Below the pieces are notes generated by a model. It did not search any database, had not been told where the DNA came from, and was given only the letters and a program-made list of their open reading frames with translations. From Octopus vulgaris (taxonomy: Eukaryota): DNA of 64,000 nucleotides. Shown here in pieces: positions 1 to 64,000 of this stretch (position 1 is its first letter; the number at the start of each line of letters is the position of its first letter). The stretch spans positions 215,264,001 through 215,328,000 of the forward strand of contig OX597815.1 in NCBI GenBank assembly GCA_951406725.2, read 5' to 3'. The position numbers were made by a program, and so were the translations under genes.

Positions 1-426
<426 letters not shown>

Positions 427-859
427 TGGAAGTGTTATCATGATATAAAAGATGGGCTACAGCAAATATTCTGCTCAATACCACAGATTTGTTGTCAGTT
501 GTTTGACCTTAACCAGTTGAGCATGTCCCTTAGTAGCTGACGATATGTGCATCTCTGATCACGAGCAGAAGTAGTGGGGAGCATCATAGCCATGTGTTGA
601 GAGGGATTCTTTGGGTTTGAATAATAATGGGTGGTTCTTTCAATAATATTCAGGGACCGTTTGAATGGGCTAATAATGGGCCCCACCTGCAAGGTCATGT
701 GCTGTTTATCTTGATATGAGATCACCATGTCGCGCACATATGGTTGTGATAATTTATCAGACGGGTAGTCATGATGGGTATATTGATTTCGTATATTTTA
801 CCCCAGTGTCAATGGCATGAACTGCTCTCTCACTAATAATAATAATAATAATGATAATA

Positions 860-890
<31 letters not shown>

Positions 891-913
891 TGATAATAAT
901 AATAATAATAATG

Positions 914-944
<31 letters not shown>

Positions 945-999
945 CAACAACAACAACAATAACAACAACAACAACAACAGCAACAACAACAACAACAAC

Positions 1000-1059
<60 letters not shown>

Positions 1060-1062
<3 letters not shown>

Positions 1063-1484
1063 TGGTTGAAATATCTAACAGGAATGCACAAAAAGCTGGC
1101 TGACAACTTTAACAGCATACTAGCAGAGCCAGAGACAATGCCTGAATGGCTCACGAAGGGGAAAACCATCTTAATTCCCAAATCAAATGAAACAGCAAAA
1201 CCAGAAAACTACAGACCAATAACCTGCCTCCCTACTATGTTCAAGGCATTTACTGCAGTGATATCGCAAAGGCTGAACAAGCACCTGGACGAAAACAAAC
1301 TGTTCCCAGAAGAGCAGAAAGGATGCCGCAAAGGCTCATATGGCTGTAAAGATCAACTAATGATTAATAAAGCCGTAACTGAAGACAGCCACAGAAAGAA
1401 GAAAGGCCTCAGTATGGCCTGGATTGACTACAAAAAGGCGTTTGATAGCATCCCCCACACATGGATCCTTGAAACACTAGCCAT
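1060..1484 (+). mobile_element. Internal RT fragment of the same LINE, flanked by AAT/AAC/GAT microsatellites
   Basis: WLKYLT...NYRPITCLPTMFK...EQKGCRKGSYGCKDQL...WIDYKKAFDSIPH (N-terminal RT motifs). Confidence 0.9.
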
Positions 1485-1509
1485 AAAAATAATAATAATA
1501 ATAATATTA

Positions 1510-3467
<1,958 letters not shown>

Positions 3468-3508
3468 GTAATAATAATAATATTATTAATAATAATTATT
3501 ATTATTAT

Positions 3509-3572
<64 letters not shown>

Positions 3573-3713
3573 GTTATTGGAATTTTTTTCCGGCTAAACA
3601 TTTCACTCACTTCTTCACAGTAAAATTATGTCATTTAATGCAATCGTTAATGTGATATTCCCTTCAGTTTCATATTAAAGAAAAGCTTAGGCAGGGTTAT
3701 GTATCTAATTGCA

Positions 3714-3788
<75 letters not shown>

Positions 3789-3789
3789 T

Positions 3790-4645
3790 ACACAACGGGT
3801 GGGAGGTGACGAACAGGATAGTCGATATCACCCAGAAATTGGCAGAGAGGAAGCTGTTCGTGAAGGGTCGAGTCGAGGTGGCGAATGCGTACATCGCTTC
3901 CGTCATCTATGACTGCCTGAATGTAGTCCCATGCCCGATAAATTTAGAGCGTTTGTTATTCCGCTTTCTAAAAAGGGACGTGTTCCGCTCATCAGACGGT
4001 CCATCTGCTGTCAACAACCTCTCAGTGGAGTACTGGACATGCCGTTGCTAATGATTCGCAGACATGCGCTGAGACTGCGACATCTCCTGCGTTTCTTTAA
4101 CGGTGAGCATGGGGGATTGACTGTTTGTCAAGCGGGACTTTCCGCAGCTCGTCTATTGATGAAGCTACAGTACTGAGTCAAGCGTTGGTCAAGAAAGGTC
4201 GCTTGGCACCTGGAGTGTCGGCAAGCTTTCACAGCCTTCTGCCAGTCGGGCAACGCGGCCGTTGAAAGTTCCACCATGGATTTCTATAGGGGATTAGTAG
4301 AGGGGAAAGAACAACGACAAAATCGGGGTTAATTCTGAGCGTCGGTGGGGGGAATCAACTAACTGGTCTTAAACTTCCAGAAATCCCTGGCCTGGCAGTG
4401 CTACCGGGGAGCTCTGCCGATTCAGGACAAGCTCTACAGATACGAAAGTGTTGTCGGACGGATATGTCGGGGATGTGCGCAGGCCGATGAAATAGTCCTG
4501 CATGCACTCGTTCGTCCAGTTTACGAGCCGAGTTCATTGTAAAGATCACCCCGCCACCTTCTTTTGGCCGGGAAGGAAAAGCAGTTTCTTCTGCCCGGTG
4601 GCTAAAGAAGTAGTTTGGTGGACGAGATTGAAAACATTGAAGACT
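3790..4645 (+). mobile_element. Decayed Tx1/L1-like ORF2 C-terminal remnant
   Basis: RKLFVKGRVEVANAYIASVIY...LFRFL..GRVPLIRRSICCQQPLSGVLDMP resembles the post-RT region of Tx1-clade ORF2; GC-richer than its flanks. Confidence 0.7.
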
Positions 4646-5030
4646 TAACCTCCTTCACAGTAAAATTATGTCATTTAATATTATCATTTAATATTATCAT
4701 TAATATTCACTGCAGTTTTATATTAAAGAAACACTAGGCATGGTTATGTATCTCATTGCATCACACACAAACACACACACACACACACACACACATACAC
4801 ACACACATACACACAGATACCGGCAGACAATTAGCTTTATATTTTCAATTTATTTTTATCTTTCACTTTTTGCAGAAGTCATCCAGAATACTGGAGACTA
4901 TCTGAGATACAAATACATTAAACACTTTAGAGGCCTCTGCATGTCCTCCTCTCCCTCTTCCCTCACTCCTATGAAAATAGGACATCAAGTTATTGAGGTT
5001 TTGGGTACAGATGAGCTCTCTCTCTCTCTT

Positions 5031-5425
5031 TTTTACTCTTTTACTTGTTTCAGTCATTTGAATGTGGCCATGCTGGAGCACCGCCTTTAGTCGAGTAAAT
5101 CGACCCCAGGACTTATTCTTTGTAAGCCTAGTACTTATTCTATCGGTCTATTTTGCCGAACCGCTAGGTTACAGGGACGTAAACACACCAGCATTGATTG
5201 TCAAGCAATGCTGGGGGGGAACACAGACACACAAACACACACAGATATATATATATACTATACGACAGGCTTCTTTTAGTTTCCGTCTACTAAACCCACT
5301 CACAAGGTTTTAGTCGACCTGAGGCTATAGTAAAAGACACTTGCCCAAAGTGCCATGCCGTGGGACTGAACCCGGAACCATGTGGTTGGTAAGCAAGCTA
5401 CTTACAACACAGCCACTCCCGCGCC
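5031..5425 (-). mobile_element. tRNA-derived SINE, family 1 (full length)
   Basis: The minus-strand head ggagtggctgtgttgtaag...ggttcagtccc has A/B-box-like motifs. Paralogs at about 35595-36015 and 63435-63735. Confidence 0.8.
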
Positions 5426-5533
5426 TTTTGAAGTTTGGAATATAATTATGTGTCAGTTATTATAATGGTTAATGTGGTGTTCACTTCCGTTTTATATCAA
5501 AGCAATGCTTAGGCAGAGTTATATATCTCAGTG

Positions 5534-5604
<71 letters not shown>

Positions 5605-6716
5605 AGGACATATACAATTGAAGACACTTCACACCATAAAATCCTCGCCTGTCATCCTTCATTCGTATAAAATATTGCTACTTTGATAACGAAAATTCTT
5701 TTCCCATAACTTTAAAGCTGCTAAAACCTTTAATTCCTCTTCAGAATTGTTATAATTTCTCTATCATATACTTTATTTCACAAACGTAATTTTCTGAAAC
5801 GAACAATTGTTAAATGAATTTGTATCGTTTGCTTCCATGTCAATCATTATGTATACCATGTAAATTATTATCGTTATTGATAACGTGATTTTTTCTGAAG
5901 TGACACTATCGTTAAATGAATCTATCGTCTGCTCACAGGAAATATTTGGCTGCTATTTCTAGCACATCCAGCTTAAGCTTCAGAGATTCCTCACGAAGAG
6001 AATGGTGGATGACAATGTGAACACTGGAGGGTCTAACAAAGAATTTAGAAATGTACTTCATTTTAATGTTAACTTTAGACGTTGTATTTGGGAAGAGATC
6101 GATGATCAATAGTTATCGAGCAAAAGTGAGATGATTCTAAAACATGAAAAATCTGTCGTCTGATCGTATAACAATATTTTGATCATTTCCGGTTAATGTC
6201 GCTTTTAAACGATTTTTCTCAAATATTTTTTGTTTCTTCCTTTGCTTCTGACGTTATTTCTTTGATACGAAAGTTTCTTGAGAGTATTACTTCTTCTCTG
6301 CCCCTCCACTGTTCATAAGTGTTGGCTAGGTTTTCATTGTTTAGGGCTCTGCAATATGCTTGTTTTCTTTAATTTAATATCTTAACCCGGATGTTTTTCA
6401 TTTGATTTCTCTTTTTGTATATCTTCTTTTCCAAGCTGAGTTCATTCAATTTTTTTAGTACGTTTTGTGTGGTTGAATTTAGGTTGTGGATATCCGTTTC
6501 TGGAGTTCTGCTTTGGTTCTCATTTTGTTGTTGGTATGTAAGAAGGGAATAAAGTGTTTCTATGTAGATTTGCGTCTTTTGTGCCATTTCATGGAAGGCA
6601 TCAGCAAGGCATTCATTTTTTATCATGGTTGAAAGTTTTTGGTAAATTTCTTCAAATAATATTTCAGATTTCAGTGATTCGGCACACACTCACACACACA
6701 CAAATGTTCATGAATG

Positions 6717-6791
<75 letters not shown>

Positions 6792-7440
6792 CAAATACAT
6801 GAATATATACGTATATATAATTCTGATAACTGTGTGTGCGTGTTTATATATATATATATATATACATATATACACACACACAGATATCACAATTTGTAAA
6901 ATAGTACTTAGATTATTTCAAGTTAATTTCAGTTACGCGGATGCAAAGTCTCATACAGTTACGCATATACACACACACATACATACACACACGCAACACC
7001 AGTCAGTGACATAATTTTCATTACTCCATTTCTGCTGGAATGCTAATGCCGGGGAAGAAGAAGCGTATACCGAATAAGTGAAGGGAATTAAAATGTATCA
7101 ATCTCACCAAATGCTTAGAACATGGTTACGTAGCTAATAGCATCACACAAACGCATACACACACACACACACACACACACAAAACCCTCTTCCTCTTCTT
7201 TTTCCCTCCCTCTCTCTCTTTCTATCACTTTCTTTCCCCTCTCTCATTTACACTCTTCCACTATCACCGCCCATCTTTGACTGCTGACGCAAACTTTTCA
7301 TATCGCATTCATATAATGAGAAATAAAGACGCCAATCTATATCTACACACACACACACACACATATATATATATGCATTATTGTGTGCGTTGTGTTCCGC
7401 TACTTCAATGAAAAAATGTATGGTAAATAAACAAATGACG

Positions 7441-7496
<56 letters not shown>

Positions 7497-7500
<4 letters not shown>

Positions 7501-9445
7501 GAAATGAAGAAAATGCTGACAAAATAATTTAAGTAATTTAAGTAATTTAATTAGGTGAAAGTTCTTTTTACCGGTTGCGCATTTGTTATGCTTATCAAAA
7601 GATATTTTTTAAGAGAGATTAGAGTTCCTTTCTGATAGATTTTTTCCTCTTATCTGACTTTATGTTGGGTTTGCTGTCTCTTATATGTGAAAAAAGAGGC
7701 TCCAGAGTTGTTTAGGATTTGCTTGGTTTCGCGCCTAAAATTTCTTGTGGACAATGGTCAATACAATTTTGATTGGTCATTATGAAGGGGTCACGTGAAT
7801 GTTTGAATGGAAGTTGGTGTTGGGGTAAGAAAAAAGGCTCCAGAGAAGTTAAAAAGTGGTCTATATTTATTAATAACGTGGGATTCCATGGTTATTCGCT
7901 GGGTATGAGTGGCATTGTCTTTAAATTTGTAGAGGGGAAAGATTCTAAAATTGGGATGGAGTTGTGCGGCACAGGTATCAATATGTGCACTAAGTGCTAT
8001 TTTTCTGTATTCCTGTATTTTTATTTGGGATCTGTGGACAGTCATGCGTTGGCGGAGGCTATTTTTAGTTTGGCCTATGTAGTGTTCATTACAGCCCGAT
8101 CAAGTTAAGACATATACTAGGTTTTCTGATGCGCATGTGAAGTTGTGTTTTACTGTGAAAAGTTGTCCTTGTTTAAAAAGGACAACGTTTCACAGTAAAA
8201 CACAACTTCACATGCGCATCAGAAAACCTAGTATATGTCTTAACTTGCTCGGGCTGTAATGAACACTACATAGGCCAAACTAAAAATAGCCTCCGCCAAC
8301 GCATGACTGTCCACAGATCCCAAATAAAAATACAGGAATACAGAAAAATAGCACTTAGTGCACATATTGATACCTGTGCCGCACAACTCCATCCCAATTT
8401 TAGAATCTTTCCCCTCTACAAATTTAAAGACAATGTCACTCATACCCAGCGAATAAACATGGAATCCCACCTTATTAATAAATACAGACCACTTCTAAAC
8501 ACATTCCCCTAACACAAACCCACAACAAACACACTTACACCTGCACACACCCTACACACACCTTTACCCAGATATTAACACCATGACACACGCAAATATA
8601 TGGTTCCACACATACACATAATTGGATACGGGTGCAAAACATCCAACACTATTTTTTGGAAATGACTGTAAATATTGACTTCACACAAACACGTTGCTTC
8701 CCGATACAGGCACAAGGCCAGCAGAACTATAAATATTGAAAATTGTACCCACACGCGCACACATATATACACGCGTGCGCGCGCGCCCCAACATACATAT
8801 AAACACACACACACACACACACACGCACACATACATACATATAGCTCTTCCTGTCCTAAACGAACTTACTTATCCAGCTCAAATTCAGTCAAGCGGAAAA
8901 TACACTCCCTAACTACGCGCTAAAAAGCTATTTAAAATATCCACATGACGTCTACTGACCAGTTGAACAATAAGAATTTTCAACAACGCTATTTTCGAAA
9001 ATTCTAAACATTCACGTGACCTCTCTATTATAACCACATCCACGTGACCTCTTTATTATGACCAATAAGAAATTTTAGGCGCGACACTAGCCAAATTTTA
9101 ACTTCTCTGGAGCCTTTTTTCTTACCCCAACACCAACTTCCATTCAAACATTCACGTGACCCCTTCATAATGACCAATCAAAATTGTATTGACCATTGTC
9201 CACAAGAAATTTTAGGCGCGAAACCAAGCAAATCCTAAACAACTCTGGAGCCTCTTTTTTCACATATAAGAGACAGCAAACCCAACATAAAGTCAGATAA
9301 GAGGAAAAAATCTATCAGAAAGGAACTCTAATCTCTCTTAAAAAAATATCTTTTGATAAGCATAACAAATGCGCAACCGGTAAAAAGAACTTTCACCTAA
9401 TTAAATTACTTAAATTATTTTGTCAGCATTTTCTTCATTTCCTTT
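7497..9445. mobile_element. Head-to-head inverted dimer of a Penelope-like element 3' end (GIY-YIG C-terminus + 3' UTR)
   Basis: 7497-7855 is the reverse complement of about 9096-9445, and 7855-8172 of 8176-8495. The encoded HNFTCASENLVYV..C..C...YIGQT....RQRMTVHR is a GIY-YIG nuclease. (TA)n on both sides. Confidence 0.9.
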
Positions 9446-9511
9446 TTTATATATCACAACTCGTGTTCCACATCTCCTTTTTTTAAATATATATATATAT
9501 ATATGTATGAG

Positions 9512-9552
<41 letters not shown>

Positions 9553-10310
9553 ATTCACTAACTCTTACGAACAGAGGCTAAACCATTTTATTGGTAAGTT
9601 ACGATTTTCATTATATTATATCGGCCATCTATTGGCCATCGTCCAGCCTCCTCAACGGCATTTAGGATTGGATAAAAATGGTCTCCACCGTTAAGACCTC
9701 ATAAGTTTGTGTCCACAAATGACCTAAAATGTTTTTTTTATGCTTTTATTTTTACTTCAGTAATTTTCAGTTAACCCATAAGCATTGGCACTGGCCACGT
9801 CGGGCCCAAATATTCTTTCTGTTTTCTGTTGAAACTGAACAGATCAGCCCTTTCACAACCACCATGCAAAGTTATTCTAAAAGTAAGCAATCACATAATT
9901 AAAATCTCAAAGCTAGAAGATAACGTATGATTAATTGTAAACGATGTGAATAAATAAGTAATTCATCCGAATGTTGAAGGAGTATCCTCTTCTAGCTGGT
10001 AAACTAATGAAACAGCAATTCCATCTCAAATTACAAGAAGTGGGGTCTTTTTAAGGACACATTTCAGGTTCGAGGGAGTGGTTAAGAATGTTAGTAGTAC
10101 AAAAAATCGAGTCGGTATTTTTCTTAGTAGTTGAGTTTTGTTTAGAATTGTTTGAAGCCGAGAAGGGTCAAATAACAGTAGAGGCGGTTGAAATGCAAAA
10201 ATTTGAAGAAATTTGTGATGTGTTGGTGAGATTTAGAAGGCTGAGAGGAGGATGAAAAAGCGATTGATCATAATTTGCTTCGTTTGATGTAGGTCCATTT
10301 TTATTTGTTC

Positions 10311-11057
10311 ACTAGCAGTATTACTCGGCTCGTGCGCTCGAGCGTTCTATGCACGCGCGAATTAAGCTAAACTTGGTTTTAAAATCAAGCATTTAATGCC
10401 CTCTATTTTTGCACTTATGTGTTCCATTTCCTCAATAGGAAATACGTAGAGGCGTTTCATAAATTTTTGTTGATCAAATAATTGCATTGTTGAATTATTC
10501 TTTTAGATCAGTATTTCTCAACGGGGATTTCAGGGGAGAGTTTCAGGGAGTCGCTGGCGATGTATCGTGATGATCAAAAATCCGGCCAGCTAAAATTTGG
10601 TTAGTGATTCAAACTGCAGACTCAACGCAAAATGGTCATATTTAATTCAAAGCGTTAAAAATGTTATGAAAACAATTGGTATGAGTTCACAAAGTTCAAA
10701 CGATTAATATGAAAAAACCCTCTACAATGTTTACGGCGATTCGTTTTTATATCTTGATTTTTTAATTTTTCATGCAATTTACGCATGCTTGCACGCGTGG
10801 TAAACACAATTCACGTCAAACAGCTGCACTATTCAATGCATGGGATAATCCCTAAACAAACACATTATCGATTTTTGCACTTGCGAGATGAATTTCGGTA
10901 CAGAAATAGCTTAGTTCAATTTTCATTCGCCTAAACTTTAAGTGACCCATTTTTGGTAGTTCTACGATTTGTTGGCTAGGAGATGTCCCGGGAAGTTAAA
11001 CACACACACACACAGATACACAGACAGACACACAAGTTGAGTTTTATATACATAGAC
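10311..11057 (+). mobile_element. Possible non-autonomous Helitron/Helentron-type element
   Basis: Begins actagc...ctcggctcgtgcgctcgag (hairpin-like) and ends (caca)(caga)...ttttatatacatagac, the layout of DINE-1/Lep1-like elements. Single copy here, so recognised by pattern only. Confidence 0.4.
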
Positions 11058-11333
11058 TTACGTTCATGCTTTATTCTTGCTTTCAGGAAAAAAAAGTAAG
11101 TAAAATGAAATCATGAAAGTGTATTTGAGGAAAAATTTGTATAAACGCTTCTAAACCTGGGGTACAGGAAAAATTCCTTTGTTACAATACAGTTGCTTGT
11201 GGGGTCCCATCGGATTTAACGACCCAACCGGGTTTACAACCACTGCGTATTTAGGGTCCACGAATCTCATGGTTCGCTAGTTTTGTAAATATATTAGACC
11301 CCCCGAGTATGGTTACAGATGTGTGTAGGAGTG

Positions 11334-11383
<50 letters not shown>

Positions 11384-11625
11384 GTGTTTCCTTTGATATT
11401 ATTACGCGTTAAAGCTATAATATTTAATAAATTTCTTCACACTAATTTATCGAAATTTAATTTTTTAGCTTTAAATATCCAATCATGAAAACAAAAATAT
11501 ATTTGTCATGTGGAACAGGGGTGAATTTTAGTTCCTTCGGAGAATCTGCAATGTGAAGTTAATAACACTGAAGTCTCTGACATTTCCTATTTTCTTCTTT
11601 TACAGATAAATCTACGCCTGGCAAT

Positions 11626-11816
11626 ATGTTTCACCACGTAGTATCATATAGACGGTCTCTTGTGTTGATACTGTGTACGATATTGTTTTTGGAAACTCAA
11701 GCTGATTCATATACATGCAACATATGTAATTGCAATTCACTTAAATCGAATGTAGATTGTGCAAAGCGCAATCTAACATCAATTCCACAACCAATTCCGA
11801 CGAATGTTGTATATTT
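11626..11816 (+). CDS. First coding exon: signal peptide + LRR N-terminal cap
   Basis: Acceptor tttcttcttttacag ends at 11605. MFHHVVSYRRSLVLILCTILFLETQA (hydrophobic signal) is followed by DSYTCNICNCNSLKSNVDCAKRNLTSIPQPIPTNVVYL, a classic LRRNT. Donor TT|gtaag, phase 2. Confidence 0.92.
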
Positions 11817-12274
11817 GTAAGCATTTGACACTTTCTACGTATTTTCCACATCCAATATTTTAAATTCTCATTGATTATGTTCTCAGCTAATCGGTTATGC
11901 TGTTTATCTCACAGCTTTAAGCACAATCTTATGTTAGAGTAAAACAAATCGATATGTTACCTGCTGTGAAGTCAAATAAACTGTTTCTTACCATATTGAA
12001 TTTATAATATATAACATCGCATGCACAGAGATTGGATATGACTAGTATCTGACTTTGATGTTATTTGTCTGAACTTATCGAATCTTACGGTATATTCAAT
12101 GAACGGACAGTATAAAAACTTTAGTGCTAAGAAAACGTGTATTCCACATAGTTATATTATATCATTAATTAGTTGAATTGTTGCTTATTGTTACAGTAAT
12201 ATGATATAATATCAGTTGATCGTGTCACAGAATAATTGTTAGTTATTGTTTGTGCTAGTTTTATAATAAAATAT

Positions 12275-12490
12275 GCAGCGAGCTATCAGAATCGTTGTGC
12301 ACGCCAGACAAAATGTTAAGCGGTATTTCGTTCGTCTTTACGTTTCGATTTTAAATTCTGTCGAGGTTGACTTAGTTTTTCATTCTTTTGGTGTCGGTAA
12401 AATAAATAGCAATTTATCTCTGAGATCAATGTAAAGGACTTGTCCTTTTCCCAAAATTTCAGGTTTGTTCCTATAGAAGAAATTATTATT
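12275..12490 (+). mobile_element. SINE family 2 copy
   Basis: gcagcgagctatcagaatcgtt...aaattctgtcgaggttgact; collinear with 62164-62378. Confidence 0.7.
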
Positions 12491-14149
12491 TTTATAATTA
12501 AAAATGAAACAGATGGATTAAACAGCAGATAATGACGAGATCCGCTTAAATTGCCAAATTCTTAAAATACCTAAGTGAAGAAATCAAAATAGTGTTGTTT
12601 TAACAACTTATGAGGAATTTATTTTTGATAGAATGTCATCAGTAAAATTTACCCTATCATGAACACAATAAACCTTATTACAAAATTATGGAAGGTTAAT
12701 TGAAGTTTCGGCTGATTGATGTATCCCCGTTCACCTGAAATCTTACGCAATTTTTAAGTAAATTATTAAAATTTAACGTCTCAAGAAATGGAATAGAATA
12801 AAAAAGAGTAATTATTTGATACATCAATCATAACAAATACTCTGTTGCAACACATTGCTCTTCCAGGTGATTATTTCCAGTTAATTGGCTTGCATCATTG
12901 CATTAGTCACCTTAAACTTTTAGTTTTAATCAAATATTCTAATCCTAAAGTGGATCAATTCATTCGATCAGATCTATTTCTCAAAACATTTGGAACGTTT
13001 TGATAAAATGAGAAATCCTAATTTAAAATAAAGAGAAAAGTTTCAATAATGGAATTCCTAAATCTCGTATAACTCAAGATGAATAGTAAAGTTGAAGTTC
13101 TGTTTAATAAGTTAGATATTTTCATCGTTCATAACTTGAGCGAGGATTGGCACAAATCTTTTGACCGTCTAGCAGAATACATTGCGTTCTGACACACGGC
13201 AATCTGACTTCAAATCCCGCCAAGGTCAACCTTGGATCATTCATTTTCGAGATCAATAAAGAACCATAACAGTTCAATGAACAAATGCAACTATGAGGAC
13301 GTCGAATAAGACAGCATGCAGTATATTGTCCAGCTGTTTGTGATCTGAGTTAAAATCCCACACTTTTTATTTTACCGATTTTGGAGAAAGGATCAGACAA
13401 GTTTTATAACTCCTGCAAGATCTCCAATACTTGTGAGGCAGATATCATTAATATTCCGCTTGAGCTGTTGCAGGTCAACCTTTACAGGAATGATGAACAG
13501 GGATACTCTTCAGGAGATGAAGGATTTAGCATAGGTAGTTAATAATGGGAACAAACTGAGGTTTAATACAGCAAGAGTAAGGAGCAAAGGGCTAAACAAA
13601 GACTAAAAAACTAAGGCAATGTATGTTGTCACATCCCTTTTTTAAATAACACCCTTAGCCAGTTAAATCACCATGTAAGGTTGTTCTCCTTTGTAGTACA
13701 TATCTCAAAATTATATCAGGGTTTCCCCACTCTACCATCACCAGTTCTATTAATAAATCCCTTTCTATTTCTGTTGTTTTCCTTCCTAGTCTATTATTTC
13801 AGTCTTGAAGTTTTGGGGGTTTATTTATTTTTGTGAAGAACTTTTATGCATCAATTATGCGAAGGAAAGGAGTTTACTTTTGCAAAGATAAATTACTTTT
13901 GTCAACAAAGTGTAATAACAAATGGAATGCTCATTGGACAGAAACAAGATATTTATAAATAAAGCTGACTTCTGAGATGATAAAAATATCTTCCACTGAA
14001 TACTGATGTTGCAACGAAGGCTTTGTCACAAATATTTTGAACATCCATTCTATTCTTATATTTTACATGCATTTGTGTTTTTCATTCATACTTTACGTAG
14101 TGACTTAAATCTGTTTTATATCTTATATAATAAAATATCCGTAAATGCA

Positions 14150-14885
14150 AACAGAACCTTCGTGAAGAAGAAAAGAAAGCTTACAAACTGAAGAATGACA
14201 ATTCAATCATCCTAAAAGAAACCGATTAGGGAAGGGTGATAGCAGTCACGGACCAAGACTACTATAAAGATAAAATATTGGAAACAGACAAATCCTGCTA
14301 CAAGGAAGAACGAAGACACCCGGAAAAAGTAATAATGAATACAATCAAAAGTCTGATAAATGAATACCAACGTTCGTTCACATATAAAGAGAAAGATTAT
14401 TTATGCAGCTCTGTAATGAAAGAGAGTAATTTCTATGGATCACCCAAGATCCACGAATGCTCCAAAATGCAAGGATCAGCATATAAAAGTACTAAGACCC
14501 ACTGACATCAAATTGAGACCAACAGTTGCTGGACCTTGAGCCCCAACACAACAACTGAGCCATCTTTTGGATATACTCCTCAAACCGTTATGCCCATTAA
14601 TGGCCAGCTATACCCGAGACGATATGGATTTCCTCAAGCACATTCCACCCACTGTCCCAGAACGTACTATACTTACAAGCTTTGACTAATCTTTGTACTA
14701 ATACATCAGACTTTGGGCCTGGAAGCAATCAAACACTGGGTAGAAAAACACAGCGGACGGATAGACGAACGCTTCCAAACGCATTTCCAAAGACACACAC
14801 CTGGAACTAGAAGACAACACCTTTAGTTTCGATAATAAACTATATCGACAGATAAAAAGGACACCACTACGGGGACGAGGTTCGC
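14150..14885 (+). mobile_element. Decayed Penelope-like RT fragment
   Basis: Degenerate KExDKG, FYGSPKIH, LRPTVAGP, DILLKP, YTRDDMDFL; collinear with the 57.0-57.7 kb element. Confidence 0.8.
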
Positions 14886-15475
14886 ACACATTCCTACACC
14901 CAGAGGTAGATATACATATGTGTGTATATTTCTGAGTGTATATGTGTGTATGTGCGTATATGTGCATACATGTGCGTGTATGTGTGTGGATGTGTGTGTT
15001 GGTACATAGAGACGCGAAGCGGATACTCGAGGTTGTGCAAGTCAAGTAGGAAATAAACAGGAAACTGCTGCCACATTGAGACATTCTTCTCATGTTTCTT
15101 CTTCTTCTTCTTCTTCTTCTTCTTCTTCTTCTTTTTCTTCGTCTTCTTCTTCTTCTTCTTCTTCTTCTTCTAATCTTCATCTTCTACGCCTTTTATTTCT
15201 TCTTCTTTTTCTTCTTCTTCGTCATCTTCTTCTTCTTCTACTTCTCCTTTCCTCTTCTCCTTCACCTTTCTTCTTCTTCTTCTTCTTCTTCTTCTTCTTC
15301 TTCTTCTTCTTCTTCTTCTTCTTCTTCTTCTTCTTCTTCTTCTTCTTCTTCTTCTTCTTCTTCTTCTTCGTTATCTTTCTTCTTTTTCTTCCTTTCATTC
15401 TGAAGTCACAGTGTTTGATGTTGAATCACATATATTTTCCATATAATCTATTTTAATCTTTCTATACTACTATAA

Positions 15476-15547
15476 ATATCTGTACAACAGCAACATTGCA
15501 ACCATCAAAGAAGGTACATTCACGGGTCTTTCGAATTTAAAGACATT
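15476..15547 (+). pseudogene. LRR cassette exon A1 (YLYNSNIATIKEGTFTGLSNLKTL) with defective acceptor
   Basis: 72-nt paralog of the other A exons with an intact TT|gtaag donor. The acceptor reads tataa instead of tatag. An in-frame cryptic cag lies at 15488-15490. Confidence 0.7.
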
Positions 15548-17704
15548 GTAAGTTCGTTCAGTTTCTGGATACTATTTTCCGAAAGCATTAATTGATGCTG
15601 ATATATAAGCTCACAAACGTATAAAATGTCAGACTGCACCAAACCAAATCAATTCGAATTTGTAGAATGAACACGATTTAGGAAGATACAAAGAAAATAT
15701 GAGAGAGCGAGACAATGTGAAAGAAAGAGAGAGAATTTGAGAGAGAAAGTGAAATAATAGGAAAAATATAATGTTCCTTTATTGTAGTTGCTTTGTTTCA
15801 ATTCGCATCTCAATAACTCATTTTTGTTCCCAAAATTTCAATGATTTTCATATGAATTTGTATTAGAATTGGTAACGTTTGTGAGTTTACATGTTTGCAT
15901 CAAATATTTTTAGCTGAAGTATATGTGTATGTTCATATATAAGTGTAGTTCTGTGTGAAATGTGACTATATTATTCCTTTATTTTATATTTTGCATCCTC
16001 CTCCATTTCTTATTTCAATATTCTCCTTCGTGTTTCGATATTATCATTCAACTTCGAATTTTGTCATTCACTTCACGTTATTTATGTAATAGAGATACTG
16101 AAGTGGAAGCGGAAAATATATATACGAATAATATAGTCACATACATTCTATCTGTAAACCTGAAATACTTACTGTACTTGTAAGCTGGAATATTTGGCCT
16201 GATACAATTAAACTGTTGATATATTTCTTGTAAGCGTGTGTTTTCTAATATTCTTGTGACAATGAAGCGATATGAAATAAATAATCCCTCTCACCATATT
16301 TCCACAAGGGTGAGTGGGAATATGTGTGATGTGAGTGTGCATAGCGCATTCCGTCATTGATACTATGAATATAAGAATGTGTATGAGTGCATTTGAATAT
16401 GTTAATTTCTGATTCCGTATATTCCCTGATTTTTCAGCCATGTCTTCTTGCCCAAATTTTTCGCTCTATCCTTGAATTATTTCCTGATATTTTGAGAACA
16501 TTTTCAGTTTCGTCTTCAACACGATGATTTTCAATGTGTTGTCTTCTTCTTCATATTCTTCTTCTTCTTTTTTCTTCTTCTTCTTCTTCTTCTTCTTCTT
16601 CTTCTTCTTCTTCTTCTTCTTCTTTTTCTTCTTCTACTTCTTCTTCTACTTTCTACATATTCACCTACTTCTCCTTCTCCTCCTCCTCCTTTTCTTCTTC
16701 TTATCTTCTTCTTTTTGTTATTCTCATCCTCCTCCTCCTTCTTCTTCATCTTTTTTCTTCTTCCTCCTACTTCTTCTTCCCTCCATCCTCCTCCGCCTCC
16801 TTTTTCATTCTCTTCCTTCTTCTTCTTCTTCTTCTTCTTTTTTCTTCTTCTTCTTCTGTTTCCTATTTCTTCTTCTTCTTCTATTTCTTCTTCTTCTTCT
16901 TCTTCTTCTTCTTCTACTTCTCCTCCTATTTCTCCTCCTCCTCATTCTTCTTCTTCTTCTTCTTCTCCTTCTGCCTCCTCCTCCTCCTCCTCCTAGTTCT
17001 TCTTCTTCTTCGTCTTCTTGTAATTCTTCCTCTCCCCCTCCCCTTCCTCATCCTCCTTTTTCTTCTTCTTCTTCTTCTTCTTTTTCTTCTTCTTCTTCTA
17101 CTTTCTACTTCTACTTCTAATTCTCCTCCTCCTCCTCCTTCTTCTTATCTTCTTTGTTTGTTATTCTCTTCCTCCTTCTCCTCCTCCTTGTTCATCTTCT
17201 TCTTTTTCCTGCTGTTTCTCCTTCTTCTTCTTCTTCTTCTTCTTCTTCTTCTCCTTTCTCCTCCTCTTCTTTTCGTTATTCTCTTCTTCCTTTCCTTCCT
17301 CTTCTTATTCTTCTTCTCCTCACCCTCCTCCTCCTTCTTCTACTTCTTCCCTTTCTTCCTCCTCTTTTTAATCTTCTACAACTTCTTCTACTCTACCCTC
17401 TTCTCCTCCTCCTCCTATTTTCCTCCCCCTCCTACATCTCCTTACCCTCCCCCGTCCTCATCCTTCTTCTTCTCCTCCTCCAACTCATTCTTCTACTTCT
17501 TCTCCCCCTCTTCTTTCTCATTGTCTTATTTTTCCCCTTCCCCCTCCTCCCTTTCTTCTTTGTCTTCTTCTTCTCCTCAATCTCTTTCCTGTTCCTCTTC
17601 TTGTATTATTTTCCTATAATTTTGTCCCTTTTCATAAAGAACAATATTGAATATGTTATCGCAATTCACACAATGTCAATCTAAACAATTGTTTCCTGCT
17701 TCAG

Positions 17705-17776
17705 ATATCTTTTCAACAATAACATTTCAAGGATTGAAAAAGAAATGTTTCAAGGCCTTCACAGATTACAGGAATT
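17705..17776 (+). CDS. LRR cassette exon B1 (YLFNNNISRIEKEMFQGLHRLQEL)
   Basis: ctgcttcag|A...TT|gtaag, 72 nt, phase 2-2, typical 24-aa LRR. Confidence 0.9.
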
Positions 17777-18863
17777 GTAAGTTCATTCAATGTTGTCTTT
17801 TATACATGAGGAATATACTATGTCTTTAAATTTAATATCCCCTTATTTCCATGTTTTCTCACTCTCTATTACTGTAAATCATATTCAGTTCTCATTTTCG
17901 TGTCATATTTATTTGATTGAGTGTGAACACGTCAATTACTGTCAGTTGATAATTGTCTGCATAAAAATGTTATTCCTGAAAATATATATGTGTATGTTCA
18001 TATGTATGTATGATCTGCACTATTAATATAAGTTTTAGCTACTATTTTGTTACATATTGTTCTCTTGATTCTGTGGTGCCGTGTGGTTATTTATCCACAC
18101 TTCCAACGAAATAATTTTTTGTCATTGTTGTTTTTGTTCTTCTTCTTCTTGTAATTCTCTTCCTCCCCTCCCCCTCCATCTCCTCCTTTATCTTCTTTAT
18201 GTCCTTCTTCTTGCAATTCTCCTCCTACTCATCCTCCATTTTCTTCTATTTCTTTTTCTTCTTCTTCATCGTTTTCGTCTTCTTTTCATTTTCCTCTTTT
18301 TTCTTCCTCTTTTTCGTCGTCGTCTTCTTCTTCCTCTTCTTCTTCCTTTTCTTCATCTTCTTCTTTTTCTTCTGCTTCTTCTGCTTCCTCTTCTTCTTCT
18401 TCTGCATCTTCTTCTTCTTTTTCTTCTTTTTCTTCTCTGTACTTTTTTCTTCGTCACTGGTCTCCTTTTCCATTCTTTGCCAATTATTCCTCTTATTTTC
18501 ATTTTCCTGCTCTTCCTACTCCTTCTGCTGCTGCCCCCAACTGCCCCTCCTCAGTCATCAATTCCTTTGTCCTCCTCCTAACCTCCCCACCTCTCCTCCA
18601 CCTCCGCCTCTTCCATCTCCTCCTGAATACTCCTACTTCTACTTTTTCTTTTTCTTATTCTACTTCTTCATATTCTTCTTCTTCTTCTTCTTCTTCTTCT
18701 TCTTCTTCTTCTCTTCCTCCTTTCTTCTTCTACTTCTTCTTCTTCTTCTTCTTCTTCGTTATGTTTCTTCTATTTCTTCCTTTCATTCTGAAGTCACAGT
18801 GTTTGATATCGTATCACAAATATTTTCCATATAATCTATTTTACTCCTTCTTTACTGCTATAG

Positions 18864-18935
18864 AGGTCTTGGTGACAACAACATTGCAACCATCAAAGAA
18901 GGTACATTCACGGGTCTTTCGAATTTAAAGACATT
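18864..18935 (+). CDS. LRR cassette exon A2 (GLGDNNIATIKEGTFTGLSNLKTL)
   Basis: gctatag|A...TT|gtaag, 72 nt, phase 2-2. Confidence 0.9.
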
Positions 18936-20425
18936 GTAAGTTCGTTCAGTTTCTGGATACTATTTTCCGAAAGCATTAATTGATGCTGATATATAAGCTC
19001 ACAAACGTATAAAATGTCAGACTGCACCAAACCAAATCAATTCGAATTTGTAGAATGAACACGATTTAGGAAGATACAAAGAAAATATGAGAGAGCGAGA
19101 CAATGTGAAAGAAAGAGAGAGAATTTGAGAGAGAAAGTGAAATAATAGGAAAAATATAATGTTCCTTTATTGTAGTTGCTTTGTTTCAATTCGCATCTCA
19201 ATAACTCATTTTTGTTCCCAAAATTTCAATGATTTTCATATGAATTTGTATTAGAATTGGTAACGTTTGTGAGTTTACATGTTTGCATCAAATATTTTTA
19301 GCTGAAGTATATGTGTATGTTCATATATAAGTGTAGTTCTGTGTGAAATGTGACTATATTATTCCTTTATTTTATATTTTGCATCCTCCTCCATTTCTTA
19401 TTTCAATATTCTCCTTCGTGTTTCGATATTATCATTCAACTTCGAATTTTGTCATTCACTTCACGTTATTTATGTAATAGAGATACTGAAGTGGAAGCGG
19501 AAAATATATATACGAATAATATAGTCACATACATTCTATCTGTAAACCTGAAATACTTACTGTACTTGTAAGCTGGAATATTTGGCCTGATACAATTAAA
19601 CTGCTGATATATTTCTTGTAAGCGTGTGTTTTCTAAAATTTTGTGACAATGAAGCGATATGAAATAAATAATCTCTCTCACCATATTTCCACAAGGGTGA
19701 GTGGGAATATGTGTGATGTGAGTGTGCATAGCGCATTCCGTCGTTGATACTATGAATATAATGTGCATGAGTGCATTTCTGATGTTGATTTCTGATTCCG
19801 TATATTCCCTGATTTTTCAGCCATGTCTTCTCGCCCAAATTTTTCGCTCTATCCTTGAATTATTTCCTGATATTTTGAGAACATTTTCAGTTTCGTCTTG
19901 AACACCCCCTCCCCCTCCTGTTTTTTTCTTCTTCATATTCTTCTTCTTCTTCTTCTACGTCTTCTTCTTCTTCTTTTTTCTTCTTCTTCTTCTTCTTCTT
20001 CTTCTGCTTCTTCTTCCTTTTCCTCTTCTTCTTCTCCTTTTTCTTCCTCTTCTTTTTCTTCCACTTCTTCTTCGTCTCTTCCCCCTCCTCCGCCTCTTTT
20101 TAATCTTCATCACCCTTCTTCATCTACTCTTCCCTCTAGTCCTCCTCCTCCTCCTCCTATTTTCCTCCCCCTCCTACATATCCTTGTCCTTCTCCGTCCT
20201 CAAACTTCTTCTTCTCCTAACCTCCTCCTCGTCCTCTAACTGCTCCTTCTTCTACTTCTCTCCCCCTCCTCTTCTTCCTTGTCTTATTCTTTTCCTCAAT
20301 CTCTTTCCTGTTCCTCTTCTTGTATTATTTTCCTATAAATTTGTCCCTTTTCATAAAGAACAATATTGAATATGTTATCGCAATTCACGCTATGTCAATC
20401 TAACCAATATTTTTTCCTGCTTCAG

Positions 20426-20497
20426 ATCTCTTCGCAACAATAAAATTTCAAGGATTGAAAAAGAGATGTTTGAAGGCCTTCACAACTTAGAGATATT
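20426..20497 (+). CDS. LRR cassette exon B2 (SLRNNKISRIEKEMFEGLHNLEIL)
   Basis: ctgcttcag|A...TT|gtaag, 72 nt, phase 2-2. Confidence 0.9.
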
Positions 20498-22079
20498 GTA
20501 AGTTCTTTCAAAGTTGTCGTTTATACATGAGGAATATTTAATATCTTTAAATTTAATATCCCCTAATTTCCATATTTTCTCACTCTCTATTACTGTAAAT
20601 CATATTCAGTTCTCATATTCGTGTTATATTTATTTGATTGAGTGTGAACATGTCAATTACTGTCAGTTGATAATTGTCTGCATAAAAATGTTATTCCTGA
20701 AAATATATATGTGTATGTTCATATGTATGTATGTATCTGCACTATTAATATAAGTTTTAGCTCCTATTTTCTTACTCATTGTTTTCTTGATTCTGTGGTG
20801 CCGTGTGGTTATTTATCCACACTTCCAACGAAATAATTTTTTGTCATTGTTGTTGTAGTTTTTGTTCTTCTTCATCTTCTTCTACTTCTTCTTCTTCTTT
20901 TTCTTCTCCTTCTCCTTCTTTTCCTTTTCTTCTTCTTCTTCTTCTTGACCTCCTACTCCTTCTCCTCCTTTTACTTCTTCTTCTTCTATTTCTTCTTTTT
21001 GTTCTTTTTGTTCTCCTTCTTCTTTTCCTTCTTCTTTTTCTTTTCTTCTTCTTCTTCTTCTTCTCTTCTCCTTCTTTTCCTTTTCTCCTTCTTCTTCTTC
21101 TTCTTCTTCTTCTACTTCTTCTTCTTCTCGTCCTTCTTTTCTTCTTCTTCTTCTTCTTCTTCTTCTTCTTCTTCTTCTTCTTCTTCTTCTTCTTCTTCTT
21201 CTTGGCCTCCTACTCCTTCTCCTCCTTTTACTTCTTCTTCTTCTATTTCTTCTTTTTGTTCTTTTTGTTCTCCTTCTTCTTTTCCTTCTTCTTTTTCTTT
21301 TCTTCTTCTTCTTCTTCTTCTTCTCTCCTTCTTTTCCTTTTCTCCTTCTTCTTCTTCTTCTTCTTCTTCTTCTTCTTCTTCTTCTTTTTCTTCTTCTTCT
21401 TCTTCTTCTTCTTCTTCTCCTTCTCCTTCTTTTCCTTTTCTTCTTCTTCTTCTTCTTCTTCTTCTTCTTCTTCTTCTTCTTCTTCTTCTACTTCTCCTCC
21501 TTCTCCTCCTTCTACTTCTTCTTCTTCTATTTCTTCTTTTTGTTCTTTTTGTTCTTCTTCTTCTTCTTCTTCTTCTTCTTCTTCTTCTTCTTCTTCTTCT
21601 TCTTCTTCTTTTTCTTCTTCTTCTTCTTCTTCTTCTTCTTCTTCTTCTTCTTCTTCTTCTTCTTCTTCTTCTTCTTCTTCTTCTTCTTCTTCTTCTTCTT
21701 CTTTTTCGTCTTCTTCTTCGAGTTCTTATTCTTCTTCTTCCCCGTCTTCTTCTTCTTCTACATCTTCTTCTTCTTCTTCTTCTTCTTCTTCTTCTTCTTC
21801 TTCTTCTTCTTCTTCTTCTTCTTTTTCTTCTTCTTCTTCTTCTTCTTCTTCTACATCTTCTTCTTCTTCTTCTTCTTCTTCTTCTTCTTCTTCTTCTTTT
21901 TCGTCTTCTTCTTCGAGTTCTTATTCTTCTTCCCCGTCTTCTTCTTCTTCTACATCCTCTTCCTCTTCTTCTTCTTCTTCTTCTTTTTCGTCTTCTTCTT
22001 CTTCTTCTTCTTTTTCTTCTTCTTCTTCTTTTTCGTCTTCTTCTTCTTCTTCTTCTTCTTCTTTTTCTTCTTCTTCTTC

Positions 22080-22111
<32 letters not shown>

Positions 22112-23849
22112 CTTTCGTTCTCCTTCTTCTTCTTCTTCTTCATCTCCTTCTACTTCTCCTTCTTCTTCTTCTTCTTCTTCTTCGTCTTTTTCTTCTTCTT
22201 CTTCTTCTTCTTCTTCTTCTTCTTCTTCTTCTTCTTCTGCCTCCTTCCTGCGCCTCCTCCTCCTTCTTTTTCTTCTTCTTCTCCTTCTTTATCTTCTTCT
22301 TCTTCTTCTTCTTCTTCGTCTTCTTCTGCTTCTTCTTTTCTTCTATTCTTCTTGTTCTCCTCCTCCCTCTACCCCTTCATCTTTTCTTTTTCTAATGTTT
22401 TCTCTTCTCCTCCTTCTTCTTCATTTTCTCATTGTAATTCTCTTCCCAATGCTCCTCCTTTTTCTTCTTGTAATTCTCGTCCTCCCCTCCCCGTATCCCC
22501 TCCTTCTTTTTTCTTCTTCTTCTTCTTCTCTTCTTCTTCTTCGTCTGCTTCTCCTTCTTCTTCTTCTTCTACTTCTCCTTGTCTTTCTCCCTCTTTATTT
22601 TCTTCTCCTTCTTTTACTTCTTTTTGTCTTCTTCTACTTCTTCTTTTTCTTGTCCTTCTTCTTCTTCTTCTTCTTCTTCTTCTTCTTCTTCTTCTTCTTC
22701 TCCTCCTTCTTCTTCTTCTTCTTCTTCTTCTTCTCCTTCTTCTTCTTCTTCTTCTCCTCCCCGTCTTCCTTCTTCTTTTTCTTTTTCTTATTCTTCTCTT
22801 TCATCTTTCTTCATTTTTCTTCTTCTACTTCTTCTCTTCTAAATTTTACTTCTTAACTTCTTATCCTCCTCCTCCTCTTTCTTCTATTTATCTTCTTTTT
22901 GTTATTCTCTTCCTCCACCTCCACCTCCTCCTTCTTCTACTTCTTTTTTCTTCTTCTTCTTCTTCTTCTTCTTCTTCTTCTTCTTCCTTCTTCCTTCTTC
23001 TTCTTTTCTTCTCCTTCTACTTCTTCGTCTTCTTTTTGTTCCTATTCTTCTTCTTCTTCTTCTTCTTCTTCTACTACTACTTCTAATTCTACTTCTTCTA
23101 CTCTCCCTTCTTCTTCTTCTTCGTTTTCTTCGTCTTCTTCTTCTCCTCCACCTCCTCCTTCTTCTTCTTCTTCTTCTTCTTCTTCTTCTTCTTCTTCTTG
23201 TAATTCTTCCTCTCCCATTCCCCCTCCTCATCCTCCTACTTTTTCTTCTTCTTCATTTTCTTCTCTTACTTCTACTTTCTACTTCTTCACCTACTTCTCC
23301 TCCTCCTCCTCCACCTCGTTCTTCTTCTTGTCTTCTTTTTTTGTTATTCTCTTCCTTCTTCTCCTTTTCCACCTCCTTCTTCATCTCCTTCTTCTTTTTT
23401 CTCCATCTTCTTCTCATTTTTCCTCTGGTACTTCTTTTTGTTCTTCTTCTTTTCCTTCCGCTTCTTCTTCGTCTCATCACTCTCCTCCTCCTCTTTTTAA
23501 TAATTTACATCTTTTTCTTCTACTCTACCCTCTGCTCCTCCTCCTATTTCCCCCACCCCTCCTGCATCTCCTTGTCCTCCCCCGTCCTCATCCTTGTTTT
23601 ATTCCTCCCCTCCTCCTCCTCCAAATCATCCTTCTTCTACTTCTTCTACACCATCCTCTTCTTCCTTGTCTTCTACTTTTCTCCTTCCCCTCCACCCCTT
23701 CTTTGGCTTCTTCTTCTCCTCATTCTCTTTCCTGTTACTCTTCTTGTATTATTTTCCTATAATTTTGTCCCTTTTCATAAAGAACAATATTGAATATGTT
23801 ATCGCAATTCATGCTATGTCAATCTAACCAATATTGTTTCCTGCTTCAG

Positions 23850-23921
23850 ATCTCTTACATCCAATAAAATTTCAAGGATTGAAAAAGAGATGTTTGAAGG
23901 CCTTCACAACTTAGAGATATT
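23850..23921 (+). CDS. LRR cassette exon B3 (SLTSNKISRIEKEMFEGLHNLEIL)
   Basis: ctgcttcag|A...TT|gtaag, 72 nt, phase 2-2. Confidence 0.9.
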
Positions 23922-24701
23922 GTAAGTTCTTTCAAAGTTGTCGTTTATACACGAGGAATATTCAATATCATTAAATTTAATATCCCCTTATTTCCATATT
24001 TTCTCACTCTCTATTACTGCAAATCATATTCAGTTGTCATATTCGTGTTATATTTATTTGATTGAGTGTGAACATGTCAATTACTGTCAGTTGATAATTG
24101 TCTGCATAAAAATGTTATTCCTGAAAATATATATGTGTATGTTCATATGTATGCATGTATCTGCACTATTAATATAAGTTTTAGCTACTATTTTGTTACA
24201 CATTGTTCTGTTGATTCTGTGGTGCCGTGTGGTTATTTATCCACACTTCCACCGAAATAAATTTTTTGTTATTGTTGTTGTAGTTTTTGTTCTTCTTCTT
24301 CTTCTTCTTCTTCTTCTTCTTCTCCTTCACCTTCTTTTCCTTTCCTTCTTCTTTGCCTCCTCCTCCTCCTCCTCCTTCTTCTTCATCTTCTTCTCCTCCT
24401 CCTTCTTCTTCATCTTTTCTTCTACCCCTTCGACTCCTCTTCATCCTTCTTCTTCTTCTTCTTCTTCTCCTTCTTCTTCTTCTTCTTCTCCTTCTTCTTC
24501 TTCTCCTTCTCCTTCTTCTTCTTCTAACCCTTCTTTTTTTCTTCTTCTCCTCCTTCTCCTTCTTCTTCTTTATCTTATTCTTCTTCTTCTTCTTCGTTAT
24601 CTTTCTTCTTTTTCTTCCTTTCATTCTGAAGTCACAGTGTTTGATGTTGTATCACAATTATTTTCCATATAATCTACTTTACTCTTTCTTTACTGCTTTA
24701 G

Positions 24702-24770
24702 AAATCTACAATGGAACAACATTGCAACCATCAAAGGTGTATTCACGGGGCTTTCGAATTTAAAGACATT
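24702..24770 (+). CDS. LRR cassette exon A3 (NLQWNNIATIK-GVFTGLSNLKTL), 69 nt
   Basis: gctttag|A...TT|gtaag; in-frame loss of one codon (GAA) relative to the other A exons. Confidence 0.88.
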
Positions 24771-26199
24771 GTAAGTTCGTTCAGTTTCTGGATACTAATT
24801 TCTGAAAGTAATAATTGATGCTGATATATAAGCTCACAAACGTATAAAATTTCAGACTGCACCAAACAAAATCAATTCGAATTTGTAGCATGAACACGCT
24901 TTAGGAAGATACAAGTAGAATAGGAGAGAGCGAGACAATGTGAAAGAAGAATTTGAGAGAGAAAGTGAATTAATAGGAAAAAATAATGTTCCTTTATTGT
25001 AGCTGCTTTGTTTCAATTCGCATCTCAATAACTCATTTTTGATTCCCCAAATTTCAATGATTTTGATATGAATTTGTATTAGAAATGGTAACGTTTGTGA
25101 GTTTATATGTTTGCATCAAATATTTTTAGCTGAAGTATGTGTGTATGTTCATATATAAGTGTAGTTCTGTGTGAAATGTGACTATATTATTCCATTATTT
25201 TATATTTTGCCTCCTCCTCCATTTCTTATTTCAATATTCTCCTTCGTGTTTCGATATTATCATTCAACTTTGAATTTTGTCATTCACTTCACGTTATTTA
25301 TGTAATAGAGCAACTGAAGTGGAAGCGGAAAATATATACTCGAATAATATAGTCACATACATTCTATCTGTATACTTACTGTACTTGTAAGCTGGAATAT
25401 TTGGTCTGATACAATTAAACTGTTGATATATTTCTTGTAAGCGTGTGTTTTCTAAAATTTTGTGACAATAGCGATATGAAATAAATAATCTTTCTCAGCA
25501 TATTTCCACGAGGGTAAGTTGGAATATATGTGATGTGAGTGTGCATAGCGCATTCCGTCGTTGATACTATGAATATAAGAATGCGTATTAGTGCATTTGA
25601 ATATGTTGATTTCTGATTCCTTATATTCCCTGATTTTTCAGCCATGTCTTCTTGCCCAAATTTTTCGCTCTATCCTTGAATTATTTCCTGATATTTTAAG
25701 AACATTTTCAGTTTCGTCTTCAACACGATGATTTTCAATGTGTTTTCTTCTTCTTCTTCTTCTTCTACGTCTTCTTCTTCTTTTTTCTTCTTCTTCTTCT
25801 TCTTCTTCTGTTGCTGCTTCTTCTACTTCTTCTTCTTCTTCTTCTACTTCTTCTCCTTCCTCTTCTTCTTCTTCTTCTTCTTCTTCTTCTTCTTCTTCTT
25901 CTTCTTCTACTTTTTCTTTTCTTCTTCTTTTTCTTCTCCTTCTCCTCACCCTACTTCTCCTTCTTCTACTTCTTCTTTTCCCTCCTCCTGTTTTTTAATC
26001 TTCTACACCTTCTTCAGCTCTACTCTCTGATCCTCCTCCTCCTCTTTTTCTAATTCTTCTTGTTCTTCTCTTAATTCTTCTTCTCCTCCTTCATCTCCTT
26101 CTCCTTCTTCTTCTTCTCCTTCTTCTCCTTCTACGTCTCCTCCTCGTCTTCCTCCATCTTTTTCTTTTCCTTCTTCTCTTTCTATAACTTCTTTTTCTT

Positions 26200-26230
<31 letters not shown>

Positions 26231-26596
26231 TCCTACTTCTTCTTCCTCTTCACTCTACTCCCCCTCCTTTTTCCTCCTCTGCCTTCTTCTACTTCTTCTT
26301 TTTCTTCTTCTTACTACTTTTTTTTCTTCCTATTCTCCTTCTTTTACTTCTACTCCTCATACTTCTTCCTCTTCTCTTCCTCTTTCTCCTTCTTCTACCT
26401 CTTCTTCTTCTTCTTCTTCCTCCTTCTCTTTCTTCTTCTTCTTCTTCTTCTTCTTCTTCTTCTTCTTCTTCTTCTTCTACTTCTTCTCCTTCTTCTTTTC
26501 TTCTTCTATTTCTCCTCCTTGTCTTCCTCTTTTTTTCTTTTTTCTTCTTCTTCTCTTTCTTCTACTTCATTTTCTTCCACTTCTTCTTTTTCTTCC

Positions 26597-26627
<31 letters not shown>

Positions 26628-27167
26628 CTTCTTCTTCTTCTACTTTCTATTCTTCATCTACTTCTCCTCCTACTTCTCTTTCCTCTTCTAACCTCCTTTT
26701 TGTTATTCTCCTCCTTTTCCACATACTCCTCATTCTTCTTCTTCTTCTTCTTCTTCTTCTTCTTCTTCTTCTTCTTCTTCTTCTTCTTCTTCTTCTTCTT
26801 CTTCTTCTTCTTCTTCTGTTGCTGCTTCTTCTTTCCTCTTCTAACCTCCTTTTCCACATTCTCCTCCTTTTCCACTTCTTCTTCTTCCTCTTCTTCTTCT
26901 CTTCTTCTTCTTCTTCTTCTTCTTCTTCTTCCCTCTTCTTTTTCTTCTTCTTATCCTCCTCCTCCTCCTCAGACTTTTTCTTCTTCTTCTTCTTTCTCTT
27001 CTTCTTCTTCTTCTTCTTCTTTCTCTTCTTCTTCTTCTTCTTCTTCTTCTTCTTCTTCTACGTTATCTTTCTTCTTTATCTTCCTTTCATTCTGAAGTCA
27101 CAGTGTTTGATGTCGTATCCGAAATATTTTCCATATAATCTATTTTACTCTTTCTTTACTGCTATAG

Positions 27168-27239
27168 AGATCTTGGTTACAACAATATTGCAAACATCAA
27201 AGAAGGTACATTCACGGGGCTTCCGAATTTAAACTACTT
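27168..27239 (+). CDS. LRR cassette exon A4 (DLGYNNIANIKEGTFTGLPNLNYL)
   Basis: gctatag|A...TT|gtaag, 72 nt, phase 2-2. Confidence 0.9.
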
Positions 27240-27547
27240 GTAAGTTCGTTCAATTTCTTGATACTATTATCCGAGAGTAATAATTGATAATGATATATAA
27301 GCTCACAAATGTATAAAATTTCAGACTACTTCTTCTTCTTCTTTTTTTCCTTCTTCTTCTTCTTCTTCTTCTTCTTCTTCTTCTTCTTCTTCTTCATATT
27401 ATTCTTCTCCTACTTCTTCCTCTTCTACTTCTCCTCCTCGTCATCCTCCATCTTTTTTTTTCTTCTCTTTCTACAACATTTTTTTAACTTATTTTTTTTC
27501 TTCTTTTTCTTCTACTCTCCTTCTTCTTTTTCTTCTTCTTTTTCTTC

Positions 27548-27579
<32 letters not shown>

Positions 27580-28050
27580 CTTCTTCTTCTTCTTCTTCTT
27601 CTCCTTCTTTCCTTCTTCTTCTTCTTCTTCTTCTACTTCTCCTCGTCTTCCACCTTCTTTTTCTTTTTCTTCTTCTCCTTTTTCTTCATTACTTCTACTT
27701 CTTTTTCTTCTTCAATTTTCTAATTCTTCATCTACAGCTCCTATTCCTCCTCCTTCTTCTTCTCATCTTCTTCTTTTTGTTTTTGTCCTCAGCCTCCACA
27801 TCCTCCTTATCCTTCTTCTTCTTCTTCTTCTTCTTCTTCTTCTTCTTCTTCTTCTTCTTCTTCTTCTCCTTCTTCTTTTTCTTCTACTTTTTCGACTCCT
27901 CTTCATCCTTCTTCGTCTTCTTCTTCTTCTTCTTCTTCTTCTTCGTTATGTTTCTTCTTTTTCTTCCTTTCATTCTGAAGTCACAGTGTTTGATGTCGTA
28001 TCGCAAATATTTTCTATATAATCTACTTTACTCTTTCTTTACTGCTATAG

Positions 28051-28122
28051 AGATCTGCAATGGAACAACATTGCAACCTTCGAAGAAGGTGTATTCACAG
28101 GGCTTTCGAATTTAAAGACATT
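28051..28122 (+). CDS. LRR cassette exon A5 (DLQWNNIATFEEGVFTGLSNLKTL)
   Basis: gctatag|A...TT|gtaag, 72 nt, phase 2-2. Confidence 0.9.
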
Positions 28123-29711
28123 GTAAGTTCGTTCAGTTTCTTGATTCTATTTTCCGAAAGCATTACCCTCTGCTCCTCCTCCTCCTCTTTTTCTTCTTCT
28201 AATTCTTCTTCTTCTCATTCTTTTTCTCCTTCTTCTTCTCCTTCTTCTTCTTCTTCTTCTTCTACTTCTCCTCCTCGTTTTCCTCCATCTTTTTCTTTTA
28301 TTCTTCTCTGTCTACTACTTCTTTTTCTTCTTCTTTTTCTTCTTCCCCTTCATTCTCCTCCTTCTCCATTTTTCTCCTCTTCCTTCATCTTCTTTTTTTT
28401 TCTTCTTTTTCTTCTACCTCTCCTCCTTCTTCCTATTCTTCTTCTTCTTCTTCTTCTACTTGTTATTCTTCTTCTCCTTCTTCTCCTTCTCCTTCTTCTT
28501 CTACTTCTCCTCCTCGTCTTCGTCCTTCTTTTTCTTTTTCTTCTTCTTCTCTTTCTTCTACTTCATTTTTCTTCTTCTGCTTCTTCTTCTTTTTCTTCTT
28601 CTTCTCCTTCTTCTTCTTCTTCTTCTTCTTCTACTTTCTATTTTTCACCTTCTTCTTTTCCTCCTCCTCTTTCTTCTTCTCATCTTCTTTTTGCTATTCT
28701 CCTCCTCCTCCACATCCTCCTCCTTCTTCATCTTTTTCTTTTCTTTTTACTTCTTTCCCTTCATCCTCCTCCTCCTCCTTTTGCCTCCTCTTCCTTCTTC
28801 TTGTTCTTGTTCTTCTTCCTATTCTTCTTCTTGTTCTTGTTCTTGTTCTTGTTCTTCTACTTTTTCTTCTTCTGTTTCTCCTCCTCATTTTTCTTCTTCT
28901 TCTCCTCCTCCTCCTCCATCGTCTTCTTCTTCTTCTTGTAATTCTTCCTTTCCACCTGCCCCTCCTCATTTTTCTTCTTCTTCTTTTTCTCCTCCTACTT
29001 CTACATTCTACTTCTTGTTCTCTTCCTCCTTCTTCCTCTCCTTCTTCTTCTTTTTGCTGTTCTTTTTTTTATTGTAATGCTCCTCCTCCCCCTCCCACGT
29101 CCATCTCCTTTTCATTCTTCATCTTCTTCATCCCTCGTCATCCTCCTTCTTTTTCTTTTTCTTCTTTTTCTTCCTCTTGTTCTTCTTTCTCCTAACCCTC
29201 CTCCTCTTTCTTCTACTTCTAGTTTTTCTTCCTCTTGTTTTTAATATTCTACCTCTTGTACTCAACGCTCTTCTTCTCTTTTTTCTTCTTCTTCTTTTCC
29301 TTCCTCTTCTTCTTCTCCTCACCCTCATCCTTCTACTTCCTCTTTTTCTTCCTCCTCTTTTTAATCTTCTACATCTTCTTCTTCTAGTCTACTCTCTGCT
29401 CCTCCTTCTATTTTCCTCCCCCTCCAGCATCTTCTGGTCCTCTTCCGTCTTCAACCTTCTTCTTCGCCATCCTCCTCCTCCTCCTCCTCCAACTCCTCCT
29501 TTTTCTACCTCTTCTCCCCCTCCTCTTCCTCCTTGTCTTCTTTTCTCCTTCCCCTCCTCCTCTTCTTCTTTGTCTTCTTCTTCTCCTCAATCTCTTTCCT
29601 GTTCCTCTTGTATTATTTTCCTATAATTTTGTCCCATTTCATAAAGAACAATATTGAATATGTTATCGCAATTCACACTATGTCAATCTAAACAATTGTT
29701 TCCTGCTTCAG

Positions 29712-29783
29712 ATATCTTTTCAACAATAACATTTCAAGGATTGAAAAAGAAATGTTTCAAGGCCTTCACAGCTTACAGAAATT
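29712..29783 (+). CDS. LRR cassette exon B4 (YLFNNNISRIEKEMFQGLHSLQKL)
   Basis: ctgcttcag|A...TT|gtaag, 72 nt, phase 2-2. Confidence 0.9.
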
Positions 29784-31364
29784 GTAAGTTCTTTCAATGT
29801 TGTCGTTTATACATGAGGAATATACTATGTCTTTAAATTTAATATCCCCTTATTTCCATGTTTTCTCACTCTCTAATACAGTAAATCATATTCAGTTCTC
29901 ATATTCGTGTTATATTTATTTGATTGAGTCTGAACATGTCAATGACTGTCAATTTATAATTGTCTGCATAAAGATGTTATTCCTGAAAATATATGTGTAT
30001 GTATGTATGTATCTGCACTATTAATATAAGTTTTAGCTACTATTTTGTTACACATTATTCTCTTGATTCTGTGGTGCCGTGTGGTTATTTATCCACACTT
30101 CCTCCCAAATAAATTTCTTGTTATTGTTGTTGTTGTTGTTGTTTTTGTTCTTCTTCTTGTAATTCTCCTCCTCCACCTCCCTCTCCCCTCCTCCTCCTCC
30201 TTTTTCTTCTATTTCTTTTTCTTCTTCTTCATCGTTTTCTTCTTCCACTTCTTCCTCTTCATCTTCTTCTCCTTCTTTTTCTTCTTCTTTTTATTCTCCG
30301 TCTTCTGCTTCTTCTTATTCTTCTTATTCGTCATCTTCTACTTCTTTTTCTTCTTCTTTTTTTCTTTTTCGTCTCTGTACTTTTTGCTTCGTCACTGATC
30401 TCCCTCTTTTCTATTCTCTGCCAATTATTCCTCTTATTTTCATTCTCCTGCTTTTCCTGCTCCTTCTGCTGCTACCCACAGCTGCCCCCATTCTTCTTCC
30501 TTTTCTTCTTCTTCTTCTTCTTCTTCTTCTTCTTCTTCTTCTTCTTCTTCTTCTTCTTCTTCTTCTTCTTCTATCTTCTTCTTCTTCTTCTTCTTCTTCT
30601 TCTTCTTCTTCTTCTTCTATATCTTCTTGTTCTATATCTTCTTCTTCTTCTATATCTTCTTCTTCTTTATCTTCTTCTTCATTTTCTTCTTGTAACTCTC
30701 TTCCTTACTTTTTATTCTTGTAATCTCCTACTCCCCCTCCCCCTCCTTTTTTATTATTCTCCTCCTCATCCTTCTTCAACTTCTTTTTCTTCTTCTACTT
30801 CTTGTTCTTCTCCTTCACCTCCTCCTCCTCCTCCTCCTTCTTCCTCATCTTCTTTTTCCTCTTCTTTTTCTTCTTCTTCTTGTAATTCTCCTTCTCCCCC
30901 GCTCCCTCGTCATCCTCCTGTTTCTTTTATTTCTTTTTGTTCCTCTTGTTCTTCTTTCTCCTAACCCTCCTCCTCTTTCTTCTACTTCTACTTTTTCTTC
31001 CTCCTGTTTTTAATATTCTACCTCTTCTTGTACTCTACGCTCTGCTTCTCCTCCACCTCCTATTTTCCTCTCCTCCTGCAACTTCTTGTCCTCCCACGTA
31101 CTCAAACTTCTTCTTCTCCTCCTCTCCTCCTCCTCATCCAACGCCTTCTTCTATTTCTTCTCCCCCATCCTCTTCCTCCTTGTCTTCTTCTTTTCCCCTT
31201 CCCCCTCCTCCCCTTCTTCCTTGTCTTCTTCTCCTCAATCTCTTTCCTGTTCCTCTTCTTGTATTATTTTCCTGTAATTTTGTCCTTTTTCATAAAGAAC
31301 AATATTGAATATGTTATCGCAATTCACACTATGTCAATCTAACCAATACTGTTTCCTGCTTCAG

Positions 31365-31436
31365 AGATCTTTTCGGCAATAAAATTTCAAGGATTGAAAA
31401 AGAGATGTTTCAAGACCTTCACAACTTACAGTATCT
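31365..31436 (+). CDS. LRR cassette exon B5 (DLFGNKISRIEKEMFQDLHNLQYL)
   Basis: ctgcttcag|A...CT|gtaag, 72 nt, phase 2-2. Confidence 0.9.
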
Positions 31437-32577
31437 GTAAGTTCTTTCAATGTTGTCGTTTATACATGAGGAATATACTGTCTTTAAATTTAATATCCCC
31501 TTATTTCCATATTTTCTCACTCTCTATTACTGTAAATCATATTCAGTTCTCATATTCGTGTTATATTTATATGATTGAGTCTGAACATGTCAATGACTGT
31601 CAGTTGATAATTGTCTGCATAAAAATGTTATTCCTGAAAATATATATGTGTATGTTCATATGTATGTATGTATCTGCACTATTAATATAAGTTTTAGCTA
31701 CTATTTTGTTACACATTGTTCTCTTGATTCTGTGGTGCCGTGTGGTTATTTATCCACACTTCCACCGAAAAAAATTTTTTGTCATTGTTCTTTTTGTTGT
31801 TTTTTAGTTACTCTTCTTCTTCTTGTAAGGCTCCTCCTCCCCTCTCCCCCTCCTCCTCCTCCTCCTCCTCCTCCTCCTCCTCCTCCTCCTCCTCCTCCTC
31901 CTCCTCCTCCTCCTCCCCTCCCCTCCTCCTCCTCCTCCTCCTCCTTTTTCTTCTATTTCGTCTTTTTCTTTTTCTCCTTCCACTTCTTCTTCTTCATAAT
32001 TTTCTTCTTCTTCTTCTTCTTCTTCTTCTTCTTTTTCTTTTTTTTCTCTGTACCTTCTGCTTCGTCACTGGTCTCCCTCTTTTCCATACTCTGCCAATTC
32101 TTCCTCTTATTTACATTCTCCTGGTCTTTCTTTTCCTTCTACTGCTACTCCCAGCTGTCCCTCCTCAGTCATCCCTTCCTTTGTCCTACTCCTAACCTCC
32201 CCACCTCCCCTCCTCCTGCCTCCCCTACCCCCTCCCTAATTCTCCTTCTAATCCTCTTTTTCTTCTTCTTCTTCTACTTCTTCTTCTTCTTCTTCTTCTC
32301 CTTCTCCTTCTTCTTCTCCTTCTTCTTCTTCTACTCCTTTCTTCTTCTACTTCTTCTTCTTCTTCTTCTTCTCCTCTTCCTCTTCCTTCTTCTTCTTCTT
32401 CTTCTTCTTCGTCTTCTTCTTCTTCTCCTCTTCCTCTTCCTTTCTTCTTCTTCTTCTTCTTTTTCTTCTTCGTTATCTTTCTTCTTTTTCTTCCTTTCAT
32501 TCTGAAGTCACAGTGTTTCATGTTGCATCACAAATATTTTCCATATAATCTATTTTACTCTTTCTTTACTGCTCTAG

Positions 32578-32649
32578 AGATATTGCTTTCAACAAAATTG
32601 CAGCCCTCAAAGAAGGTGTATTCACTGTGCTTTCGAATTTAGAGACATT
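32578..32649 (+). CDS. LRR cassette exon A6 (DIAFNKIAALKEGVFTVLSNLETL)
   Basis: gctctag|A...TT|gtaagt, 72 nt, phase 2-2. Confidence 0.9.
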
Positions 32650-34171
32650 GTAAGTGCGTTCAGTTTCTGGATACTATTTTCCAAAAGTAATAATTGATGC
32701 TGATATATAATCTCACAAATGTATAAAGTTTCAGACCGCACCAAACAAAATGAATTCGAATTTGTAGAATGAACACGATTTAGGAAGATACAATGAGAAT
32801 AGGAGAGAGGGAGGCAATGTGAAAGAAAGAGAGAGAATTTGAGAGAGAAAGTGAAATAATAGGAAAAATATAATGTTCCTTTATTGTAGTTGCTTTGTTT
32901 CAATTCGCAATAACCCTTTTTTGTTCTCCAAATTTCAATGATTTTGATATGAATTTGTATTTGAAATGGTACCGTTTGTGAGTTTACATGTTTGCATCAA
33001 ATATTTTTAGCTGAAGTATGTGAATATGTCAATATCTAAGTGTAGTTCTGTGTGAGATGTGACTATAATATTCCATTATTTAATAATTTGTCTCCTCCTT
33101 CATTTCTTATTTCAATCTTCTCCTTCGTTTTTTGATTTTGTCATTCAACTTCGAATTCTTCTTCTTTCTACTTCTTCTTTTTCTTCTTCTTTTTCTTCTT
33201 CTTCTTCTTTTTCTTTTTCTTCTTCTTCTTCTTCTTCTTCTTCTTCTTCTTCTTCTTCTTCTTCTTTTTATTCTTCTACTTTTTACTTCTCCTTCTACTT
33301 TTTCTTCTACTTTTTACTTCTTTTTCTTTTCTTCTTCTTCTTTCCTTTCTTTTTCTTGTTCTCCTTCTGCTTCTGCTTCTTCTCTTTCTCTTCCTCCCTT
33401 TTCTTCTTCTTCTTCTTCTTCTTCTTCTTCTTTCCCCCTTTGCTTCCTCTTCCTCCCCTACTTGTTGTTGTTGTGCTTCCCTTCCTCCCCTTCTCCTTCA
33501 TATTCTTCCTCTCTACTCCTTCTCTTCTTTTCGTCCTCTTCTTCTTCTACTTCTTCTTCTTCTTCTTCTTCTTCTTTGTTTTCCTCTTCTTCGTATTGTT
33601 TCTCCAATTTTTACTTTTTTACTTTTCTTTTTTACTTTATCCGGTCCGTGTTGTTGTTGTTGCTGTTGTTGTTGTTCTTCGTTTTCTTCTTTTTCTTCTT
33701 CTTCTTCTTCTTCTTCTTCTTCTTCTTCTTTTTCTTCTTCTTTTTCTCCTTATTCGTCTATGTTAGCACTGAGGACATCCTCAATAAAATGAGTATTTGC
33801 GGCCACTCCAAGTTCGTCAGATTTTGTGTAGTGGACACTAACGTCATGATTCCCTTTACCCATCTATTAACATCGATTTTTCTGAGGTATAATGTAATGA
33901 GATTTTCTGTGAAAAGTGAAGTGTAGTTCTGTGAGGTCAACACGCGTGATCCGGGTCTCGTTCTTAGACTATATATTCTGCCCCGCCAGATCATAGACGC
34001 TTAGACTTCCCACCATCACTTCAGCAGTAAATAAATGCACCATTGAGCGCTGGTGTGGCTGGACCCTACCCACCCAATTCCCTGAGAACAACAATTAGGA
34101 GAAAGGAATGATTGCACAGGCAGTAAGAGCTAGCGTAAGAACCACCTTGAAGAACCACAGAGTAAAGTATA

Positions 34172-34592
34172 ACTAGTTTAGTTTAGTTTAATTTTTTGGC
34201 TCAAAAAGCAAAATCAAGGCCATGTAGGGGGGCAGGGAGTTATGTACAGGGAGGGGGGTCATACAAAGAGTTCAGGCTATTTCTGGTGAAGAGAGACTTT
34301 GAACCGAGTGGTCGTCGGCATCTTCACTATCTCGTCCGGCAGCTTATTCCACGGATCCGCAACCCGGATGGAGAAAGCCCCTCTCCTTCGATTGAGATGA
34401 AATCGTCGTAGATAGAGCTTTTCGGAGTGACCCTGCAGCCGACGCTCTGGAGCCTGAGTGAAGAACAGCTCCTTCGAGAGGTTACACTTTCCGCTTATGA
34501 TGTTGTGAGCAAAAATGAGATCACCACGGCGTCGTCGTTTTTCGAGAGAACAAAGGTCGAGCGTCTTCGGCCTTCCTTCATAAGACAAATGC
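34172..34592 (-). mobile_element. CR1-like LINE 3' end with (CTAAA)n tail
   Basis: SYExR...LEKRRRRGDLI...GHSEKL...FSIRVADPWNKLP; tagtttagtttagttt at about 34174-34190. Confidence 0.82.
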
Positions 34593-34599
34593 TTGAAAC

Positions 34600-34975
34600 T
34601 ATACCTGTAAGTTCAAGGTGTAGCCATTTGTGTCGGTGTATCTGGAGATATTGCCGGCCTGTTCATGACCTGGTGGATCAGAAAACCTAAGCAATCCTTG
34701 GCAAAACAGTCCACAACTCTTCTACTTTACTGTAGGTATATAGATGGCATTAATATCACAGTTAAGACCAGCTCTAGTAACGGTAATGTGGAAACTGAGA
34801 GGAACATAATGGAAGGCATCCAGCAAGTAGCCAACTCCATCCACCAAAGTATCAAGGTGACTATAGATTATCCCACCCGGCACCCCAACAATGGACTCCC
34901 CGTCCTTGTTACTGAACTTCACTTAGAGACTGTGAACAACAGAGTGCAGCTCTTCCACTCCTATTACATGATTTA
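34600..34975 (+). mobile_element. Decayed RT remnant, probably Penelope-like
   Basis: YCRYIDGI...ANSIHQSIKVTIDYP...GLPVL resembles the RYVDD...LPFLD region. Confidence 0.55.
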
Positions 34976-35594
34976 ATTAGTAATTCAGCTCTCAACCTAA
35001 TTAATTGCATCGTTTTGGCAATGACGATCGAGATGTAAGCTACATTTGGAGCTGAAATAATTGGAAATTGATTCTTTAAAATATTTATTTCAAAATTTTC
35101 GAGGTAAAAAATGGCAGCGTAAGGCAAAAAAGTGACTTTGAATCAAAATAGCTCAGTTATTTCCAAAGGTAATGTGTAGATTAATCAGATTTAAAAGAAT
35201 GTCTTCATGGGGAAGACTCTTTTAGTAAAAATCCCGTTATAAAAATCAACCAAGAAAAAAGCAGTGTGGCTTTTAGCGACGTAGAATTGGTAACAATTAA
35301 ATCCACGTCGAAGTGTTCTAATGCTTCTGATATTTGTTTGCCAATGATTTCCAATAAAGTTTGATGAGCTATCCTTGTTCATCATTGTCTTCTGAAGTGT
35401 TCAAATAGTAAAGTCAATTTATAGGTGCCCAGTATATATCTTCTACCAAAAGGTGACCATTGTTTTATGTACTTTGAATAGGATTCTGAAGTTATGCACT
35501 GGTCTGAAGATGGTCAATGTTATTGCAATAATTAATATTTTATTGTTTTGAAAACCTTTTTTATCATTACACTGCTATTGGAGTATATACTTTT

Positions 35595-35795
35595 ACTATT
35601 TCTTGTTTCAATTATCAGATTGCGGCCATGCTGGGGTACTACCTTCAAGCGTTTCCTCATCCTTAGTACTGAATGTTTTAAATCTGGCACTTAATCAGTC
35701 GGATACCTTTTGCGGATCCACTGAATTACGGGGAACGTAAACAAACCAATATTGGTTATCAAGCGTTGATGGGGATAAACACAAAGACAAGCACA

Positions 35796-35864
<69 letters not shown>

Positions 35865-36015
35865 GGAATCCACACAGTTTCCTCCAGCAAATTTACTCAC
35901 AACGCTTAGTTGACCTAAGGTTATAGTAAATGTTATTTGTCCAAGGTGCCACACAGTTGGACTAAAGAATCCATGGATGTGAGAAGTAATTTTCCTGCCA
36001 CAGAACCTTGCCTAT
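35595..36015 (-). mobile_element. Degenerate SINE family 1 copy
   Basis: gcggccatgctgg...gggaacgtaaaca...ccaaggtgccacacag is collinear with 5031-5425. Confidence 0.7.
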
Positions 36016-36364
36016 ATGGAGGATGATATTTCTACCATGGATGAGAATGTTAACTAAAACCCATATTGTGCACATAAGAAAGTCTCCTTGTTATTTTTTT
36101 TATTTTTGTATTTTATTCCCTTCCATCTTTTGCTGTTTTGTTATCAGGTTTTCTTTTAGGATAATTAAGTTAGATTGAAGGAACCTATTCTTGTTCAAAC
36201 AACACTTCCCAGAGAACTATAAAGAGAAATAAACAATTGTAGTGTGTAATATCAGCATTTACCCTTTTAGTGTTGACTACAACGCAATTTAATACTGAAC
36301 AAGGGTAAACAGATTTATTTACTTTTACTTATTTTAAAGTGTGTAATATTTGTCTCTTTTTCAG

Positions 36365-36436
36365 ATATTTGAACAACAACCCAATAGAAAAATATGAAGA
36401 TGACGCTTTCTTATTCCTCCCCAGTATAGTTAATAT
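36365..36436 (+). CDS. Unique terminal LRR exon (YLNNNPIEKYEDDAFLFLPSIVNI)
   Basis: tctctttttcag|A...AT|gtaag, 72 nt, phase 2-2; flanks unrelated to the A/B cassettes. Confidence 0.88.
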
Positions 36437-37208
36437 GTAAGCAAACAAGTTCTTTTTGTTTATAGGAAAATGAAAATAATACAATGAGGTCATAAAATTC
36501 TCAGTTCCTCGTTAAATGTTGTTGGTAATAAACAACAATGAGTTGATTTAAATTTCAGTGGATCAACATGATTTCCGAGCATTGTGTTTTATTATCGAAA
36601 AGTTTATGTTCAAATATCAGAAGGTTGATTTGATCTAGTTTACCCCATGTTTATAAATACACATAATAAACTGGAGTTGAGAAAGTGGCCTACATACCAA
36701 CCTACATGCACACATATATAAAGATTCCTGTGTGTGTATGCGTATGTGCATATATAAGCATACACACACACATATATATATTGTTATTACTTATTATATC
36801 CTTATGACAACGGAGTTATCAGAAGGAATAAGATCCACAAAAATTCCATTCAAATATTTCTGATGATTGCTGTATTTGCCTCTGTATTTCTACCACGAAA
36901 CCATTTGGTAATTTGGTAATCAAGAGGCCATAATATTATTTCTATGATAAGCACAAGGCCAGCAATTTTGTGGCTGGGGGCTTGTTGATTACGTCCACCC
37001 TAGTGCTCGGCTGGTACTTAATTCATCGACCCCATAAAGATGAAAGGCAAAATCGTCCTCGAAATTTTGAACTCAGAACATGAAAAGAGAACACCCTGTA
37101 ACTATTGGATCGATTAATACGCAGTATTACTATATCGCAAGATTTTGTGATTTGCCAATCTGATTCAATGTGTATGATATCTCCATTCTTCTGTGTTAAT
37201 ATATATAT

Positions 37209-37245
<37 letters not shown>

Positions 37246-38509
37246 TATATACACGTGTTTGTGGAAAGGTAAAGAAAGAGAGGGAAATTTAACACAATCC
37301 TATCCCTATTAAAGCTTAACCACACTGCTTGGAATGGAGAACATTTTAAAGGAGATAAATAGTAGTAAAACTAACAACGTTTGCGCAGTATTAGAGGTTG
37401 GGGGGTATACAAGCAGATCTATTTCAAAATTGTATTTATTAGAACATGATAGAATTGCATTACGATGTAGCAAAATTCCTAAAAGGTTCAGAATATTCAC
37501 TTCTGAAAATCATTTTTAATAAAGGAAGTGCCAAGGGAGAAAATATTTCCAATACCTACAATTTCAGATATATCTGCTATAATTTCCAGTTATATTTAGA
37601 ATGTTTATCTAGCTAAATCTCTCATGTCAAATATAACTGATATTTTACTCAGCAATATTTCGCAGCTTCGCAATACCTAGCAACTTTCGCCACAGCATTT
37701 ATATGACAATACCGTTTGCCAACAATAGCTCGTATGTCACTTATATCTTGTAGCTGGTAATCTCTATATTGCAGGTTAGCTACATTTAGTAGATTTATCC
37801 ATATCTTGTATGTCATCTCTTCAAACATATCATCAAAATCTATCATAGAATATCATCTATATCTAGTATATAATCTATATCTAGTATATCCTCTAAATCT
37901 AGTATGCCATTTATATATTGTATGTCATCTCTTTCTCCTCTGACAGCTGTATATAATCCGTTTGCCCAATACATTTTACTATATCATGTTTGTCGTATGA
38001 TTCAAAACTATATCTAGAATATCATTTAAAGATTCTCTAACCACATCCTACCTAATTTTATTTGGTATCTGTTATTTTTAATTATCATTTTCTCATTTCT
38101 CCTCTCTAATAAATCTACTGCAGTATGTAGTACAGAGTGGTGGGAATGGCTTACATTCATACCCCCATCTCTCTCTCTCTCTCTGTAACTCTAACTTTAC
38201 TTTCTACTACCATATTCATGCTTGAATGTGTATGAAGATGTCTATGATTGCATGTGAAGGGTCAAATGAGAAGGTTAAACCTTCTTTTATTCCTTTTCCC
38301 TCTAATTTCTACTCAGGCATAAGACAATTGAACCGAGAGGTGTTTGGCTTTAGCGATTACCTGAGGACCTCCTCATCAATGGATTATTTGGTTTTGGTCA
38401 ATACACAGCGAATGAGACAGACCAAAAGACATACAGAAATATTAAAATGTGTTGAAATGAAAATGAAACAGTTATCTTCTATCACATAACTTATAAAATC
38501 AACAAAAGA

Positions 38510-38543
<34 letters not shown>

Positions 38544-38692
38544 TTTTTTTTTTTCTTCTTTCAAATTTTCTTCCATTTCTTGCCGAGTGTCTTCCCGACT
38601 CCTAGGGCAAAGAAACTCATAGTGTATATTGGTAGGCCATTAAACCAAACTCAGTAGTTCGTTCATTTTTTTTTTTTTTTTTTTAAAGTTAA

Positions 38693-38765
<73 letters not shown>

Positions 38766-41085
38766 CAGTAGTTTTATTTTTATAGCGTGCTTTCACTTCA
38801 CTACCGAGCGCAGCTCTGTGTGCCTTGGGTATGTGCTGTGATTTGTTGTGATGCTCTGATGGTTATTGTATGGAAAGTGTTTTGCGTAGGATGTGTGCAG
38901 TGCCTAGTAGTGCAATTTTCTGTATGTTATATATGTTTGTAAGTCCTGGTGTTTTTGTTATGTATTTGTCTGAATATATTTTTATCATGCCTAATGCACC
39001 TACTATGATAGGAATTGTGTCTGTTTTCAGATTCCACATTCTAGTTACCTCTATTTCCAGGTCTTTGTATTTTGAGAGTTTCTCCATTTCTTTTAGAGAC
39101 ACGTTGTCATCAGCCGGTATTGATACATCAATTAGAAAGCATTTTTTTATTCATGATCTCTGACAACTATACCTGGTCTGTTGGCCTTAATTTCTCTATC
39201 TGTGTGTATCGGCATATCCCAGAGTATGGTTGCTTTCTCGTTTTCTGTGACCTTTTCTGGTGTGTGCCTATACCATCTTTTTTCTGTTGTTATTCCATAA
39301 TGTTGGCATAGCTTCCAATGTATGTAGGTTCCAACTCTGTCATGTCTGTGAATATATTCCTTCTTAGCCAGGACTGGGCAGCTAGAGATAATATGATTTA
39401 TTGTTTCTTGTCCATCTCCACATATTCTGCAGTTACTTGTAATATTTCTTTTCATTACATGTTTTTGGTAATTTCTGGTGGGGAGGCTTTGGTCTTGTGC
39501 TGCAATTAAAAATCCCTCTGTTTCTGCTTTGAGTCCTGAGCTTATCAACCATTGCTGGGATTTTTCTTTGTCTATTTCTTTTGCGTTTAGTTTAGTGCAG
39601 TATTTACCATGAAGGGGCTTTTCTTGCCATCGTTTTATCATGGTTCGTTGCTGTTCTATTTTTAGTTTGGATTTCATTTGTTTTATAGCTTTTGTTGTTT
39701 CTTCATCTTCTTCTTCTTCTTCTTCTTCATGTTTATTAGGTGGTATGATTTCTTGTTTGTATTTGTCAGCTTCCTTAAATACTGAGAACAGTTTTTTGTT
39801 TTGCTCGTGTTTTGCCGCTATCTGGATCAGTTTTCCTTCCTTCTGAAGTAGATATTTTTGCAGTCCTATGGTGGTTATTTTATAGTAGTTTTCCAGCTGT
39901 ATAAGGCCTCTACCACCTTCTATACGTTGTATATATAGTCTTTCTATGTCAGATTTTGGGTGATGCATCCTAGATCCTGTCATTATTTTTCTTGTTTGCC
40001 TATCTATTTTGGTCAGTTCATTTCGTGTCCAGTTAAGGATATTGTAGCTGTAACTTATAACTGGGACAGCTAAAGTGTTGATACCTATTATCTTGTTTTT
40101 AGCATTGAGCTCTGTGTTTAGTATTGATCTAACTCGTCTATAATATTCTTTTCTTATTTTCTCTTTCATTTGTGTATGTTGTGTCTTATCTAGTTCATGG
40201 ATTCCTAAGTATTTGTAAGTTTGGCTTTGGTCTAATTCTTTTATTTCATTGGTTTTATCTAGTGTGATGTTGTTACTCTTAACTAGTTTTCCTCTTTTCA
40301 TGGTTACTTTGGCGCATTTTTCTAATCCAAATTTCATATCTATTTCTTTGGTAAATCCATGAACTGTCTTTAATAGTGTTTCCAGCTGTTTGTCATTTGC
40401 AGCGTATAGTTTTAGGTCATCCATATATAAAAGGTGGCTGATCGTTTTGCCGTAACATTTATATCCGCATCCAGTTCTGTTTAGCATATCAGATAGAGGT
40501 GACAGTGCCAAGCAGAAAAGGAGTGGAGAGAGCGTGTCTCCCTGGAATATTCCTCTTCTGATGGGGATGTCTTTGGTTTTCATGAGTCCCTCTTTTGTTT
40601 GGAGGTGTAGGACTGTTTGCCATTTATTCATAGAGTGCTCTATGAATTTTATGATTGTTGGTGCTACTTTGTTAATGGCTAGTGTTTCGAGGATCCAGGT
40701 GTGGGGGATGCTATCAAACGCCTTTTTGTTGTCAATCCAGGCCATACTGAGGCCTTTCTTCTTTCTGTGGCTGTCTTCAGTTATGGCTTTATTAATCATT
40801 AGTTGATCTTTACAGCCATATGAGCCTTTGCGGCATCCTTTCTGCTCTTCTGGGAACAGTTTGTTTTCGTCCAGGTGCTTGCTCAGCCTTTGTGATATCA
40901 CTACAGTAAATGCCTTGAACATAGTAGGGAGGCAGGTTATTGGTCTGTAGTTTTCTGGTTTTTCTGTTTCATTTGATTTGGGAATTAAGATGGTTTTCCC
41001 CTTCGTGAGCCATTCAGGCATTGTCTCTGGCTCTGCTAGTACGTTGTTAAAGTTTTCAGCCAGCTTTTTGTGCATTCCTGTTAGA

Positions 41086-41089
<4 letters not shown>
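38766..41089 (-). mobile_element. 5'-truncated R4/Dong-type LINE, intronic and antisense to the host gene; 642-aa ORF 39147-41075
   Basis: QGDTLSP, YMDD, CRICGDGQETINHIISSC (CCHC), RHDRV. PD changed to PG, plus a stop and frameshift near 39147. Inserted in (ATT)n (about 38693-38763 and 41087-41152). Confidence 0.93.
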
Positions 41090-41153
<64 letters not shown>

Positions 41154-41221
41154 CTTCATAACACAGTGTAGGTAAAAACGCATCGGAGACTTTAGTCATC
41201 TGTCAAGTCACAGCAAGGACC

Positions 41222-42000
41222 TCAGACAAATGATACTTTCCTTATGATGTGCGCTGTGGCCATCAAGTCTGCTTTTTGCAAGGCATAAATCTTGCATGGG
41301 ATTTCCATTTGCCTTAAAAAGTCTTGAAGTTTCAGTGGGTTTGGGCCCAAAGCTCCGATCACCACTGGTATCACTTTTACATTACCCTCTCGCATTCCAT
41401 ACAATCTTGCCATTTCCGCTTTCATTTCGGAGTACTTGCTGATTCTTTCAACCCCTTTACTCACAACATTGTTGTCATTTGGTATGGTTACATCAATGAT
41501 CTGACAGTATTTGTCTCTCTTATTCAATATGACAACATCCGGCAGACGGTGTTCGACAACACGATCCGTCTGAAAATCATATTCCCAGAGTATCGTTACT
41601 TGTACATCTTCCTGAATAACTTTACTTGGTACATGCTCATACCAGTTCTCTGTTACTTCATATTGGTATTTATGGCATAAATGCCAATGAAGATACACAC
41701 ACACTTTATCGTGGCGGCGCTAGTATTCTTTTTGTGCAAGGCTCTCACATCTACTTCTCAAGTGGGTCACATTTTCCACACTCTTTCCACAGTCTGCATT
41801 TCTGGGTGTCAGAAGTTTTATAGATGTTATACTTCACTGAATTGGTAGCGAGAGCCTGGTCTTATGCAACAATGATCAGGCTTTCAGTGGTTCGCTTCAA
41901 ATCACCTCGCTCAAGCCATGCCCACGATGCTGTATTATCTTTAACGTCCTATTTATTCTTTTCAAACTGTCCATGCATTCTCATTTAAAGAAGGTATTCG
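41222..42000 (-). mobile_element. Older, divergent RLE-type LINE 3' remnant
   Basis: ORF 41222-41704 (LHWHLC...ILWE...PDVVI...IIDVTIP...VIPVVIGALG...HIIRKV) is homologous to the C-terminus of the adjacent LINE. Confidence 0.8.
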
Positions 42001-42349
42001 TTTCCCTTCTCCTCAACACTTTGGATTATCCTCCTCTTCCCTACCACCAAATTCCCGACACTAAAATGTCCCTAAACTACGATAAAATAGAATCGTTTCA
42101 AGTGGCTAGTAATCTTATTTAAAAGTACTATATTATTCAATATGTAAGCTAAAAGAGAATAGAACCTTGATGCTTCCACTTTCTACTAGAAAGCATGTCA
42201 CATTATTGATGTTATTAACAACACTTAGAAAATAAATGTCATGACGTTTATAAACCTGCTCAAATTTTATAATCTTTGTTTCTTGTCAAATCACATAGGA
42301 ATTTCTCTGTTGATCTGAAACGCATTCAGAGTTCTCTTTATTATTACAG

Positions 42350-42507
42350 TTACCTCGAAAACAATAACCTTATGAAGTGTGGATGTCACTTGCCAGCCTT
42401 CGTTAAGTATATTAAAAAAGTCTATAACAGAAATCTGGATGTCTCTGGCACGTGTCAGGAAGGCTCAGGGAAACGAATACCTATACTGGATTATTCGCAA
42501 TGTCAAA
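42350..42507 (+). CDS. LRR C-terminal cap exon (YLENNNLMKCGCHLPAFVKYIKKVYNRNLDVSGTCQEGSGKRIPILDYSQCQ)
   Basis: ttattacag|T...A|gtaagt, phase 2-1; N-x(3-4)-CxC...C...C LRRCT pattern. Confidence 0.88.
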
Positions 42508-42713
42508 GTAAGTAAAATTCTCGTTTCTTCTTTTCTTTTATTATTAACACTAAGAAAATCCGGGTTATTCTCTGAAGCTTGCAATATCATGTCTTATGAA
42601 AGGGAAACTATAGATAAAGATATGAGGAATAAACGTTTTACCATTCGCACGCTTTTCATTCACATCTTCTCTCTAACGAACTTATAGATTCAACTGTATC
42701 ACACAAACCATCA

Positions 42714-42764
<51 letters not shown>

Positions 42765-43239
42765 ACACACGGGCGCGCGCACACACACATGCACAAATAT
42801 ACATATGCAAACATTCACAACAGCGCACACATGAATGTACGCTCACATGTACACACACATATGCACACAGACATACTCTCTAACCCTCTCTCTCACGTAC
42901 ATTCTCATTCTTAACTACATAAGCATAGAACAAAAGCAAATGAGTCATTGAAGCGGTCACGAATGACAACAAAATGTCGCTAACAACCATAACTGGTTGA
43001 TAGGTTAACCAAACGGTTAATCAAACATTCATTTAGTTAATTCGTTAACAAATTGTTAACAAAGTGACGAATATTAAAGTGAAATAGAACCAGTACGTGT
43101 GTTTATTATTGGCTAAATGACCCTCCCGAGATACAAAAAATGTTCCAGCATTCGATCCTGAGAAGAGGAAAACTTGGTAACAAAACCAAGCACACTATCT
43201 TCAGTTTGGTTTTCGTGCCCATCCTCATCTGTGGTCATG

Positions 43240-43640
43240 TATATTGGCTAACTACTGAACGAGTCTGATCGCAAACAGAAGCGGCCGAAATGTGATTCCT
43301 CCGAAAAAACTGGAGTAGCTTTACTCGACACAGTGTGTACCTTGGAGATGAGGGAGTCTCTCCAGATCGAGTCGGTACTTTTCCGTATTGTGCCTCTACA
43401 TTTCCGGTAATGCGGACATGCGATTAGGATGTCACATGACAAAATCGCAAGATCGAATCTTTAAAATGATGCAAAACAGCAGAGAATGTAGAGGTAGACC
43501 AAAAAGAGATGGCTAGAAAATATCCATTGCCTTATTTGGTCATGCTTGAGAATGCAATCAGCATGTGTATTGGCAGTTGCCTCTGATAGTACACTATGCA
43601 GGAGGTACCTGAGGCACCGGATGTCCTCATGACCCTCCCA
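43240..43640 (+). mobile_element. Probable RTE-like LINE 3' remnant
   Basis: Degenerate GHAIRM...GRPKKRWLENI motifs. Confidence 0.5.
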
Positions 43641-43829
43641 GGAATAATGAGCGTTGAAGATGGTAGATGGATGGATATACAGAGTGTCGGTATTAAATAT
43701 AACGATTTTATGTCATATTATATTAAGTAAAACTTAGTGTATTGGTAAAGAGTCAAAGGCGTTGGAGAGCATAAATATAAAGTTGTAGCTGACAAAAAGC
43801 TGATATGGAGGACTGGAAGCCATCTAAAT

Positions 43830-44034
43830 ATTCTTTTCTACTATAGGCACAAGGCCCGATATTTGGGGGGAGAGGGCCAGTCGATTAGATCGACCCCAGT
43901 ACGCAACTGCTACCCCGAAAGGATGAAAGGCAAAGTCGACCTCGGTGAAATTTGAACTCAGAACGTGAAAAAAACAGACGAAATACTGCTAAGCTTTGCG
44001 CCCGGTGTGTTAACGTTTCTGCCAGCTTGCCGCC
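43830..44034 (-). mobile_element. SINE family 2 copy
   Basis: Reverse complement begins ggcggcaagctggcagaaacgttaac...gagttcaaatttcaccgaggtcgactttgcc. Confidence 0.78.
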
Positions 44035-45419
44035 TTGAAAGCCATCTAAATATTGGAAAAGAGATACCTGTATTCATGATAATCCATGACGGTTACCAAA
44101 ATTCAGACACCATCACTGCTGTTCAATGCTCTGTGAACACTGTAAAGGCAGCAAGACGTGACACGGACAGTTGCAGTAGAATCTATAGGATAAAACTCGA
44201 ATACGAGAGAAAAGTTGCTTCAGAAGATCAAATACCAAGACAAGAAAAAAAAGAGCAAAATGCAGGCAGAACATTCAGTAATGTAAAATGTCTGAAAAAG
44301 ATGGCACACCTCATGAAGGTCAAATAATGTAAACGGTACAAGCAATGGGTTGGTACACATGGGTTAAGTGAGAAACAGAAAATGGCTGACGAATGGAGAG
44401 AAGAGCAAAAGTGGTTTTATTCGAAGAAGAGTGAACACGAATGGAAAGGGAGAGAAGAAGGGTGCGGTATGTGTGCGTATAGGGGAGGTAAACTGTTGCA
44501 GTTAGTAGGAGCCAAGCAGTAGTGGGAGGAAAAGGGAGGAGGAGGAGGAGAGAGAAGTGAGTGGTTTAGAGATACAAAGCAAAACGTTGGGTGTAAGAGT
44601 GAATGTGTGAGGGCAGCACTTGTGAGTATGGGTATGTGTGTGTGAGTGTGTGTATGTGTTTGAAGAGTGAGTGTGCGGGAATATGTATGAGTCTATGTAC
44701 CAGTGTGTATGCATTTGTATGTGTGTGTGTGTGTGTATGTGTGTGTGTGTTTGTGTGTAATAAAGTGTGAAGAGAGTAACTGTGCTACCGAAGTGAGATG
44801 TGTAGGTAGAAACTGTGGTCTAGCGTGTGAAGTGTGTATTAAGTGTAAATGTGAGCGGAGGGACAAATAATGTGTGGATGTGGGTTGGTAAGAGTGATGC
44901 TACGGAGGAGAGAGAGGTAGAAAACGAAGTAGAGAGGTAAAGAATATTTTTAGTGCTTAGCCAGGAAGACAGTCAATGCTCATTATCATTCAGAAGGCTG
45001 CTGTGATTGGTTGGGGGAAAGTAGGAAGATATCCTGAAACCAAAGACCTGCCTTGATTGTTTACAACAGAGAAGACTCCGGCATAAACAGCGAAGGTTCC
45101 AAATGACAGACTTAAAATGGGGTCCGATTAAGCACATCACTCGAGAGAATATACGAGTCAGTATGTATATGTATGTACATACGCACATACATACATACAT
45201 ACATACATACATGCATACATACATACATACATACATATATACATACATACGTACATACGTACATATATGAATACATACATACATACATACGTACATACAT
45301 ACATACTCATGGATGCTACAAGCCCTTCATCTAGCTAAATTTCCTGTGAGCCATAATCAAAGCCATAGCTGACCTGATTCCATTGTGGAACACCATCATG
45401 AAATTAAACACAAAGAGTG

Positions 45420-46460
45420 ATTATTATCACTGACAGAATACAATATCGCAAAGGCATATTCCGAGGGGACAACCTCGTGGTGATGTTGTTTATACTTTCT
45501 GTAAACCCTATGTCATTCATGTTAAGGATATCTCATTGGTTCACAAGGAAACAGAAATTCCAAAATTGAACGCTGTTTCTTTGTGGATGACTTAAAACAT
45601 TATGCAAAGAATATGGATGAGATGAAAAAGAGCCTTGACCAAGCTACAACATTCTCAAAAAATGTAGGGTTGGGGTTTGTTCAGGATAAATGTTATATGA
45701 TTGTGAAAAGGGGGGAAAATGTAAACCAGACTAGCAGCATCGCCATCAATGACCTGACTGTTTCCCCTATATCTGATGAGGAATGTTACAGATATCTTGG
45801 GGTGGATGAAAATATATCTCATAAAAGCGCCTATAACAAAGCAAATGCTTTTTTTAAAGGTGCCATTACGTTACAGGTGTCATTAAAGAATAAAGAAAGA
45901 ATATTACAGCTGAATGAATAAAATTTGGACCTCAGAAATCTATGCATTCAATAAAACATTGGCCCACAACGTGTTTGCTGTGCAAGTACTCATACTAACA
46001 TTTGGGCTGTTTTATTGGACACTTGATGAGGTTCGAGCTGTTTATGTGAAAACCCCGAAAATACTGACAAGTACACATAATTTCCACATAAACAGTGATG
46101 TAGACCGCCTCTCCTTAAAAGGAAAACAAGGCGGTAGGGGCTGAATATCGATGCCAAATGTCTTTGAATGTCGTATCATATCCTTTCAGTAACATCTTAT
46201 AACTACAAATGACGAAGTGCATCCCTTGACCAAGTTTGCATAATTCATATGACTTGGAAGGCAGCTCCTTGTGCAACATTCCTTATCTGATAATATAGAA
46301 TATATGCTCAAAGAGGTCGCATGACTCTACCGCAACGTATCATTAGATGAACGGATGAGGATCTATGAACAGAAGACTATGCATGGTTATGTTGGTAGAA
46401 AGTTCCGAAATGATAGAAACATTGATGCTGTTGAAATTCCAATGAAGCATCCGTAGATTT
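45420..46460 (+). mobile_element. Decayed RLE-type LINE RT remnant
   Basis: FVDDLKHYA...YRYLGV...NVFAV...HINSDVDRL...GGRG motifs across broken frames. Confidence 0.75.
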
Positions 46461-46654
46461 AGGAAATAACAGTGAATAATGACATGTATACATACATAAT
46501 ACATGCATACATACATACTTACATAAATACACACATACATACATACATACATACATACACACACACATACTTACATACATACACACATACATACATATAT
46601 AATACATACACACATACATGCATACCTACATACATGCATACATACATACATCAT

Positions 46655-46850
46655 TCATTCATTGTTCGACCGTGGTCGAGACAATGGAATTTACTATGTT
46701 ACGCCAGACTTCACGGTCCATCATAGCATTACGGAGGTCCTGTTCCTGGATGCCTGTATCCCTGGAGATTACATCAGGGTAGGAGAGTGTGCGCCGTCTG
46801 GCATTGCGAGTAGATGGCTTCCAGAGGAGAAGAGTAGAAATTACTTCTTT
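46655..46850 (-). mobile_element. RTE-like LINE extreme 3' end embedded in (CATA)n
   Basis: STLLLWKP...LSYPDVISRDTG...LRNAMMDREVWR followed by a short (TGAA)n tail. Confidence 0.65.
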
Positions 46851-47535
46851 TTTACTTACATACATACTCACATACACACATACATACATACACACACATA
46901 CATACATACACACATACATACATACATACATACATACATACATACATACATACATACATACATACATACATACATACATACATACATACATACATACATA
47001 CATACATACATACATACATACATACATACATACATACATAAACGTGTGTATATTGGAAAAAGTACCATATTGGTGATCATATTTTTTATTGTTTATCCAA
47101 ATATTGTTTAGCTCACTTCACATATTGTGGCCTTCTTCACATTCTATATGACATTGTAACATAACTTAAATGAGATTCTCAGGTTTCATTAGGGAGTTTC
47201 CACTGCAACAATGCTTGCAACTTTCGAATTTCATCCCTTTATTTGACTTGATCAACGATTTTCACGTGTTTGTTACATCAGAATACTAAAAGGACAACAA
47301 GTGACTTTCATGCTTCTCTCAGTTGAATTTGTGACATTATTGAAACATTTCCAAATGAACATAAAAATAGGTTTATAGTCTTTGTTAATAATTTGCTTTA
47401 TATGTCTAACATGTATTGATTTCAATACTAACGCGTATACATTTTTGTTTTACATCATAAGGAAAATATTTCTTGTTATTGCTATGCATTGCATTATTTG
47501 GTTCATAAATACAGATATTTACTTGTATTCTGTAG

Positions 47536-47621
47536 ATTACTCGTTATATCAACGGAATTTACAGTGTCAAACATGTTCAGGAATGATGTGCAATGAAGTG
47601 ACAAGCTGTCCAAGAGCAGAG
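47536..47621 (+). CDS. Exon: first half of Ly6/uPAR-like domain (YSLYQRNLQCQTCSGMMCNEVTSCPRAE)
   Basis: ttctgtag|AT...GAG|gtaaac, phase 1-0; LxCxxC start typical of LU domains. Confidence 0.85.
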
Positions 47622-49580
47622 GTAAACTGGAATATTACTTTCTTCCTTTTCGTTAAAATATATCCACAACCGTCACTCGAAAGCCATTAAGTCCACATAG
47701 ATTGTACTATGCTTTCGCTAGTTTTTTATGTACCTGCGTAGACATACACACACCCTATCGATCTTCTTATTCATGACTCAATGGGACGAGAAGGATGTGA
47801 CGATTGAAGAGAGAAATAGATGAACATCACTAGGTTGGGACACATTTCATTTGATTAGACTGGAACAAAGTGAATTGAAGTGCCTTGTTCAAGGACACAA
47901 CGTTCTTCCCTGTCCAGGAATCCCTATTCAAGAAACGAACACACGAACTTAGAGTGACCTTTCTCCGAAAAACATGGCTGTCCTTAGAGTAGGATGCATG
48001 AATGTATGTGGCCTTAAGTCAACTTGGAATCAAGGTTCCTTGTCGAATGACTTCGGGTCACCAACCTTAGAGGGGTAACTGGAAGTCGGACCTGGCCCTA
48101 CCAGCTCGCAAACATTACAGGGAGCGGATTGAATAAGTTAAGAAGCAAATGATAGTTTTCTTTCGTCTGGTGGCCATAGCAAAAGAGGTTGTTTGATGTA
48201 CGAGGTTATGAAATATTCGGAACAGATTAAATCTTCCCTCACATCAAGTAGTACAATAAGCTCTCCAGAACATAATAGGTGGGGGTCATATTGTTTCATA
48301 GAAAGGTAAAACCTATAACTTTAAAACGCAGCTAAAACACAATTAAAAAATGTCAGGTATATCTCTGAATACACAGTTGTACATTGGTGAAAGAAACACA
48401 AGAGAAACAATAAAAGACACCGGTAATGACACAGATCAATGCTTCACATTAACTGATCTACGAGAATATAGGAGAGTAGAGCGTGACATAAGAGCATGGC
48501 TGCATTCTGTTGTCTGTTTTATTGTCTGTTCTCATCTCAGACCTTTCTGTTTTCTTGAAGCTGAGTTAGCTTATTTAATGATTCATTCATTTGCAATCAC
48601 CGACTCCATTGGCTTTTTTGAAGACGGCAGCCTACCGACACTATCATTGGTTATTTCTTCATGACGTCCTCACTCAGTTTGGGAGATCTTTCTAAAAATT
48701 TTCCGTGATTGGAAGAAACGTGTTTCAATTCCAAGCTAAGGCAATGCATATCTTATTTCTAACTTCAATGTCTACATTTTGATTGCTTTTATTATTGTTA
48801 GGTGTTTGCGATTATTAATTGCGTTTTCATGATGGATTCTTTTCTTTAAATATTCTTCTCCATTTCTGATGTTTTTCGCTTTCAGAATGTCCCTTATTAA
48901 GTTTACAAGTCGTTGATGTTTTCTCTTCAAATTTTATACTAATATACCGTATTTTCATATAAAATATACTTGCAAAATAAAATGAAGTTTCTCTTGTGTT
49001 CGTTTTATGTATTTTCTGTTTTATTTGTTTGGACTGAGGAGTTCAAACTGGCAATTTTATTTCATTATCATCTTTGGGTAAAGGCATATTAGTTTCTGTT
49101 GTTGGTGAGTTTTGTACGCATGATTTTCCGTAAATTTTATATGAAAAATTCCTCTTGAGCATTCCTCCAGTAAGAAGAAATTTTAGAGAATTGATACATC
49201 TTTATTGGGATAATTTGACCTATTTTAAGTTGGGCGATGGGTGACAGTGCGATGCGATTTTGATACAGACCGTGATCCGATGGCCATATCTACTTGTGAT
49301 CAGAGAGCTCGGGACACTGTAAGCATTTAAAACATGATTTTTGAATACTAAATAGCAATGAATTTTACAGAAGTTTACTTATGCTGTTAACTTACAACAA
49401 TTCGGCAACTCTTTTACGGTTTCATTTATTGCTTTTGGGTATTTTAAAGCAATGATTAAACTTACTTGCATGTTAAACATCCCCAGTGGTGTTGCTTCTG
49501 TTGTTGTTGCTGTAATTTGCCGTAATCGTACTAATGAATATTTTGGTTTTAGTGTATAATTTTCATATCTATTATTACAG

Positions 49581-49764
49581 CCTGTATGCCGATTCGCCAT
49601 ATCAATGAACGGTGTTAAACTGAAGACTGAAAGGTCCTGCAGCACATACAGAAAATGTGTTGAAGCTATGAGAAACAATAACCTTACATGCAATAAACGG
49701 ACCAATGGCAAGTTTTGTGTTGGTTGTTGCGTTGGACACTTATGTAACAAGAATGATTTCATTG
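49581..49764 (+). CDS. Exon: second half of Ly6/uPAR-like domain (PVCRFAISMNGVKLKTERSCSTYRKCVEAMRNNNLTCNKRTNGKFCVGCCVGHLCNKNDFI)
   Basis: ttattacag|CCT...G|gtaagt, phase 0-1; ends in CxxCCxxxxCN, the LU/three-finger signature. Confidence 0.88.
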
Positions 49765-49877
49765 GTAAGTGTTATTTATTGTCTAATATAACACCAACAA
49801 GTTTATTACAAATTGATAGTTAATAAGAACATTTTATAGTAATTAATATACGGGAAAATATTTTGATGTGTGTATAC

Positions 49878-49949
<72 letters not shown>

Positions 49950-50044
49950 GTGTGTATATATATATTGTTTGCAATACTCTCTCTCCCTCTCTCCCTCCCC
50001 TCTCTCTCTCGCTCTCTCTAACACACACACACACACACACACAG

Positions 50045-50335
50045 ATTGAATCAAACACCACGACATGAAGGAAAAGAGTAAAAGAGAGCACTTTTGCCGA
50101 GTGAGCAAAATATTGGTTAGAAAGCTGAATGCCTGAAACATAATTTCGGCGATAAACTCGCACGCAGTCGCAGTAGTGCGGTTTGACGCTTGAAAACTGA
50201 AGTGGACAGAGGAGAAGCTAAAGGAGATGGACAGGAAGTCAAGAAAGGCCCTAACGAAGTATGGAGCCCATCATCCACGTGCTGACATTGATAGCCGATA
50301 CACGAAGAGAGCGAAAGGAAGAAAGGGACTGATAA

Positions 50336-50338
<3 letters not shown>
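50045..50338 (+). mobile_element. Short decayed RLE-type LINE fragment (paralog of 62511-63060)
   Basis: [33 protein letters not shown]...GRKGLIS, homologous to WTRNEL..IDRKTRK..HHPKSDIERLY..GGRGL. Confidence 0.75.
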
Positions 50339-50373
<35 letters not shown>

Positions 50374-50375
50374 AT

Positions 50376-50445
<70 letters not shown>

Positions 50446-50735
50446 TTAATAATAATAATAATAATTGTTATTTGAGGGAATAAAATCCAAACTTACAAGG
50501 AAAAAATTCAATTTAGAAATACTAAATCAAATTTCACACAATATAAGATATATATAAAAAATAAAAATAAAAAAAACACCTTTTATCAATTCAAAATGAA
50601 CAATTAAATTACACCATCTAGAAAATTACTTATAATAGAAATATAAAAATTAAAATAACTATAAAATGTCGATGATTAAGTAAATTGCAAAAAATGATAA
50701 TAATAAAAACGTATATAATAGGTAGATTAAGAATA

Positions 50736-50793
<58 letters not shown>

Positions 50794-50913
50794 TTTTTAA
50801 GTATATATGTGATTATGAATGTATATTTTTATCTATGTATGTGGGTTTTATGTGCATCTATGACGTGTGTCTCATTTATAAACGCAGCGATTATTTTCTA
50901 TATCAATCCATAG

Positions 50914-50996
50914 GCTGGACCAAATCCTTCGTATTTCGTTTGATTTTTAAGAAGTTCAACGAATATAAAATCCCTGCTGAGAACATATCAAGAGCC
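50914..50996 (+). CDS. Exon: SEA-like domain part 1 (GWTKSFVFRLIFKKFNEYKIPAENISRA)
   Basis: tccatag|GC...GCC|gtgagt, phase 1-0, fits both neighbours. Alternating hydrophobic beta-strand followed by a helix. The SEA label is an inference. Confidence 0.75.
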
Positions 50997-51332
50997 GTGA
51001 GTAGATATCTGCCCTCTCTCTCTCTCTCTTTCTCCGCACACAGACGCGCGTGCGCGCACATACACACACATACACACACACACACATGCATATTTTATAG
51101 AAGAAATGTGAAACGTCAAATAAAAAGTGAGGTTTCATGAAATTCAGACAATCAACTCCATTTACTGATAGTAAACTATTACATAAAAGTTTCTTTTTTA
51201 ACTTACTGAATTTTTGCTGGTCAATAAAAACACTGTTCTATCCACTATTTTGTCTTAATATATTCCGTGATATAATTTCCGATTCAGACAGTAAATAAAA
51301 TCCTACTCAAATATTCACTAATCTTGTGTTTA

Positions 51333-51407
<75 letters not shown>

Positions 51408-51562
51408 GAACATCTGTAATCACACTCTTCCCTTTGGTAATATTTTTCTTCTCTCAACATTTTCGATTTCCTTTCTGCCAAAGAGATATGCTCGGAACAT
51501 TAAAAACCCTTTCATTTCCCCCACTTTACCGAGTGTCAAGCTAATATATTTATATATAATTA

Positions 51563-51815
51563 TATTCTCAAACGCAGGATAATGCTAATATTATAGCATG
51601 AACAGGATAAACTATTCACCTGTTGCCGAAAACTCTGTCGGTGGCCAGTTTATGCGTCTTATAAAGCTAGATGTATATAGCCTAAATTTGCAGAAGTATT
51701 TGTATGGGGTGTGAGTTGTAGTCACATAGCTGGCCGCCGACAGATTTTTCTGCAAATTATGGATATTTCAACCGGTTCACGTTATATCATTAGCATTATC
51801 CTGCGTTTCAGAATA
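51563..51815. mobile_element. MITE-like fold-back element
   Basis: tattctcaaacgcaggataatgctaat pairs with attagcattatcctgcgtttcagaata (26 of 27 nt); inner tctgtcggtggccag pairs with ctggccgccgacaga. Confidence 0.8.
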
Positions 51816-51923
51816 AAATTATTTCTTTATTTTTCAATACATCTCAACGCTTTTAAATCAAACTTTGTTTCTTGAATTTAATGTATGTATATATATATAT
51901 ACATACACATCCGGCTTTTGCAG

Positions 51924-51976
51924 ATGGAGCATGACCTTTCAACCGTGACGGGAACATTTAGAGTTGAAGACTGTGG
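51924..51976 (+). CDS. Exon: SEA-like domain part 2 (MEHDLSTVTGTFRVEDCG)
   Basis: cttttgcag|ATG...GG|gtaagc, phase 0-2, fits the chain. Confidence 0.75.
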
Positions 51977-52424
51977 GTAAGCAAATGCTTCTAACACATT
52001 TATTCAAATTTATTTGGTTTTGTTCCAAACATTCGATTTTATTGCATGTATTATACATCACAATAATCAACAGTGTTGTTCTTGTGACCCACAATATACT
52101 AATTAATACATTCAATGAAATGTTTAAGTGTTTTATCAATGTTTTATTATACGAAGGACAAACAAACCCATATAAAGATACAGAGAGAACTGTATATATA
52201 TATATACATACACAGTCAAAAATTGTGAAGCATGACTGTCACCACTACTACATGAACCTGAAGATTGCAGAATTTAATGTATGAAAGTACTAGTTCAATC
52301 AGAATGAACATTTAACATTCTATTATTTTATTTTATTTTATTATATTATATTATATTATCTTATAATATATCATTATAAGATTGTAAATAAAACGTAAAA
52401 ATCAGACAAGGTTGGAATTCCTTT

Positions 52425-52483
<59 letters not shown>

Positions 52484-52505
52484 CATATATACATATACAT
52501 ACATG

Positions 52506-52553
<48 letters not shown>

Positions 52554-52789
52554 CGCATTGAGTCGAAACAGTGGTAGCTGAAGAAGGGGAATGTTCCTTG
52601 TATTGTTTTTCTTGCACTCTGTTTTTTCGTTGTTGAAAAAAGTCCGTTTCCTTGTTTTATTTTATGTTTTCGTTTCTCGTTGTGTTCTACGTTTATTTGT
52701 GGTGTCCTGTACTCATATATGCATGTATATACATATAGATGTAGGTATGTACATATATGTATGTTTTATTTATTAAATTGTTGTATATA

Positions 52790-52835
<46 letters not shown>

Positions 52836-53287
52836 CATATGCATACACACATATATATATACACACATATATATACACACATATATGGGTGTGTATATAA
52901 ATAAATTGAGGTGGGTATCGGCAATTTGAAACCAACAAGGAAATAATTCACAGTCACTAAGTGTGAAAAGAGTGCAGTGAGCACCAGCATTATTAGAAAT
53001 ATTAGTCATAGACTCCTTAGCCACAAAAAGACATATGGTCTGTTTGCATTGACAGTGGGGAGAACATTCCCCACGGTAAGCCAGATGGATTAGATTAGCA
53101 TGGCGATTTCTTATAGGAAGTTAATACTCATCAGCAATGCTCACTCCATTACGGCTGATGGAGGCTAACTCACGCCTCTCAGTATCATTGAGAATGCCAT
53201 AAGAATGAGTGATTGATTTCACAAAATGGCAATGTGAAGGTTATAAAATATTTAAGGTGGCTAACACGCAATTTAAAACCAACCGGG

Positions 53288-53367
<80 letters not shown>

Positions 53368-53899
53368 TAAAGTGTATTTAAAGATATATGCAGGGAGTGA
53401 AGACCTTCATGTGGATTTCTTAGTGGACGAATATATTCTTAAGACCAACTTTTAGTCACCCGCTTGTAGTTCTAGCCTTCTTCACTAATTCTGTTCTCAA
53501 CCATACTGAATGCGGTTATTTTAGCTATGATGATCCAATCCTGAGCTATATTTGAATATAGTGATAGAAAGCGATGTGAAAGACAGTGGTGATGGTGGTG
53601 GAGCGAAAAGTGATGAAAAGTAGTGATGGTGATGGCGTCAGAAGTCTGGATGGCGTGTGTATGGCAGATATGGTGGTGATGGTGGTGGTACTGTTGTTTA
53701 TCATGAAGCTTTGCAATAAGTTCCGAGTCGACAAATTATATCATTGCTTAGATGAAAATTGTTCATTGCTTGAGAAATATTCATGTTTCATGAAATTTAA
53801 TATGTACTCAATGCATGATGTCATTGTTGGGCCCAAGGATCAATAGGGCAGCTTTTGAACGAGTGTATGTATATTTATATATATATATATATATATATA

Positions 53900-54725
53900 T
53901 AACTTAGATAAAACTTAGATATGTTTCGACCAGAGATTGGTCCAGGCCATGTCTAACTTAATAGCACCACCTGATAGGATTATTCGAATCCTGTTTAAGT
54001 CAAGTTTTGTTCAAGTAGTGAGTTCTTGTTGGGTGAGTTGTATCCAGTTTTGTTCAAGTAGTGAGTTCTTGTTGGGTGAGTTGTATCCAATTATGGGTGG
54101 CTTATCTGGTATTCTTTGAAGGAATCTATCCAGACTCTGTTTGAAGTTGATGGGATCCTTTTCCTCTTTGATCTCCCTCGGGACAATGTTAAATAGGGCA
54201 GGGCCTGTTGAGGAAAAGAAATTATGTTGCAGTGTACATGTATGTTGTGATCATGAATTTGGCAGGGGACGTATAGCCCGTGGTCCAAGTCTTGGATGAA
54301 CCTTGAAGCTAATGTTTAGGTCGTTTGGGCAAAGTTGGCGGTATATTTTCCACATCGTACAAATGATGTACCGCTCACAGCGACGCTGGAGGGAGTAAAG
54401 TTTCAAGGCTTTAAGGCGATCCCAATAATCGAGAGCAGCCATGCCTTCAATTCGTTTAGTGAGAGCCCTCTGGGGTGACTCAATTCTGGAGATGTTTTGT
54501 CTTGTGTGAGGAGACCACAGTGGGCAGCAGTATTCAAGGTGTGGCCGTACAAAGGAGGAAAAAAGTGGGTATGATGACACCTTGTTCTCTGGACCGGAAA
54601 GTTCTTAAGATCCAGGAACTCATCCTACGAGCTATATCGACCTTCTTGTTGATGTGTGCACTCCAACTGAGATCGTCATCAACAATTACACCCAGGTCTC
54701 TGATATTGTTAGAGGCTGTGAGCGG
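53900..54725 (-). mobile_element. CR1-like LINE 3' remnant
   Basis: LFSSFVRPHLEYCCPLWSP...IESPQRALTKRI...LKLYSLQRRCERY. Contains a 43-bp tandem duplication at 54003-54088. Confidence 0.82.
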
Positions 54726-54895
54726 TATATATATTTATATATATACGGTATATATATAGCGGTATATATATACGGTATATATATAGCGGTATATATATAT
54801 ATCAATGTATGTATACTTCTATCTATCTAGATAGATAGATAGCTACATACATGCATACATACCGACATACATGTATGTATTTATTTTTATTTCAG

Positions 54896-55050
54896 CTCAA
54901 ACAGAAATAAAATATTTGCTATTTACTGTACAGTATTTAGCGAAATCACTGAAAGTCAACTACGGCACATTATCTCCGAAACTTTGAACAAATCCCAGGC
55001 ATTGCTTAACTTAGGAGTTTCGCAAAGCAAAATGAAATTCATTGATGAAA
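54896..55050 (+). CDS. Exon: SEA-like domain part 3 (SNRNKIFAIYCTVFSEITESQLRHIISETLNKSQALLNLGVSQSKMKFIDE)
   Basis: tttttatttcag|C...A|gtaagt, phase 2-1, open for 155 nt. Confidence 0.82.
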
Positions 55051-55942
55051 GTAAGTATCGTGTTTCTTATTAATTTTATCATCATTACCGTCATAATTAG
55101 CTTCATCAATCACCAACCTCTTCGCCGTTGTCGTCATCATCAACCACAGTAGATGATACCAAGCACACAGACTCTCTCACTCTCTCTCTCTCTCTCTCTC
55201 ACACAACTATTTATTTACATTTTCTCAAAGCTTGGATAATTTAAAAAAAACAGCATTTTATTTTGCGCTTTTCCGTTTCTTGTCCCTACGGAACTGTTTG
55301 TCTTTGCTCAATTTCTTTTTAATTATACCAATTAACCGAGGGCAAAAATGTTTTCTCCTTATTTTGTATAGAAGTAGAAGATGCAGACTCTACTGGGCAG
55401 AAAAATTCAAACAATTCCAGTAATTCAAACAGGAAAACTATTTAGTGCTGCAAATATTTTTCCTCAGCGGAATTTCATTTTGTTTGAAGTGATCATATTA
55501 ATTTTTGAATAAGAAACGATAGATGCACACACACAGCTCATACGCTTTAAACAATGTCTAAGAGATATAAGAGAGGAACAAATCATATCCCATTGCCGAA
55601 AAATGATATATTTTCTCTTCGTTTCCATTCATTTCATTTTACCATCGCCAAATCAATATAACATCTACCTATTTCTAGCATACATTAGGTTTTGCGTTTC
55701 CGGTCAGTATGTCTAAAGAGTGATCAATATATTGACGAAATTCAACACTAGAGGCCACGAAACAGACTAGCATTCTGAGTAGTCATATCCCGTAATCAGT
55801 TATATATTGCTCGAGAAAATATAAAAATATATATACATATACACACCTCTATTTCGGGATGGCATTTAAAAAAATATTTTTTTAAGAATATAAAAGTAAA
55901 TATATATTTAGAAGCATACATACATACATATATATACATATG

Positions 55943-56012
<70 letters not shown>

Positions 56013-56314
56013 GGTGTTGTGTGTGTGTGTATATATATATAATTTAAATCAGAGATAAAACCACTACTAGGCAAATCAAGCAGTGAAAACCATAAACCAA
56101 AACATAAAAAAATTAATATAATATACAAACTATATAAACTATAAAATATAAAATTTCAAATTTAAATTATTTAGATTGAAAATTAAAATTATTAATTTAT
56201 ATTTATAAATTTTTATGAATTTTAATTTTTTTTCAATTAAAAACTTTAATATAAGATGTATATATGTATATATATATATATGTGTGTGTATATATATATA
56301 TATATGTATATATA

Positions 56315-56354
<40 letters not shown>

Positions 56355-56389
56355 TAAGAAAGTTGGTTTGTGAAAGCACGTGGTTGAAT

Positions 56390-59182
56390 ATATAGAAAAT
56401 AGTAAAAAATGAAAAAACTACAGAAGGCTTAAAGGTTAAAAAATATATATATTTGCGTCAATATGTCTGAAGAATATTAAAAAAAATTTTTCCTTACAAT
56501 GACATAGTTTAGAAGAAAGACCGGTTTCACGTTTAGCTTTTCAAATTTCTTACGACGTTATGTTTATGTTGAATAGAGTTATCGTTATGTTTATGTTTAA
56601 AAGAGTTCTAACCCTAATAAGGAAAAACCGAAGATAATCAATCTTTCAACCAAACCTCTTTCTAACATAAAAATTGACATCCTCTCAAAAGGGCTCAAAT
56701 TTACACCAACTCCACGCAGAGCCAACCTAAATGAAATCAAGGATAATATAACAGAATTTTGCAGAAAATTAAGACTAGCAGAAGCATCAACCAGTTTCAA
56801 TACTGAAGATGAATCACTAGTCAAGAACAAAAGTGAACACATCCCACACAGAGGAAGAAATAACGATCTTGATGAATTCTGTAACCACATTGAGAACTTT
56901 CCCTACCATAATATACATAAACAGAAAGTTAACTCAAATTTTAACACTACACAATGGAAGGAACTGATAGAACTTCAAAATGATGAGGATATAACCATTA
57001 AGGAAGCAGACAAGGGAAATGCAGTTGTAATAATGGATACATCATACTATAGAAATCTTGTAATTTCCTTGCTTGATGACGACCTACATTATGAAAAAAT
57101 TACCAACTACACCCCACAAAAAATAATGAAAACTCTATCTTCACTAATTAAAACCCATGAAAAGGAACTAACAACCAAAGAGATTGACTTTCTAACAAAC
57201 TTTAAATGCAAACCTAGCCTTTTCTATGGTCTGCCAAAAATTCATAAAAGCCAAATTATAAATGAAACCATTAAAAAATCACTAAAGACATACATACACA
57301 CACCTAACCCGGGGGACCTAAAACTACGACTCATTGTAGCTGGCCCAACCTGTGAAACACACAGACTAAGTCTATTTATGGACATCCTCCTGAAACCCTT
57401 CCTTAAACATATCAATAGCTATATCAGAGATGACTTAGATATGTTAAACCACCTTCCAAAAAAAGCCAAGGAAGAAACAATCCTGGTTTCATTTGATGTA
57501 GTTAACTTATATACCAGTATACCTCATAATTATGGACTAGAGGCAATACAGTTCTGGCTGGACCAATTTCCGGAAGAAATACCAAAAGGATCAGTAAAGA
57601 ATTCATTACTAAATCAATTGAATTCATCCTACATAATAACCACTTCATGTTTGACAATACATTTTACCGTCAAAAATCCGGAATTGCTATGGGTACAAGG
57701 GCAGCACCAGTCATTGCGAACCTAACAATGGGCTACATGGAAATAATCATTTACCAGGAATCTTTATCAATCTTTGGAAACCCCCTTTCTCAATACATAA
57801 AAGAGAATTGGAAACGATTCTTAGACGATTGTTTTATACTCTGGAATGAAAACACAGATAAACTCCTAAAATTTAAAAACCTATTGAACAGCATAAACCC
57901 AAATATACAGTTCACAATGGAATACAACCAAAAGGAGCTCCCGTTCTTGGATATACTAATTAAAAAAATTAACCTTAAAATAGAAACACATTTTTTACAA
58001 AGCCACAGACGCCAAACAATACCTTCTTTTAATTCATGCCACCCAAGACACACTAAAACAAACATCCCCTTCAACCTTGCAAGAAGGATATGCACAATAG
58101 TGTCAGAACAAAATACCAGGAACTTTAGACTGCAAGAACTCAAAAACACCCTAATTGACAGACATTACCCAGCTCAACTCATAGAGGATGGGATCAGACG
58201 TGCAACATAAATCAACATAGAAACTTTAAGAAAAGTTCAACACAACAACACACCTTCCCCGAAAATAGTACCTTACATATCTACATACAACCCCAGAAAC
58301 AAAGAAGCCTTCACCATCATCACCCAGAATTTACCAATACTTCATAAGGACCCCAAATTAAAGGAAATTCTAAACATACACCAAATCATTAAAAGCTACA
58401 AACAACCTAAATCACTTAAAAAGATTCTCACAAAGGCAAAATTGTTTTCTGAAATTACGGATGCAAAAGTAAAAAAATGTGGTAGATCGAACTGTACAAC
58501 ATGTCCAAACCTGCTAGAAGGATCAGAATTCCTCTTTAAAGAGGGACAGAAATTCAAGATCAAATCTAACTTTACTTGTGCTCTGAAAACATAATTTATG
58601 TCATAAAATGCTCGGGCTGCCACCAAGACTACGTGGGATCCACGGGACTATCACTCAGACGTAGATGCACACTGCATCGACAACAGATTACATTCCCAGA
58701 ATACAGAATGATACCTTTTAGTGAGCACATTGAGAAATGCGCAAAGCAACTACTACCACAATTTTTAATCTTTCCATTTTACCAATGTGCTATCGGATCA
58801 TCAACACAAATTAGACTAAACAAGGAAACATTCCTCATTGAAAAGTACAAGCCCAGACTTAACCATGCCAACATACTGATACAGAGAAATTCACACCAAG
58901 AGAAAGGAAAAAATTTTAAGCGATTATCTCCCTTACACCGGAAGAAATCACTCATTACCTCCCCTTATTTAGAACTCTTTTAAACATAAACATAACGATA
59001 ACTCTATTCAACATAAGCATAACGTCGTAAGAAATTTGAAAAACTAAACGCGAAACCGGTCTTTCTTCTAAAGTATGTCATTGTAAGGAAAATTTTTTTT
59101 TAATATTCTTCAGACATATTGACGCAAATATATATATTTTTTAACCTTTAAGCCTTCTGTAGTTTTTTCACTTTTTACTATT

Positions 59183-59190
<8 letters not shown>
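56390..59190 (+). mobile_element. Penelope-like element (RT + GIY-YIG, frameshifted) with about 220-bp inverted terminal copies of its 3' end
   Basis: KEADKG, FYGLPKIHK, SFDVVNLYTSI, GIAMGT, RFLDD, LPFLD, IIYVIKC..C...YVG.T. 56390-56611 is the reverse complement of 58969-59190. Set in (TA)n. Confidence 0.93.
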
Positions 59191-59267
<77 letters not shown>

Positions 59268-59732
59268 CATATATAATCTACAGGATATCAAGTGGTTATG
59301 GTGTTTCAAGCAGCTTAATTTAATTAAACAATAGAATCATTACATCAATTTAAATGCAATGCCATCTTCAGCTGCATAAATAAAGAAATAGAATTTCAAT
59401 AAGTAGGACACTTTAATGTAATTTTTCTCAAATATTTTAACAGAGCAAAAGATGGAGAAATTCATGTTGTCGCTATTCTAGTTAAGAATAGACTACTCTT
59501 CCAAGAATTGCATGGAGCCTGGTTGGGGTGGGGGTCCTTGTGTTGTAAGGGATTGTAATTCATTTCTAAATCATTTATCTCTTTATAAACTACAAAATGA
59601 AAAACTAGAAATCTATTTTGAATATTTATATATGCTCTCCGTATATGTTTGTAACACTTCATGTATCATTGTCCTCAAATCAGCCAGCAGGTCCAAACAA
59701 TATATTTCCAAAATTAACTACTGCTGCTGCTG

Positions 59733-59786
<54 letters not shown>

Positions 59787-59821
59787 GCTTCTTTCATGTC
59801 CATATTTTGCTTCTTTTTCAG

Positions 59822-59936
59822 TATTTTGTGATAAAAGCACAACTTCAACTAACAATGGAGCTTTCTCTTGGCCAATGACAAAAATAGGAACTACTGCGGA
59901 GATCCCATGTCATGGAAATGTAGCCACCAGGCATTG
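59822..59936 (+). CDS. Exon: HRM domain part 1 (IFCDKSTTSTNNGAFSWPMTKIGTTAEIPCHGNVATRHC)
   Basis: ttctttttcag|TA...TG|gttcgt, phase 1-2; C..WPxTxxGxxxxxxC..AxRxC is the class-B/adhesion GPCR hormone-binding motif. Confidence 0.88.
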
Positions 59937-60356
59937 GTTCGTTTGTATTGATTTATTTCTACTCAAAGTTTGAAGTTTTCAGCGTCATCCTATTGTGAGA
60001 GAATGTTACTTGGTAGAGCAAATAACAGCTTTATAGATTAACAAGATAGAATTAAACGTCCATCGGTTGCAATCTCTTGTCCCAGCATTTTTACATTTTA
60101 TACATTATTTGATATAATTTAGCCTTGTCCTAACTATCTAGGTTTGCTTTGTCGCCAATATTATACAAAGCTTTCATTTCATTCGTTTTTATGTTCTGAG
60201 TTCAAATTCCGCTAAGGTCGACTTGTACTTTAATTTTTTCGGGTCGATGAAATAAATACCAATTGAGCACTGGGGTTGGTGTAAACGACTTATCCCTTCC
60301 CCTGAAATTGCTGGCCTTGTGCCAAAATTTGAAACCAATATTAGACAAGGCTTTAT

Positions 60357-60572
60357 GGTGGAGAGCTGGCGGAATCGTTACCATGCCGGACAAAATGCTT
60401 AGCAGCATTCATTCCGACTTTACATTCTGAGATCAAATGCCACCAGGGTCGACTTTGTCCTTCATCCTTTCGGGATCGATAAAATAAGTACCAATTAAAC
60501 ACTGGGGTCTATGTAATCGAATTATCCCAGCCCAAAATAGCTGGTCTTGTGCCAAAATTTGAAATCAGTATT
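60357..60572 (+). mobile_element. tRNA-derived SINE, family 2 (preceded by a tandem partial copy at 60180-60340)
   Basis: gagctggcggaatcgtta...gtcgactttg..ttcatcctttcgg..tcgataaaataagtacca. Paralogs at about 12275-12490 (+), 36935-37082 (-), 43830-44034 (-), 62164-62378 (+). Confidence 0.8.
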
Positions 60573-61357
60573 ATTCAAAGATTTAAAGATTCTTGTAAGT
60601 TCCAGAATTTCACAAAACAATTGTAGGAAAGAAAGCACATACCTAGATACAGCCAATAGAATCTATCGGTGATTCTGTTGGTTTCAGGCTAATATTATTT
60701 ATTCAATTTTATGATTACTATAGAGCTATATATCTTGCTAGTACATGATGGTCATCCTGGGATTTCACTCATCACAGACTATGTAACACGGTCTCTCTTC
60801 TCTCATTTCTACCACGTCATTCCACAGGTTAAGCATCTAAATTGTTCCTCCCAGAGGCTGAGCTTTATTAGTTTTAAGACAAGACCAACTGGTGGAATTA
60901 CTCAAATCTGTGCATATGTAGGAAAATATACATAAATCCATTGCTGCCGCTGTTGCTACCGATGTCTATGGTGGCGAAATATTAGCAACTAATTCCCCCA
61001 TTCAACTTGAACTAACAACTTGGCTCCTTAATTCTGCATCACCTACACCGTTCCAACTAATCTTGTATTGAATAATCATAAAAACAACAAATTATTGTAA
61101 ATAAAAACAGATGCAGGAATATTGTTTTTATATCTGAACTCTAGTTAGAAAATATTTGACATTAGTTTTGAGGATAGGGGTCAGGAGTAAATAATAGATT
61201 TCTCCCCCAAATGCAAGACACCATTTATCCTTCTTTCACTAAATTATGAGTTCAAATCACGACCAGTTCGAAGGTTTCTTATATTCCTCTGAGATTGATG
61301 AAATTCTCCTCAGAATGAATAAACTCGACTGACAATATTTAACATTTATTTTTTCAG

Positions 61358-61500
61358 TTCTTCCAGAACGATGGGGCATCCAGAAATGGCATCAAGTCAA
61401 AACATGTCATCACAAAAGTGTTCACCGTTTACTGGTATCTGGCAAGAACCAGACATGTCTCAATGTTACAATGCAGAACAGAGCAAAGGCATTGATGATG
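61358..61500 (+). CDS. Exon: HRM domain part 2 (SSRTMGHPEMASSQNMSSQKCSPFTGIWQEPDMSQCYNAEQSKGIDD)
   Basis: tattttttcag|T...G|gtgagc, phase 2-1; GxWxxPDxSxC closes the HRM domain. Confidence 0.88.
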
Positions 61501-62163
61501 GTGAGCGAGCAAATTATTTTTAAATGACTTTTACAGTAGTAGAAGTAGCAGGATGAGAAGAAGTAATTTTTGTGAGTGACTTCTGTCTGTTTAAATACGA
61601 CCACTCTGGTGGGGGTGGGGTGGTGAGTGTGTATGTGTATGTCTTTCTATGTCTGTTCCATTATGACTGTCCTGTGTGTGTGTGTGTGTGTGTGTTTGTA
61701 ATTACAATGATTTATCAAAAGGTAATGCAACCTATTCTCCCGTTTGAGTCCTCCAGGAATGTGTCCATCTCGTTCAACGGCAAATCATTTGACTCACTTG
61801 TGGAAACGTTATGAAAGAATTTACTTTGGAGAGTTGAGTTCATTATTGTAATATCGTTAAAAGCACGTTTTCGTAAACATTCTGCAGACAGGCTGAGTAG
61901 AGAGAGAAGCAGAAAAACAACAGGGATATTACTGGTACATATCTCTTTGCATACATTACGTTGGAGCGGTGGTTGTAGAATCTTCAAATATTCAATGACA
62001 TACCCTACATATCTGTTTGTCATAGAATATAAGCAATTTACTTCTCTCAAATGTCATTATGGCACTGTCAAATTGAATAGATTTTCATATGCATTTAGTG
62101 ATGTGATGATTTCAATTTCTCATTAGACCATTATGAAAACTTATCACTATTAATCCTTAAATT

Positions 62164-62378
62164 AGGCGGTAAGCTGGCAGAATCGTTAGCAGAGCGGGAG
62201 AAATGCTTTGCAGTACTTCGTCTGTCTTTACGTTCTGAGTTCAAATTCCGCCGAGATTGACTTTGCTTTTCATCATTTCTGTGTCGATAAAATAAGCGCA
62301 AGTTGAGCTCTGGGTCAATGTAATCAACTTAACCCCCTACACCGAATCGGCTGGTCACGTACCAATGTCTGAAATATG
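62164..62378 (+). mobile_element. SINE family 2 copy
   Basis: ggcggtaagctggcagaatcgttagc...gagttcaaattccgccgag (A/B boxes). Confidence 0.78.
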
Positions 62379-62510
62379 TATTATTCTGTTTATTATGCTC
62401 TTTTATTTACACGATTCTTTCATTTCATGTTCATTCATCGTTTACAATGCTCCCTTCTCCCTCCCCCACACGCTCCCTCTCTCTCTCTCACTCACACCCA
62501 CACACACACA

Positions 62511-63060
62511 GATGGAATCAATCACCACGACATGAAGGAAAATGGAAAAAGAGGGCACTTTTGGCGAGTGAACAAAATATTGGTTTGAAAGCTGGAAAAC
62601 TGAAGTGGACAGAAAAGCTAAAGGAGATGGATAGGAAGTCAAGAAAGGTCCTAACGATGTAAGAAGCCCATCATCCACATGCAGATCTCGATCGACGATA
62701 CACGAAGAGAGCGAATGGAAGAAAGGGACTGATAAGTGTGGGAAACTGCGTGCGTTTCGAACTCGAAGGCTTAATGAGATACCGAACCCAAAGTAAGGAA
62801 ACCTTACTAGTGACAGTTAGGAATGAGGAAGTATTGAAAGCAGGAAAAACGAAGGAAGAAACACAAAAAGAAATGAAGAAGAATGGCGCAAGAAGGGAGA
62901 ACACAATGAATTTCCATATAACAAAAAGTAGGTGGGATTGGCTGATGAAAGGAATTCTAAAGAAAGAGACCGAGAACACTATATTGGCAGCGCAAGAGTA
63001 AGCTTTGGCCACAAACTGGAGGGTCGACATTAGAATGAGCAAGTGTCCAGGAACTCCCAC
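62511..63060 (+). mobile_element. Decayed RLE-type LINE fragment
   Basis: Same start as the 50045 copy; continues to SRWDWLMKGILKKETENTILAAQE (cf. SQQWL..GLKAETEGFLIAAQD). Confidence 0.78.
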
Positions 63061-63434
63061 AATGCAAGCCTCAAGGAATTCCTACAAAACCTCTGATAAA
63101 GAGAAATAATAATAATCAAAATAAAGAAATTTGACAAAACTAATAAGTTGCTGAAAATATGTGGAGCTCAACATCCGAAAGCAGATATCAACCGACTGTA
63201 ATTAAGGAAAGATCAGACTGGGAGATGCTTAATAGCAACAGAAGAATGTGTAGAGATGGAAAAAAAAGTTTAGCCGAGTATTTACAATGTGGCACAGAAA
63301 AACTACTAAAGACTGAATAAAAAGGCAGGTAAAAGCAGACTTCTCTTGCTATAATTCTAATGAAAAGGCCTGCAAGTGTGAAAAGTGCAGAAACTGTATC
63401 CAAAAAGCCTAATTAAGCGGCGCGACAGAGAAAA

Positions 63435-63735
63435 GGCCCCAGTACTTATTCTTTGTAAGCCTAGTATTTATTCTATCGGTCTCTTTTGCCGAACCGCTAA
63501 GTTACATGGTCGTAAACACACCAGCATCGGTTGTCAAGCGATGTTGGAGGGGGGGAACAAAAACAGGCACAAACATATACACACATATACACACATACAC
63601 ACACATAGATATATATATATACATATACATATATACGACAGGCTTCTTTCAGTTTCCGTCTACCAAATCCACTCACACGGTTTTGGTCGGCCCGAGGCTG
63701 TAGTAGAAGACACTTGCCCAAGGTACCACGCAGGT
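63435..63735 (-). mobile_element. Truncated SINE family 1 copy
   Basis: acttattctttgtaagcctagt...gacacttgcccaagg is nearly identical to 5110-5355. Confidence 0.8.
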
Positions 63736-64000
63736 TCTTCCTGAAATTTCAATTGAAAGCTATTCTCCTTCCAAACGATAATATCCCTCTTCCTTGCACA
63801 CAATGTATCCCTCGCACACAGGGTAATCAAATAATAAAAACCGCTTTAGATATTTCTTTTGCGTTCTATTTTACTGTGCTTTTATTATTGTCATTTTCCT
63901 TGTAACTGTAGGCTTTTTCTTTCAAAACCCATAAAAATGGCCATTGGATGGTTTTGTATTGCTGGAAAGGAACACTCATATTCTAATACATATGTATGCA

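Follow-up and report, generated by a model that had tools for sequence, protein, structure and literature searches.

Probable diversifying selection at four codons per repeat in the leucine-rich repeat exon cassettes of an Octopus vulgaris gene

Glycoprotein-hormone receptors and LGRs belong to the rhodopsin class and keep both their repeats fixed and their ligands conserved, and arthropod Dscam is built with Ig exons, one of which is chosen per cluster. In Ectocarpus and other brown algae, ROCO genes show positive selection at LRR exon sites 15, 17, 19 and 20, according to the available portions of two reports (PMC3341825, PMC11378527), while the germline VLR genes of jawless fish are described, in the accessible sections of a comparative review, as incomplete and assembled somatically by cytidine deaminases (PMC13428168). 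For octopus, the available text of a GPCR study (PMC6408891) describes group 3 adhesion GPCRs that carry GPS and 7TM, with an LRR in 5 of 22 sequences; they are expressed in axial nerve cord, suckers, skin and gills, and its authors favor a neural role. That text reports positive selection at the branch level, with no selected sites and no exon cassettes in its description, and its supplements may list members of the family examined here. We found no description of octopus LRR cassettes in the literature searched, a search that left most subscription journals and supplements outside.

The window, by which we mean the whole 64,000-nt stretch of Octopus vulgaris DNA analyzed (OX597815.1), holds a gene that runs in the order signal peptide, LRRNT, 11 duplicated LRR exons, final LRR, LRRCT, Ly6-like and hormone-receptor domains. 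The gene ends at C2:215343941, ~16 kb beyond the window, and neither GAIN nor 7TM was found before that end. Its features, in window coordinates, are as follows:

11626..11816, + strand: first coding exon found, predicted signal peptide and LRRNT (LRRNT E 2.7e-4, under the curated cut-off)
15476..15547, + strand: A1 cassette, likely inactive, mosaic (acceptor AA, Asn->Ser)
17705..17776, + strand: B1 LRR exon, 72 nt, phase 2
18864..18935, + strand: A2 LRR exon
20426..20497, + strand: B2 LRR exon
23850..23921, + strand: B3 LRR exon
24702..24770, + strand: A3 LRR exon, 69 nt, in frame, shorter by one codon
27168..27239, + strand: A4 LRR exon
28051..28122, + strand: A5 LRR exon
29712..29783, + strand: B4 LRR exon, 2 nt off B1, missing in database model P0005
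31365..31436, + strand: B5 LRR exon
32578..32649, + strand: A6 LRR exon
36365..36436, + strand: exon C, the final, single-copy LRR exon
42350..42507, + strand: LRRCT-like exon, assigned by cysteine pattern and position, without a Pfam match
47536-47621 and 49581-49764, + strand: Ly6/uPAR-like cysteine domain, two exons (UPAR_LY6_2 E 0.25, weak)
50914-50996, 51924-51976 and 54896-55050, + strand: unclassified module of ~100 aa, three exons
59822-59936 and 61358-61500, + strand: hormone-receptor (HRM) domain, two exons

All 11 cassettes that the sequence-only reading had placed at 15476-32649 were found there, and 10 of the 11 have AG/GT splice sites and join in frame between LRRNT and LRRCT. 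A1 is likely a dead cassette, since it has AA where the acceptor AG is expected and Ser at a framework Asn. Every repeat is its own same-phase exon, with the intron inside the beta-strand. A partial repeat of the unclassified module lies downstream of the window. The region is rich in TTC repeats, and our repeat search was dominated by microsatellites, with family D20 alone useful.

The likenesses to ROCO type I genes are close in layout: as far as the available text of PMC3341825 and PMC11378527 describes them, these genes too give each LRR a 72-nt exon of its own between phase 2 introns, contain dead exons and exons on the opposite strand within the array, and are alternatively spliced. By our own count on the consensus given there, ROCO sites 15, 17, 19 and 20 are x3, x5, x7 and x8, the same four positions that vary in octopus. 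However, ROCO products are presented in those portions as algal LRR-ROC-COR GTPases, whereas the octopus proteins are animal and extracellular, of the form LRR-Ly6-HRM(-GAIN-7TM), with the intron inside the strand, and P0005 gave no Pfam match to a ROC-COR GTPase domain; the resemblance does not imply shared ancestry. With VLRs, to judge from the accessible part of PMC13428168, the octopus family shares LRR modules that vary at concave strand positions and sequence exchange among cassettes, but in octopus the cassettes can be spliced as exons within a complete gene, and their variation is present in the germline assembly. The likeness to VLRs that had been drawn from sequence thus stands as an analogy of hypervariable concave-strand positions, while membership is rejected on the in-frame splicing of 10 of 11 cassettes in a complete gene. 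The glycoprotein-hormone receptors and LGRs, too, are GPCRs with an extracellular LRR in which each repeat has its own exon between phase 2 introns (PMC11378527, in the text available), but the octopus repeats differ in being hypervariable and of recent duplication. Arthropod Dscam likewise has tandem exon cassettes and possible combinatorial splicing, although the octopus models carry many cassettes in series, with skipping.

Compared by description, and to the extent that PMC6408891 is available, the window gene differs from group 3 in having no GAIN, GPS or 7TM. On contig C2, nothing past 152.6 Mb matched GPS (all 124 candidates scored); P0005 had neither a 7tm_2 match nor a hydrophobic 19-mer, and tblastn with two 7TM paralogs found no 7TM in the next 40 kb. 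Paralogs P0031 and P0006, in contrast, have LRR, GPS and 7tm_2 together. The Ly6-like exon is 92% identical to that of 7TM-bearing P0006, and P0005 and P0031 both have HRM matches, each under the curated cut-off. The LRR, Ly6-like and HRM domains held in common point to descent of the gene from an adhesion GPCR ectodomain, and its product is probably secreted, because it has no GAIN or 7TM.

The sequence-only reading had claimed that substitutions in the cassettes are concentrated on the concave-face residues, and our analysis confirmed this in a form stronger than first stated. Its lists of exposed strand residues and of the preceding xx residues both agree with the sequence. B2 and B3 differ solely at exon nt 8-12, in 5 of the 6 nt of codons 3-4, and B1 and B4 are 2 nt apart, both changes being non-synonymous, although the codon 20 change sits off the strand x positions. 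Among window cassettes, pairwise diversity at exon nt 2-13 was 0.51 (A) and 0.35 (B), against 0.07 and 0.06 in the upstream intron; it was 0.11 and 0.06 in the exon middle, and 0.21 and 0.34 at exon nt 65-72. The convex side is indeed the more constant, with its exposed residues conserved. Two details were narrowed: of the xx of LxxL, codon 23 is selected, whereas the first x, codon 22, is mildly variable without positive selection, and a concave face said to be rich in aromatic residues and Asp is only moderately so (at x5/x7/x8, F/W/Y 23%, D 12%, G 15%; 134 cassettes).

Of the 149 cassette matches fetched, 15 are broken or irregular, and a closely related set of 106 cassettes (86 A, 20 B) came from the window gene and its paralogs. 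In this set the hypervariable codons are 1, 3, 4 and 23, which together make up LRR positions x3, x5, x7 and x8; pi at their codon positions 1-2 is 0.35-0.74, while framework Leu and Asn are nearly fixed. Placement on the concave face follows the LRR consensus, as given in the available parts of PMC3138743 and PMC3341825, rather than measured coordinates. The predicted fold has an LRR solenoid at residues 1-200, the single-sequence model being unreliable past residue 210, and a PDB sequence search with P0009 returned general LRR proteins only.

We compared pN and pS in disjoint cassette pairs that were picked by intron distance alone. In the 10 B pairs, x-site pN was 0.246, ~7 times the intron rate of 0.036, with pS of 0.031 at x sites and 0.020 elsewhere. 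In the 43 A pairs, x-site pN was 0.418, with all-site pS ~0.17 and intron 0.027; x-site pS was also high here (0.319 vs 0.132 elsewhere), so that pN/pS inside the hot codons alone was only marginal (Fisher p 0.044). At Leu codon 2, A cassettes have a bimodal third base (pi 0.50). Site models (M1a/M2a, M7/M8), run in our own code with scaled fixed branch lengths and NEB rather than in PAML, flagged the same four codons in both types, with omega 13-18 and 2dL 47-61 for B cassettes and omega 3.5 and 2dL 79 for A cassettes. The nine intact 72-nt exons of the window, taken alone, gave 2dL 29.5, and the single-copy C exon across 12 genes gave omega ~11 at codons 3 and 4 (2dL 15). Recombination raised false positives in neutral simulations (5 of 40 beyond the nominal 5% level), but with free recombination none of the 40 reached 2dL 47, the maximum being 11.6. 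Four codons per repeat carry a strong excess of amino-acid change, and the strong diversifying selection on strand x positions that had been proposed from sequence is backed by counts, site models and the recombination control. Elsewhere in the gene, LRRNT codons had pN 0.110 vs pS 0.053 (10 genes), and the Ly6/uPAR-like exons are conserved (pN 0.010, pS 0.016; 12 loci).

The pattern extends to a second species, in which the hypervariable cassettes recur: 14 of 38 x-triplets in proteins named as O. sinensis are also found here (null 13%, p 0.0002). Sister-species RefSeq models show cassette skipping, with 13 and 7 isoforms, some of which look chimeric. Spliced RNA from the family is seen in contigs that join one exon to another, among them an A3 start joined to a B-type exon end (run X6; the kinds of sequencing run are guesses). 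Alleles of the window gene are not obtainable from these contigs because paralogs are mixed at 90% likeness, and the lack of a match to the window's own B1-A2 or A2-B2 starts among the RNA joints listed proves nothing.

Exchange among cassettes appears real: A1 and A2 match at 98.4% of 953 downstream nt and are identical at exon nt 16-72, yet have 8 differences in the first 15 exon bases (nt 2-15), and in A cassettes all four gametes occur at 83 of 91 site pairs, with r2 ~0.03 past 10 nt and no significant trend of linkage with distance (p 0.46 and 0.07). In close A pairs, 49 of 58 multi-base hot-codon differences have both codons present in other cassettes, although no donor for the B3 codon pair was found among 134 cassettes. 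Fetched arrays hold 2 to 21 intact cassettes besides dead and inverted ones, the inverted ones being in the C5 paralog, adjoining an assembly gap; region R18 (20 kb) had no cassette.

We consider it likely that diversifying selection and cassette exchange have acted together on this adhesion-GPCR-derived LRR family, yielding receptors predicted to bind variable outside ligands; by analogy, we lean modestly toward microbial or parasite molecules as those ligands. The same mechanism could instead serve a self ligand, in arm or skin self-recognition, allorecognition, gamete recognition or, beside the protocadherin expansion, neuronal wiring. This is suggested by the cassette skipping, by a predicted fold that resembles the Nogo receptor and LRRTM-type neural LRRs, and by the enrichment of group 3 adhesion GPCRs in axial nerve cord, suckers and skin, for which the available text of PMC6408891 proposes a wiring role. 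An arms race would nonetheless account better than would a code used in development for omega >10 at binding-face codons, for cassettes that have died and for copies that are probably secreted, an argument that leaves allorecognition and gamete recognition untouched, and overall a self ligand seems to us unlikely.

Very unlikely is a mutagenic or templated process aimed at exon ends, by hypermutation or VLR-like somatic cassette assembly, with selection irrelevant. An aimed process would draw on the many hot codons that differ by 2-3 bases between close pairs (A 78/151, B 10/19; elsewhere 9/150, 0/11) and on A exon silent sites that are more variable than flanking introns. Likewise, of 12 RNA junction starts compared with the 149 fetched cassettes, 7 had no counterpart there, but alleles or unfetched paralogs could explain them. 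A mutator aimed at the x codons is unsupported because silent third bases are flat, no more variable than intron (codon 1, pi 0.07 in A and 0.00 in B; codon 5, 0.02 and 0.00), and because linkage among cassettes is lost within tens of bases in introns too. Together with the predominance of transversions at hot codons (145:87 and 20:9; transitions not enriched), this led us to reject hypermutation aimed at this zone, and it leaves unsupported the short-tract process aimed at x codons that had been offered as an alternative to selection. The x motifs common to two species and the same pattern in the non-tandem C exon also argue against an aimed process, as does, weakly, an APOBEC_N search of the genome in which 0 of 4 candidates matched. 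Short-tract exchange among cassettes appears real, and general rather than targeted.

A neutral artefact, whether from recombination combined with a loosening of constraint where residues are exposed or from assembly error in a repeat-rich region, is extremely improbable and largely refuted: the TTC-rich sequence, the 15 irregular matches among 149 and the tolerance of exposed residues to change would fit it, but relaxed constraint caps pN at the neutral rate, which B x sites far exceed, the recombination control does not yield the signal, exposed convex-side residues are conserved, and a second species has the same pattern.

Under selection combined with exchange, point mutations at the four codons would be kept by diversifying selection favoring new binding surfaces. 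Germline ectopic gene conversion and unequal crossing-over would homogenize cassette flanks and would also carry entire exons, as well as short blocks of variants, from place to place in a gene or from one gene to another. Because each intron splits the beta-strand, a skip would bring together x3 from one exon and x5-x8 from a different exon, and skipping may in this way contribute further combinations. Signaling would fall to copies that have a 7TM, and copies without it, the window gene included, would act as secreted binders. Less probably, octopuses may possess a variable-receptor system of their own, in which LRR proteins by the dozen, some in the membrane (adhesion GPCRs) and some secreted, have a binding face put together combinatorially from at least ~150 hypervariable exons by germline shuffling and cell-specific splicing. 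Their repertoire, for anticipatory immunity or for telling self from non-self, would have converged on those of VLR, Dscam and algal ROCO.

For molluscs the available part of the comparative review mentions FREPs, and for cephalopods it mentions no diversified receptor (PMC13428168). The LRR cassette family is a concrete cephalopod candidate, with fast-selected binding residues, modular exons, and signaling and probably secreted forms. It adds site-level selection to the octopus GPCR expansion, for which the earlier study, in its available text, had none (PMC6408891), and it appears, as far as the brown-algal system is described in the portions available, to repeat that solution in an unrelated protein scaffold, with the same four positions involved. 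Such a family would give octopuses a varied receptor set, predicted to recognize changing foreign or self molecules, and it makes testable which of immunity, self-recognition and wiring the diversity of octopus receptors serves.

The 11 LRR cassettes described in the sequence-only reading are present in the window as it gave them, and the hypervariable array that they form is a real feature. The cassette exons are 72 nt long, except for the 69-nt A3, all 11 are in phase 2, and the second Leu codon of LxxLxLxxN is split by the intron. At exon nt 2-13, pairwise diversity among the window cassettes reaches 0.51 (type A) and 0.35 (type B), compared with 0.11 and 0.06 for the middle of the exon and 0.07 and 0.06 for the intron upstream of it, so that the proposed concentration of substitutions holds; the differences reported within the pairs B2/B3 and B1/B4 were also exact. 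Since A1 lacks both an AG acceptor and the framework Asn, it is probably a dead cassette.

Features in and around the array (window positions)
15476-32649: cassettes A1-A6 and B1-B5, duplicated one-LRR exons
15476-15547 and 18864-18935: A1 and A2
15080-33740: long TTC/TCC-rich tracts between cassette modules, largely restricted to the LRR array
107-3508 and 38668-41089: a pair of inverted copies, 95-99% alike, on either side of the array, with the look of a non-LTR retroelement
7605-9345 and 56388-59192: elements that resemble Penelope elements, bearing long inverted termini and frames of reverse-transcriptase/endonuclease type
7848-8500: near-perfect 326-nt palindrome

We sampled 19 further regions, 600 kb in total, taking some arrays in part (a genome search listed 158 A-type candidates). 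Together with the window these gave 149 A and B matches, 134 of them intact and 15 dropped, the window's A1 and A3 among the latter; the main tests used 86 A and 20 B cassettes, leaving out 28 from three more distant genes on contig C30. At codons 1, 3, 4, and 23, which encode the variable strand positions x5, x7, x8, and x3, we count 12-13 distinct residues among A cassettes and 5-9 among B; Leu2, Asn5, and Leu21 are nearly invariant in both types. From the LRR consensus (PMC3138743, PMC3341825), the x positions are predicted to lie on the concave face. A single-sequence model of P0005, the database model of the window gene, folded residues 1-200 with moderate to good confidence and aligned over about 205 columns with the LRR domain of the Nogo receptor, at about 2.7 Å.

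In disjoint pairs chosen by intron distance, B cassettes had an x-site non-synonymous difference (pN) of 0.246 versus a synonymous difference (pS) of 0.031 at x sites and 0.020 elsewhere, and versus an intron difference of 0.036. The corresponding A values were 0.418 versus 0.319, 0.132, and 0.027, and this high x-site pS weakens a plain pN/pS ratio in A. Codon site models, a check suggested by the sequence-only reading and run with our own code, flagged codons 1, 3, 4, and 23 and no others (omega 13-18 and 2dL 47-61 in B, for two trees; omega 3.5 and 2dL 79 in A). The window's nine intact 72-nt exons by themselves gave a 2dL of 29.5, with codons 3, 4, and 23 flagged. Neutral simulations with a separate tree for each codon peaked at a 2dL of 11.6 in 40 runs, five of which passed the nominal threshold. 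Because the final LRR exon C, which is single-copy, has an omega of 11 at codons 3 and 4, the signal does not need tandem repetition. Elsewhere in the gene, pN exceeded pS in LRRNT (0.110 and 0.053), and not in the Ly6-like exon (0.010 and 0.016).

A targeted short-tract process, which had been offered beside diversifying selection, is unsupported: third-base diversity is 0.07 (A) and 0.00 (B) at codon 1 and 0.02 and 0.00 at codon 5, transitions are not enriched, and a search for APOBEC_N, weak as evidence, found no match. Cassettes exchange sequence pervasively, but the exchange is general. Of the 91 site pairs in A, 83 show all four gametes, and in exon and intron alike r2 stands at about 0.03 over distances of 11-70 nt. 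Close A pairs have 58 multi-base differences, and for 49 of these each of the two codons is also present in other cassettes. Across different genes, the silent base of Leu2 is linked to the codon 3-4 hexamer for nine of the ten most frequent hexamers. Within the exon, A1 and A2 have 8 differences in the first 15 bases and none in the following 57; outside it they have 11 in 115 upstream bases and 10 mismatches in 953 downstream, which places a breakpoint inside the exon. A1 is a mosaic, broken near exon nt 16. The TTC/TCC-rich tracts may promote misalignment and exchange among cassettes.

Cassette variants are in part old, given that our set contains exact matches to 6 of 41 LRR units taken from O. 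sinensis-named proteins and that 14 of 38 of their x-triplets recur in it (null 13%, p 0.0002). Homogenization of the flanks while selection retains old variants would predict less diversity in flanks than at exon silent sites; the A flanks show mostly 0.02-0.07 over 900 nt, lower than the 0.16 at A exon silent sites.

RNA run X17 had a depth of 4842 over the A2 bin versus 17-96 in adjacent intron bins, and contigs of runs X17 and X6 contain exon-exon joints. In one X6 joint, a B2/B3-like end is followed by a start unique to the window's A3 among the 149 cassettes, which supports splicing of the window gene, of one of its alleles, or of a paralog beyond those fetched; 7 of 12 junction starts checked were absent from those cassettes. 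For two O. sinensis genes, the RefSeq isoforms examined, 13 for one and 7 for the other, differ in their LRR exons; these are models, some chimeric-looking.

The exons encode, in order, a predicted signal peptide, LRRNT, the A/B array, exon C, and LRRCT-like, Ly6-like, unclassified, and hormone-receptor (HRM) modules, the LRRNT, Ly6, and HRM matches all being below Pfam cut-offs. P0005, Octopus vulgaris by source name, matches the window's Ly6-like exon at 100%. Up to the stop codon about 16 kb beyond the window, we found no GPS, 7TM, or hydrophobic segment. In the last part of the gene (G000:C2:215334995-215343941) the unclassified module is partly repeated, and the C-terminus encoded by the last exon is similar to that of the full-length receptor P0031, which suggests an internal loss of GAIN-7TM. 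Several paralogs share this type of gene end.

The window corresponds to G000:C2:215264001-215328000. In the 2.8-Gb genome the Ly6-like exon has 65 matches and GPS has 64. The paralogs P0031 and P0006 are 7TM-bearing adhesion GPCRs that contain LRRs, and a same-strand GPS lies within ~60 kb downstream of 4 of 18 fetched arrays, so the family seems to comprise membrane and secreted forms, secretion being predicted. By definition the window copy falls outside the adhesion GPCRs, the family from which it descends. A second, more distant member lies 30 kb upstream of the window (G000:C2:215233404; Ly6-like exon 75% identical). The window locus is <0.3 Mb from its contig end, a C14 paralog sits at a contig start, and three small contigs (C29-C31) carry most members, C29 with dozens of more distant paralogs. 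In a C5 paralog (G000:C5:141880859-141891920), four cassettes form an inverted mirror copy adjoining a 100-N assembly gap, either a true inversion or an assembly artefact. One octopus database protein, P0101, joins the family's LRRs to ankyrin repeats, possibly a fusion or a mis-annotation.

We found no account of the cassettes in the octopus and cephalopod literature searched, most subscription journals being outside its reach. PMC6408891 reported an octopus adhesion-GPCR expansion with LRRs in 5 of 22 members, found no sites under selection, and placed expression in the nerve cord, the suckers, the skin, and the gills. The suggested likeness to VLRs stands as an analogy, the octopus gene being no VLR. 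Among known systems, that of the brown-algal ROCO genes works most like this one, although the octopus gene is itself no ROCO. For the algal genes, PMC3341825 describes 72-nt LRR exons, dead and inverted exons, and selection at the same four positions, and PMC11378527 describes alternative splicing, with somatic recombination not reported there. We consider the evolutionary mechanism proposed for the cassettes very probable and a ligand of immune type somewhat favored, and the two together, as a whole, are a likely best explanation of this octopus family.

What the first reader, a model, noticed from the sequence alone, without database searches (positions are those of the whole stretch)
42350..61500. 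Unusual ectodomain architecture: LRR + three-finger (Ly6/uPAR) + SEA-like + HRM
Seen: after LRRCT the spliced frame gives LQCQTCSGMMCNEVTSCPRAEPVC...RSCSTYRKC...TC...FCVGCCVGHLCN (12 Cys, terminal CCxxxxCN), then a ~95-aa alpha/beta segment, then a clear HRM motif. The LU, SEA-like and HRM modules are each bounded by phase-1 introns, the hallmark of exon shuffling. Established: vertebrate LRR-bearing aGPCRs (ADGRA2/GPR124, ADGRA3/GPR125) are LRR-Ig-HRM-GAIN. LU domains typically occur in small GPI-anchored or secreted proteins (CD59, Lynx1, Sleepless/Quiver, three-finger toxins) and usually have 8-10 Cys. Inference: a lineage-specific aGPCR with a three-finger module, a combination I do not recognise.
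Basis: partly seen in the sequence, partly recalled or inferred. Interest (0 to 1): 0.75.

Follow-up and report, generated by a model that had tools for sequence, protein, structure and literature searches.

The report
Octopus secreted LRR three-finger receptor ectodomain
This octopus gene carries the outer part of an old mollusc-and-worm adhesion receptor (leucine-rich repeats, a three-finger domain, a SEA-like domain and a hormone-receptor domain), but this copy likely lacks the membrane part and would be secreted, and its repeats change fast on their binding face, which suggests a variable recognition protein.

Summary
The exons, phase-1 module borders and 12-Cys segment are real. A paralog model folds as a three-finger domain plus a ferredoxin/SEA-like domain, and RNA-type contigs of the family join the modules. 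One correction: 676 aa needs an LRR cassette with an AA acceptor; the clean chain is 652 aa.

The locus is Octopus vulgaris CAI9718876.1, in the published octopus adhesion-GPCR 'group 3'. The architecture is not lineage-specific: gastropods, a scallop and an annelid have it. Its core resembles ADGRG6, not ADGRA, and LU-bearing GPCRs are in print for starfish, molluscs and arthropods.

This copy's model runs HRM, second SEA-like piece, terminal exon, without GAIN/7TM; 0 of 25 such models have GAIN or TM. It is likely secreted; DNA beyond 64000 could not be read. Its one-LRR-per-exon cassettes show 9-fold and 3.7-fold excess amino-acid change at concave-face codons over intron rates.

The scan reported this hypervariable LRR family before on other DNA of this genome. 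Verdict: new variant of a known kind.

The parts
11626..11816 (+). First coding exon: signal-peptide-like N-terminus and LRRNT
   Evidence: Pfam LRRNT E 2.7e-4; hydropathy peak 3.3 at residues 12-22
15476..15547 (+). Type B LRR cassette with AA instead of AG acceptor; probably dead (or an assembly error)
17705..17776 (+). LRR cassette, type A, 72 nt, phase 2-2
18864..18935 (+). LRR cassette, type B
   Evidence: exact in P0005
20426..20497 (+). LRR cassette, type A
   Evidence: exact in P0005
23850..23921 (+). LRR cassette, type A
   Evidence: exact in P0005
24702..24770 (+). LRR cassette, type B, 69 nt (one codon short)
   Evidence: exact in P0005
27168..27239 (+). LRR cassette, type B
   Evidence: exact in P0005
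28051..28122 (+). LRR cassette, type B
   Evidence: exact in P0005
29712..29783 (+). LRR cassette, type A (skipped in the P0005 model)
31365..31436 (+). LRR cassette, type A
   Evidence: exact in P0005
32578..32649 (+). LRR cassette, type B
   Evidence: exact in P0005
36365..36436 (+). Last full LRR exon, conserved type across paralogs
42350..42507 (+). LRRCT exon, phase 2 in, phase 1 out
   Evidence: its 3' end is the loose end before 47536 in contigs of 3 of 4 runs
47536..47621 (+). LU (three-finger) exon 1, phase 1 to 0
49581..49764 (+). LU exon 2, phase 0 to 1, ends CCxxxxCN
   Evidence: joint to LU exon 1 in 4 of 4 runs; fold
50914..50996 (+). SEA-like exon 1, phase 1 to 0
   Evidence: loose end behind 49765 in run X6
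51924..51976 (+). SEA-like exon 2, phase 0 to 2
   Evidence: exact in 8 paralog models
54896..55050 (+). SEA-like exon 3, phase 2 to 1
   Evidence: alignment with paralogs
59822..59936 (+). HRM exon 1, phase 1 to 2
   Evidence: Pfam HRM E 0.0056
61358..61500 (+). HRM exon 2 plus remnant of the first GAIN helix (9 codons shorter than in 7TM-bearing paralogs), phase 2 to 1; next exon lies beyond the window
   Evidence: joint to HRM exon 1 in 3 of 4 runs and a SEA-exon loose end behind 61501 in X5

Best explanation
The gene is a young Octopus copy of an old lophotrochozoan adhesion-GPCR family (LRR-LU-SEA-HRM-GAIN-7TM) that has likely lost the GAIN and membrane exons and would be secreted as a receptor ectodomain, whose fast-changing LRR face likely binds variable, probably microbial, ligands. 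Shown: exon chain, one LRR per 72-nt phase 2-2 exon multiplied by tandem duplication of exon plus introns, excess amino-acid change at concave-face codons, conserved LU/SEA/HRM, family membership. Predicted: three-finger and SEA-like folds, signal peptide, no TM or GPI signal in the annotated product. Inferred: unequal crossing-over changes LRR number between copies while selection diversifies the binding face; LU-SEA-HRM acts as a constant stalk; the soluble form binds the same class of ligand as its membrane paralogs and acts as opsonin, decoy or co-receptor, while the 7TM paralogs signal through GAIN cleavage and a tethered agonist. No ligand is known.
For: Locus identity: 15 of 20 exons exact in P0005, which continues into a second SEA-like piece and a terminal exon resembling the C-terminus of the 7TM paralogs, with no GAIN/GPS/7tm_2 hit and a maximum 19-residue hydropathy of 0.26 in its last 60 residues. 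25 of 52 young-clade models have HRM followed by SEA2; 0 of 25 have GAIN, GPS or TM motifs; 18 of 25 end in that terminal exon; they come from two species and several chromosomes. Among proteins over 1062 aa only P0006 matches SEA2 (1 of 74 candidates) and it lacks HRM. Two X5 contigs run from 61501 into a SEA exon. The first GAIN helix is cut by 9 codons here. Selection: minimum 15 non-synonymous changes at concave codons against 1.6 expected at the intron rate (type A, 5 exons, P 3e-10) and 18 against 4.9 (type B, 6 exons, P 4e-6); pN 0.445 concave against 0.048 elsewhere and 0.05-0.07 in introns for type A. Across 63 typed LRR units entropy at x3, x5, x7, x8 is 2.2-3.1 bits, while LU is 84-89% and HRM 91-96% identical within the clade. 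One group 3 homolog has 71% of its expression in skin and 17% in sucker.
Against: DNA past 64000 could not be read; the GAIN-less end rests on gene models, and P0005 is imperfect (it misses exon 1 and 29712 and skips SEA exon 2). P0006/P0013-type models splice a SEA exon straight into GAIN, so SEA2-to-GAIN splicing is possible. The decisive RNA loose end is 11 letters in one run, from a table that was cut (626 rows not shown), and contigs differ from the window at several places, so they come from paralogs or alleles. Non-concave codons change at 0.9 of the intron rate, so no purifying signal is seen there, and gene conversion could lower the intron yardstick. Type B position 18 is also variable (2.3 bits). 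SEA2 is modelled with pLDDT under 50 and lacks a strand. The other two group 3 homologs checked are broadly expressed, one highest in axial nerve cord (25%), one in retina (21%). No immune evidence was found.
Confidence: 0.55

Rival explanations
1. The locus is a complete membrane adhesion GPCR: GAIN and 7TM exons lie downstream, and the short form is a mis-annotation or a minor splice form.
For: Close paralogs have GAIN-GPS-7TM (P0030, P0027). P0006, P0010, P0013, P0014 and P0020 join a SEA exon to GAIN. The last window exon ends in phase 1, as GAIN exons would need. An earlier scan note describes a 50-LRR member as a receptor (unchecked).
Against: 0 of 25 HRM-SEA2 models have GAIN/GPS/TM; none among long proteins (weak by the tool's own note); first GAIN helix shortened; P0006, P0013 and P0014 read DRL/KSF where the cleavable members read HL/T.
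Confidence: 0.2
2. The variable LRR face serves an endogenous code (cell identity in arm nerve cord, skin or suckers, or mate/self recognition), not microbial recognition; the soluble form would modulate adhesion between cells.
For: Ritschard et al. report group 3 expression in axial nerve cord, suckers and skin and propose a role beside protocadherins. LU proteins often modulate the host's own receptors (PMC13719153 introduction).
Against: A 4- to 9-fold excess of amino-acid change confined to the concave face is the pattern reported for lamprey VLRs and Ectocarpus candidate pathogen receptors; group 3 is gill- and skin-rich in C. minor.
Confidence: 0.15
3. It is a transcribed, decaying duplicate of the receptor, multiplied passively in a repeat-rich region.
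For: One dead cassette (15476), one cassette a codon short, a clipped GAIN helix, a partial SEA2, non-concave codons at the intron rate, many fragmentary paralog models, and a place away from the main cluster (215-Mb record against 21-Mb and 12-Mb records).
Against: 20 exons over 50 kb stay open with intact splice sites; concave codons evolve faster than neutral DNA, which decay cannot give; the same truncated design is kept in two species.
Confidence: 0.1

Closest known systems
Octopus-expanded adhesion GPCRs, group 3 of Ritschard et al. 2019 (PMC6408891)
   Same: Three homologs found here (A0A0L8FLR8, A0A0L8HDZ7, A0A0L8GYR2) are listed as group 3; LRRs in 5 of 22, tandem clusters, branch-level positive selection.
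   Different: The text read and the InterPro supplement name no LU/uPAR or SEA domain (0 hits) and no site under selection; GAIN-less members could not enter a 7TM-based set.
LU-bearing GPCRs of starfish, molluscs and arthropods (PMC11595613; PMC13719153)
   Same: A three-finger domain in a GPCR ectodomain; the 2026 paper's Fig. 2 legend lists LRR and GPS among its domain symbols.
   Different: No mention of SEA, of an octopus expansion or of soluble forms in the text read; figures and supplements could not be seen, so this very architecture may be drawn there.
ADGRG6/GPR126 (CUB-PTX-SEA-HormR-GAIN-7TM; PMC6954182)
   Same: SEA-HRM-GAIN-7TM core; paralog P0027 hits ADGRG2 (229 bits) and ADGRG6 (209 bits) first; the SEA-like model aligns to 6v55 residues 376-505 (Z 8.1, rmsd 3.0, 87 aligned).
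   Different: LRR + LU replace CUB + PTX; no GSVVV or furin motif in the SEA loop; this copy is predicted to lack GAIN-7TM. Orthology was not tested.
ADGRA2/ADGRA3 (LRR-Ig-HRM-GAIN; architecture recalled)
   Same: N-terminal LRR solenoid and HRM.
   Different: LU + SEA in place of Ig; GPS-7TM only 23-24% identical to two LRR-Ig-HRM proteins.
Lamprey VLRs and Ectocarpus ROCO LRR exons (PMC3900441; PMC3341825)
   Same: 24-aa LRR modules with variation on the concave face; in Ectocarpus one 72-nt exon per LRR, dead cassettes and varying LRR number.
   Different: The gene is complete in the germline, with no sign of somatic assembly; no inverted cassette in this window; the stalk comes from an adhesion GPCR.

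Membership tests
Adhesion GPCR (this locus's product) | GAIN domain with GPS | tested here: not met
   Absent from P0005 and from 25 of 25 HRM-SEA2 models. Tested on gene models only; downstream DNA not readable.
Adhesion GPCR (this locus's product) | Class B-like 7TM | tested here: not met
   No 7tm_2 in P0005; no hydrophobic segment at its C-terminus; same caveat.
Adhesion GPCR (gene family) | GPS + 7tm_2 behind the same ectodomain, with HL/T-type cleavage motif | tested here: met
   P0027, P0062, P0085, P0093, P0097 and others.
Octopus group 3 (Ritschard 2019) | Homology to listed group 3 genes | tested here: met
   Three cluster members are group 3 rows; the locus nests among octopod members in a tree of 26 rows.
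Ly6/uPAR (LU) domain | Cys-rich 60-90 aa unit ending CCxxxxCN | tested here: met
   12 Cys in 77 aa; 10 invariant and 2 at 90% or more in 32 rows.
Ly6/uPAR (LU) domain | Three-finger fold | tested here: met
   Predicted only: 9 of 10 Atlas rows are LU-type clusters, TM 0.63-0.77; 7 of 7 PDB rows on this part are LU proteins, best Lynx2 Z 7.7, rmsd 2.6, 79 aligned. A 15-residue helix in the third loop is unusual.
Ly6/uPAR (LU) domain | Pfam LU profile above its cut-off | tested here: not met
   UPAR_LY6_2 E 0.25 on one exon; no LU family on 8 full proteins at E 0.1.
Ly6/uPAR (LU) domain | Canonical disulfide pairing | not testable with these tools
   Model coordinates are not returned.
SEA domain | Ferredoxin-like beta-alpha-beta-beta-alpha-beta fold | tested here: met
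   43 of 50 rows align to this part.
SEA domain | Closer to SEA domains than to other ferredoxin folds | tested here: inconclusive
   Gpr126 Z 8.1 and 2e7v Z 7.7 tie with unrelated folds (best 8.7); Pfam SEA E 5.5e-5, under cut-off, in the Haliotis homolog only.
SEA domain | GSVVV autoproteolysis motif (optional feature) | tested here: not met
   Loop reads CGSNRNK here and is not conserved; motif from PMC6954182.
ADGRA | LRR-Ig-HRM-GAIN order and ADGRA-type 7TM | tested here: not met
   No Ig; 35-41 bits to two LRR-Ig-HRM proteins against 257-313 bits to molluscan family members.
Variable lymphocyte receptor | Incomplete germline gene assembled somatically from cassettes | tested here: not met
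   Complete spliceable frame in the genome.
Variable lymphocyte receptor | Variation concentrated on the concave LRR face | tested here: met
   VLR pattern from PMC3900441.
Variable lymphocyte receptor | Clonal expression in immune cells, antigen binding | not testable with these tools
   Needs single-cell data and binding assays.
Ectocarpus-type shuffled LRR exons | One 72-nt exon per LRR, dead cassettes, varying number between paralogs | tested here: met
   12 full-repeat exons, one dead; 3 to 14 LRR cores in young paralogs by a simple pattern, 3-4 in five gastropod and bivalve homologs.

The most novel reading that the evidence does not exclude
Octopus vulgaris and O. sinensis have a germline-encoded, antibody-like repertoire made from an adhesion GPCR: paired membrane and secreted forms share a constant LU-SEA-HRM stalk and carry a hypervariable LRR head whose frame-preserving one-repeat exons are reshuffled between copies and perhaps skipped combinatorially, giving cephalopods a VLR-like recognition system of independent origin.
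Probability: 0.25. Interest if true: 0.85.

Novelty: new variant of a known kind. Interest (0 to 1): 0.5.

Why it matters
The architecture itself is an old, poorly annotated lophotrochozoan receptor type; naming its LU and SEA-like domains fixes the annotation of the octopus group 3 expansion and gives an ADGRG6-like core with a different head. The larger point is the predicted soluble subfamily with a positively selected LRR face. Diversified recognition molecules are known from snails (FREPs) and arthropods (Dscam) (PMC13428168 passages), and those passages name none for cephalopods. If these proteins circulate and bind microbes, they would be a testable candidate for variable recognition in octopus and an example of a GPCR ectodomain turned into a secreted binder.

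Tried and rejected
Own genome not held, so nothing past 64000 was read; tblastn of six family proteins on 61501-64000 gave no hit at E 1. Foldseek on the LU+SEA model gave no match at E 0.001; the Atlas had no model for P0022 and no feature hits. No run was on record as RNA ('no RNA holder listed'); the four runs laid are guessed RNA and hold intron-covering contigs too. A search for short proteins joining SEA2 to the terminal exon gave 11 of 15 candidates, all from genome annotation and none from an RNA assembly, so that junction is not shown by RNA here. A 23-nt inverted match between type A exons and their downstream intron (E 0.011) was tested as an RNA-editing duplex: energies were no better than shuffled introns (34 to 57 of 60 shuffles as low or lower); rejected. 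Two 66-nt LRR-like hits at 16114 and 19502 lack an AG acceptor and two 69-nt hits lie in LINE sequence; dropped. The all-helix model of SEA2 was not trusted, because GAIN sequences of other rows can fall into those columns. Literature searches for this architecture or a soluble form: 4 papers; 3; 41, 20 listed; 0; 2; 0; 1; 37, 10 listed; 1; none of the listings or texts read describes LU+SEA in octopus group 3 or a GAIN-less subfamily, but the library lacks most subscription papers and the figures and supplements of PMC13719153 were not visible. No complex prediction was run, as no partner is claimed.


Full report
Observation. The window is AT-rich animal DNA with one large + strand gene. Twenty exons from ATG 11626 to 61500 splice to an open 652-aa frame with AG/GT at every internal junction: signal-peptide-like start and LRRNT, 11 LRR exons in phase 2-2 (ten of 72 nt, one of 69), LRRCT, a 12-Cys segment in two exons, a 97-aa segment in three exons, and HRM in two exons. 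On single exons Pfam gives only weak hits (LRRNT 2.7e-4, UPAR_LY6_2 0.25, HRM 0.0056), which explains why databases miss the middle domains.

Identity. The second LU exon finds 31 octopus proteins among 33 candidates. P0005 (CAI9718876.1, Octopus vulgaris) contains 15 of the 20 exons exactly, 14 of them in no other of the 48 proteins then stored, so it is this locus's model. It misses exon 1, cassette 29712 and part of the SEA-like segment, so it is imperfect. Three homologs are group 3 rows in the supplement of Ritschard et al. (parts 1-4 of 6 of the text read; supplement searched).

Folds. The Atlas model of P0005 residues 296-388 matches LU-type clusters in 9 of 10 rows (TM 0.63-0.77). An AlphaFold model of the LU + SEA stretch of paralog P0017 (LU 88% identical; 36-row alignment) has mean pLDDT 82.7. 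Against 48,161 solved chains, all 7 listed rows on the first part are LU proteins (Lynx2, Prod1, GPIHBP1, Lypd6b, Lynx1, CD59, PSCA; Z 6.8-7.7). The other 43 rows lie on the second part, a ferredoxin-like fold, where Gpr126 (Z 8.1, rmsd 3.0, 87 aligned) and a SEA domain (Z 7.7) tie with unrelated proteins. These Z values are middling by the tool's own note, and Foldseek found nothing at E 0.001. 'Three-finger' is well supported; 'SEA-like' is the right strength, helped by position before HRM-GAIN and a sub-threshold Pfam SEA hit in the abalone homolog.

Splicing. In four runs guessed to be RNA, contigs join the two LU exons (4 of 4 runs; only X7 has 31 or more letters on both sides), continue upstream into the LRRCT exon (3 of 4) and downstream into SEA exon 1 (X6). 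The HRM exons are joined in 3 of 4 runs (23-29 letters on the short side). The contigs differ from the window at several sites, so this shows splicing in the family, not expression of this copy. A Logan-only 1155-aa homolog lies whole on a 4.2-kb contig (P0062), which implies a spliced transcript with the full LRR-LU-SEA-HRM-GAIN-7TM order (inference).

Age. A search of 1.84 billion representatives with P0004 gave 58 hits. Named ones include Argonauta, Haliotis, Aplysia, Biomphalaria, Nucella, the scallop Ylistrum and the annelid Lamellibrachia (20 of the hits were looked up), all with LRR and GPS, all but the partial Argonauta record with 7tm_2, and the same 12 Cys. The architecture is therefore lophotrochozoan. 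Its GAIN-7TM is nearest ADGRG2/G6 among solved structures, and distant from two LRR-Ig-HRM proteins. ADGRG6 is CUB-PTX-SEA-HormR-GAIN (PMC6954182, passages). LU domains in GPCR ectodomains are published for starfish (PMC11595613, passages) and for molluscs and arthropods (PMC13719153, parts 1-3 of 4; figures and supplements not seen).

This copy probably lacks the membrane part. After HRM, P0005 continues into a second, partial SEA-like module and a short terminal exon that resembles the C-terminus of the 7TM paralogs. Of 52 stored young-clade models, 25 have this HRM-to-SEA2 junction; none of the 25 has GAIN, GPS or TM motifs, and 18 end in the terminal exon (isoforms included, so loci are fewer). 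They come from O. vulgaris and O. sinensis and from several chromosomes. Two contigs of X5 run from 61501 into a SEA exon (11 letters). The first GAIN helix, encoded in the last window exon, is 9 codons short. In a tree of 26 rows on the LRRCT-to-HRM region the locus sits in a clade of 10 young rows (100/99) next to 7TM members (long branches flagged among the distant rows). Against this: five models join a SEA exon to GAIN, the downstream DNA is unread, and no RNA-derived protein shows the SEA2-to-terminal junction. I put a soluble main product at about 0.7.

The LRR head is under diversifying selection. The cassettes fall into two types, duplicated with their introns in units of 0.5-3 kb at 66-89% identity, repeats included. 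Concave-face positions (x2, x3, x5, x7, x8, x10) were chosen beforehand from recalled LRR geometry; the model puts the strands at x3-L4-x5. In 5 type A exons these codons need at least 15 non-synonymous changes against 1.6 expected at the flanking-intron rate (46 changes in 422 sites); in 6 type B exons 18 against 4.9 (49 in 152). Other codons run at 0.9 of the intron rate (4 against 4.6; 11 against 12.4). Variable codons alternate with unchanged ones (L6 and N9 identical in all five type A exons), which a mutation hot spot or a conversion tract would not give. Across paralogs, entropy at x3, x5, x7, x8 is 2.2-3.1 bits in 19 type A and 44 type B units (of 68 distinct; core residues are fixed by the search pattern; type B position 18 also reaches 2.3). 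LU and HRM stay 84-89% and 91-96% identical within the clade. The counts are tree-free lower bounds, and intron homogenisation would inflate the ratios. The pattern matches VLRs (PMC3900441, passages) and Ectocarpus LRR exons (PMC3341825, abstract and sections 15 and 22), but the gene is complete in the germline, so it works like a variable LRR binder and is not a VLR.

Mechanism. Most likely (0.55): a secreted ectodomain with a variable LRR head on a constant LU-SEA-HRM stalk, binding fast-changing outside ligands, beside membrane paralogs that keep the HL/T cleavage motif. Secretion, ligand class and the role of LU are inferred. Rivals: full receptor (0.2), endogenous identity code (0.15), decaying duplicate (0.1). 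Expression data for three group 3 homologs are mixed: one skin-specific (71%), two broad.

Earlier notes. My reading was written down first. Later look-ups showed eight notes on other pieces of this genome that describe the same hypervariable LRR family, three of them with predicted secreted members (8 of 40 fitting notes shown). They are unchecked AI notes and add no independent support. What this window adds is the tested LU and SEA-like folds, the RNA joins and the lophotrochozoan range.

Verdict. Real; new variant of a known kind; interest 0.5. The LU-in-GPCR idea alone is known in print and would score lower; the soluble, positively selected subfamily carries the interest.

Noticed in passing
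window 56388-59192 (intron between SEA exon 3 and HRM exon 1): Penelope-like element: broken RT (RVT_1 E 0.0014) and GIY-YIG (E 0.0028) frames on +, between 224-nt inverted arms, 97% complementary, with (TA)n outside.
   Followed up: partly
window 39147-41719, - strand: LINE with a 646-aa open RT frame (RVT_1 E 7e-32, zf-RVT); related broken copies at about 1060-3400 on + (seen).
   Followed up: partly
window 15084-33157: The introns between LRR cassettes hold long (TTC)n-rich tracts that are duplicated with the exons; they may promote unequal crossing-over.
   Followed up: partly
window 60172-60543: Very high contig depth in all four runs: a high-copy short repeat.
   Followed up: no
window 42300-42349: Several O. 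vulgaris models, P0005 included, use an upstream acceptor that adds 18 residues before LRRCT; possibly an annotation artefact.
   Followed up: no
P0001, P0002, P0003, P0004: Paralogs with two or three tandem LU domains, as expected for a phase 1-1 module.
   Followed up: partly
P0006, P0013, P0014; P0030: GPS motifs changed at the cleavage site (DRL/KSF; DYL/TSF), so some membrane paralogs may be uncleavable.
   Followed up: no
P0050 (O. bimaculoides), P0083, P0113 (O. vulgaris): A Death domain at the C-terminus of one receptor (Pfam E 3e-6; also noted by Ritschard et al.); two O. vulgaris models join a similar segment (P0083 is named Death domain-containing by UniRef) to the SEA2-terminal exon.
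   Followed up: no
window 17965-17987, 20686-20708, 24110-24132, 31623-31645: 23-nt inverted match to the start of type A exons in the downstream intron; no better than shuffles as an RNA duplex.
   Followed up: yes
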